A DNA stretch of 60,876 bases, the filler included, from Sphacelaria rigidula (lineage: Eukaryota), in the NCBI GenBank assembly GCA_964200075.2. It is 5 parts of 5 records of this genome, joined end to end, with 100 filler letters (N's around TTAATTAATTAA, not from the genome) between each part and the next. Parts side by side here need not be neighbours in the genome. Positions count along the whole stretch, not along the records: positions 1 to 12,098 come from CAXNAA020004130.1; 4 more parts are not named here. One strand, written 5' to 3'. The notes beneath the pieces were generated by a model, which ran no database searches, was not told the DNA's origin, and was given only the letters and a program-made list of their open reading frames with translations. This document shows positions 1 to 60,876 of the stretch, in pieces. The translations under genes were made by a program, and so were the position numbers. Within the stretch, counting starts at the first letter, position 1. The number at the start of each line of letters is the position of its first letter.

Positions 1-399
1 CTCAAAAGATACAGCCCAGCAGCTGACCTAACCTATCGAGCTGACGAAACATCACAAAGTAGACACATCCTCGATATATACCGTCATGACATCGGGTTAG
101 CAAAGCGCTCACATCCGGACTCGAAATCCGAAAATACCGGGTAACGGAAGCGGATGTGATTGCTCAACAGACTGTTCGAGCGTCCTAGCAAAACGCTCAA
201 CGGTTGAGCAGTAGCCCGGGGTCGCAATTCGGAGATCAAGGAGAGTCACAAGAGAAGAAAACGAAAAACGATGATTAGAACAATGCAGACATGAACGGAA
301 AAATATCCGACATGTCAACGGTGACTGGAGTGCAACTTCCCAAGGAAGATGACCTCTCAGCAATCGGGGTAGTGCTGATCATTTCGACGATGGGTAGAC

Positions 400-1190
400 A
401 AGAAAGCACAATGCTTACACGCCGAAAACATCGTATGCACCGTTTTGTTTATAACACGAGGACGTTGAACTATTCAGGTGTCAGTGGAACCGAAGGTATC
501 CCAGAACTCGGACATCAAAAACCCAGGCGCCCGTGGACCGATCAGTGTCCCAGTGCCCAGGCATGTAGAAACAGCAGATGCATCCAGCACCAAAGTGCAA
601 CGCATCTTGTGGATTATCACATAGGACACACATATATGCCACAAAATGATACGAAGCAAGGAACATGTCGATGTTTCACTAAAGAGCACAATGCTTGCAA
701 GATAAACATCAGACCCACCGCTTTGGTACTAACGTGAGGACTTTGTCCTATACTCCGGTGTCAGTAGAACCAGAGGTATCCCAGAACCCGGGCAGAAATA
801 TCACAGGCGCCCGTGGACCAGTCGGTGTCCCAGTGCCTAGCCAGGTATACCTAATTGATGCAGCCGGTACCAAAGTGCAAAAAGCATCCCATAAAAATGT
901 ATCACTCATGCATCTATTTGACACAATACAAGAAGAAGCAAAGGTCATTGTAACCGGGTTTAGACAAAAGAGCACAATGCTCACAGGTGAAAGAAAAATA
1001 CATATATGTATCTGCAACACCGCCTTGCTACTTACCCGAGACTTAACCCTACTCAGGTGTCCGCGGAACCGAAGGCATCCCAGAACCCGGGCAGGAATAC
1101 CCCAGGCGCCCGTGGACCGATCCGTGTCCCAGTGCCCAGTCATGCATACCAGCTGATGCAACTAGCACCGCAGTGCAAATATATCTGATG
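400..1190. repeat. Tandem array of about 3 diverged ~290-bp units
   Basis: The block ggtgtc..gaacc..aggtatcccagaac..caggcgcccgtggacc..gtgtcccagtgcc recurs near 477, 757 and 1055; agcacaatgc recurs near 405, 684 and 969. Confidence 0.85.
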
Positions 1191-2599
1191 GAAATATGTC
1201 ATATATGACAGCTACATGACAGAAAAAATTATCGCCAGCCTCGGAGTTCCTTCGGCATCAGGACGGCAGTTTCCCCCCGTAGGTCTCTGACTACTCTAGC
1301 GATACGCCTTTCTTACAGTTCTACGTACTTGGAGGCTCCCTCATCAGTTGTGTTTGTTTGTCCATGTCTGTTTATTTTTCGCGGAGGGCAGTATATACCT
1401 GCTCGATCGAAGCGGACAAAGCGATGACTCGCGTGCTTTTTCTCCCTTCATTCAACCCATGTGTATTATGTACATGTATCATTTCACATTTCCACCACTT
1501 TTGTGGAGTTTTCTCTGCCAGCAAGGCATTTTCCCCCACGCTTTCTTTTGCAGCGCACTGAGAAGGCATACGAAGTATATTTTGTATTATCGATTTGCGT
1601 CACCCCCGGGAGGCCCGTACCAACCTCCCGAAGGGGAACCTTGTATACATGTATGGAGGAAAAATAAATATCACTGAACTTTGCGATGTGAATTCAAAAA
1701 CGACGCGGTGAGACAGTAATGCAGCATACATGGTGTTCCGCGTGTACCACCCAAGCGCCAGGAACTACAAGTAGCACGACAACTTGGTGATGCTACTGAG
1801 TGTGACTTCATGAGCCAGGAAAAATTAACGGAAATCTCGACTCTTCCTCATGCTTCGGTATATCACATTGTTGACTAGCCACCACTGAACGGTTATAACG
1901 CTTGATGCCGACAGAATACAGCAAAGCACACACAACAACGCTACAAAACGCAGTTTTGCTTCACATTTCAGATCTGTTCAATCAACAACTTTCCTAGTGT
2001 ATCTTTATGCCCACTCTTCTCGTCAATTAGTATGGGATGAATCTGTGGGTGCATCAGCCGCGTGGGCTGGTGTGGAGACGTAACCCGAGTGTTTCCTCCC
2101 TTGGTATCAACAACACTCGGGTCTCTCTCACGTGGAAAAAACGAGAGTTTGCAGGAAGATATCACATATTTCAGTGTCTTCCTCTGCATACTTGTGTTCG
2201 GGTGGGCGGGTGGTGTCTCAAATCGGTTCCTACTTTCCGTGCTGTTTCTCGGTGGGTAGGAATCGATGATCAGTAAAGAACTGGCGACGTGTGGCGCTCA
2301 TATATCACTCGTTCTTGACAGTCACGTGTCATAACGCCTACGGCTATATGTAGGACTTCCTGTCAAATGATCCTAGTGTATCTTTATGCCCACTCTTCTC
2401 GTCAATTAGTATTGGATGAATCTGTGGGTGCACCATCCGCGGCTGGTGTATTCACTCCGCCGGTACTCTGCTGAGTTGATCATATCGATTTTCGTTACTC
2501 GTGTAAGCTCAATCATTTGGTGACTCAGTTCATCCCTTACTCTCTCGGGCACGGTCCTTGCTGTTCTTATTCTAATTGCTGGTGTCTCTATGTGTACAT

Positions 2600-4338
2600 G
2601 GGTAACGTGAGTGTGAAGTCTTGTCTGAAATACATCCAGAAGAGCTGTTGGGTGAGTGTGTGCATGCGTTCGTCCCTGGCTTTATTTTTCCCGAAGGCAT
2701 GGTACATGGTGTTGTTGTCGACATCTATTGGCAGACTAGTCCCCGCCACTTGATCAGTTTGTTCTAAGCAGAACAGCCTAAGGACTTCGTGCAGAGCGAA
2801 CGTTTCCTTGACATTGATGTGCGCTGTCATCCATCCGGCGGGAAAGTCGGCGGCCGCTGTAAAGGCGTCGCCGGAGGGGCCTCGAACAATACCCCCCCGA
2901 TGCCAGTGAGAAGGCGTCTGTCGTGCCGTTTATGGCGATGATGTGGTGACTAGGGCTGTACCATGTCACCCCATTCATCTTGTTTCGGAGTTCCCGCCAT
3001 GTGGCTATCTCGTTTCGGAGACCGCCATTGACAGAGAGCGCTATCGTTGCTGTGATATGTTTTCCTTCTGTCTTTCTGTATATCGCGATCTGTTTGTACA
3101 TGTGGAATGTGTACAAACTGGCTGCTGGTACTGCAACCGACATGCTCGTGCACTTTCCCGCCAGCTTCTCAAGCATGGCGAACGTGATGGTTCCGGTAGC
3201 GAGGACATCGTCTAAGATGCGCTCTAACTTGACGAGCTTATCTTCGGGGACTTCAAACCGGCAATCGTCTGTGTCGCACAGAATTCCCAAGAAGACAATT
3301 TTTGTAGTGGGTTCTAGCTGACATTTGGAGATGGACATGAAGTATCCATAATGATAGAAGACTGCCAGCGCCAGGAGGGCTGCTGAGCTTGCTGCCTGTG
3401 TCTGCGTGTGAGGTGGGTCATGCTTTGTCAAGCGGACTCCCCTCAGCCAGAAATCTTCGATCTATGCCAGTACTGCTACTTGTCGGGATCGCAGGTACTG
3501 TGCCACCGCCTCGTTCAGTGTGTGGTAGATGTAGGGGGAACTGCACCAACCAAAACAGAGGACAGTCCAGACGTAATATTCGCCCTTCCACTGAAAACCG
3601 AAGTATTCCCATGTTGTGGGGTCGAGGGGCACATGATAAAAACCTGATTTGTGGTCCATCGTAACCTGGTAAGCACCTTGCCACGAGCACTGGGCCACCT
3701 TTCCTACTCCGTCCATCTTGAACGGCATATCCTTGCACATGAGGTTCAGCCAACGGCCGTCCCATATTAAGCGTGGTTTCGACGGTTCTGCTCCAAGCGG
3801 GAGAGACATGCGTGACTTGGGTTGCGCGTGAACGTCTGCTATCTCCGCCCATCGCACCGCGCAGCCTTTGTCGACAAGGTTTCTGATCTCGCAGTCGACA
3901 AACAGTTCGTGTTCTGGATTCACGTGGTTGGGTAACTCCACATCCATCAGGTCGGCGCCGTGAAAGGGGCGTCCTTGAAAACTTCTCGTCGTTGATTTGT
4001 CGACGAATGTGTGTATGTCTACACCGTTGATCCACGACAATAACAAGTCGGGTTGCATGTGGTCCTTCAGAGTAACATCTTTCCAGTGGGGACTGCCGTG
4101 CTCAGATGTCCTGGAACAAAGTCTTTCTCGTTGTATACGGGGGCTTGTGGGGCTTGGGGCGGTTCTCCTGATTCCCAGCCTTCCTGGATCTGGTTCGCAG
4201 AGGGATCCTGGATCATGCACTCGCTATGGGCTGAAGCTCGATTTCCTTGTATATCCGTTTGGTCCGTACGAAAATGTGTATGCACCGCGTTCGTACGTCT
4301 GGAACTTTCTGCCAGAGAAGCTATCAGGCCTAGTTGGT
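2600..4338 (-). pseudogene. DIRS-type reverse transcriptase / RNase H (disrupted)
   Basis: RT motifs KPRLIWDGRWLN, DHKSGFYHV and LCFGWCSSP; the catalytic motif reads *IEDF (stop at 3462-3464); KCQLEPTTKIVFLG follows. RNase H motifs TDA, HINVKETFAL and DVDN. Frameshifts near 4090 and 2895; truncated near 2600. Confidence 0.92.
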
Positions 4339-5062
4339 CTGTAGACGCGTATAGCATACAATCAAAAACAAAATCGTTGGACGGACGTGTCGTGTATGTA
4401 TAGATATTTTGGACACACCAGAAATTCACTGTTTATTTTTTTAAAGCAAGCGCTTCCACGTATCCCACTGCGCACCAGAGTCCAAGCCACGAGTGAAAGC
4501 GAGGTTCAAAGGTTTGCAGGCGGGGCATTGGGGCTGCGTTATGTCGGATGACGACGTTTTCAGATCACCCGGCAGTCATTTCATCTTCAGGGTGAACATG
4601 ACACGTCGGGGTCAACTGTAGTGGACTGGGTTACAGCGGCTTAGTATTTTTTCCAGTACACATATAGGGTACAGAGGACATAAGAAAGCTGCGCGGGGTG
4701 TGATGTTCCGAGAGGAGAGTGTGTAATGCTCGTGTGTCGTGGGTAATGGTAAAACTCCCGCTCGGGTATTCTGCAATACAGCGGTGGGTTCGGCCTGTCG
4801 CAGAACCGGGCTCCGTCATGTGTAGCGTGGTACGAATAATTCGAGACGAACTCGCCATCGGGACAACAGAGCAGCAAACAGTATTTAATTTATGTTCTTT
4901 CCATCTCTTGAAACGGTACGCAAGATATGTCTCGCCCATTAACCTATGAAACAGGACATGTGCAGGTCGGAGTCGACACGTTCCCGAGTGTCCTGCGGCG
5001 GAAGCTACCGAAACAGGGTGTGGTAACCCTGTACTATATTGACAAATCAGACTTCAATTTTA

Positions 5063-5837
5063 CTATATATATCCTCGGGGGCAATGCTTAGCGAGGTGTC
5101 CCGGTTTCGTGCATTGCCAACAGACTGTTAGCGGGCAGTAAACGTATGAGTGGTTGGCGGATTGACCCGCGTCCGTGCACTTTTGGCACTGAGGCGGTCC
5201 TCCGGAGCCCCGGCCACTGCCTCTCCCGGGATCTCCTCGGCCTCCTCCTCTGCCGCCGCCGCAGGTGTTGCGTTGTCGCCTCCCTCCCCGCCCCCCCGCT
5301 GCGTAGGGTTCACTGGGGCTGTAGTGGTTGGTGGCGTCAGAAAATGGCGCCTGCTGGTAGGACAGGCGTGGATATGTGGGGGGCGGCTGTAGATGGTAGG
5401 GTGAGGGGTATTGGGTCGGCGGGCTCAGCAGAGCCCTGGACCCTTCCCCCCGCACGAATGTCTGGGCACCAACCCGGAACGGTCTCCAGGGTAGTGTGCT
5501 TACCGCCCATGGACGTCGCTATATCCTTGATATCTGCCTGGAGAGCCTTGTTTGCGGCCGGCGAGCGCTGGGAGGAGGTGGCACCAAACCGTTTGTTGAG
5601 GAGCAGGGCAGTTAACGCCGGTGAACGCCGCGCGAGACTCTCCTCAACATCGTTGCGGAGGTTCCGCACCCATTCCATCTCGCGACGGAGCGAGGGCTGC
5701 CCCTCGGCCAACCGCTCCATCGCAGCTAGGTGGGCGAACATGGTGTCGAGTTGATCCATGACTCGCGTGAGGGGCGTGAAGCGTGCATCCTTAAGAAGGT
5801 GAGCGTCCGCCGCTGCTTGGCTCATCTTTAATTTAAA
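5063..5837 (-). pseudogene. Gag-like ORF1, 3' part, with CCHC zinc knuckle
   Basis: ORFs 5337-5825 and 5063-5455 are joined by a frameshift near the C-run at ~5445. RGG-rich tract, then CQKC..H..C and CWQCTKPGHLAKHC (Cx2Cx4Hx4C). Confidence 0.8.
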
Positions 5838-8056
5838 CTACAGTGTTGGGGATACAGCATGGGACGGTCCGGGCGAAAGGGGTCGTGCGGCTGTTGTTGT
5901 GCTGTCGGACTCTCAGGCTGGATCGGTCTCGCTTTCACGTAGTAGAAGTGGTGGGCTGGTGTCCTCACAAACCGCCTGTACAAATGCTGAGTACTGCGCA
6001 TGAGCTCTGTCACACGGATTTCGTGTGAAGTGGCTGACTGGACTGGTACGAAACACGTCTGAGCGGGCGGTATGTATGATGTGGGACTGTTATGTATTGA
6101 GTCGGGGTTAAGCGTACTTCAGCTTGTAGGGTTTCGGGCAAAATATAGGGCTCTGTGGTGCTGCGTGGGTACAAGCGAGCGTGTGCTGTGCTTCGCGTCA
6201 TCCCGCGTGTACTGCTACGCCCCCCCCTGTACCGTGTGGGCGGTTAAGAACCGGGCTGGCGTGTGTTTGTGCCGGTCCCGGGCTGTGCTCGACAGGCGGC
6301 TGAAGGCCAGGCGGGCTTGTGCAGTGCCGCGATTCGGTGGCACTGGTACTGGGCTACGCTCCGAAGTGTACTGTATCGGCGGCAAAGGGGCGAGCCGAGT
6401 GAGCGTGTACTATGTGGTACGGGCTGTACGGGCGTCCACGTCGCGTCATCCGCACGTGTACTGTGCTAACGCCCCCACCTGTGCTGTGTGGGCGTCGAAA
6501 GACTGGGTGGACGTGTGCTTGTGCCGGCCCCACTCTGTACTCTACAGGTGGCTGAAAGCCATGGGGACTTGTGCGGTGCCGCATCTCGTCGGCACTTGTA
6601 CTGTACTGTGCTTCCAAGTGTACTGTATCGGCGGCAAAGGGCCGAGCCGGATGGGCGTACTGTGCTGGAAGTACTGTACGGGCGACGGGGGTCGGGTGGG
6701 TGTGAACTGTGCAGCATCCGAATCGATACTGTACTGGCCCGAATCTGTACTGGATGGGCGACGGCAAACTGGACGTATACGGAGCCTCCCGCGCCTGCCG
6801 TGTACTTGTAATGGTGTACCCATCTGTGCTATCTGGGCTGCGCGTGTACGGTGCTATATGTACTGTACAGTCCACAAGGGGTCGGGCGGGCGTGAACTGT
6901 CTTGCATCGGAAACGATGCTGTACTGGCCGAAATCGAGATTAGATGGGTGGCAGCAAGTCGGGTGGGCGTGTACGGCGCACCCCTATGCATTTTGTTTTT
7001 GGTTTGTTTTTTTCGGGGCGGGGGCGGGGGCGGGGGCGGGGGGGTGGGGGGGCGGGGGAGAACGAAGCAACAGCGATGTTGTCGCGAGCCGCGGTTTCAA
7101 GGCCGGTGCCTAAGTGCTGCGGTGTAGGCATCTGTACTGACAAGAGACACAGCGTGTGCTTACCGTAGCGTTCGTGCGCTGTGAAAGTTGCCGGTGGGCT
7201 ATTAGACATGTGAAGACGGGCCGGGATCAATTACCGGGGAAGTACTGAGGTCAAGTAGCTGCTAGTCAGCAATGTGAGCGCCTCCCAGCGTATTACTATG
7301 TGATACATGCCCAGGTAAAAGATATCGTGATCCGAATGGGGTTCTGCGTGCGAGGGTCATGGAGAGCACGGGAGCTCCTGGGGTGGCCTCGTGAGGAAGG
7401 AACAGTGCGTGCTCAGTCAATAGCTACTGGCTGGCAGTACAACCAAGAGGATGTATGAAACAGGTTACGGGTGTGTGGGGCTGTACGTGCGTGCGGAAAG
7501 AAAAGAGAGAACCGCTGTCGCAGGAGCTGAGATCCGGTAACATGCGTGTAGGATAGTGAGTGTGCTGAGTGCACGATGTCGCGAGTAGAAGTGGGTTGAG
7601 CACACTGTACTACAGACGTGCAGGTGTGTTGTCTCAGGGTTCTCGTGTTCCCGTACAAAGGTTGGGCACCATGCTACCTTGGGCTGTCGGCTTGCGGTGT
7701 AGTTGTGCTGTGCGTATTACTTGTGCGGGTTTGCGGGAAGATATACGTGCAGCTACATAGATATCAAAGTATCATAGTGTACGTACTGTAATTTGGTGTG
7801 AAGTGTGCGGAGAAATAGAGCTACACCTATTTTTCAGTACAACACCGTGCTGACTGTAGTTTTGCGTGAGCTGGGCAAGGGCATAGAGCTGCACCTATAT
7901 CACAGTATAATGGTGTACTGACTCTAATTTGATAGGACTGCTTTTAGCCCATGCATGTGGTTGGTTGTGGGATAGTGTGACGCTATTCCTACGGCTGGGA
8001 GGCCTCGAATGTACTGTACTGAGCGTTCGTGCTGGAAAGCAAATGGGGAATCTCAC
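5838..8056 (-). other. Putative phase-0 spliceosomal intron inside retroelement ORF1
   Basis: Donor CAG|GTGAGA at 8056 and acceptor ctgtag|TTT at 5838; splicing gives in-frame RIHPRRQ|FKLKMSQAAADAHLL. The interior is repetitive (duplication ~6170-6440 vs ~6440-6680). Confidence 0.55.
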
Positions 8057-8292
8057 CTGCCGCCGGGGGTGAATCCGTGTAAGCAATCGTACCTCGTCGC
8101 TGTCCTCCTCCTCCTCTGCCGAAGCGGCGCCAGCTGCGCTTCTGTCTGGCTTGCCATGTGTGCTGTCTCCCGCATCAGAGAGCTCCGATCCCGAAAATTA
8201 TTGGCGTTTTGGTGGAGGGTCGGTGAGGTCCACCGGGACATCGGGTTGGGACGTTGGTCGCGGTGGCAGCAGAGGGGGGGATGGTAGCGGTG

Positions 8293-9849
8293 CACACGTG
8301 GACAAATAGCACCCTGTGGGGCACGTCTACAAGGTTCAGGGAAACTGTGCAGTGTTTCTCGCGGGGATCTGGCTGTATTTTTTTTTGCTCCCCACAGGAC
8401 GCTTCACAGGGATCAGGAAAACTGTGCAGTGTTTCTCGCGGGGATTTGAGTGTAGGGTATCATTGTGGAGTTATCCTACGATAGGGGGGGGGGGTATTTC
8501 GGGCCATTTGTTGCTCGAAATTTCGAGTCAGATCGTCGTTTAAAGCAGCAACGAACTGTTGTTCGAACAAGCTTGTTGTGAAACAGTAACGCTCATCCAT
8601 ACTGCCTTACACCGTTTGGAACCAAATACAAGCGCAACGCAAGTATGGAAGGATGTCTGACACACTTATGAGCCTCTTTCTTCGTGCAACCGAATCCCCC
8701 CCCCTCCTATCGTAGGATGACTCTTTCTGCCACGCAGAGTGCTTCACAGGGTTTCGTCACTTCGAGTAGAATTCATCGCTGTTAATACGCTGTGCTGCCT
8801 GTACATAGCACGCATACAATATACTCTACACAGCATGGGCATGGTACTGGCAGAAAATAACGGTGGAGGAGTGGCAGGGGTGAGAATTGAATTCAGGTTT
8901 TCGTGAACGGAGGTACGTCAGGTTGCCGATTGAGCCACCCAAATTGATGAGAACAGCGACATGATTTTGTGCTTCTAATAACTATCAAACGAAAAACTCT
9001 CTCAACAAAAGCATACTGGGTTGAGTGATTTTGGTAGACTGTGGACCACGGGGTTTTCGAAGCAATGCGCATTCATAATATGCGAGGTATACCCAACTGT
9101 CTCAGTTTCCACGTCTTGAGCGAAAGCTTAGCATCTACGCTCGCAGGCGTGTGCACATGCACTCGATCGTAATCAGTGTGTCGGATCTCCATTCAGCAAA
9201 AGCTGTCGAGAATAATTCATCCTTCAGCCCATGTGCATGGATCGGGGGGCGAAAGGATGAATTGTTTTCAACATTTTTTTCTGCTTGTCGGATCCCATAT
9301 GCTGATAACGGTGCAGTATGCGGGATATGCCCAGCTGACGCTGTTCGCAATATATATCTTTTCCCCCAATCTCCGGATGAAATGGAGGGCAAAGTGACGA
9401 TATATTTCGAGCTTCTTCTGCTGTTTAAATTCCTTATCTGCGAGTGTGCATGGGATTTGCGCAGCAGAAGAAGAAGCTGTACGAAATAGATTAATTTTTT
9501 CGCCGATTATATATTGGGCGAAAAAATGATCTATTTCGTACAGCTTCTTCTGCCGTTCGAAATACATTTTTTTTGCCCAAATAAATTGGGCGAAAAAAGG
9601 ATCTGTTTTGAATATCTTCTCCTGCTGTCCGAGATAAATAAATTTACAGATTTTGTACCAAAATAATTTGGAATTTTCCAAATTGGGAATGCCTCTTCAC
9701 AGGGTTGCTTGCAGGGTTTCGACAAAAACGCTATGCAAAATGCTATTACATGTACTAGGGTTTGCAAATAATGCTACACAGGGGTTTTCACAAAGACTGT
9801 GGAGAACCCTGTGCAGCTCGCCCTACAGGGTGCTATTTGTCCACGTGTG
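8293..9849. mobile_element. Non-autonomous TIR element, CACAC termini, 2-bp TSD (CACTA/CMC-like)
   Basis: ~30-bp TIR cacacgtggacaaatagcaccctgt(g/a)gggc at both ends; TG on both flanks; homologous copy in the opposite orientation at 32549-33819. Confidence 0.85.
8468..8723. mobile_element. MITE with GAG..CTC termini nested in the CACAC element
   Basis: Inverted ends gagttatcctacgatagg / cctatcgtaggatgactc; this segment is absent from the homologous copy near 33670. No clear TSD. Confidence 0.7.
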
Positions 9850-10921
9850 TGGTGATGGTGTGGAGGGTGGGGGGAACGCGCCTGGGAGCACGAGGAAGTT
9901 GCCCACTTTTTTCAGGCCGCCGTGGGTGGTTTTGTCGGTAGCCCACAGGTGGTCCACCGATGCTTCCAGTAAGACGCGGGTCTGAAGGTCCCCTTGAGCG
10001 TCGGGGGGGGAAGCTTGCTGCCATGGAAGGTTGCAGTATCGTCGCTATGTTGACGGATATGGACGGTGCTAGTATTTCCGCACATACGCACATGAGTTGG
10101 TTCATGGGCGTTTCGTCCGCCGTGAGGCCCAACACCGCGATTACCTTTTTGGCGTTGATGATAGAGACGCCCCCCCGCACCTCATACACAAGCGCGTGGA
10201 GGGCGTCGACGGAGGGTATCTCCGCCGGGGCGGACATGTCCAACGTGTCAGGGACCATAGCTGGGTATTGGGCGGTTGGATTGTAGGAGTTTGGAGGTAG
10301 TGTGCGAAAGGAGAGGGCGAGCCCACGTTCAGCGGGGCGAGCCTTCGCCGTCGGAGCTATCTCAAATCGGTTCCTACTTTCCGTGCTGTTTCTCTGTGGG
10401 TAGGAATCGATGACCAGTAAAGAACTGGCGACGTGTGGCGCTCATATATCACTCGTTCTTGACAGTCCCGTGTCATAATGCCTACGGCTATATGTAGGGC
10501 TTCCTGTCAAATGATGCGTGCCCAATCTTTATTTTTGTGTAAATCAGAATATATTGTCTGCGATATCCGCGTCTACGTCTAGGTGTGTGCGCTGTGCGGT
10601 CATGTACTCGCCTCTATAACAGCATCTCCACAGTCATTTTAGTACAACAATGATTCAGAAATATTGACACGAGTATGACACATATGCACACAGAACACTT
10701 TGGAGTATGACACATATGTCGGGTGAAATAAGTGGTTCAACCGGCTGCAAAACCGATCAGTTTACCAGTTGCACCAGTCAAGTGTAACTGGTCAGTTCAA
10801 CTGGCAGCCAGTTCACAACTCTACCGGAACGTGTTGTCCATAGCAGGATTTGGCTGCGAAGATAGTGTCCCCATCTAACCCAACCCAACCCTACCCTACC
10901 TAACTCAACCTACCCGTGCAG

Positions 10922-11695
10922 GAGCGATCTGGTTCTTCAAGGGAACGGACGACGTCGAGGCAAGCAAGGACGTGGACGGGCGCTGCACGGGAAACATGAT
11001 CAAGGACAACTACGTCGACGGTGCTGCCACCGGGGTGTATATGAAGTCGTGCGACGAAAACGAGCTGATTTCCAACACCTTCGTGAATACCGATGAAAAT
11101 TATTGGGAGGACAACGAAGGCCTCCTGTGGAAAGTGAGTGTGTACATGTGTGTGTGAGAGAGAGAGAGGCGAGTGATTTTCTGTACTTCTATCTTCGTTT
11201 GTTTGTTTGTTTGTTTGTTTGTTTGCCTGTATTTCGACCTTGTTGTCTAGGATATTCCCGCTCCCCTTTCCCTGCTGGAAAACATGTTTCGAGCAATCAT
11301 AGTTCACAAGTATCGGTTGGTCTCGTCGAATTTCGAGAAACAACAAAGCGCGAATTTCGGAACAACCGAAGGCCCATGTAATTCCTATGCGCGTACTATT
11401 GCTGCAGCACACAACCCCCTTTGTCCCTTCCCCCTCCGAGCGAATTTCGGAACAACTAAAGGTCCATCAAATACGTATGAGCGTACCACTTAGCACACAA
11501 CGTCCTTTACCCCATGTGCCCCCCTTCTCGACACCCACATCACACCATCTGTTCTCCTTTCTGCGCCGTATATTTTCTATTCAGGACAATGATGTGCACT
11601 CGGGCTTCGACATGGAGATGTCTGATACGTGTCTTGACCCTGAATCCGATCTTAATCAAATCGACGAAGCAGGCGGTACCCAGAAAACGTGTTGA
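10922..11695 (+). CDS. Mannuronan C-5-epimerase-like (parallel beta-helix) gene, last two exons 10922-11133 and 11585-11695
   Basis: Canonical splice sites cag|GA...AAA|gtgagt and tcag|GAC...TGA. The peptide AIWFFKGTDDVEASKDVDGRCTGNMIKDNYVDGAATGVYMKSCDENELISNTF resembles, from memory, C-termini of brown algal ManC5-epimerases. Confidence 0.65.
11147..11225. repeat. Intronic microsatellites (TG)n(GA)n and (GTTT)n
   Basis: Directly visible. Confidence 0.9.
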
Positions 11696-12098
11696 AAAAG
11701 ATAGAACACCGGTTCGAGCACAATAATACGCGCACGTGCTGGTGGGGTCGAGGGCGGGCGGAGGGAGGGGGGCACGAGGCGGGGGGAGGGTCGGGAACCA
11801 ACGTGGGAATACAAATATTCATTTACTCTACGCATGTGTTCTATGTGTTTTACGTGTTCCATGTGTCCTATAAGTTCCGTTCTGTTTCTTGTTGACCTGA
11901 TCGTTAATTGTTATCTCTCACTGTTTTGTCTATACCCCGAATGAAATAGCGGGGCGTGTGCGGGGAAATCCACACGTACTCTGAAATCGACGATCAAAGT
12001 CAACATCTTGGAATGCGGTGGAGGAGGGGGGGGGGGGGGGGGGGACTCATTTTTTGTTTGTCTTTGTGTTTTTACCCTCGACCCCCCCTCCCTTTAGA

Positions 12099-12198
12099 NN
12101 NNNNNNNNNNNNNNNNNNNNNNNNNNNNNNNNNNNNNNNNNNTTAATTAATTAANNNNNNNNNNNNNNNNNNNNNNNNNNNNNNNNNNNNNNNNNNNN
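12099..12198. other. Artificial contig spacer
   Basis: N44-TTAATTAATTAA-N44. Confidence 0.98.
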
Positions 12199-12307
12199 CC
12201 CGCAAAAGCGCAAAACAAAAAGCGGTAACCTGGTTGCCTAGCTTACGTAGTGAGTGGCGTGTTTCATAGCGTCATCGCCAAGCGACGCCAACCTCATCGG
12301 GGGTGGA

Positions 12308-12400
12308 GAGGGGGGGGGGGCGTACTCATATGTTGCTTGCCTTAGTCGTGTGACCATTGACCACGCATCCCTTTCGAGACGGAGCACCGTAGTGGGGGGA
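12308..12400 (-). mobile_element. 3' end fragment of a high-copy LINE-like repeat
   Basis: Reverse complement of gctccgtctcgaaagggatgcgtggtcaatggtc..actaaggcaagcaac..atgagtacgccccc; also at 29261-29332, ~49230-49302 and ~60805-60876. Confidence 0.7.
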
Positions 12401-12634
12401 ACTGTTTGGCATTGTTCCAATATACCAACAACAGTACTCTGTTCAGTCGACTCAAAACTCACCCATTCAGATCATATCAGTAAGGTTCTAACCAAGATCA
12501 ATCAAAAACTGCCCGCAAAAGTTCGCCCATCGGACGAGGCTAAAACCCGAAAAGGTCAGACGTGCGATCATTCTCTACATGACTACCGCAGTCGTGCTCG
12601 GCCTACTCGCATATTCCAAAGCAATAGGACTCAC

Positions 12635-15600
12635 CGAAGCCATAATCTGCCAAGACACGATGACGATTTTTGCCGAGTTGAGGGGCACCCACTCTTTGAA
12701 GCGACTAAGGCGGCCTTGACTTTGATTCGCACGGCCGGACTCCTTGGAAACCAAGAACAGGATAAGAACAAGCACCAGAATAGCAACTAACGGTATGACC
12801 ACCGCCGCGAACACGACCTGCCTCGAACGTGAGCACTTACTGCATCGGAATGCCAGCGATTCAGCGTAGCCATCGCTGCACACGGCGCAATCTGCTCGCG
12901 CACAGCAGACAACGGGGTGGTTTAAGCGGGATGAATGGTTCGATTGCGAAGAAAGGGCGTGCAGAATGGGTTTCTCCATAAATGGCGTTAACAGCGATCA
13001 ACGGTGGAGCGGCAGCGCGCATTTTGTTAGAAAAAAACGGAAGGGCTAGGTTATGTTTCCTGTCGTAAAGAACTGGTCGTCTACCTGGCGTGTAATGTAT
13101 GTAGACTTAGTTTGTGGAATTTTCTGTACACGCGTGCACTTTTGCTTTTCATAACGAAGACAAGCCACTGAAAACAAAGCAGTGGGCACTCACATGCTCC
13201 CTCGTATCCGGTGTTACAGTTTCCGGCAGTTCCCGTCTCCGCCTCCATGCAGGCGTCTTTGTGGTAGCACTCAAGCACATCTCTGCTGGAGTTGGTGGTT
13301 CGCCAATACCCCGAATCCATGACAAGGGTTGCGAGGGTTCGGCCTCCTCCCTTGCTGGTTGTGTGTTCAATTGCGCTCTTACATACGGGGGCGTCCTTCT
13401 CTGTGAGGTTGCATGTGCCCTGACATTCTGAGCAACCATTGCATACCGCTTCGTAGTGACCACCCTGCACGTGCATCAACCATGAACGCGTCTCAAGTGA
13501 GTTGTGGCCAGCTATCGGCAGGGTGCCGTCGTTGTTAAGGGGGGACTGACTGCCCGCAGCTCCTGCCGGCATTGTAGAATTGTTGTAAGTACTGTCAATA
13601 CAAGGAACACTTTTTACCACACGTGACCATGACTTCACAGAGCTCACAGAACGCCGATCGGTAGTACAAGGCCTTCAAGAAAATGTTCGCTCGCTGAATG
13701 TGTGCTACACATAGCATTAATAACACTCGGTGCCAAGTAAGGCATATGGTGAACAATCTTCCGCGCACGCACGAACAACTTGCCTCATCGAAGTCGAGAT
13801 ATGTCCCCTCGCCGCAAATGAAAACATTGCCCGAAAAGGTGCAATTCGTCATCTCCGATGTAAAGCCAATCGTGGCCACAGCTGGACCTCCTGCTTGGCC
13901 TGCCTGGTTTTCGTGGAACTGACACCCAGTGATCGTGGCAAAACCAGCCAGTCGCAAGGCACCCCCTTCCGGTGCCCTGTTCTGCACAAAAGTGGAGTTC
14001 CTTATCACGTCTTTTCCCGCCGCGCTTTCCATTGCTCCACCGGAGAACGATGCATTGTTCCCTTCGAACCAACAATCCTCATAGACTGTTGCATGGTCCG
14101 CCTCTTCTTCGGTGAGAGTCGTTCCACTGCCCGTGGCATATATCGCCCCGCCTACCTGAGCTTCATTGCCCGTGAAACTTACACCGGTAAACCTCGGGCC
14201 GATGCCAACACCCGCCAAAAACACCGCACCACCGGTCGATCCGGCTGAGTTGTTCGTGAAGGCAACCTTCACCAGCCCGAAGTTGATGAATGCTGATCCA
14301 CCCAACATCAATGCGCCACCGTACGATCCGCAAGAGTTCTTTTCGAAAGTGGTGACGCCGTAAAATGATATTGTGGCCCGACCGATGCGCCCAGTCATAG
14401 AGGCATACACCGCTCCTCCGTCTGAAAAAGCCCTATTGTTTGCCATCCGAGTAATTCCGTTGCACACAACCACGGAGTTTGCTCCTATGGCCAGAGCACC
14501 CCCGTCGTCCGCGAAGTTATCGACGAAATAGGTATTTCCCGTAAACGATAGATTGGTCCAGTCAGTCACACGTACACCGCCCCCGTCGTGAACCGCCCTG
14601 TTTTTGGCGATAGTCGTTTCATCGCCTTCCCACGATACGGAAGAATTATCTGCTGCAAGCACAGCTCCCCCGTCCTCCTTGGTAGCATTGTTGCCGGCCA
14701 AGAGAGTCTTGCTGGTCCACGATAGGATAGAAGACGAGCGCAAGCACACTCCGCCCCCCGAATGTGCCTCGTTTAGCGTGATATTGGTTTCGCCATTCCA
14801 TGAGATGGACGACTCACTCTTGCCAAAAATAGCTCCTCCGCACGTGCAGGCGTAGTTCTGGTCGAACTTTGTCTTCGAAGACCAGGACGCATGGGATTCT
14901 TCGACCACGGATAACGCCCCACCACGGCAATCCCCACCGCCATCAGCCTTGTTGTTGAAGAAGACCGTCTGTCCTTCTCCCTTCCAAGACACTGTTGAGC
15001 CGCCACACACATAGACAGCACCACCATCCACACTAGCCACGTTACCGCTGAAGGTGCTGTCGCCTGTCCACGACGCATCTCCGGCACCATCGACGTACAA
15101 CGCACCCCCGTGTTCGGAAGCAAAGTTATCCTTGAAAGATGTACGGTTGAAGGTTGCAACAGCCCCCCTTCCGACGAACACGGCCCCACCAAGAACAGAA
15201 GCGCCATTGCTTAGCTCAAGGTCACTAATATGCAGCACCCCCCCAACGACGCTGAAGAGCTGAGTGTCCCCTTGGCCGTCTGCTATAGCTGGGCCGAAAG
15301 AGGTACTTGCCCTTACCGTGAGAGTGGTGCCGTTTGTCACCCAAATGGTATCAGTCACGGTCACTTCTCCTCTCCACTCCACGCTGTAGTTTCCCTTAGA
15401 GCATACGATAGACCTGGCGAGGTTTGTTGCCCCGTTGCTGTTTGCAACGACCCAGTCTTTGGAAACTGCGTCTGTATCACAGCAATCACCGCCGTCATAC
15501 CTGCAGACCGAGACATCGTTCTTGGAATCACATACATCATCCCCGATTGTCGCCTCGTCACCAGTACAATCGTCCAATTGGGCAGCGCGGTCTCCGACAC

Positions 15601-15670
15601 ATGAGGTTGCGCACAATGCCCACAGTAGAAACGCACTTCGCGCAGAGAGGAGTGACAATCCTTTCATCAT
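12635..15670 (-). CDS. Polymorphic-membrane-protein-like (GGA/FxxN repeat) surface protein with LNR-like domain; exons 15670-13784, 13464-13194, 12891-12635; 3' end missing
   Basis: Signal-like N-terminus; LNR-like CTGDEATIGDDVCDSKNDVSVCRYDGGDCC; many FxxN..GGA(I/L/V) repeats; Cys-rich GYWR..CNTGYEGAYCAVC..C..C; hydrophobic TM segment; KIVIVSWQI. Exon phases are consistent; the first intron has a GC donor. Confidence 0.88.
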
Positions 15671-17024
15671 GCCAATCCCTCCTCTCTGAAATCCTAAAAC
15701 AGGGTGGCAAACCGACGAAAGCAGGAAGACAGGGGAGACGATCGTCATCTCGCATACGATAGGATTAAACACGATGCCTTGCGCTCAACAGTTCCTCACC
15801 CGGCTAAACGTTTGAGTAAAATATACTTCTTCTCCTCAGCCCTTCACAAATCAATGTTCTCTCAACCGCGCGAGAAGTGGGTTTCACGCAATGGCATCAG
15901 GACACCGCAACCAAGTGATTTCCCCAAGAAACACAATTCCTCGTAAGCGTACCTCTTCAATACTTGTACACGCCTTTGCTCGGATTTGAGGGACCGAAGT
16001 CCTCTTGGTGTTGCGCAGTTGTGGTGTGCACCATGTTTGTTCATCAAATTATAGATGTTGTTCGCCTTTGAACACTTTAATCGGCCCCGAACAGGCTCGA
16101 CTTTTGTGAAAAGCCTCTGGTTCGTGAAGAACTAGCATGACTTCTGAGATTAATGTTCAAACGATTTCAATAAAAAACTGTTCTCTTGTAGATCTCGAGC
16201 GGAGCGATACCTGATCCTGGTTTACAGCAGTATACGGGATTCGCTCACGTATGATGTCATTTTGAAGTCTTGCGCGTTAATTCACTCGATGCTTTATTCA
16301 ACTAAGTGATCCCAACCAAGCTGGTGTCTCAGCTACGCATCGCCATGAGCTAAACCTACCATAACACTTTCGTCCTTGACCTGCGGTCTGCGTTACCTCA
16401 CTATGAGTAATACATGGGCTTTCGAACAAAGGCATGTTGGCGCTTCTATATTTCCAGTTGGAGGCCATAGCATTGATTCCATGACCATGACCTAAGGAAA
16501 TAAAGCCGGGAAAACCTACAACCTTTTAACGAAAAATCGGCTCGTGCGAAGGTTGGTCATCAACGCTTTCCGGTCAACTTCATAAAAAATATGAACAAAA
16601 CATGCGCGTCGCAGCGCGTACGCTTAAGGATCCGGGCCATTCAAATCTAGGAAAATGCGGGCATGCGGAGAATCCCCATGGATCCCATGTCATGGTCGTT
16701 AGCTTTCCCTGCGTCAATGGCAAATCACCTGTTTTTGGTGCGTTGTCGCTGAAATGCTTGCTTCAAACGCGGTTTACTACGGTATTGGTTCCTCAAGGAT
16801 CATACAGCCTACAACCTGGAGCCCTAGGAACATATTTGTTTCCCACAGGTCGGCAAGCAAACGTGAGGACAATGCCTATCAAAATCAGAATCCGAAAAGG
16901 TCTACTTGCTTGCATACAGCGCCCGTGCCTGAAGGGCCAAGAGGGATGGCGCTTGTCCGGGCACGGTATCGGTCGCTGTGCGGTCCGCCTAAGCGGCGGG
17001 GCTGCATCATCAGACGAAAGTGGC

Positions 17025-17280
17025 CAATAGTGCCGACGGTGCCGCTCATAGTTCAGACGGTATCGGCTAGAGTTCCGTTGGTCACCGTGTCGCCGACATA
17101 TAGGACTCTTGGAGCTGCCGCCGAAACTGTCAGAGGTGCCGGCGACACTGCCGGTGCTGCCGGCCATACACCGACAGTGTCGCCGGCAGTTTCGACAGTG
17201 TCGCCGACAGTTCCGATAGTACCGCCGTTGCCGACATTGCTGCAAGTTTTGACGATCGCGTCTGAAGAGTGACCGACACT
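17025..17280. repeat. Degenerate ~21-bp minisatellite (gtgtcgccgacagttccgata-like)
   Basis: Periodic (t/c)gccg(a/g)ca motifs; a 9-bp agcaagccg array follows at ~17447-17481. Confidence 0.7.
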
Positions 17281-18267
17281 GTCTAAAAATGCCAAGCCTG
17301 GGCGGCCAGAGCGAACGAAATCATCAAGGGTTCGAGTGTTGGGAGGACGTACCAGGTACAACGACATGGACATTGCATTGGACGCACCACACCGACCGTC
17401 ATGGGTAGGTGCTTGGGCATGATCAGGCACGTGCGCTACTCGGTCGAGCAAGCCGAGCAAGCCAAGCAAGCCGAGCAAGCCGATTCTGCAAGTGTAATGA
17501 GCATGGTGACCTGAAAAGCATAAGAAAAGAAATAGAGTAATGCCCTGTGTTACCTTGTAATTTAAGACGAAATGACAGACCCGTTCTTTCGCTCAAGCGC
17601 CTCCTCAACCATCCGCGATGTGACCCCGTGCTGCGCCAGAGGTAAGCAGGATTGATTGTCGCTCCAAGCCTATGGAGATGAGATTTGTGCAACAGAAAAG
17701 GGTGTGGTCAAACACACACATAGCTGTAGTCAACAAGTCAACAAGAGTATCAAAACTACCGGAAGTGCGAGCCCAGCGGCGCAGACAAAGAGTGCGGGAA
17801 CATTCAAGAGTTACCGCTTTTGTCAGATATTTTCAAACTACGAGCTGGGCTAGCCGGCAGTTTTTTTGTCGGTTGGCGGGTCATGCGGCGCTTCATTTGA
17901 GGAAATAGACGCTGAAATTTTGACACGACTTTTTCATCAACACGCACAACATTTCTCGGGATATCAAGAAGAAGAAAAAACGTTGGAGAAACTTGTTGAA
18001 ATTTCAGCAAATTCTAGAAAAAATTTCGACTCTATGAAAAAGACTAAGGACGGCGGCATTCCCAGCCACGATTTTTCACTCGCGCGCAGAAGATCCTGGG
18101 AAAATTTCAAAATTGGGCCCAGCGTGGACTTTTTTTTGTGTGACACCGCTGCGCCCGGGTTGTCCAACTGATACAAGAGCCTCCATTTACACAGGTGACG
18201 AATTCGAACCCGGACACGACCATCTTTCCCCCAAAATCAAAGCAGATTTTTACTTCCAACTGTACAC

Positions 18268-18700
18268 TGGTCGCCCCGGTGGTTCAGTTGGTAACCTCGA
18301 AGTCTTTTGACGGTTGGGTCGTGGGTTCGAATCCTGGTGAAGTCACACGAACTGGGGTTTTTCTCACACCATGCCCAACAGTGGAGAACGACCACGTCAT
18401 GGGTAAAACAAATTCGACCTCACGGTCGATGAGGAAACGGAAACTGTGACCTCCCTCGCCAGAAAAAATAAGGCAAGCACCGCGCAAGGAGGGTAGAGTT
18501 CTATAACAAAACAAGAACAAATATCCGGTGATGGCCTTCCTCCTGTGTGACCCCAGCTGATGTACCCACTTATACCGAAAGGTGTAAACTGTCGTCCAGA
18601 ATAAACGGGATGGCCACACATAAACGATCAACATCGGGGATTTAATCGAGAAAAATCTTTGCAGCCCAGTCCCAGTTGGATACCTGTGCCTGTGCTCGTT
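18268..18700 (+). mobile_element. tRNA-derived SINE (3' boundary approximate)
   Basis: A box tggttcagttggt and B box ggttcgaatcc at tRNA-like spacing, but no paired acceptor stem; followed by a non-tRNA body. Confidence 0.7.
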
Positions 18701-20331
18701 GTACAGTGTTGGACGGTCGAACTATTCATTTTGTGGCATTTTGTGATTTTTTCGTGCTTGGCGATTTTCTTTGGCTTTTTTCGCTTGCCATCCTGCATCA
18801 CATCGGACATCTCAAGATATTTGTGTCTGCTCCACATTCCAAGAAGAGGAAATCATCTTCACTCAATATTGAGTGATTTACGGGCTGACCGGTCATCGGG
18901 GGTCATGCCACGTTTCAGCCCAGATTCTCAGTCTTCCGTATTTTCGGTTGATCGAGCCCGTCCCGATCATATTTGTTGAAAATGCACAGTTTCACTTTTC
19001 TGAAATTCTGCCTACTCAGTGCACTAGGGCCGAAAAACTGCGTTTCACGGTCAATAACACCCTCCTGATGAACGGGGTATGTACTCGTTTCGCCCGATAA
19101 CACCAACTAAGACTGACTTGGGCACTTTGTTTCAAAGATGATCTGTGTTGTTGTACCAAAATCTATCGACGCTAACAATTTCGAGCTCTATCGAAGAGTA
19201 GTACGCGAGGAAAACCTCAAAACATCCCTAAATAGTTAGACCGCCCACTACACTATGTGACAATCGACTCGGAGGCCCTCCCCCATGATGAAGCTGCTGG
19301 CGAGCTTCATGCCATCTCGTAGCATTTCCAGTGCCCTCTTGACTGTGCGTGTCAGAGTTGTCATACGTGATTCCGCCGTGTTTTACAAAAAAAAACAGAA
19401 CACGCTCTTACACCACGTATTGAGACGCACCTGGTATTCAATACGGTACGAAAGCGTCATCGCCAAAACTGCGCCAATCGAACAGCGGCGAGGCCGTGCA
19501 TAACCAGGTTGGTCCGCAGATCACAGCGATAGGAATACATCGGGGTGATTTGGGAAACTGAAAAGGTTGTCGTGTGCTGAGGGCTTCTACGTTTCACAAC
19601 TGGCCCAGCTCGTACGGTGGAGTAGCAGCAGCTGCAGCAGTAGTGCAGATACCGTCAGAATGAAGTGCAATCGAGACGATGTTGCATACGTGCGATATCA
19701 AAACACGCTCGAGATGTGCCATAACCAGGCCTGCCCCGAAGGTAGCAGGGCTGCTGCGTAAGCATACATACAAAAAGATGCACAGTGTTGGCGTGTATCG
19801 CACCAGTGGTGACTGCCAGCGTGTGTCAGTTCCGAAGAAAATAATTCAAGTATGCACAACACGGATACATACAGAAAAACATACAGATAAACATACAGAT
19901 AAACATACACATACGTGAATCGTGTCTCAAGACCGATCGATGAGTAGTTCGTCGTCACTAATTCTCATCTACAGTATATGCCCAACATCCCCATTCTCAT
20001 GAAGAAAGGCATTTTGCCTCTTGAAAAAAACTCTTGTAAACCCCAAACGTGACATTGGTCGCCTGAGACCATTCATCTACGGCGCGGTCGCAGCCTACGG
20101 GTGAAGAATGACCCCAGCACCCTAACCCAACGATTATTTTGTGACACAAATCTAGATATATGCGCAGATTGGGACCGGTCAGATTTGTATTTCGTCCATT
20201 ATGGGTACATATATATATATTATATATAATAGCTCAGATCGGGGCAGCTCAGATTAGGAAACCTCGACTTGCACTCGAATTTCTCCGGGGAGACTTAATG
20301 CCGCCCCCGTCTGACGATCTGACGCTGTTAA

Positions 20332-20432
20332 CCCTTTGAAGGCCAGGGTAGGTTATCTGAAAACGTGCTGATTTTGCAAGCGAAAGTGATGCCGATTCAA
20401 CAGATGATCCACCTACCCTGGCGGTCAAAGGG
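20332..20432. mobile_element. 101-bp piggyBac-like mini element
   Basis: TTAA|CCCTTTGAAGGCCAGGGTAGGT ... ACCTACCCTGGCGGTCAAAGGG (20/22 inverted match); related copy at 25538-25644. Confidence 0.6.
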
Positions 20433-20645
20433 TGCAAGCAAGATGCGTTTAATGCTTTCGAAAGCGCAGCAGCATACAGACTCATGACAGCATGGACTGC
20501 GCCTACCGGTGCCAGCTGTTGGAGGAGCCTCGTTGCACACGTAGCACGCACGGGGTTCGACGGAGAATAACAGGAGTTAGCACCGTACCCTGCGCCAATG
20601 GAAACGGTTTTCGTCAGGCCGGTCCTTATAGCAGACAAAAACAAT

Positions 20646-21056
20646 GTCCTGTGAAAATGTTTTTCTAGTCCTCTTTCATCGCTTGACGCCTTAAGAGAGA
20701 GCTAGGCGGAGTTCGACACCCTGGAATGACTTGCTCTACTCGTTGAGATGGCTCTCGGAGATCTTCGCGTTGTCCGGTGGCCGCAATTTTGATTTTGGTC
20801 AAATTTGAGTTTTTGTCCAAGAACGGTCAAGAACAATCAATTCTAGAAAAAACTGTCATTTTTCTCTGGACTTGACCGTCTCTGAACAAAAGTGCTTGCT
20901 TACCCGAAATAAAAACTGCGCCCACCGAAAAACGCAAAGATGTCCTGGAACCGCCTGAAGAGGTACAGCGAGTCATTCCGACGTGTCAAACTCCGCCTAG
21001 CTCTATTCTAGGGCATAACATGGCTAAGGAGGACCACAAAAGCATTTTTACAGGAC
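20646..21056. repeat. Long imperfect palindrome (foldback/MITE-like)
   Basis: Arms pair along their length (gtcctgtgaaaatg/catttttacaggac; agctaggcggagtt/aactccgcctagct; acggtcaag/cttgaccgt); loop ~20832-20869. Confidence 0.8.
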
Positions 21057-22605
21057 TTTTTTTGTTTGCTATTATTATCAGGAGCAGCCTTAGAGAATGA
21101 AAAAGTAAAAGTAACGCCGCACGCGGCGATGGAAATATAGCGCATTGCACTGCCGAATATACCACCGTAGGGAGCGGTGCTATACTATGCTACTGTCTGT
21201 TGTTGGACTTGCAGGGTGATGCGCGGCACTGATTTTATTTGTCGCACATTTAATGATCCCCGAGAGAGCTATAAAGTTGTTGGTGTATTCAGTCATTATC
21301 CAACAGAAAGACAGACGTACCCGAGGTAAAAAAATGGGAATGCTCGCTGAGAAAAAAACGGTGGAATAATAAAAAAAAAACGAACGGATTTGATTCAAGT
21401 GTCGCACATTAACTGATCAGTGATCCCCATATGTCGAGAAACCCAGCTGTGGTCATAACATGGGCCCACGGGCACCCAACCGGATTTCGTAACTCGATTT
21501 TATTTCATTCATTGATTGAATCATTGTCACGCATTAACTAATCCGCGGGGGATCAGCAATGCTCATGAAAAAACGATTGGCGTGCCCAGGATAAAACAAA
21601 ACGGAGACAATCGCTGGAGGAAAGTGGATGGGACAGAAACGTAGAACAGAGTAGACTAAAAAAAAAGTCAGAGACGAGAAACTAGAAATAACCGGCCTCT
21701 GCGCGTTGGGCTCCAGATGGGAAGGTTTTGCGCAAAGCACATGCAATCTTACTCAATCGAAAAAAGAAGAGCCTCGGGAACAGATTGCGGCTTATTTACT
21801 GCGGCTACACTATTTTTTGGTATGAGCTGTCACCCATGAATTCTACGGAAGCTAGGCACCAGACTGCGACTGGCATTATACATAAACCAGAAGGAAACAA
21901 ACACAGACACACTAATCACACACTATTGATATTAATAGAGAGATGAGGCGAGAAAGACAAGAGCCCGAACGGCATGAACCGTAAAACAAAATAGAGACAT
22001 GGAAAAAGAAAACCACCGAAACGACAGCAAGTAGAAAAGGGGAGGGAAATGAACAGAGAATATCTAGAGCTGGGGTCACCATAAAGGTCACACTTCTTCG
22101 ACACACGATACTGTAACTTTTCCACTTTTCCGTATCAGCCCCACCTGAGTACATCGCTGTGAAGTGCAGACTAATCTGCTGATGCACGCGCTGCCGCAAG
22201 AACGAAAAAAACTGCACTGCATAATATGTAACGACAGCCATAAAGCTACTACAGAAGCGGCATCATGGCTTCAGGCAAAAAGGCCGTGCGCAAATGGTAG
22301 TCGCACTCGCATTCTAGCTCGCAAACTGTTCTATCAATACTGAATTACCATCACATTACCGCATGGTGGGTATTGCCCTGTTCTTTTGTGATGGAGGAGT
22401 GTACTACACCGTATTTACATCCCAGGGTACCACGGCACGGCACTGTACTTGAAAAATGATTCACTGCCTGCCTGTTCTTCGATTTTACTGTTGGTCGATA
22501 ACCCACCCCTTCAGAAAATGACGCTCCGTGTACAGAACTTTTCACAGGTCGGACGAGTCATTACTCGTTTAGACGAGTGCACTCGTGGGTGTTTTTCCAA
22601 AAACA

Positions 22606-22900
22606 CAACGAGCATGGCTCGTGTGCTCGAGTCATTACTTTTTTTACAACAAGCAATGACTCGAGTGCTCGCCCTATTAATTTTTTCCACAACGAGCAAT
22701 GACTCGAGTGCTTACCCTATTATTTTGTTACCACAACGAGCAATGACTCGAGTGCTTGCCCTAATATTTTGTTACCACAACGAGCAATGACTCGAGTGCT
22801 CGCCCTAATATTTTGTTACCACAACGAGCAATGACTCGAGTGCTCGCCCTATATTTTTTTCCCACAATGAGCAATGACTCGAGTGCTCGTGCTCGAGTCA
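22606..22900. repeat. Tandem minisatellite, ~43-bp unit, about 6 copies
   Basis: Unit caacgagcaatgactcgagtgctcgccctaatattttgttacca. Confidence 0.92.
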
Positions 22901-23273
22901 TTTATTTCTTCACTTGGTATGAATCGCTTGCTCGTGTCTTTTCTGGACAACCCGAGAACCAATCATCAATCACTGAAGTGATGGACGAGTGTGGCACGAG
23001 ACATGGTGGAAGCCTAGTGAACCAACGGTAGGATTTGGTAATATTGTGACCACTACAAATCGTACTACCCCCTTTGGATAGTATGCTTATGGCACTCTTC
23101 CACACCATCGTGTGTTTGCGGCAGAAATGATCAATAAGGCCCCTACAGCATCATTTTTACGAAAAAATAGCACAAATGGACACCTACCGCAAACACACGA
23201 TCGTGGGGAAATGGGTCTCAAGCGGAATACGTACGAGCTGGGCCAGTCGAGAAGCGATTCTGTAGTTTGCAGA

Positions 23274-23537
23274 CCCATTATACGGCCAATACTTGGAGTT
23301 GGACCCTGAAATTTGGTATGGACAATGAGTAGGGCATAATAAAAAAAAATACTAGTGCACACAAGGATTTTTTTTCCACGAGTTAGGGGCATTTTACCGA
23401 TATCTGAAAACTGATTATTGCCCTTAACTCATGAAAAAAAAGAAATTTGTGTGCACTGGTAATTTTTTTTATTATGCCCTACTCATTGTCCATACCAAAT
23501 TCCAGGATCCAACTCCTAGTATTGGCCATATAATGGG
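23274..23537. repeat. Inverted repeat with ~120-bp arms
   Basis: aatttggtatggacaatgagtagggcataataaaaaaaa pairs with ttttttttattatgccctactcattgtccataccaaatt; short central spacer. Confidence 0.88.
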
Positions 23538-24294
23538 CCGTTTAGTGCCAGGGTCAGAAGAAATTCGGAATAGTATTTTGCAGGCCATTTACCGGCCGAC
23601 GTTTGGTGTTTGTGTATTGAAACTTTGTGTGGGGCGTGGCGAGGCATGAACAATAAAACAAAGTGGATGAGGTCGTTTTTTTATTTTCTTCACTGTCTTA
23701 GGGCGTTGAAGTCTGGCAAAGACCATTTTTTCCTGAGAACGCCTGAACCTCTCCAAAAATTAAAAAATAAATCAAGGCCCATTTATTTTTTATTTTTTGC
23801 ATACCTCTGTGGTCCTCCATGCTGAGTTTCAAATTACAACTCTGAAAATTGGTATTAAAAATTGAGATAAGGCCCAAAAGCAGTGCTCATTTCTCCTCAA
23901 ACTGCCCCAGAAACCCGAAGAAAATGAAAAAAATGAAAAAATTGAAATAGCTGTGTTCATAAGCTTTATTGTGCACTAGCGGTTCTCCATACGAAATTTT
24001 ATAGCATAACTCTCAAAAACTGAGACGCGATATCCAGGTTCAGCTAATCTAGCGCATCTGCTCGGTATATACTGATTTTAGTATGGAAAGTTTTGTACGC
24101 CTTATCTCGAGATAGATTGCGAATTAGGTGAGGGTGATGGTATATACTGTCTCCCCGTGCTCCAGGGAATGTCCACAACAAAATTCGTCATCCGCTGAAT
24201 GCATCGATCGGGGGTTTCATAGAGATTTTAGTTTGGACGCTATCTCCCTTAGGTATAGGAATTACTAGACATGGGGTTTAATCAACGGGAAAAT

Positions 24295-24394
24295 NNNNNN
24301 NNNNNNNNNNNNNNNNNNNNNNNNNNNNNNNNNNNNNNTTAATTAATTAANNNNNNNNNNNNNNNNNNNNNNNNNNNNNNNNNNNNNNNNNNNN
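24295..24394. other. Artificial contig spacer
   Basis: N44-TTAATTAATTAA-N44. Confidence 0.98.
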
Positions 24395-24611
24395 TGCCTG
24401 CTCTTCGGCTTCATGCACGAGAACGCAGTACCACACTCACGCAAAAACTGGCCGTCTGTGTACAGAACCGTTTCACACATCTATGATACTGTACCGTCCG
24501 TGCCATAAAATGGTCCCCCCGATTTTTTCAAAACCGGGGTCCCAAACAATCTAGATTTGTTTGCCATAAAAGTAGGTCTAATACTCCCCGGGTCAATCTA
24601 TTATAGCACTA

Positions 24612-25041
24612 AAGGCGGGATTTTACAAATTGGGGGTGGATCTTCATTGAGGATGAGAACCCGTAGAATTGAAATCTTCGTATCCACACCAAATCTTCGG
24701 AATATAGTCCCACTCCTTCACCTACCGGTAGCTATTGACAAGTACTACACGACATACATTTTGTGGGGTGGGGGATCCTGATAATCGACATGTTGGGGTC
24801 GTACGTAAAGAAACGGTTTTGGGAAATTGAGATGATCCGATCAGATCGACGAAATTCCCCAAAAATATTTTTTCACCTAGGACCCCAACACCTTTGGTAT
24901 CGAGATCCGAATATGTATGGCGTGCAGTTGTTGTCAATAGCTACCATATTTCGAAGATTTGGTGTGGATACGAATATTTAATTCTCCGGGTTCTTCATCC
25001 TCAATAAAAAAGTCCATTGTCAATTTGTAAAATCCCGTCTT
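24612..25041. mobile_element. Palindromic MITE (same family as 40368-40777)
   Basis: cgggattttacaaattg...caatttgtaaaatcccg, with long internal inverted arms (tcgtatccacaccaaatcttcg / cgaagatttggtgtggatacga). Confidence 0.8.
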
Positions 25042-25106
25042 ATTTTCTTGAATGAACATAGAGCGCGCACCTACCATCATCACCTGAGCTGCACTCTCTC
25101 AATCAC

Positions 25107-28100
25107 CTGAATGTCATGCACGTGACTGTGGCAGGCCCTTCGATGGTCCCCTCTCCCTCTCGGTCGTTCACGAAGCGCAACCCTACGTCGTTTGCCAGGC
25201 CTTTTCCCAGCCATGATCTGTTTGGTAATTCCAAAATCGTGCAAAAGCAGTAACGCGGCAGTGCCGTTTCCCCCCAGCCACTGATCTCAGGAATTTTCTC
25301 TATACCTTGATTTGAACCATGGCGTTTTGCAAGACGCGTTTTCACGTAAGTCGATTCCTACGGACTTGAACTACACTGGCCTAAACAGGTTCACCTGCAT
25401 AGCCAAACCACGGTCACCGGCGGGTTCACCGCCTGCTTTGTTGGGTTCAAGGATAGGGAAAGTGCTGGGGTAGTGTGGCGCTTACCTTCATGAAGATGTA
25501 CTTATGCAATAAAGCATTGCCCCAATATGGTCGTTAACCCTTTCACTGCCAGGGTGGGCGATGCGTTAATTCGTATCACTGACCTCATTCCGGAGGTGTA
25601 AATGATGCCGACTCAACAGATCGCCCAACATAGCGGTCAAAGCGATAAGCAAACCTTAGGCCACACCTTCTGGAAACGAAGAGATGTGTCAATCGGTAAT
25701 GCTCATTTCCGCCCTCCTGCAGCGTTTTGCCTGAAAATATGGACCAGCGGATAATGCTCCTCAGAATCGCTTGTTCTATACTACTTGGGGGTCCTCTGGC
25801 ACACGTTGGCGATGTGCGATTGGCGCAGTCCAAGTCTTGATCGAAATCACCAAATCGCACAAATCTAGCACACAGTGAAAAGTAACAAAAAGGGCGCTGG
25901 CTTTCTGCATTGCGTTCGGCTTGTGTGATCCCTTATTTTCCGCCAAACCTCAATATGATCGCACCGCGAGACACTACTGCGTGTCGGAGTCCTCTCACGC
26001 AGTGGAGGAAATCAGTCCGAGGTAACATTACCCGCCTGGCCGTCTTTTCCCGCGAAAACCGTCGCTGAAGGTCTAAAGTAGGGGATATCGATCAAAACCC
26101 TTTTTCCGTTCTCATAAGAACTAGTATCAGCCGTTTACACGCGCCAGGCATAGAAAGATAATAAAGGTTCATCTGTAAAGGGTCGGCCGTTGCTACACAA
26201 AATATCGGGTCGTATGCACACTCCGAGCAGTCCTGACCTGACAACGTCTTGTCGCCGGTGATTCGCACGGTAGTGCTCCAACGAGTTCTCAATCGAAGGC
26301 ACGGTGCTATTTCACTATTGGAGCCGAACGAACCCCTGCTGACGAGGTGCCTTCACACTACCGCGCGCACCTCACACTTTGCACATCTCTGTGTATGCCC
26401 GATCGCCTGTAAGTGATGCACTATAAAGGGCGGCTATTGTCAACCAGCGGTCTTCGTCCCAACTGCCACTCCGTCGACTTGACCAGTTACTTGAGGAATA
26501 AGGTGTTGGCGGGAAGCACATCGTACGCGGTGTAATGCGTGAGAGGACCGCGTGCTTAGAGGACCGCATCATAGTCCAAAACACCTCAGGATCGAGGTTT
26601 TTCAAAACCAATCGGGTCAGTCCCTGCAGGGACCACGCCCCTGATCCCAACCCCAACACTAACCCTAACCCCAACCCTAACCATTGAGGTGTTAAAATTC
26701 CGATGCGATCCTCTAAGTACGCGGTCCTCTCACGCATTACACGCGGTCCGGTCTCAGCATTCCCAAAATTCCCGAAGAATAGTGAATCGTACCTCACGGG
26801 TATGACACTGATGTATCCTCCCGAATCTCCGACGGCAAGGAGTGGGTATGGTTCCAGGAAGCACATGCACTGCACCTGCTCCACACACAAAGCAATGATA
26901 CGTTTTTGCTGCTGAAAATAGACCTTGTTCCGACAGTTCTTCGGAGCAATCCAGGTCCTTCCGGCGGTCGAAATACCAAGGTTTGTGAACTGCCGAGGTA
27001 CCGAAAATGTTTGGTTCACCACACATACACACGACTGCTTTGGTCACCTTATCGATTTGCATAATATTGTGACTACCATACCCGCAAGATACGCGGAGGC
27101 TGTCGAACCGGCGAGTAAACAATATTTCGGCGAGTGCTGTCGATACCTGTGCGGAAAACAGACTGGAAATGTAGGCGTAAATATCCGAATCTAAGTATTT
27201 ACATGTGAATATTTTCACAGCCGCTAGGGATAACCCCTAAAGCTTGAGTGAAGCTCCAAGGGCACTTTCTACGACACACCCCCCCCACAAAAAGTGGCTT
27301 GTTTGGGGAGGCAAAATCTACACGTAAATCGATTGAAATGGGAAACGCCAAGCACAACGAGCAGCTGGGAATTCCAACGTTTGGGTTCGTCTTCGCCCTT
27401 GTCGCCCATGTTAGGCGCTTCATGCAGCCTGGAACCGAACATCAGGCGCTGTATGACCATCTTCTTCGTGGCAGTTTTGGACTGGTTTGGAGGGGGGGCT
27501 ATAGTAAAAAGTGTTCTAGCCATTCTTTTAATGCCGCCATTTCGGTAAAGTTGCTCGTTCCTGCTGGATAAACTGGGATCACAAGACACTTTGAAAACAA
27601 CAAGGTATAGCAACGCTTCCAACGTGATGGGGAAATATATGTATTGGGCGCGTATGCTCGACACTTCCTTGTGCGGATCGGAAACATGGGCCAAAATACC
27701 CAACGTTTTGATGAAAGTGAAGTCACCAATAGTCGCACTCCCGCTGTCTCCAGGGAAGTCTGCCGAGGCGTTGCAGGAGAGTGCCTGTGAGAGGCCTTTT
27801 CAATCCTTCTACATTTGCTTACAAAGTTTGAAGCGACAATCGGGGATCAACACGATGTTTTGGACGCCTGTGTTTGAAGTGCCCTTCTCGTGAAAATCCC
27901 GGTACGACCTCCCAGTCCATGTTCACGGCCATCAGAATGAGTGGAAGAGTTGTGGCGAGGAATACTCGTGTTTTTTTCATGCGAAATAGAACGGATTGTG
28001 CTTGAGAACAATGCGTATAGCATCTCACCCTTAAAGATACACCAGAAGCATGCATGACAAGGCGTGAAGGTCGGAGTAATAGCCCGAGATGAGTAGAAAA

Positions 28101-31100
28101 GCTAATCGAGACGCTGAACATCGCGTTGAGAGCCCACCACGCACCTTCGGGAAGCGGGACGAGTGTTGACAGTATACATGCTTTTCCACTCTTCGCCTCA
28201 CCCGGTTGAGCGCCAAGCGTTTTGATGGCGTGATTCGTTTGCGAGAAGCATCATCATTTACCACCCATGCCCCAGATTGAAGTTCCACTTGCCTCACTCA
28301 ACCAGAGAGGTCAGTTGCTTGAGCATAGGCACAACACTCCCATAAAACAAGAAGAAATATCAGTCGAAACGGGATGGAAACGCCAATCATACCCCATCAG
28401 TCATCTACTCATACAGTTTATCTTCGTCGTGCTCTACGTCCCTTCCTGTCCTCGGGACGCGTCCGTAGACCCAAGAGATCAACGCCTCTGTCCGCCAGTA
28501 CCCACATGACATTTCAATACCGGGGATGGGGTCAGTACTCCCGCACCTCGACGATCCTAGTCGAAGCTTTGTAGCTACCGCGCCCTCACGCGGAAGCCAG
28601 GTTCTGCCCAAACGGGCCGCATCTGTCAGGATTCACACCCACGAACTTCCACCCCGAACAGGCCGTTGATGTATCAGTTCGACCGCCGCGGCAACGCACA
28701 ATTATATAAGGTGAACTTCACATCAAACGTGTACCTCATGACCCACTGTGCAGCTTCCCTCGCATGACAGGAACTGCAGATCCCACAAACGGCAAGATCC
28801 CCCGGCAGAACCCGAAGCTATCAGGCTAAAATGACGAGACACCACGACGCAGTTGATGTCCGAGGAGTGAGCTCCGTCCACCTGATATGTGCACGGTCGC
28901 AAACGTGATTCGGGCAACGATCCTGCTGGTATATTTCCTCTCCTCCAAACGCCCGGTGTATGAGAACGATACGGCGGTATGGATGAATACACCATTTCTT
29001 GGAACACCCGTTGCTGGATTACGTTTCATACGACAATATGTACGGGCGTAGTTGGTTGTTGTATATAAGTGCGTGTCTGAATCTTCGTAGAATCTACGGA
29101 TTCCGTGCTGGCTTGGGCGGCACCAAATTCCTCGTACTATCGAAGAGGTACGAAGAGAAACGATAATATCTACGCGCTCAAGGACAATGAAGTCTACTTA
29201 CAGTTGGTTGCATGATTTGATTGATTGTCGCACTTTAGCTGACCCCCCAGGGGTCCAGCCGCTCCGTCTCGAAAGGGATGCGTGGTCAATGGTCAAATGA
29301 CTAAGGCAAGCAACAAATGAGTACGCCCCCCCCCAGGGGTCCAGCCGCGGTTTCATGATAAAATCTACGCGCTCTAGGACAATGAAGTCTACTTACAGTT
29401 GGTTGCATGTTTGTAGTACTTATGTTCTTAGTCTGTATTTCCAATTTTAGAATATTTTTCTTAGCAGGACAAAGTTCGATGTCGTAGATTGCAAAGGATT
29501 TGATGCAGGTGCACCGGGACCGGTCCGGCAATGTAAAGCATCGGTCTACTCGTTGTGTTCATTCTTCGACGCCTAAGCCATACCGAAATGATCCTCAATC
29601 CTAAATACAACACTCGATCATGAATAGCCGGCTCATCGAAGCACCCCTCTCGTGTACCGCCGTCACCCCAGGTTTCGATCACACCTTCCGTAGAAGAGGT
29701 GGGTCCCCTTCCCTGGGAATTTCGTCGTAGACACGCAGGGATCGATCCCAGCCCCCGGAAACAACCACCTGACAACGGCATTTAGCATACAGAGCCACTC
29801 ATGGTTGAGGTAACGTAGCCCATGAGATATAGTAACGTAGCGCATTGTCCGGCTCATTCAAAGAATAGCCTATTTCCAGCCGCTGGGCCACGGTGATCTG
29901 ACTGGTGCGTGTCAAAACATATTCAGGCGGACAAGGGATGCTACTTCCCAGCAGATACGGTAATATCCGCTGTTTTCCTCGGGGGTATCTAGGTGTCGTC
30001 CTCGAAAGCATGGGGACGCAAGCAGCAAAGGGAACTTTGGAGAACGTTGACGCGGCTTGGCAGTACTGATCCAATCCGCGATAGCAAAACGTAAGGCAAG
30101 TAAGGCGAGGGGAGATAAGATGATCTGGTCGAAATACAGACATGTCCGTAAAAGGGGGAGGGGTCAAGAGCGTGACGAAAAAAAGGAGGGGGGGAGACGT
30201 CGCGCGTCACTATCGACCACTGCGCGCGTGGCGTAGTCAGCGGCGTACAATAATCAGGGCTGATCTTGGGCAACCATCGGACGGGTACAAAGCGGTATAT
30301 CATGTCCTCTGGGGGGCTTGCAGCGCCCGCGTGCAACCACGATTGGTAATCCCGAAATCTGGTCGACTCTAAAATCGTGCCAATGAAAATCATGAGAGAT
30401 ATGTAGTGTTATACCTGGTCCTCGGCGACGTAGGCGAGACCGCTGACTGGACCCTTATGCCGCGGGGTCATGCTTCGAATGTGAATACCCTGCGAGCATT
30501 GACGATAGTGCACCGCAATGGCGGGGTTCAAGTGTATGTGTTTTTGTGTCCTGCAAGCTAAGGTATCACAGATCATATCGGTGAATTTGAGCACAGATCC
30601 ACATACCGTAGCGTGACGTAACGCTCGCCGTCTGCGTTATGTACAAATCTACTCTGCAACACACAATTGACCAACTTAAGCATGCTCTTCGGTGACCATT
30701 TTGCAAAACCTTTGTCCATCTTGACGTGTCGAGAGGATCATCACCCAGCGACGGCTTTTTCCTCAGTACTGTCGTAACCGCAACCTAGCCCTGTTCCTAG
30801 TCCTTCCCGGAGCAATGCTACGGAAGGGGTGCACTTTTAGCGCAAAATCTTGTCTAGTTCAGGGGCCCCTAACGATTCTAGATTCAGAAGCATATGGGGC
30901 AGGGAATCCCCGTCTGCAAATTCATTCGGGATACCCCTATTACAGCACATTGGAATAGTAATCCTGGCGTACTCTCACATATTTCATAAGTTGTGCTTTG
31001 GATGAGATCAAGGGCTCCTGACACTTCTAACTTCAGAAAATATGTATGCACCCCTACCGTAGCATCACACCCCGTCATCCCGTCTCAATCGCGATGTATA

Positions 31101-34100
31101 CCCGACTGCCAGCCCTTACCTGAAGAAATCCAAACACGACTATCTCGCCGGTGCTGGAGCCCAGGACGAGTCGCCGCTGGCCGGCATCAAGCGTTGCGCG
31201 CACTATGTCTCCGTCGCAAGCTCTGTCCAATCGTATCGCTTTCCTTGACGTGACGGTATCACGAGAAGGACGCCGTGATGAGCACAGTGAGACGGTACGA
31301 CTGAATTGATCCCGACAGCACCATCCAGCAGCGTTGTGTGACTCTCGTGAACACGCCGCACCAAAACGGCAGATGGACGTGGAAACAATCTGGCTTTCCT
31401 GAGAGTACTTGCTTTGAAACACCTACGGTAAGAAATAAGCGCCTGTGAACGAAACGCTGATATCCCATCTCCAATATGATCGTACTGCAGTGCCTGTAGC
31501 TCACACTTATCGGAAAACAGAACCAAATGGGAGCATGTTCAAACCCGTCTGTGAGAAATACGACTCCATTGAGCTACATACAGTCTACGTTGTTTTTGAT
31601 GTTATCGCTGCTTCCTTTTTTCTTCCCTTTCTGAGGCCGTTGCTTCTGTCTTTTATTGTTCCTTTCCTTCCTTTTTATTTTTGTTATTCTGTTATTTTTT
31701 CGCTGCTCCTGACCACGGGCTGGATTGTTGCATTCAGCTAGTAATGTGAGATAGCCAATCAATCAATCAACCAGTCTGCACAATACTTGTCGAAAGACCT
31801 ACAATTATAAAAGATTTCGGGCAACCGTTGAATAGCATGTCTCCGCTCACGGTGCAGTGTTGGAGAAAGACACTTGCCGCCATGAAAGCATGTCATCGTT
31901 GAGAGAATGACTGGTTGGTGGTTTGGGGGTAGCCGTTTACACTATTTCGACACCCCCAGAGCTGGTTCAGCAATGCATGGAGCTGTATCCTCTACTTCCA
32001 TACTTTCCGTCTCGGTCACTGGTGTAAAACCTTCTTACCCGGTGCAGGCGTCCCAAACAGTGACAAATGGCCCGTTACAGGTCACGAAGCTCATGCAATT
32101 GCAGCTGTACAACGCCGTGGACAGCGGCGGCTCTGACGCCCTCGGATCAACGGCATCATAAATTCTTAGCTTTCTTCCTGTTGTCACCACAGATACTCCA
32201 ATGTGACTCCATCTGAGATGCGCGCATAGGATAGGGTCGGGAGGAGTCGGGGGGGGAGGGGGGAGGGGCAAGCTGTACGGTTAGACAGACGGCTCCACCC
32301 CGAACAACGTATTCAGGACGTGATCGGCGGAGGTTGTGATATGAATTTCTTAAAAAACAGGTTCTGAAAGATACCCAGTACTAGTTGCGCAAGGTGGGCA
32401 ATTTCAGCATCTGTCCCCCAAAGGTTGGTATGTTGGTCGAAAATGAAATATGTGAGGGCGGGGAGCGGGGGGCGGTGAGGGGTGTGAAGGTTTCCAATTC
32501 GAGTTGTTACGGTAGATGAGACGATCATACGAAATTGGGGTCGGTACGCACACGTGGATAGATAGAACCCTGTGGGGCGCACTGTGCAGGGCCCGTACAG
32601 GGTCCTCCACTGGCTTTGTGAAAAACCCTGACAGTGAAGAGGCAAATCTATACCTGTCTTAGCGTTTTGGTCGAAACCCTGCAAGCAACCCTGTGGAGAG
32701 ACCCTCCCAATTTTGAAAAATTTAATAAAAATATTTTTTGTTCGATTCAAATCGGGCAAAAAGGGGTATGTCCCGGACAGCAGGACAAGCTATTCAAAAC
32801 ACATCCTTTTCTCGCCCAATATAAATGAGCAAAAACAGGATTTAGTTCGAACAGCAGAAGAACCTTTTCAAAATAGATCATTTTTTCGCCCATTTAAGTT
32901 GGGCAAAAATATATATATTTCGAACGGCTTTTTCCACCGCACAAGTCCCATGCACACTGGCAGATTTGGAATTTGAACAGCAGAAAAAGCTCGAAATAAA
33001 TCTTCACTTTGCCCTCCATTTCATCCAGAAATTGGGCAAAAAGATATTTATCGCGAACAGCATCAGCTGGGCATTTCCCGCATACTGCACCGTTATCAGC
33101 GTATGGGATCCGACACGCAGAAAAAGATGTTGAAAGTAATTCATCCTTTTGCCCCGGAGTTCATGTACCAATTGGGCTCAAGGATGAATAATTCTCAACA
33201 GCTTTTGCTGAATAGAGATCCAACACACTGCTTACGAGTGTATGTCCACAAGCCTATGAGCTTAGATACGATGCTTTGGCTCCAGGCGCGGATATGCTGA
33301 GAAGACGCCTTACACCTCACATATTACTGTACATAGCTTATGAAAACCCCGTGGTCCAGTGTCTACCAAAATCGCTCAATCGAGCATGCTTTTGTTTATG
33401 GAGGTTTTTGCTTGAGAGTTTTTAGAAGCACAAAATATTAGCTCGTGATAAGAACAAATCAGATAGCTCAAAATGCAACTCATCACAATCCCGTGCACGA
33501 AACCGTGAGTTCATTTTCTACCTCTTCAAGTTCTCGACCGTTTTTTTCTGCCAGTATCATACCCATGCTGTATGGAGTATGTTGTATGTGCGCTGTGAAG
33601 GCTGTACAGCATCATATTGACAACAATGGACAGTACTCGGGGTGACGAAACCATGTGAAGCGTACTGTGCGGCGCGAAAACAAACCTACAGCCAAATCCC
33701 CCCGACAAACACTGCACAATTTCCCTGAAACTCTGTGAAGCGTACTGTGTGGCGCAAAAAACACCCTACAGCTAAACCCCTGTGGACGTGCCCCACAGGG
33801 GGCTATCTGCCCACGTGTGCGTAGCAAACCACTCGTGGCGCCCATGTGATGATGCTACGGTTTGGAGGCACTCGGATATTTGTTGTAGCCTGTCCTGCGT
33901 GGAATATTTCTAGCTGCTTGAGTGGCAGCAGACAGCGTGGCGCTACATTATAACTCCAGTGCTGTGTGGTCATCGCACATGTGCAGAACAATTGCTGCAT
34001 GCCCTAATTTTCGCACTATGCTCGCGGCACCGCTGTACTCGTCGAGAATGTCCGGGAGAAGAGTGTACGTTAGTATGTTGACCCGTTCCGCGCGTGCGGT

Positions 34101-35099
34101 AAATATCACGGCAGCTTCAAGGAGAAAGGAGGTGTGCAACACGTGGTCACTTATCACGGGATATCGACGTTGTTTATCGGAAGCTTTGTTGCACTCAGCA
34201 TCAACTCAGCTATCAACCGTGTGACAAAAGAACACGCACTACCACGGTCAGTAGCATGATGGTTACGTGCGTTCTTCTGAGAATGTCGATGCAACACACG
34301 AACGTGCCGGCTCCAACTCTCCGCCATGTGAGAGTCGTTGCTCATGTCGAGGTGTGGTGTAGCTCAGCGACATGAGAAACGGTGGAATTATCGCTTGTGG
34401 GCACGTTGAATAATCGTCGGAATCGAGAATCTGGTTCAAGTCTTTGACCGCCAACAAAGAGCGACACTACCTTAGGAACTCGTCTCCCTCGCCGGAGACG
34501 ATGTCCAGCGATGTTGGGTGGTTGTCACCAGCGTCCACGTGGCACATGTATCTGCAAGGTGTCGAACCCGCAACGTGGAATCAATAAAATGAGACACACA
34601 ACAGTAACAGGTGAGCGCAGCAGTCCAGATTCCTATCAATCTTCGAGTGAACGCTCCAGGTGTCCTTCTTTCCTCGTACATTCATTCGCAATAGCACCCA
34701 ATGCCCCCCCTGCGCGCCAGCGTGTCATCACGTGGCGTTTGCAGCTGCAGTGCGTGGCTGCTCGGGAGAACGTCTACAGTCCCCGACCACTCCCCAGCGA
34801 GCTGCAACAAACACAGTAGCCATACTGCTTGCAAGGTTTGAAGCAAACCCTCCAAGATCAAAACTGGACAATCGTTTGCACGAGGGAACTCGATGAGCAG
34901 ATGGGTCACCAATCGGTCGCGAAACAAACACGCCTCCGGTAGCCAGTGCACGTACGTCTCGCGCGAGGTTTCATTGTTACAATTGAGGACGTACCGCTCA
35001 GAAAGGTCGACAGCGGTGTTTCTCCTGGTATCCCACAGAACAATCTTTCCCGTTTCGTCGACCGAAGCTGCTCGTCCTTTTCCCGGGGCACATGAAACG
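25107..35099 (-). CDS. WD40-repeat protein, partial; exons 35099-34995, 32212-32039, 31243-31120, 30489-30415, 28881-28735, 26875-26793, 25217-25107
   Basis: AG/GT-bounded exons with compatible phases encode WD motifs: ASVDETGKIVLWD, FVTVWD, LVLGSSTGEIVVFG, HKGPVSGLAY, AHSSDINCV..IASGSAGGSCRLWD, LAVGDSGGYISV. Start, stop and probably some internal exons were not found. Confidence 0.85.
25538..25644. mobile_element. piggyBac-like mini element, diverged copy
   Basis: TTAA|ccctttcactgccagggt...gcggtcaaagcg|ATAA; shares internal tgatgccga(t/c)tcaacagat with the 20332 copy. Confidence 0.5.
26531..26741. mobile_element. MITE with TGT..ACA termini, ~40-bp TIR, 5-bp TSD (CGCGG) and internal telomere-like repeats
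   Basis: tgtaatgcgtgagaggaccgcgt(g/a)cttagagga(c/t)cgcatc inverted at both ends; cgcgg on both flanks; (CCCTAA/CCCCAA)n at ~26646-26682. Confidence 0.85.
29261..29332 (+). mobile_element. 5'-truncated LINE-like 3' fragment with long TSD
   Basis: Flanked by the direct repeat ccccccaggggtccagccgc. Confidence 0.65.
30810..31070. mobile_element. MITE, GAG termini, 4-bp TSD CCCG (Sola2-like)
   Basis: gagcaatgctacggaaggggtgca...tgcacccctaccgtagcatcacac; cccg on both sides; homologous to 53694-53950. Confidence 0.85.
32549..33819. mobile_element. Second copy of the CACAC non-autonomous element, 2-bp TSD CG, in a WD40 intron
   Basis: cacacgtgg...ccacgtgtg termini; the interior is a reverse-complement homolog of 8293-9849 (e.g. 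ccgcatactgcaccgttatcagc). Confidence 0.85.
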
Positions 35100-36490
35100 C
35101 TGGTACAGTGACAAAACACAAAATCCAAATGTATACATAAATATGCATACAACATATTGATTGTCGTATCTTAAGTGATCTCCAGGGATCGGCAGTGGGC
35201 AGTGATCACAACGCATGAAATACATATTTGCTTTTTATCAGATGTCGACTGATGTTGCTCCTGTGCTATAACAATCGTTCCTATACATTCACGGAACGGC
35301 TGTACTGTCTGTTGCACCATCAAGATGGATATTGCTCACCAGTATATATATATGTGTGTGTTTGTGGGGACATTGTATCGTTGGTTGACGAGGATGGACA
35401 TCGAGATAGCACGATCTATTCAATGGCGTTGCTGCTGTCTTACCAGAGTAAATGTTGTCATGGTAGTTTTTTTGGATGATCATTGTGCCTATTGATTCAC
35501 CTTATGGATATCATTGCCAGATCTTCGGTTGAGTGTTACCGGTATATAATCAAGTATGGATGTCAGGGCTATGAGGAAAAATAACGACGATTTTGCCGTT
35601 GAAGATGCGTATTTCGAGGTAAAACGAATAGCGCAAAACGCCGAACACCTGGCTCGTGCACTCTCGCAAGTAACATGCCCGAGTACGATCCTATCTGCCG
35701 TGTAATTGGCGCCTTGAAATTCTACCTGCGTTGTCTCCTCTGCCAGCAGCTTGTAGTGATGTGGGGAGCTCGGCGAATGTACGTTACGATAGTTGGGACC
35801 CACGTCAGTGGTTCCCGACATTCTAGAGTGGGGACACACGTCTATATTCTTCAAATCAAGTACAAGCAGTACAGACAGATGATGACAAAATATAGTACAT
35901 CCGTGTATACGTGTGTATGCACCGGTGGTGCGACTGTCACTGCAGTAGATCTACCATTGACGTACCTACCAGTACCATGAAAATCGAAACATGTATGTGA
36001 GTACTACTCTACACAAATCTCTGCACTACGAGCTGCCAGCGGAAAGGACTACACAGGTTAGCATCCAAGACGCAGACGCGCAGCCGACACGATGATGACA
36101 CCAGCCAGGCATTTTTTCTTACGTAATCTTCCCGAACTTGTTCCGTATGTATGTCCGCGTAGTGGTAATTCCGATACACGAGCATCAGTTTCGACGGATT
36201 TCGTGGGTATGGATTCCGGCGGTAGAATATTTGTTCTGGTTGTTCGTGGTCCCAAAAGAAAAGAAGCTGAGCTGGCGAAGATGACCAAAGCCCGAGTGAA
36301 GACTGCGGCTTGCGGAGATGTTGATTCGACGCTTGACCGTGTAGTGCAAAAAACGCACTGGGAAAGAGTCGGGTTGGTCCCGCTAGACTACGACTACGCG
36401 CTCGTCCCGGAAAAGAGCGACGGGCACTTTCTAAGATAACCCCCCAAAAAAAACAGCTAAAGGTGTCACACAAAAAATGGCCATACAGCG

Positions 36491-36590
36491 NNNNNNNNNN
36501 NNNNNNNNNNNNNNNNNNNNNNNNNNNNNNNNNNTTAATTAATTAANNNNNNNNNNNNNNNNNNNNNNNNNNNNNNNNNNNNNNNNNNNN
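36491..36590. other. Artificial contig spacer
   Basis: N44-TTAATTAATTAA-N44. Confidence 0.98.
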
Positions 36591-39119
36591 AAAGCGAATG
36601 ATCAAAGTCACTCTCAATCGTATCATCTACTCTCAATCTCACGAAAACACTGTTCCATGTGAAACGTCCCATGGTTGCAATTTTTTGTTTGATTGTCCTA
36701 GTTTTTGTTCCCTAAGCCCTACGGAGTACTACCGTAGTTTGATTATGTATATATTTTTTTGACTCAATCCTTCACATGATTGCAATGATTTTGAAATTAT
36801 CGAGAAAGAAAATAATGGGGGGGGGTTGACTATTTGATACCACGATTCTCTTTTCGGGTAATATAAAAAGAAAGAAAAATCATGAGATGGGGTGATTCAC
36901 GGCGGAGTATTTTGGACGATTTGATTCGTCGGTTATGAATTTCGAGAGGGAGTTTGATATTTTGCGATCCGCGCTAGAATATTTTCCACAAAGTGATTCA
37001 CCGGCTCTGGATTTTGGGTTGGACATTTTCAAATGTGGAAAGAACATGGCGTGGATTCAACCTCGAGTATACTTCCGAGAGTGGAACGGTTTTTAGTCTT
37101 GGGTGTCACTAAACAGTTGACTATCCACCCGCCGTTCAACATGCGGGACTGACTATGCACCAGGATAACTCACGATAATTGACTGTAGGGTCATCGATGT
37201 TATGTTTTCATGTACTACATGGAGCCAATACACCCTGCAAATCAATATGTAATATTGAATCGGGGGGGGGGGGCGTTATAATACAGAGTAATTTATATCA
37301 TATTCTCTCAGGGTGTGGCGTTTATTCAAGGATTAATATCCGTCCGGATATATTTCGCATGATAGTCCTGTACATGCAGAGTAACTCCTAGTTCGACTTA
37401 TTTGCGTGCACTTGGAGTTTGGTGTACAGAGATTGATTGTTTTGTGAAGGAGGAAATATTATAAGAATGGGACGATGATTTTGACGATTTTGGGAATTTA
37501 TCGGGCCGGATGACGAGCGAAAATTGCATCAAAGATCAATAATTCGAAATGAAGTGGACTGATCGACCGCAATTTTTGGTTACAATATTTTTTGTGCTTA
37601 CAGAATTCGGTTTTGTGTTCCGCGTTTCCCCCTGATAGGATGTAAGCAGTACAAGTCGTTGTGAAATGCACGAGTGTACTGGTACATAAGTGTTCTCTGG
37701 GTATTCTAGGGTCTATGAAGTGAACGAGGTTCGAAATAGATTTTTTCGTGTTCTGACATATAAGAATCCAGGCTTGCAAGTTCTCACTGATGTGGGTTAT
37801 ATCAACTATTCTAGGCAGTTGATAGATGGTCGACATCACGGAGGCTAATGTTGTTTTTCGAGGATACAGAGTGGTACAAACAGGAGCAGGCATTGTGTTC
37901 TTATGTTGGGACAGATGGGAAATGTATATATTTTTATATTCGAGCATACCTCTAGTGTTAGCGATTTGATTTTGAATTGATTCGATTTGAACTTGAATTT
38001 CGTTCTCGAACTCGAGGGGAAGTGGTACACACACCACTACTGCAAGTTTTCATTTTGCAGTATTTATTTTGCATACTATTCCGAGGAGTCATGTTATTGT
38101 TCCGTGGAATGATATCTCGGTCACTGAACATTTTGACTGTAGACACTTGCCTGATGTAGACCGTGTCGTAGACGGTACGTTGAATCGAATTTCACATAGA
38201 CAACAGCATCTTGTTACCATGAGAATAGTGCGTTTTTGATAGATTCAAGTATTGGAAGATTGCGTGTGTTTCTTGGATGCCATCATGGTAACTGAGGAGT
38301 ATGAAAAGACGCCCACTGTGCATTCATGTGTGATTTTTGGTTGTTCCAAGGAAGATTGGGGAACTGGTAATGATTGAGATTGATACACATATATCTATAT
38401 ATTTATGCTGACTGACGCAAACAACTGTTGAAATGGAGCATGGATAGGTTACGAAGAACTGATTATATTCAGGATTTGAGCTTTCGCTTGCAAAAGTAGA
38501 CGAGTTTGCGACGTTTGTGCGTGGCTGGAAAGGTTTTTTTCCTGACGCGATCGGGTTTTCTTTGTCAGTTCTTGGTAGTATAGTGTTGGATTTATGTTTG
38601 AAAGAAAATGAAACATTTTTCGCGTTTTAAAATGAGGCACTATGTATTCAGGATAAACCATCAGTCCTAGAGCCGTAAGCAGGGAGGCTAATCGATTATA
38701 CTTACACTCCAGGATCTGCCTGGAAACAAGGGAAATGGATATCAAAATTGGATCATGACATAAAGGGGAAGCACGAATAAGAGACTAGCCCTGTTATTTG
38801 AGGTATACCCAATGTAGAGCTTGCAGTACAAATCTACGGGGGGCACACGCCTTCTCGCGTGGCGAAAGTATGGGATCATGATGTGTGATTTTGCATGAAC
38901 GATTTCCCGCCCCGCTTGATTCTGTGTTAGTTCTGATTCAGAGTTGGTGCAGTAAGTGTTTGTGCGATGTGTGTGTTTGAGTGGGTAAATATGAGTAAAT
39001 TAAATATATAAATGATACCTGGTCTCAACTGACCATGGCATGCCTACAACTTCCCGCGACAATGCACCCGGTGCATGAGACTTCCTATTAGGGGGTACTC
39101 GTGATCATGAATGGGGGGG

Positions 39120-39775
39120 GGCAGACAAACAAAAAGCAGACAAAAACCCACCAGGCTCAAGAGATGAACAAATCAGAAATATAAACTAAACACAATGCTT
39201 TACGTGTCTGGAGTAAGCTATGATGAGTTGGTGTTGGTACTGTCGGTCCCAGGTGCTGTCGGTGCATCTTAGCTTGCAGCTTTGGCGGGCCGCATCGCCG
39301 TCTCTGCGTCATCTTTTTGGCACCAGTCCGCCATAGACGTTTCTGCTCCCTATTCAACACAGCTGTGCCACTCTATTGCGTTTGAGTCTCTGGTAGTCCA
39401 CCCCTGCAATTCGATACCGAACGCCTTCATGTTTTTCTCTGGGCAGCGGATCCAGTCCTTGTGCCTGCCGTTAAATTCTCCTCGTTGCCCCTTTACGGCT
39501 ATAATTCACCGAACATGATGTGTTTCGGTATCCGTCTGGGTGACATGCGCGTGACGAGACTGGCGAAGTTGAGTCTCCTCTTCCTCACCGTCGTCTCGAT
39601 GCTTTCGCATCCTGTCCTCGCGAGGGTCTCTCGGTATGGCAGAATGTGGTCTGCGCGATTGCGCTTGTGCGATCCAAGAACGCGGTCGTCCACCTCAAGG
39701 TCCGCGTGATCAAAGCCGAGGCTGTCGAGGTGCTCTTGTACGGGCGCGTCACATGGACCCCTCTCAACGCCCACT
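39120..39775 (-). mobile_element. RTE-like LINE 3' remnant with inverted 5' piece
   Basis: Minus strand: DHILPYRETLARTGCESIETTVRKRRLNFASLVTRM..RIPKHIMFGEL. Plus strand ~39685-39775: LKVRVIKAEAVEVLLYGRVTWT, the upstream part of the same type of ORF. Confidence 0.75.
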
Positions 39776-39945
39776 GCAACGTTTTTGCCCGCGAAGTGGT
39801 TTGGTGTTGTAAGGTGTACTCCAAGATAAATATTAATATTTCGCATGATCCCGTCCGCATACAAGGTTTGAGCAATATGCGACGTCCTCAAACCGCTAGT
39901 GAGCTGATGCAGTTTCTGCGAGCGGTGAGTTGGTTGCGAACTTCG
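39775..39945 (+). pseudogene. Ty3/Gypsy RT C-terminal/connection fragment
   Basis: CNVFAREVVWCCKVYS..ISHDPVRIQGLSNMRRPQTASELMQFLRAVSWLRTS fits the Gypsy RT thumb pattern. Confidence 0.7.
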
Positions 39946-39989
39946 ACGGTGGGTCTTGAATAAATACGTACGATCGTATACTAATTTGT

Positions 39990-41620
39990 TGAGATTTTAT
40001 GTACACCGGTGCTTCGAAGGCATGTACAAGGACCGTCGGGCCATGACCCCCGACGAATTGCTAGATGCTGTTAAGCAGTATGCCGGGTACACCACAACCG
40101 GCGGCAAGTATGACACTACGCGGGCTGCAACAGACCTTCATAGGGTTCTTACTATGCCACAAAGCAGCGGAACATTCATCAAGGATCGTGCGATGATGGT
40201 CAATTCATCGATGGAAAAGGCTTTCGCAGAAAATCTCTCACGGTGCAAGCCATGTACCGTGCGGAGGACAGGGGCTGGTTGCCAGGCCCGGCCGAGTCGG
40301 TTCCCATACCTTTGGTAGACAGGATTTCGCCTCCGGAATTCAAGGCGTATTTTAGAAGTGTACTAACAACACGGGATTTTACAAATGAGGGATGGATCTT
40401 TTATTGGGGATGAGAAACCTGGAGAATTCAAATCTTCATATCCATGCCAAATCTTCAAAATATGGTTCCATTTCTTCACCTACTGATAGCTATTGACAAC
40501 TGCTACACGCCATATAGATTTGGATATCAATCACCGAAATGTTGGGGTCCTCGGTCAAAAACCAATTTCGGAACCATTTTGGCGTCCGTTCGGACCCCAA
40601 CGTTTCGGTTATCGAAATCCAAATCTCTATGGCGTGTAGCAGTTGTCAATAGCTATCAGTAGGTGAAGAAATAGAACCATGCTTCGAAGATTTGGTGTGG
40701 ATACGAAGATTTAAATTCTCCGGGTTTCTCATCATCCCCAATAAAAGATCCATCCCCAATTTGTAAGACCCCGTGTTTAACGTATGTATGTTGACGGCTG
40801 GAAAAAGAATCCGACAGTGGTGTTCAACAAAATATTTGATGCCGCCGACCAGTGAAAATTTATTGAGGCACATGGCCGGCACGATTCTGCGGCAAGTGCA
40901 GGTAGTGCGCGCCGCAAACAGCAAAACTGACGAAAACAGCAGCCGTCTTCGCGAGCGTCGTCCACTCGCGCGTGTCACGACTGCGGCGACACCGGACAAG
41001 TGGTCAAGGATTGCCTCAAGCCTCGCGCTCAAGGCGCTGCTCACGGAAATACGCGAGATTCACCAAGACCTCGAGGCGGTCGTCACGGTGAACGGGACAG
41101 TGCCAACCAGGGACGTGGGCGCGGCGGCCGCGGTAGCAAGTAATCGGCGGCGGATGGTGGTTCCCCCGCGGCTGTTTCTTCGGCTACATCATCAGGTGGT
41201 GGTGACTCTGGATCTTATGGTTCGTCCGTAGCGGGGCGGACAGTGTACGGGGGAAATGCAAATACTTCGGTGGGGAGTGCGGGAGCGAATAGCTCGCAAC
41301 CCCTCGGCCAGGCAGGATCCGTGCCTGGTGCATCTCCTACTGCTGTGATGGCTGTAACAGCGCCGTCTACATATTCGGCGACGTGGTCTGGGCGGACCGA
41401 CAATTCTCAGTTATCGATATCAAGTGCTGGAGCGGAGCGCCAGCGTCAGATGACTCTTGGTACCGACCACGGTTCTTTGGCAGGCGTGGTACCTGTCGAT
41501 TGCGAGGCTGAATGCTTACCCGCAGATCTTTCCTTGACTGGTTCCGTAGGTTCGTTCATGGCCTGCGATATTCTGGATTCTGGGTCCGCGCTCACGTCAA
41601 TCGGTGTGGGGTCGCTAGAA
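39990..41620 (+). pseudogene. LTR-retrotransposon gag and aspartic protease remnant
   Basis: Degenerate knuckle CHDCGDTGQVVKDC near 40973, an RGG tract, and protease motif ILDSGSALTSI near 41570; multiple stops; interrupted by a MITE. Confidence 0.65.
40368..40777. mobile_element. Palindromic MITE with 4-bp TSD TAAC
   Basis: taac|aacacggg...cccgtgtt|taac; the arms are complementary over most of their length. Confidence 0.85.
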
Positions 41621-41629
41621 CAAATGTTT

Positions 41630-44600
41630 TTGACATGGTTCGATACTCACCGCCTAGCTGGGAATGGTGCCAATTCAGTGGGCACCGGGGCTAGCGGGCT
41701 CAAACACAATGATGAATATCGATCCATTGAGCTCGACGTTACCGAGTGCAGAGCCAGTCATGTTCGCAGCGTCGGGCTGAAGACTAAAGAATCCTCTAAG
41801 GTCGCAGTCCGTGATAGCGTAGATACTCTTGTGCTATTGGCGTACAGGCTAACTTGTGCTTTGCTAGCTGAGATGCATAGTCCAAAACGCTGTGACAGAT
41901 GGGGGAAGGCTGCTCAATTCAATCACACAATGTAGTATGACACATCAGGTACCAAGCATGACAAAGTATGACACATGGAACCTAGTCGACTGGAAAATGA
42001 CTCATATGTCTGTAACATCCCCCTAACCATATTTATATGGCTAAACAAAACGTTATTGGAGGGGTTGAAGGACCAGAACAAAAACGAAGGCTGTGCATCA
42101 TACGCCTGAAAGTAAAACGAGAAAAACCTGCTGAATTACAGTACAGGGGAAAACTCGTTGCAGATCTAATGAATAGGTAAACCCTGATAAGCAGGGGAAA
42201 ACTCCATTCGTTAGGAAAGGAAAAAATCTATAACGCCCTTTCAACGACAGAAACACCAGAGAAGTACGGTCGCTGTCGTTTTCCCGGGATCTCAGCTAGA
42301 CTGGAGAACGATCGGCTAGTTAGCGTGATCGCGCGTCGACACCCCGGATCAGTTACACTGGATTCTGGGGTAGTGCGGGGCTTGAACCTCGCTAAAAACA
42401 ACCTTTCCGCGAACTGATCAATAGTTACAGGAGTTCAGCTTTGAGGGGTGCTCTTCTATAACTACTGACACCTTTTCTACTGGAAATAGAGCCCACGCGC
42501 CTCGACTCACACATGTGCCCGTATATCAACAAATGAGAAGCAATCAACAACAAAGCGGCAAAAGAAAAAGACAACAACACTCGAAATTCATGACTGAAGC
42601 GTACGCTAGCAGCGATATATAGTTACACATCCCCTCATTTCATCACCGCATTCCTCTCGCAATGATATCGTATACCACATTACACAACAGCTATTCGTAA
42701 ACGTCGATGGCTCCAGTGTATCTTTAGTTCCTCCGTTCCAGCTTGGGGCGCTCAAGTTCCCGGCGAGATAGCTCTTTCTAGTCTCCATCTTCGTATCGTA
42801 CTCGCCGAAAGAAATTTCCATGATCATAAACGTGGCGTTTCAGCTCGACACTGTTATAGCCTTTCCAGGAGGTAGCACCCATGGGCAAAAGCTTCAAGGC
42901 ATCACTACGTGGGGAAGCGGGGTGCTTCGAGTGCGATAACTGTGGGGTGATACAGGTGCAAAAGGCTCATGGCGCAGTATGGAGCAATGGGTTGTGGGAA
43001 AATATATGAGGAACTGTGATCAAAGGGAAGGTATGGACGATGAAGACGACAGAAATGTGCCAAAAGTGCGATGATGCTAGACAGGGAAATATAGAAATAT
43101 TTTTATATTTTGCAAGGGGTCGCACCAGGATGTACGTTATCACCCTCTCTGCTCGAGGTATTCTTTGATGACCTGATACAGGCATGAGACATAGCAAAGC
43201 GAGGGGTGAAGTTGATGAAGAAACTGGAAACAGTGCAGCTGGCAGCAGCTAAAAGAATACTCGGATGCAATAAAATTAGTGAAGGAGTTGGGAAAGGTGC
43301 AGATTACAGCAGCTAAGGGAATGACTTGGATGCTCGAAACAAAGGAGTACCCCCCCCCCCTTTAAAGTCTTTCCCTTTTCCCCACCCGTCAGTGCCTGAA
43401 ACAACGTAGAGTTCTCGGCAATCCAACATGTTGACAGATACAGGTAATGCAATCCAACACGGGGACAAATTCAGGGGTCAGGTGGAATGTGGGTGTAGCG
43501 TTCCTGTTTGGTCGCCCCCAAGGTGGAACGCAAACACTTCGGGTATGGAGTGTTTCGGATGGGATGGGCGGATATGGAAGGAACTTCTTGCTTTTGAGAC
43601 AGCGGTGGTACGTGTGTAATGTTCACGGCCAGTCTAGGGCTCGAAGGGAAACGTATCAGACGGTAGCATGGCATCGGGTCGTCGGGTAGGCTGCGATTAC
43701 GCAAGAGTGTGTGTGAAACGTACTCTCTCTGGGGCCAAGATTTGCACAATTCTGTAACCTTTTCAGCAGCCGTCCTCCTTGGTTCTCGAATCCTGTGAAA
43801 CAGGAGACATAGTCCTGGCGAAAATAAAATAGACAAGGCATGCTGAATAAAAATATAACAATGAGGTACGTTGTACTAAATATACGGAGACAAAGCACAG
43901 AAATGACAACAAACATGAACTCACACGCGTGAGCTGTACATTGATGGTCCTTGGGCGAGTTTCCACTTTGTATGCCATATCCTAGCTGAGCCATTATGAG
44001 ACGACCGGATTGTAGGAATGAAGTCTTGCTTCAGTTGTACGGCACATAAGTTTGACAGCAAAAGGAGAGCGCGCGTTTACCTAAATCGTGTAGCAATACT
44101 GTCGGCTTTCCTACTCATTTAGAATATCAGTCAGCCGGGCGACTAGAATGCTACGCTCCTGGGCAAACTGTCCAAGGTACCAAGTGGTTCTAGAAACGAA
44201 CGTAGTTTTTCGACTGTATGGACATGACCTCTGAGCAATTGCGTTGCGTTTGGAGGGGGCTGGTTGTATGCCGGTATTATTGATCAACAGGCTAAAGCAC
44301 TTGTGAGCCCCTGCAGAACAGCTGCATTTGGCGAATTTTACCAGACATTTAGTCGTGTAGTCGACGAATGGTGCCGGGGAAAGTTGGGTGAGCAACACCT
44401 CGGTCAAGAAGCTTGTGATTTGTTTCTCCGATTATGCGGCGTTCTTATGGTAGGAGGCCGCATTGTTGTGTGGCAAAGGATGTGCATGCTGTACAGCGAC
44501 CATTTATACAGTAGAAACTCTTACTTCGCCCCCGCAAGGGGGTTCAGCGACCACATCAGCGAAATAAGTGTCTGAAAACTACATGTGGAGCCTGTGAGCA

Positions 44601-44775
44601 CCGTCAAAGACAAGATATATGGTCCCGCAGTCAACTTGCATGGTACGCTGGGCGTGAAGGGCAAAAAGGCAAGAGTAGGGAAACTACGTACGCCTTCGTA
44701 CTGAATAAGTAATGGCAAGGCAATGCACGGGAATATGAGTGGCAGCATGATTTCGAAAACCAAGTTTAAAGCAAC
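41630..44775 (-). repeat. ~3.1-kb composite repeat, copy 1 (homolog at 51090-54470)
   Basis: Colinear reverse-complement similarity throughout, e.g. gctagcgggctcaaacacaat and gagcaacacctcggtcaagaagcttgtg. Confidence 0.92.
42011..42629 (-). mobile_element. Candidate LTR preceded by a polypurine tract
   Basis: Minus strand atgagggga|tgtgtaac...gttaca, downstream of a pol-like C-terminal fragment; homolog at 53142-54024. Confidence 0.5.
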
Positions 44776-45270
44776 TGAACAATGCAGTATCCAACTGCGG
44801 TACCGCGAAGAAACAAGGTGGTATCCAACTACGGCACAGGGTGTGTCAAGAAGTCAACCTGTTGAATAGCAAACCATACAAAACAATGTTTTCGTGAGAT
44901 TGAGAATCTACGATACGATTGAGAGCAGGCTTTTCATGGCTTTCAGCAGCCGGGGGTGTCTGCATCATTAATGGGCAAAACGCTTACCTCGCACATTGGT
45001 GCAAACTCCTGCCGGCAAACCTAACAATGTTTCCGTGAAATCGAGCGTTGAAAGTACGATTGAGAGTGAGGTTTTATTCATAACATGTCTCGCTGCGCCG
45101 TTTCGGTTCCGATAATGAGACGAAACGTTTACATGTGTAGCATGTTGGAACATTCCTGCCACCCGTTGCCTGAATGGAATGGGAGAATAATGTTTTAAGA
45201 TGTTGCGCGCTGGCCCACAGGTCGCATTTGTGGAAAAATGCACCGTTCAAGATGTCTCCAAAGTAGTGTG

Positions 45271-45680
45271 GAGTGATGCTGCGATAGGGTCACCACTTTT
45301 ACGGCCTGAGAGTAGAATTGTTAGGAACCCTTAATCTCATCCAAAACACGACTTTCGAAATAGGTGAGAGTACGCCAGAGTTTTTCTTCCAATATGCTGG
45401 GGGTATCCCGAATAAATCTGCAAACGGGGATGCCCCGACCCGTATTCTTGTGCGTCTAGAATCGTAAGAAACCCCTGAACCAGACAAAAATTCGCGAAAA
45501 AAGTGCACCTCTACCGTAGCATTGCTCTAGGGTTTTTCTTCCAATTTGCTAGGGATATCCCGGAAGAGTTTGCAAACGGGGATATCCTGACCCATATTCT
45601 TGTGTAGTTTCTAATTTTAGGAACCCCTGAATCAGGCCGGTTTTGGCCCCAAAAGTGCAGACCCTGTCGCAGCATCACTC
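45271..45680. mobile_element. Longer variant of the GAG-terminus MITE, TSD TGTG
   Basis: tgtg|gagtgatgctgcgatagggt...accctgtcgcagcatcactc|tgtg, with an internal end-like motif finishing at 45527. Confidence 0.75.
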
Positions 45681-47429
45681 TGTGAGTCGTGCGGTTCGAG
45701 TAAAAGATACGATTTAGCCAGGTTGTGCCCTAATTCATTCGCAAATGCAGTTGATGCCACCATTCGTCGTGTGGGCTTGGGACTCGTGGATATCTTGAAA
45801 TCACTTTTCTGTTCAACAATTTCGCCGCAGTTTCCGTCGTTGTTTTTGAAAGCGCAAGTCATCGCGTGTGATATGACTGGTGATATCCCGCCTTTTCGTG
45901 CCGAGAAAAGTCGCAAAACGTGGTGGGACCCTGGATTCTGTTCCATGATCTCACCCTCGATGGCAGCGGATCATAACAAATTCTCTTGCACGAAGCCAAT
46001 GGAGCGCCTCCCGTCTATGAGCTGCAGCAAATCGATTTTGCCAGGGACTCTCGCCAACCGCATCGGATTTCCGAAAATGCACTCGAAACATGTGCCGACG
46101 GAGCCATCAAGAATAGCTCATGACCCATCAACACGAGAAAACTAATACTACCGCATCAGCGAATTAGCTGCAAAACACCGGGAGCACTTGGAAGTGGCTA
46201 ACCAAAAAAACACCTCATGCTGTGCTGAACAGCTATCGACCGTACAACGAACACCGGACGCTGGGTCTCGGTAGACTCCAAGACCACCGCTCCTGCTCCA
46301 CCTCTACCCCATCCGTGCTCTCCTCCTCGAGGGACAGTACGTGGCCTACACAGATCGCTGACTCTGCGCAATTTGATGTCACGCCGAGCGTCGACACTTA
46401 AAAAAGATGCGTCTTGCACGTCTTCTGCATGATCCTGCGGAAATGATCGATCGGGGGCAGCGGCGAAGGGTACGGGTGATCACAAGAGTTAATGGGGCAG
46501 GTTACAGTCGATAAATCGGGGGCTTCAGTACAGCTGGGCGAATTTTAACAACTTCAAATTAGAAACTGGCGCACACAGGACGTCCTTCTGTCCCGTGTGG
46601 GGATGATGCTCCCAAACGTATCCATTTACTTGGCACCACGTGAGGACGGTACGGACACATTCAACACTAGGCGGGTACTCACGATCGAAAAGACTTGGAC
46701 TCATCATGCCGAGCAGCTGGGCACTCTCGAATCCGGCGACATTGGACACGACATCCTCCAAGGCCTTGTCGAGCTCGATGGTGTCTGCGTCGGGGAGGTT
46801 CGTCTGGTTCGTGGAAAAGGTGCCAGCGATAGCGGGGGGAAAGAGACGGTGCAGGTGCGAGTCAAGAGTTATGACGCATATACATGGGTAGTGCACTCGC
46901 TGGGATATCCGTCATCATTCGTGATACACACTGATATATTTTCTAGTATGAACAGGAGTGCTAGAAAGAAATGCGAGGCCCCATGCTAATTTTTTCAATC
47001 CTGGGTGTTTTCGGGGGAGGGGGGGGGGCTTACTAAATCCCATGTATAAATCAAAAAGTAAACAAGTGAAAAAGTGTATAAAGAATAACAATTCGTGGTG
47101 ATGATTCTATAATTCTTCGCATACCTTCGGAGCTAAGGCCCAGTTTTATTCATGAGTTTCGGTACTACATTGCACATCACGCTTTCACGACAAAAACAAG
47201 ACCAGACAAATACCCCAGTGATCTGCAATGCTTCCTCAATCGAGCTTAGCACATCTATCTGCACCGCCAATTTGCGTCCAGTGTTGTGGTGGCAGATAGG
47301 GCCAACCGTCATGGGCGCTACCTCACCCAAGTCGCCCTAAAATGGCTGTATATTGAGTGCAGTTGGCAGGCAGTGCTGTCTTACCGAAGTTGAAAATGCA
47401 ATGTTGCTGACACGAAGCAGAAAACTCGC

Positions 47430-48206
47430 GTGACTATTCATGGGCGCACAGCTGGCTTCCATCGCCAGCAGTAGCCACGCTGGCTTTAATCCCATCGCCA
47501 GCAGTAGCCACGAGTGCGAGACACACTCGTCGTGCACAGCTCCCACAGAGAGGTGCGCCAAGCTTTGTCTCCCAGCACTTCGCCGAGTGAGCATGCGTGG
47601 GCCCATCGGCGGGTAGTACGGACTCGCGCTTCCCAGCACGGTGGCTATCACGCGCAAGGTGAGTGGGCGTTGTCGCTTGATCGAAACGCGGACCGTTTCT
47701 CGCACGAGGAAGAGCAGCAACAGCAGCGCCAGCAGAAATATTGACACCAGTTGATTGAGACCCACCCCCAGCCGTACACATCTGCTGGCAGTAAAGCTGC
47801 TGCTGCTGCTGCTGTTCATGCTTTTTGTCCTTTTCGTGTGGTAGACGCAATTAGTGTTTCGACCCGTGACAATGTCCACCACCCGGCGCGTTATTGCCTC
47901 TTTACTTTGAATCAATTGTCGTCGTCACCCCCACTGAATTTTCAGTATGTATCACTTGTTTTTCCTGTAGTGGACACTGGCTTTATTCGCATCACCAGCG
48001 ATAACAACGCGTGTGAGACACACTCGACGTGCGCAGCTACCACAGAGAGATTCGCACTGCTATTTATCCCAAACCTCAGCCGAGTGAGGAAGCATGGACC
48101 CATCGGCGCGTAGTACGGACTATCGCTTTCCAGCACGGCGGCCATCACGGGCAACGTGCGGGGGCGTTGTCGCACCATCAAAACGCGGACCGTTTCTCGC
48201 CCGAGA

Positions 48207-48243
<37 letters not shown>

Positions 48244-48420
48244 TCGGCACTAGGCTGATTCAAATCCACCCACAGCCGTATATATCCACTGGTAGTGATG
48301 CTGCTGCTGCTGCTGCTGTTGTTGTTGTTGTTGCCTTTTCTCCTTCTCGAGCTGGAGGCGGTCCGCATTTCGACCCGCGACAATGCCTATACACCCTTGC
48401 GCGTGATTGCCGCCCTACCT
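47430..48420. repeat. Diverged direct duplication (~450 bp) with CAG/CTG tracts
   Basis: ~47480-47890 vs ~47975-48420 share gagacacactcg, cccatcggcg, aaacgcggaccgtttctcgc and (CAG)n. Confidence 0.8.
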
Positions 48421-48684
48421 GAGGTCGCTGGTCTATTCGTGTGCTGTTTTCGTCATGACATCACTCGTATTTCCCCCTACATTGGAACGGCGTATAATTT
48501 CTCGTGAAAATGAATTTGTGAACCGTCACGTCACCACCACTACAGTACCGGCCCGCTAGTAAGAAACTGAAAAATCGGCCTGAGGCTGGCTTTCCTATTT
48601 TCCTGGGAGCATGAGCATTATTTTCTTAAATGCTCCTTTATAATTTTCCTGGGAAAATGAGCATCATTTTCTTAAAAGCGAAAC

Positions 48685-48784
48685 NNNNNNNNNNNNNNNN
48701 NNNNNNNNNNNNNNNNNNNNNNNNNNNNTTAATTAATTAANNNNNNNNNNNNNNNNNNNNNNNNNNNNNNNNNNNNNNNNNNNN
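48685..48784. other. Artificial contig spacer
   Basis: N44-TTAATTAATTAA-N44. Confidence 0.98.
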
Positions 48785-48939
48785 GCTGGAGGTGAGAACA
48801 GCGCTGCATGGGGGGCGATGAAGACTCTGTGACCCCGTAGTCCTCTCTTCCCTCGCCCTTTACCGCCGTTTGCGTCCTGATATGTACGCGACTGTCTCAC
48901 GATTTGGAAGGATGTTGGGGGTGCACAAAGAAACAAAAA

Positions 48940-49302
48940 CGCACACCTATGAACCCTTCCCCCCCTACCCGAACGGGACGGCGCGGGACGTGCTGGAGGG
49001 GGAAATCCGGGACGTGAACGAAGGTGGTATGCAATCGTTTCATGCATTAAGCAGTAGGGAGAAGACGATATCTATACTAGGAGATAGTGGCCAGAGACGG
49101 CGAAACAGAACGGGGATAAGATTAATGAAAAGGTTTTTGTGTAGTGTATGGAAAAGTCGTAGTGAGCTGCTGAAGGAACGGAATGAGCACCGGAATGTTG
49201 GAAATGCCTTTGTTAGGAGTAGAAACGGTGCTCCGTCTCGAAAAACATGCGTGGTCAATGGTCAAACGACCAAGGCAAGCACCAAATGAGTATGCCCCCC
49301 CC
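48940..49302 (+). mobile_element. LINE-like ORF 3' end
   Basis: Longest copy of the repeat ending RNGAPSRK.CVVNGQ.TKAS.K* plus a C-run; shorter copies share only the 3' end. Confidence 0.65.
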
Positions 49303-49718
49303 CTATCCCCTTGATATGCGAGGTCTATGGTCTGATGACTATGGCATGCATGATCATGAGTACACCCTACCCCCCCGGGAGGTCCAAATAAAAAGTGGGA
49401 CATGGGTGCGCGTTTTTGTTTTTTCATGCACCGTTGGAGATGTAGTTGTTTTTACTGCGTGGTATCGACTTTGTTTCCTTCTCGCTTTACCGCACTTCGT
49501 GAAAAAACAGTTGTTTTCGGGTCCGTTCATGGGCTCGTCCACATCGCGATGCCCGGGGGACATGTGGTTTCGGAAACAACTACACATCGTGGTTTTGAGA
49601 CCCCTGTCTGAGCGCTGAATCTAACCACCGCCCCTCCTCCGTATCCCGAGTTGACTTTCTCATGTTCGTTGCCGCCGGCCGTCTCTACCTTGTCCACCGT
49701 TGATTTCGGTCGGAGCGT

Positions 49719-50369
49719 TTGACGTTCAATCAGATGAACGAGCTGTTCCTCATCACAAAGCCCGGCCAGCAGGAGATCGTATACCCTGAAATTCCCTTGT
49801 GGGGAAAGTACAGGGTATACAACACGCCTAGAGAGGCTGTGGATTCGGTACCTCAAGAAATACTGCATCAGCAATGTATTCGCATGCTCTTGGTCGCATC
49901 GAACAGACAACTCAGGCGCCTCGTAGAACCCGACAGGGAAGCCTGCCAGCCGGAAGCGGCCCTGTATTTGGAAGTCTCAGACACGTGCCCATTCTACCAT
50001 TTGGAATTGGATACGGGCGGGGAGGGGGTTGTGATGGGGATCAGGTCGAAAATACCGCACAATGGCCCCAGAGACTCGTATATTACCGCTGCGATAGGCG
50101 GCGCAGATGGTACGCAGCATGTTGTAATAGCCAGTGTGCAAAAGAGTCCAGAGAGGAAAGGGAGGCTCACCGCGAAGCAGCCTATCGCGGTCGCTCCCGG
50201 GGATCTGGTCGTAGGTGGACCGGGATTCGAGCAAAGGTGGCTGAGGGCCAGACGCGACACGGGTCGAGAGGGGTTGGAGGACGAGGTAGCCCCTGATGAT
50301 GACCATGATGACTGTGATACTGGAAGTGATGGCGATGGTGATGATGGTGGTGATGGCAATAGCAACTAG
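49719..50369 (+). CDS. Hypothetical 216-aa ORF with acidic C-terminus
   Basis: Open frame with protein-like composition; no ATG at the annotated start and no recognised motif. Confidence 0.3.
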   Translation: MTFNQMNELFLITKPGQQEIVYPEIPLWGKYRVYNTPREAVDSVPQEILHQQCIRMLLVASNRQLRRLVEPDREACQPEAALYLEVSDTCPFYHLELDTGGEGVVMGIRSKIPHNGPRDSYITAAIGGADGTQHVVIASVQKSPERKGRLTAKQPIAVAPGDLVVGGPGFEQRWLRARRDTGREGLEDEVAPDDDHDDCDTGSDGDGDDGGDGNSN

Positions 50370-51089
50370 TGATGACGCTGGAGTCTCGAGTTGTAGTGGC
50401 GCAGTTGGAGAGTGAAAGCAATAGGTTCACATACAGGTCGGGATGCGGGCAAGAACGTACAGTTCAGGGCGGGGTCGAGATGCTGTCATGTAGCATGATG
50501 CGGTGTTGCGATGGTGTGTATGGCGGGACCGTACGAAGCGATCTTGGGGGTGGATGCCAACGATTTTGCTTTCGACAGAGACATTGCCGCCTCATATATG
50601 CTCGAACCGGATTGGAAAGCTCGACGGGTATTTGCAGTACGGTTGAGTCGTGCAATAAACTATTCACGTTGTGCATCGGCCGTCGATTCTTCAGGACAGT
50701 GGACGCCCAATCATCCGCTCGGCACATCACTGCGTTGGCAGTGATATCCCCCCACCACGCCACTGACAGCACCTTGCTGACCTTACTGACAGCAACTTGA
50801 CGCCCGAGATTTTTGTCTGGACACGAGCCTCGAGATGAACAACACTGAAAACATCCGTCGACAATCAAACAAACGTTGTTATGCTCCGTCGCCCGCAGCT
50901 AACCAGGGATGGGCGGCATGTGAAACCACGGACGCACTTCCTACTCCTCCTAGAAATTACGCATCAGCAGCGTCGTGCGGTACTCTTGAGGGTTTTTCGT
51001 CATTCAACGGCTAGGGTCTTCAAACCTCATTTCATTGATGAACCTCATTTTATAGAATCCCCTGTTAGTTGGATCCTACTTCGTTCAGG

Positions 51090-54000
51090 TCCTTTAACCT
51101 TGGCTTTCGATACCATACAACCACAAATATTTCCGTGCAATGTCTTGCCATTACTTGTGCAGTACGCAGACTTAGTTGCCCTGCTTTATCTTTTCGCCCT
51201 TCATGCCTAGCGTACCATGCAAGGTGACTGCGCGACTACATACCGTGTCTTTGACATTTCCTACAGACCCTACATATGGTTTTCAGACACTCATTCCGCC
51301 GATGTGGTCGCTGAACCCCCTTGGGGGGGACGAAGCACGAGTTTCATATTTTTCGCTGGTTGTTGACTCGCGTGCACATCCTTTGCCACAAAACAACGCG
51401 GCTTTCCACCATGAGAACGCCGCATGATCAGAAAAGAAATGCACAAGCTTCTTGACCGAGGTGTTGCTCACCCAACTTTCCCCGGCAAAGTTTGTCGACT
51501 ACACCATTTTATGCTCAGTAAATTTCGCCAATTTCGCCAAATACATCTTTACTGCAGGGTCTCACAGGTTCCTTAGCCTGTTGATCGATAATACCGGCAT
51601 AAAACCAGCCCCCTCCAAATCCAACGCAATTGTTCAGACGTCACGTCCATGCAATCGAAAAACTACATTCGTTTCTAAACCCACCGGGTACCTTGGACAG
51701 TTTGTCCAGGAGCGTAGAATTCTAGTCGCCCCGCTGAACGATATTCTAAATAAGTAGGAAAGGTAACCATATTGCTGCACGATGTAGGTACACGCGCGCT
51801 CTCCCTATGCTGTCAAACTCATGTGCCGTACAACTGCAGCAAGACTTCACCACTTGTCATTTCTGTGCTTTGTCTCCGTATATTCAGTACAACGTACCTC
51901 ATAATTATATTTTTATTCAGCATGCGTTGTCTAATTTTATTTTCGCCATAATTATGTCTACAGTTTCACAGGATTCGAGAACGTAGGGGGACGGCTGCTG
52001 AAAAGGTTACAGAATTGTACAAATCTTGGCCCCAGAGAAAGTATGTTTCACGCACACTATTGCGCAATCGTACCCTACCCGACGACCCGACGCCATGCTA
52101 CCGTCTGACATATTCCCCTTCGAGCTCTGGACTGGCCATAAACATTACACACGTACCACCGCTGTCTCAATAGCAAGAAGTTCCTCCCATATCCGCCCAC
52201 CCCATCCGAAACATCTCATACCCGGGGTGTTTGCGTCACACTTTGAGGGGGACCAAACTGGAACGCCACACCCACATTCCACCTGACCCCTGAATTTGTG
52301 TCGTGTTGGACTGCATTGCCTGTATCTGTCACCATGTTGGATTGTCTAGAACTCTACGTTGTTTCAGGCACTGACGGGTGGGGAAAAGGGAAAGACTGCA
52401 AAAGGGGGGGGGCGTACTCATTTGTTTCGAGCATCCAAGTAATTCCCCCAGCTGCTGTAATCTGCACTGTTCCCAACTCCTTCACCAACTTCACTGCATC
52501 GAAGTATTCTCTGAGCTGTTGTAACCTGTACTGTTCACAACTTGTTCACTAATTTTGCATCCAAGTATTCATCAAAGAATACCTCGAGTAGAGAGGGTGA
52601 TAACGTACATCCTGGTGCGACTCCCTGCAAAATATAAAAAATATACTATAAAAATATTTCGATATTTCCCTGTCTAGTACTATCGCACTTTTGGCACATT
52701 TCCGTCGTCTTCATCGTCGACACCTTTTCTTTGATCCCAGTTCCTCACATATTTTCCCACAACCCATTGCCCCACACTGCGTCATGAGCCTTTCGCACCT
52801 GTATCACCCCACAGTTTCTTCGACCCCGCCATCGCACTCAAAGCACCCCGCTTCCCCACGTAGTGATTGATGCCTTGAAGCTTTTGCTCATAGGTGCTAC
52901 CTCCTGGAAAGGCTATAGCAGTGCCGAGCTGAAGCACCACGTGTATGATTATGGGAATTTCTTTCGGCGAGTACGATACGAAGATGGAGACTGGAAAGAG
53001 CTATCTCGCGGGAAACTCGAGCGCCCCAAGCTGGAACGGAGGAACCAAAGAGAGACTGGAGCCAAGGACGTTTACGAATAGCTGTTGTGTGATGTGGTAT
53101 ATGATATTATTGCGAGAGCAATGGGCGATGAAATAAGGGAATGAGTAACTATATATCGCTGCTACCGTACGCTTCAGTCATGAATTTCGAGTGTTCTGTC
53201 GTTTTTCTTTTGTCGCTTTGTGTTATTGATTGCTCCCCATTTGGTAACATACGAGCACATGTGTGAGCCAAGGCGCGTGGGCTCTAGTTCCAGTAGAATA
53301 GGCGTCAGTAGTTATAGAAGAGCACCCCTCAAAAGCTGCACTCCTGTAACTGTTGATCAGTTCGTGGAAAGGTTGTTTTTAGCGAGATTCAAGCCCAGCA
53401 CTACCCCAGAATCCAGTGTAACTGATCCAGGGTGTCGACGCGCGATCAAGCTAACTAGCCGAGCGTTCTCCAGTCTAACTGAGATCCCGGGAAAACGACA
53501 GCAACCGTTCGTGTCTGCTGTTTCTGTCGTTGGAAAGGGCGTTATAGATTTTTTCCTTTCCTAACTGATGGAGTTTTCCCCTGCTTATCAGGGTTTGCCC
53601 ATTCATTAGATCTTCAACGTCTTTTCCCCTGTACTGTAATTCAGCAGGTTTTTCTCGTTTTACTTTCAGGCGTATGATGCACAGGCTTTGTTTGAGCAAT
53701 GCTACGGTAGGGGTGCACTTTTTTCGCGAAATTTTGTCTGGTGCAGGGGCTCCTAACGATTCTAGGCGCACAAGGATATGAGCAAGGGCATCCCCGTTTG
53801 CAGATTTATCCGGGAAATCCCCAGCACATTGAAATAGTAATCCTGGCGTACTCTCGCAAATTTCCATAAGACGTGTTTTGGATGAGATGAGGGGCTCCTA
53901 ACAATTCTAACCTCAGAAATTATTTCTGTACCCCTACCGTAGCATCACTCGTTTTTGTTCTGGCCCTTCCAGCCCTCCAATAACTTTTTTTTAGCCATAT

Positions 54001-54470
54001 AAATATGGCTAGGGGGATGTTACAGATTTATTGGTCATTGTCCAGTCGATTAGGTCCTCATGTGTCATACTTTGTCATGCTTGGCACATGATGGGTCATA
54101 CTACATTGTGGTTGGATCGAGCCGGCTGCCCTCACGTGTCACAGCGTTTTGGACTATGCATCTCAATTAGCAAAGCACAAGTTAGCCTGTACGCCAATAA
54201 TACGAGAGCATCTACGCCATCACGGACTGCTATCTCAGAGGGATCTCTGGTCTTTTTACAATGTAAGCCTGACCTCCATGCAAAATTTGTTGTTCTGGCG
54301 TCTGAGCGGCTCATCGGATCTGCAACCCGACGCTGCGAACATGACTGGCTCTGCACTCGGTAAAGTCGAGCTCGATGGCTTCGATACTCATAATTGTGTT
54401 TGAGCCCGCTAGCCCAGGTGCCCACTGAACTGGCACCTTCCTACCTAGGTGGTGAGTATCGTACCATGAC
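51090..54470 (+). repeat. ~3.4-kb composite repeat, copy 2
   Basis: Homolog of 41630-44775; carries an extra MITE; includes the Tudor-like ORF fragment FRRVRYEDGDWKELS (52863-53081). Confidence 0.92.
53694..53950. mobile_element. MITE, GAG..CTC termini, 4-bp TSD GTTT (Sola2-like)
   Basis: gttt|gagcaatgctacggtagggg...cccctaccgtagcatcactc|gttt; the empty site is visible in the paralog near 42085. Confidence 0.9.
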
Positions 54471-57377
54471 ATGTCCGCTGTACTACAGTGACATTTGACT
54501 AATGCTTACGTCCGACTGCCGAATTATATACCTGTGCGCAGATCTGGGCTTCGATCTCAACATAACAGCTTGTCCATGAAACTCATCACTGGTCGTTGTG
54601 GTGGCATCACCTCTCCTCAAGTGATTTTCGGAAAGTGATGGGGGCACTTTTGATACGACCCTTGTCTTCACTTCCACCGCACGTTGGGCTTGAGCTTGGG
54701 CGAGGCTAGCTGATATTCTCGCAGCCCTCTGTTGCTTCAAGGCTTGAAACCTTTCTAGCCTGTTCTCGTGCATGCCATGGCGCCCTATTTGTTGGGTGAC
54801 ACAAATGGGTTCTGTTCGGGCGGCCGCCCCTTCCTTGGCGTCATCTCAGGCTACGGCGTGAAGGGTAAAAGCATGAGAGAGTGCTAGAGTTGTTGTATAC
54901 GTAATTAGTCGGCAGCATTACCTTTTCGGTTGCTTTTTGAAACGCACGCCACCGCCTTTAATAAAATACTGGACGGCGTTCCGTCAAACAACCGCTGCCT
55001 TGTGTATAAGACGAGCTAGCGCTTGAAAAATGCTCGTGGGATGTGGGCGTCTATGCGTCGGTTTTCGTGGCTCGATGTATCGGCGCTGTGCTACCTCGTT
55101 GGTCTTGTCCGCAGCACTTCAGAGTTTCTGGGCTAACGCTGCTTCCAGAACTGCCGCAATTTTTACGTGTGCGCAGATCTATGCCTCGATCTAAGCAAAA
55201 CTTCTTGTTGATGAAACTAATCACTGGTCGTTATCGTGGCATCACTTCACGACCGGAGACGAATTCACTCGACCGGAGACCCTACTCCCCGACGCAAGAC
55301 AGCAATGCAGAGAGACTGTCGCGACACACAAGGTCTGCAACGAAGAGTGTGTCTGTTTGCTCGATCGTGAGCGGCATACAGACGATACCGCGTTTGCGCA
55401 CGTCGCCACAAGGTTTAATTGGGTTGAGCAAAGAGAGACAATTAGATACACATGTACACCGACGAGGAAACATGAGACGGCGTGTTTTTAACCCCGTACA
55501 CCACCTGCGGACATAGAGCATTAAAACCACGGGACTATAGTTCATACCAGGGCTCACGGCAGTAGACGCACTACGCGTTAGCGATTTCACCACTAACCCA
55601 TCCACACGTGGTAGGTCGCCCATGCCCCATACGCGCTCAAGGATCCATAGGCCAAAAATATATGAATATGTGAACGTGCGCAGAAGAAAAAATCATTTTG
55701 TAGAAAAATGAAATATATACCGTGTACGTCGACCTGGTACAGGCATCATCAGTCGTGTTAACGGGAGTAGTAAATATGGGGGGTGGGGGTACGCGGGAAA
55801 AAATGTAACGGGTGGGGGGGTGTGGTGTGCGAGCGGTCAAACGTACATATTCTGAAAAATTATTGCTGTGAAAGGTTCCGCACACTGCAGAACTGCTTTA
55901 TATCTTGTGTTCAGTGTGCTACTCGGCACATCATATACCACTGCAGAGCTGTCTTGTCCTGAGTGTACCACCCTGTACTGCAGATAATGGGGTCATCTTT
56001 TGAGCGGTTCTTGAAAAATTGTTTTTTTTTAATTCTCGAAAAGTTCTGCTCGTTTTTCTGTCACAGAAATCCAATACCGGATCTGGAATAGCCTGAGACA
56101 ACGACCAATTTGAAAATTGGGGAAAAGGCTCTCGCCTTAGGAGAGCTCACAAAATCAACTTGCCCACACACAGATGCCTCGAGTGCCGCGAGATTTGGAC
56201 TGTGAGCTTAGAATGACTTTGTTCATAGTTCGCTCAGTTACAACGATATCTTTCGGGGAATATGCACAATATCATGGTCGGATATTTGGTGGGAAGTTTC
56301 CGCTGGAAGCTTCTTGCATGTAAGGGTATTACGCGGGACATTTCCATAGCCCGCGGGAGATTGGCTTGATGTGTGGTTCTTGGCGTTTTAACCGGGAGTT
56401 GTTGATCTCCTGGAGGGTCACTCCCTTTGTTCTCCACCTTCATGCCAACATGCCATCATCGATTGTCGAACAGACTTTATACCCAAGGGATTTAGCCTAT
56501 TCATGAAATCGAAGGGAGTCATACTACGACAGGGGGAAGGGGTATTTTGGGCCATCTCTTACACGAAATTCCCCATGAAATCGTCGTTGACATCAGCAAC
56601 GGTTGTTCGAATGCGCTTGTTACCGATAATTGACGCACATTCATACTGCTTGACACCGCTTATACTCGAATACAGGGGCACTCCGAAGTCGTCTGACATA
56701 CGTATAAGTCCTTTTCTGGTAAAACAAAAGGGCCCTCCCCCCTCTATGATAGAATGACTCGACGGTGATGCAGAAGCCACACTATTGCATGGACAGTGAT
56801 CGCCATTTCATATTTGAGATATCAGGGGAATAACTCGTACGGTTCATTAACGGAAGATCTGGGGATCAAATCCCGGCTCCCACCAACGCGGTGAGAAGCA
56901 AATATAGAAATGCACCCTGAAGTTAAGCGCGCATCACAAAGTCCTAAAAACAATGGGGGAACAGACAACCAGGCGGCGACCTTCGAAGCAAAGTTCGGTC
57001 TCAAGAGAAAGTTGAATGAAGAAATCATTGGCTTGGTAGCCCAACACACATTAATCATATGTGGATAAACGTGAATGCCATCATCTTCAGCCGGCGAAAA
57101 TGGATACCTCCCACAAAGCTCTTCTCGTTAAACGCAAATAGTCTTGAAAAAGGGGGGGATGATGTGGAAACCACTACATGGGAAAGTATTCCCACAACTG
57201 TCCGTCGAAGACCCAACTTTTTAACAATGATTTCGGGTGTACGGCGAGCCGGCATAGTATAAACATGCTTCATGTACAGAAGAGAAACTCTCTCCAGGGC
57301 CAAACACCGCACTGCCGTCGTAGGCAGTAGGCACGCGTCCGGCGCAGCTTTTGAGCCAGAGGAATTACTCCGTCAAT

Positions 57378-60341
57378 TTACTTTGCCAGATGGCGCTCGA
57401 TGAAGTTCACAATGGCGTCGACAGAGGCACGGCGCTGCTCCTGGGGCTCGATGGTTGCCTGAGAATGAAAAGCACGGGAAGTTCAGGACGAGCGTCATTC
57501 GGTCGGATAGTATGATCCACACAAAATCCACCGTGTCTTCCACGGGACACTCAGCACCAGTACCAGCATCATCAGCAACAACACCAACAACATCAACAAC
57601 AACCCCAACCCCAAGGAAAGAGTAAGAGCGGGTCGCACCTCCCAGTCTAGGGGTTGGAGACTGTAGGACGCGAATCCTCTGTGGTTGCCTCCCTCGACGT
57701 CCACCACTTCGGTGCCATCAGCAGTGGGCAGACCCTGCCAGTGTACTCGCCATTGGACGTCACGAACGTAAGCGTTCACAAACGCAGGTGAGGGTAGATG
57801 GGGCGAATGGGGAGGGGGGGAGGGGAAGAGAGGGAGTGCGCTCACAATTCAGCATTCAGTGGTCGCAGCACCATCAACTTCGTATACCTACGAAGCCGGA
57901 AGGGAGCACGCCGGATTTTCGCCGGCTCGCAATTACCAAGCGCGAAGCGCCGTGATACATTTGAATGGCGAGCTGCATCCTACTCAGGTTGGGGGCGGGA
58001 GGGCGGGGTTGTACTCGTGATCTTGCATGCCGTGGTTATATGACCATCGACCTCGCACCCCTACAAAGCCGCGACGGAGCACGCCGAGTTCTCGCCGGAC
58101 CAGGCTCGCAATCAAACACGAAGCGCGAAGCGCTGTAATGTGTTTAGCGATTCGCATGGAGGGTGAGCTCCATCCTGCTAAGATTGTTCGGTCCGAAGCG
58201 TACTCGTTATCTTGCCTATGGATGATAGCCTTCAATCAGTTGTTTCATTTTGTGATATCGTCACTTCCAGAGACGCGCGGGGGGAAAAGGGGGGGGGGGA
58301 CGAGGTAACCGGGGACACCCGACATATTTCATGCGGGAACGCGGGGGAAAGGGAGGACGGCTCCGCCCCCTTGACTTTTCTAGTTGCTACAGTGACTCAT
58401 CCTTGCCGTGCAATAGGTACAAACAATGGCATCAGACTTGTCGAGAATACTATGCGCGCGATACTATTTACTACTATGCGAACGTAACATTAGTCAGGAG
58501 CGGCGTCGGCATATTCAGTAACACCACTCGCCTGTCCAAGGGTGCAGGGATCACGAGAGCCTCGGATGAACAGGACGGGTATCTTCTGCTCGGCCGGAAA
58601 TGGAACGAACGGGACCCCCATGCACACCACGCCACTGACCATGCCGGGGTTCGCGTAGACGAACTGTAAACGAACAGACAGTGCGACCCGGTGCGCGTTT
58701 CACATGTGTCTTGTTTGCAATGGTGCGAGAGACATGACCGGCGCAAATCGCCAGTCGTTGTGTCGCTGGAGGCTCCGATTCCTCGCCTTGAATGACATAC
58801 GACCAGCACGCTTCTTCTCCATCGTCCGCTGGAGGGGTGGAGATTTATATCTGCGCACTTTTTCTACACTATCGTGGAGTAATCAACATCAGTGCTCAAG
58901 GATCACATACTATTTTGGGCCGAAGAATGTTTCTCTGCTGGCGACGATGAGGAAAAGCGTGTGTTGCTCAGTCTAAGCGCATCACCGGTGTTTCCTAGTC
59001 AGAACATGCGTCCAGGCCAAACACCACTTGTCCCGCGAGACCAAATACACTCGAGAGGATATTGCAGACGGTGAAGGCGGGGATTATCGCCCACGATAGA
59101 AAGTGGATTTTCCTTGAGAAGCTTAAAAAGTTCCTATGAAATAGATGTCCTAATTCGCACAATAGCGAGGGTTGACTTGGTTGCGCTTCATATGGTTCGT
59201 CTTCACAGAATAATGTGAACACATTATGAGCCAAGATGACTCGGAACAATGGGAAATAAGGTAAAGAACAAAATCACACCCTGCACAATAGATTCCATTA
59301 TCAAAACGTGTACTGCGTACAGTATGGAATCTATTGTCGATTGCAGTAGATGCAATTTTTTATACTGTATGCAGTACAATTCTTCACAGTACAATATTCT
59401 GTCCAGGGTGTGAACAAAATTGAAAAACAGAAACATTCACCCACATCCAAGGCTCCCCCGTAGGAGCTCGGCTAGCCTGTAGGAGTAGGGGAGATACTGG
59501 TGTCCCACAACAGCTGTTCTTGGCTACGTTGCCAAAGAGGGCGCTGCCGAAGGGAGAGCGACCCAGATCGAAGTGAGAGGGTGCGCTAGATGATGGGCTT
59601 CCCTCGTCTCAACCAAGACCCCTTTTTCAACATGTACAGGCCGTCAACTCATACTTGACGGAAACAAAAATAAAAATACACGTGCAGATCCGATGCAATC
59701 CCGACCAGTAATCATCACTGTCTCATCATACCTGCCCCAACAAAGTCCCGTAGCTTGGGGCTACAACATACAAATATTTCAACCAAGCCTGGACCGTCGC
59801 CTCAACGGCAACATCGGTCCAGCATTTATTTATCTGCCGCAATCCGCACAGCACCGGTTATGGATCTCAAATCTAGCTAGACAAGAATACGCCAACATGA
59901 GCTTTCATCCGCATGTTCTGGCATTGCTATTTTGCAAGAAACGCCTCCAGAATGCCGTGACAGGTGAATGTTCTTCATCGTAATACAGAAGACACAACAA
60001 CCGATCGTGCGTTTTTAGTGGTGGGCCAACAGACAATTGTTGTTCGTCCGCGTAGGTGCAGCAACAGGAGTGATGCACATGCCACGTACCGTACAAATAG
60101 TGACGACTGCAGTAGCATGTCACAGATCTGCAGTCGTGCAGAAGATATATATTCACAACTCACTGGTGAAATGCGGAAATTGTGCCCTGCCAGACGCTCG
60201 TGGACGTGGTTTCACTCACGTTGAGAATCCCTATGCCGCCCATGGAGTGTCCGATCATCACCCATTTCGTTGGAGCCGCCGGTCCGCCTTGCTCGCGCGA
60301 AAGCTTCATGATATCCAGGGCGTACTCCATCCCATAGAGGG
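57378..60341 (-). CDS. Alpha/beta-hydrolase fold protein, 3' exons 60341-60220, 58663-58532, 57734-57639, 57458-57378
   Basis: Nucleophile WVMIGHSMGG, acid IPVLFIRGSRDP, His VEGGNHRGFASY, end ATIEPQEQ...LAK*. Splice phases are consistent; one GC donor; 5' exons are missing. Confidence 0.88.
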
Positions 60342-60804
60342 CTAGTATCAGGTGAAAACAAGCAACACGAAAATCAGGGTAGAGGAAAGCGCGCCGCACC
60401 GTTTACGGAAATTCAAAGCGAAGGGGGGACGCTGTCGAACGCGCAGCGTATGACCGAGCAATGATATGGGGGCAAGCACATTCGTTCGTGCTAGCTAAGC
60501 GCCATGTATGTGTGTGTGTTTTTACGTGCTTACAACCTCCCCGGCGCGCCTGCCCTCCTTGGGACGAGTCCGTGGTATCGAGGTATCGACGGCGCGTCGG
60601 ACAGAGACCAAAAAAAAATTCTAGCCGGGATTGTAACCCCACGAATGTCTCCCGACAAGTGCTCATGTTTGATTTTGATAAATGTTTCGCGGAGGCGCAT
60701 TTGTTGTGTGATACAATGCAGGAAATGGTAGAACCGGTCAGAGGCAGTTGTACTTTTGACTTCAGAGCAAGAATGGTCGATGAACAGAGGAAGTCGGGGG
60801 GAGT

Positions 60805-60876
60805 GTGGGGGGGGGGCGTTCTCATGTGTTGCTTGCCTTAGTCGTTTGACCATTGACCACGCATCCCTTTCGAGAC
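60805..60876 (-). mobile_element. LINE-like 3' fragment at the contig end
   Basis: Same family as 12308-12400. Confidence 0.65.

Follow-up and report, generated by a model that had tools for sequence, protein, structure and literature searches.

Retrotransposons copy themselves via RNA, and an intron in their coding region is expected to be lost unless the RNA that is translated and the RNA that is copied are kept separate. In retroviruses, env splicing creates two such RNA pools, of which the unspliced one is copied and the spliced one is translated, and the Ogre LTR retrotransposons of legumes carry an intron between their pol domains. Retroviruses and certain Ty1/copia elements are documented cases of such a separation; for the latter, passages on BARE (PMC3735527) and on Arabidopsis EVD and its relatives (PMC5580714) describe a spliced subgenomic Gag RNA. 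According to passages of PMC8557442, Penelope-like elements retain introns after retrotransposition, which is regarded as their oddity, and these introns are short (75–398 bp in the cases cited there) and located in the 5' UTR over an internal promoter. Within the DIRS order, a section of PMC12477816 gives 5 PAT-like and 15 Ngaro-like families for Ectocarpus, and a passage of PMC6681497 attributes a terminal repeat pattern A1...B1-A2-B2 to Ngaro, PAT-like, and VIPER elements. Intron-containing tyrosine recombinase (YR) retroelements were said in the first-pass annotation to have been reported from a few lineages. Searches of openly accessible main texts turned up no account of an intron occurring naturally in an element of the DIRS order: the word "intron" has no occurrence in PMC3266345 and PMC3783388, the introns in PMC7192593 and PMC5633606 are engineered markers only, and the passages of PMC12130899 and PMC8226300 on tyrosine recombinase, kangaroo, DIRS, and PAT-like elements contain no DIRS-order intron. 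Introns of this kind may already be covered by the family notes in the supplement of PMC12477816.

The analysed window, a stretch of 60,876 nucleotides from the brown alga Sphacelaria rigidula, contains a retrotransposon copy on its minus strand in which the interval 5838–8056 (2,219 bp) was identified, with a probability of roughly 0.8, as a genuine GT–AG spliceosomal intron in the first ORF of a brown-algal retrotransposon family. A first-pass annotation had read the same interval as an intron inside a gag-like retrotransposon ORF, and this reading is now supported by a protein model that spans the junction (P0076), by the donor site of a second model (P0073), by a joined contig in one sequencing run (X6), and by the depth of the interval in DNA-like runs.

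The element has a 5' terminal repeat, A1 (10360–10515, minus strand), which is 96.8% identical over 156 bp and in direct orientation to A2 (2216–2371). The latter is part of a 3' terminal repeat block (1992–2449, minus strand) composed of B1 (2371–2449), A2, a 142-bp spacer, and B2 (1992–2073), with B1 and B2 being 92.7% identical over 82 bp. This order, A1 ... B1-A2-B2, is that of split direct repeats, from whose textbook layout the 142 bp between A2 and B2 depart. The pol gene (RT and RNase H region; 2603–4339, minus strand) was identified by a Pfam RVT_1 match (E = 5.5e-07) and by tblastn of the proteins P0001, P0005, and P0073; it has 75 relatives with identities of up to 60%, of which the named ones belong to brown algae (Ectocarpus, Undaria, and Sphacelaria), and the closest named proteins to the family are from Sphacelaria rigidula. 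Its reading frame is shifted near 4095 and again near 2890 and is interrupted by an in-frame stop at 3462–3464, and the gene is truncated after approximately amino acid 557 of the 741-amino acid relatives. In the three sense frames of 1900–10600, translated with stops as X, RVT_1 was the sole Pfam match, and neither a tyrosine recombinase nor a methyltransferase-like domain nor a protease was found; DDE integrase (rve) and aspartic protease (RVP) had no match in the sense frames of this region at E values up to 1, and Pfam names nothing in the C-terminal approximately 180 amino acids of P0001 and P0005. A tyrosine recombinase gene may have been lost from the window copy with the truncation after RNase H. 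The repeat layout together with RT and RNase H suggests an element of the PAT/Ngaro type of the DIRS order, a putative assignment in which the tyrosine recombinase label rests on the split repeats.

At the 5' end of the proposed intron, exon 1 terminates with ...cggcggcag, whose last base is 8057, and gtgaga comes next, the GT occupying 8056–8055 in minus-strand reading. The 3' end of the intron reads ...ccccaacactgtag, with the AG at 5839–5838 and pyrimidines making up 65% of the 37 bases upstream of the acceptor, and the downstream frame continues from 5837 as F K L K M S Q.... The donor context CAG/GTGAGA and the acceptor context ctgtag/ claimed previously are thus both present, and their joining in phase 0 is mirrored by P0076, whose amino acids 214/215 correspond to 8057/5837. 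On the window sequence alone, the GT/AG pair 8056/5838 is not singled out and the chance level is not exceeded: when 10 GT from the stretch over which the upstream frame is open were combined with 10 AG in 5837–5701, 43 of the 100 pairs were in frame, and the donor 9-mer CAGGTGAGA, present in one copy in the window, had one or more copies in 28 of 100 shuffles. Confirmation of the junction 8057/5837 comes entirely from outside the window, that is, from protein models and run contigs.

The interval itself (G + C content of 0.563) consists of diverged tandem modules and a microsatellite. BLAST and repeat search identified two modules of approximately 250 bp (6193–6434 and 6441–6684, 79% alike) and two of approximately 190 bp (6657–6743 and 6846–6932), all of which were missed by Tandem Repeats Finder because they are too diverged; the sole repeat reported by this program was a (GGGGCG)n run at 7015–7058. 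The repeat search found neither terminal inverted repeats (TIR) nor a target site duplication (TSD) at the interval ends, the only inverted pair being internal, 18 nt long, and 78% complementary, and the sense ORFs inside the interval had no Pfam match. The description of the interval in the first-pass annotation as repetitive, free of an evident TIR or TSD, and devoid of a convincing sense ORF holds. Rfam at gathering scores and a tRNA scan each returned 0 hits for the whole window.

An exhaustive search with the exon-2 frame as query yielded 3 matches among 1.84 billion proteins. P0076, a gene model at NCBI that derives from a 9,098-bp contig of Sphacelaria rigidula, was the best of them (80% identical, E = 1.4e-64). 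By tblastn, its amino acids 1–136 align with 10258–9850, amino acids 137–214 with 8290–8057, and the remainder from 5837 onward; these alignment blocks therefore skip exactly 5838–8056 as well as a nested TIR element described below. At the junction P0076 reads ...RIYPRRQ/FELKMSQ..., with the frame preserved. With P0076 as query the sole further relative was P0073, 2 of 8000 scored candidates having passed E 0.001; it is a second gene model with the same donor, its amino acids 185–266 ending at 8057 (tblastn). P0076 and P0073 were compared with the window at the protein level. We infer that they stem from the annotation project for that species set, whose procedure, in the published passage describing it, takes introns from transcript and protein alignments only. 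The protein searches run produced no outside homologue of ORF1 able to supply the intron. In a word-indexed search with the exon-2 ORF, 0 of 281 candidates reached E 0.001 within 89–284 amino acids, and 596 pattern matches for P0076-related loci in metagenome contigs left 0 confirmed. P0077 (110 amino acids, from a 528-bp contig) maps to 5906–5556 with 44% identity, thereby reaching beyond the acceptor into the interval's 3' end (tblastn), which fits an unspliced sibling and adds nothing for splicing.

The alignment with P0076 also delineates ORF1 and its damage in the window copy. Exon 1 is represented by two parts on the minus strand. The first (9849–10258) starts with an ATG at 10258–10256 and contains a frameshift near 10000, where P0076 changes from frame -3 (amino acids 1–89 on 10258–9992) to frame -1 (amino acids 85–136 on 10005–9850); the second (8057–8292), whose 3' end is the splice donor, contains an in-frame TAA at 8200–8198, a site at which P0076 has a sense codon. 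Exon 2 (5063–5837, minus strand), with an ATG at 5825–5823, a frameshift near 5455, and its stop at 5063–5065, is covered by amino acids 215–358 of P0076, which switch from the frame of 5337–5837 to that of 5063–5518. A small second intron at this frame switch (near 5455–5510) was considered and rejected: the frame is not recovered by any GT/AG pair, and the difference from P0076 at this place is one base in the length of a G run. C-terminally in exon 2, at approximately 5078–5125, the translation contains a CCHC knuckle with CX2CX4HX4C spacing, for which Pfam zf-CCHC scored 14.6 bits (E = 0.037), below the cutoff of 20.8. For a capsid-like fold or family, Pfam gave nothing above noise on the ORF1 pieces, P0076, and P0073, and the ESM Atlas gave no usable feature match for P0076 (model pLDDT 0.39, all structural rows below the bar). 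The putative designation of ORF1 as Gag-like is based on its position and on the one CCHC knuckle.

The two parts of exon 1 are separated by a nested non-autonomous TIR element (8293–9848, strand not assigned) of 1.56 kb, which is private to the window copy. A 78%-identical sibling with inverted ends is located at 32548–33820, and the depth of the element reaches 1e5–1e6 in the DNA-like runs. Contigs of sibling retroelements end exactly at 8292 and 9849 (records 22 and 24 of run X3), and P0076 is continuous across the site. Of the two intervals, it is this one, absent from sibling contigs and P0076, that represents a nested insertion in the retroelement; for 5838–8056 such an origin was rejected in view of the missing TIR and TSD and of the siblings that hold this interval at exon-like depth. 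The window copy, which bears the nested TIR element, several frameshifts, stops within its frames, and a pol cut short at the 3' side, is dead; its intron, although GT and AG are both intact, is a fossil.

Contigs of all four sequencing runs (4 of 4; X1, X2, X3, and X6) were placed on the window at 80% likeness. The results rest on 15 joints out of 363 and on 12 of the 254 rows of "letters between", window parts without listed contig pieces being uninformative either way, and contig depth is a poor gauge of copy number or expression. In the DNA-like runs X1, X2, and X3, the depth of the interval matches that of the exons and is of the same order, with X1 bins of 1530–4775 versus 2097–5154. The contig of the exact copy had a depth of 70 in X1 and 29 in X2, so that many diverged copies appear to carry the interval. 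Four sibling contigs span the donor boundary (X1 record 7, X2 record 16, and X3 records 22 and 23), and one spans the acceptor boundary (X2 record 12). The likeness to the window was 84–89% for intron contigs and 83–91% for most exon contigs, with 95% for X3 record 22, which runs across the donor. Retention of the interval in sibling copies, which the first-pass annotation had named as a check, is borne out by exon-like depth in X1–X3 and by contigs across both boundaries.

Run X6 contains a contig in which 5833 is joined to 8057, with 4 substituted letters in place of 5834–5837 and a depth of 98.2 (one joint listing). Together with the two protein models it provides three independent sequences with the donor 8057, of which P0076 and the X6 contig join 5837. 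The depth of X6 was 33.9–123.6 in exon 2 (5 bins), 139.1 at 7977–8157, and 157–185 at 9968–10300, whereas the interval had 3.06–15.3 (11 bins of 5986–7976) compared to approximately 34–185 in the exons. Over the central part of the TIR element, which is present in high copy number, X6 reached only 24–39, compared to 51,521–181,877 in X1, and this low depth fits RNA, not DNA. None of the runs listed as matching is on record as RNA; X6 is probably RNA, as judged from a guessed run type and from its depth profile, and its contig would then represent the junction molecules (8057 to 5837) that the first-pass annotation had suggested looking for. On the strength of this guess and the depth for the RNA side, the element family probably keeps the intron in its DNA and removes it from its RNA.

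Alternatively, the joined form could exist as DNA and not, or not only, as RNA, if intron-less siblings had arisen, whether from spliced RNA that was reverse-transcribed or through a precise deletion, and were the source of both the X6 contig and P0076. The guessed type of X6 leaves room for this, and the joints listed being 15 of 363, the joined form may occur in the DNA-like runs as well. This explanation is nevertheless improbable, as X6 is covered 10-fold less deeply over the interval than over the exons, its depth at the centre of the high-copy TIR element is low relative to the exons, which is the opposite of X1–X3, and the run comprises 75 million letters in 306 thousand records compared to 499–939 million letters in the DNA-like runs. 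Moreover, a deletion with GT and AG exactly at its ends and in phase 0 would in itself point to splicing.

A still less probable explanation is that there are two separate ORFs, with the Gag-like ORF starting from the ATG at 5825, perhaps driven by a promoter in the interval, and with the junction representing a minor or cryptic splice without a role. The acceptor AG indeed coincides with the final two letters of the in-frame TAG delimiting the downstream frame, and the ATG follows directly after this stop, four codons past the acceptor, so that exon 2 can be read as a free-standing ORF; the interval, being long, repetitive, and non-coding, resembles a spacer. However, the joined contig of X6 has a depth of 98.2 versus 10 for the sole listed contig leading from the interval into exon 2 (record 25), the same donor is used in two gene models, and P0076 keeps its frame over the junction. 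That there is no intron, and that a chance GT...AG pairing flanks a nested insertion or spacer of a single copy, is very improbable despite the many in-frame GT and AG pairs and the frequency of the donor 9-mer in shuffles, being contradicted by the three sequences with the donor 8057, by P0076 and the X6 contig joining 5837, by the exon-like depth of the interval in three DNA-like runs with both ends bridged by sibling contigs, and by the absence of TIR and TSD.

If 5838–8056 is a spliceosomal intron, the spliced RNA would encode one ORF1 protein consisting of an N-terminal part of approximately 214 amino acids from exon 1 and a Gag-like part ending in the CCHC knuckle from exon 2, and the unspliced RNA would be the form that is reverse-transcribed. 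The data show the joined exons, DNA copies that contain the interval, and a low depth of the interval in the RNA-like run X6; we infer the template step because the genomic copies of the family keep the intron, in agreement with the first-pass annotation, which had named unspliced RNA as the replication template. More tentatively, and rather doubtful at present, the family might follow a retrovirus-like programme in which one donor (8057) is spliced either to the Gag-like CCHC exon (5837, as in P0076) or to pol (the equivalent of 4339, as in P0073), giving N-domain-Gag and N-domain-Pol proteins, with only the unspliced RNA being reverse-transcribed. No description of such a programme was met for tyrosine-recombinase-type retroelements. 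In the window copy, the pol acceptor of P0073 was examined and rejected: the two bases before 4339 are CA and not AG, and a P0073-type junction therefore cannot form in phase here.

Should the intron be confirmed, a large intron that must be removed for ORF1 and is yet kept in many copies would extend the logic of separate translated and copied RNAs to the poorly understood elements of the DIRS order, and it would provide a natural marker of the RNA form that is reverse-transcribed by elements with split direct repeats. For the annotation of brown-algal genomes, it is a warning against relying on the "longest ORF" when retrotransposon genes are modelled, as such models can be wrong.

The element described here shares with Ogre a coding-region intron that is kept in genomic copies, but Ogre is an LTR element of the Ty3-gypsy type with its intron in pol, whereas the intron lies here in the Gag-like ORF. 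As far as elements of the PAT-like and Ngaro-like types are characterized in the passages cited above, the common features are the A1 and B1-A2-B2 repeats, a Gag-like ORF1 followed by RT and RNase H, and a brown-algal host; the differences are the 2.2-kb intron in ORF1, the lack of a tyrosine recombinase in the window copy, and the 142 bp between A2 and B2. With Penelope-like elements, as portrayed in the passages of PMC8557442, it has in common a spliceosomal intron kept in genomic retroelement copies, but here the intron is 2.2 kb long and located within the coding frame, and the RT type and integration machinery differ. The proposed mechanism would resemble that of the Ty1/copia elements BARE and EVD in that unspliced RNA would be copied and spliced RNA translated, so that the intron survives via the template. 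In BARE and EVD, however, according to the passages of PMC3735527 and PMC5580714, splicing removes protease and pol coding sequence and raises Gag output, whereas in the Sphacelaria family it would remove a non-coding stretch and would be needed to assemble ORF1.

The interval at 5838–8056 (minus strand; 2,219 bp, GC 0.563) separates exon 1 from exon 2 of ORF1 in a retrotransposon copy bounded by split direct repeats. BLAST of the window against itself detected a 156-bp direct repeat (10515–10360 and 2371–2216, 96.8%) and an 82-bp direct repeat (2449–2371 and 2073–1992, 92.7%), whose order on the minus strand is A1 ... B1-A2-B2. This is the same split-direct-repeat pattern as that described, in the available part of the source, for Ngaro, PAT-like, and VIPER elements (PMC6681497). 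The repeats enclose a Gag-like frame with a terminal CCHC knuckle and an RT/RNase H region (RVT_1). Of 8000 candidates scored for the RT query, 75 qualified as relatives (E-value at most 1e-5), none exceeding 60% identity over the aligned parts; the three named relatives belong to Ectocarpus, Undaria, and Sphacelaria, which identifies the host as a brown alga. For Ectocarpus, the accessible text of one study lists 15 Ngaro and 5 PAT-like families (PMC12477816). In tblastn comparisons pol ends at approximately residue 557 of 741-aa relatives, and the window copy is therefore 3′-truncated. Placement of the element in the DIRS order is provisional, because a Pfam scan of the three sense frames of this truncated copy detected no tyrosine recombinase.

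The lesions of the window copy were judged against P0076 and P0073, two S. rigidula gene-model proteins related to ORF1, and against P0001, a relative of pol. They comprise frameshifts near 10000, 5455, 4095, and 2890, a TAA at 8200–8198, an in-frame stop at 3462–3464 (tryptophan in the relatives), a nested element within exon 1 (8293–9848), and the truncated pol. The window copy is a fossil, and its splice-site dinucleotides are intact.

Exon 1 ends at 8057 with ...cggcggcag, followed by gtgaga, and the interval ends at 5838 with ...aacactgtag, the downstream frame opening at 5837. The interval contains two modules of ~250 bp (79% alike), two of ~190 bp, and a GGGGCG run. Neither a terminal inverted repeat nor a target-site duplication was found for it, and none of its ORFs had a family match (Pfam). 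The sequence, repeat, and Pfam checks thus agree with the first-pass annotation, which had described a repetitive stretch with donor and acceptor sites, lacking an evident TIR or TSD and a convincing sense ORF. The case for the splice pair is weak from the window sequence taken alone, because the acceptor AG coincides with the final two bases of the TAG delimiting the downstream frame, an ATG lies four codons 3′ of the acceptor, 43 of 100 possible GT × AG pairs are in frame, and the donor 9-mer, present once in the window, occurred at least once in 28 of 100 shuffles.

An exhaustive search of 1.84 billion proteins with the exon-2 frame yielded three matches. Among them is P0076 (358 aa, 80% identical), which NCBI lists for Sphacelaria rigidula as an “unnamed protein product” and which is encoded on a 9,098-bp contig. 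In tblastn, its residues 1–136 correspond to 10258–9850, starting with the ATG at 10258, residues 137–214 to 8290–8057, and the remainder to the sequence from 5837 on, so that P0076 crosses exactly the proposed junction 8057|5837 (...RIYPRRQ|FELKMSQ...). It lacks the nested TIR element and has a sense codon at the site of the window copy's TAA (8200–8198). When P0076 was used as query, 2 of 8000 scored candidates passed and one further relative, P0073 (S. rigidula), was obtained, which shares exon 1 up to the identical last residue and continues with the N-terminal part of pol (4339–3998). For that species set, as the available part of the source describes, gene models receive an intron only where a transcript or protein alignment supports one (bioRxiv 10.1101/2024.02.19.579948). 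Since protein searches with the exon-2 frame and P0076 found no outside protein relatives of ORF1, the intron in both models likely derives from a transcript, provided that they belong to that annotation project, as we infer.

Among the matches listed, the run search returned 10 sequencing runs, none on record as RNA, and four of these were compared with the window at 80% likeness. In the DNA-like runs X1, X2, and X3 (499–939 million letters, contigs up to 283 kb), the interval was retained by sibling copies, a point that the first-pass annotation had proposed to check. Contig depth, a rough measure, was of equal order in interval bins (1530–4775) and exon bins (2097–5154) of X1, and X2 and X3 were alike. 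Sibling contigs bridged the donor boundary in all three runs (X1 record 7, X2 record 16, X3 records 22 and 23), and one contig bridged the acceptor boundary (X2 record 12). Likeness to the window was 84–89% for intron contigs and 83–91% for most exon contigs, and 95% for X3 record 22 across the donor. Within the interval, some siblings have a 55-bp gap (7495–7551) and some carry one repeat unit more (6874 back to 6759). In X6 (75 million letters), which is guessed to be RNA, depth was 34–124 over exon 2; for exon 1 it was 157–185 at the start and 139 at the end, and for the 11 interval bins it was 3–15. A junction molecule also appeared in this run: one contig (depth 98.2) joins 5833 to 8057 with an open frame, four letters replacing 5834–5837. 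Only one X6 contig among the matches listed runs from the interval into exon 2 (depth 10). The contig-join evidence covers 15 of the 363 joints and 12 of the 254 “letters between” rows.

The nested element at 8293–9848 is 78% identical to 32548–33820, with inverted ends beginning ...CACACGTGG. Contigs of retroelement siblings stop exactly at 8292 and 9849 (X3 records 22 and 24). This non-autonomous TIR element, present in very high copy number, interrupted exon 1, and it is among the most abundant repeats of the genome, since its depth in the DNA-like runs was 1e5–1e6 vs. ~70 for an exact single-copy contig (X1). Its centre reached a depth of only 24–39 in X6, although it is over-abundant in DNA. 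CAC is present on both flanks of the nested copy, a possible 3-bp target duplication. A stretch of 150 bp inside it (8467–8614) recurs at 56515–56658 (75% identity), and the matching bin 8520–8700 had the highest depth of the compared stretch in all four runs. The possibility that the interval itself is a private insertion of the window copy was rejected; the private insertion is 8293–9848, which is absent from the sibling contigs and from P0076.

The interval is likely a retained spliceosomal intron, because the genomic copies of the family keep it and the apparent main RNA (X6) lacks it at the exact GT...AG. The junction, the presence of the interval in DNA, and its depletion in X6 are direct observations. 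The unspliced RNA would be the form that is reverse-transcribed, and the spliced RNA would serve as mRNA for the two-part ORF1 protein. In P0073, the exon 1 donor (8057) is joined directly to the start of pol (4339, minus strand) and the Gag-like exon is skipped, a form that could have arisen by alternative splicing or belong to a sibling copy with an internal deletion; the bases before 4339 in the window copy are CA, not AG. Judging from the gene models, one donor and two acceptors may give N-domain-Gag (P0076) and N-domain-Pol (P0073) products.

Elsewhere in the window, a 729-aa open frame (13598–15784, minus strand) with abundant Chlamydia polymorphic-membrane-protein repeats (PF02415, E 8.4e-23) probably represents one exon of a host beta-helix protein that is secreted or exposed on the cell surface. 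Two ~3-kb repeats in inverted orientation (41634–44796 and 51067–54468, 82–90% identical) form a separate repeat family with related pieces at 30810–31068 and 45306–45527. A ~75–80-bp repeat occurs four times in both orientations (12300–12390, 29261–29334, 49225–49303, and 60796–60876; 88–96% alike), and a ladder of self-matches marks a tandem array with a period of ~43 bp at 22604–22889. Pieces of ~100–145 bp common to 24612–25044 and 40365–40774, in both orientations and 82–85% alike, suggest small palindromic or foldback repeats.

Intron retention is already known from retroviruses, in which splicing occurs with the intron retained in the replicating form, and from Ty1/copia elements; no earlier report of a natural intron in a DIRS-order element was found in the openly accessible main texts searched. 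The term “intron” is absent from the available text of two reviews (PMC3266345, PMC3783388), the introns mentioned in the accessible parts of two Dictyostelium papers are engineered marker introns only (PMC7192593, PMC5633606), and the passages under element names in two further papers contain no intron in a DIRS-order element (PMC12130899, PMC8226300). Splicing with the intron kept in the replicating form is described, in the portions available, for BARE (PMC3735527) and for Arabidopsis Ty1/copia elements (PMC5580714), and in these it is coding sequence that is spliced out to give a Gag-only RNA.
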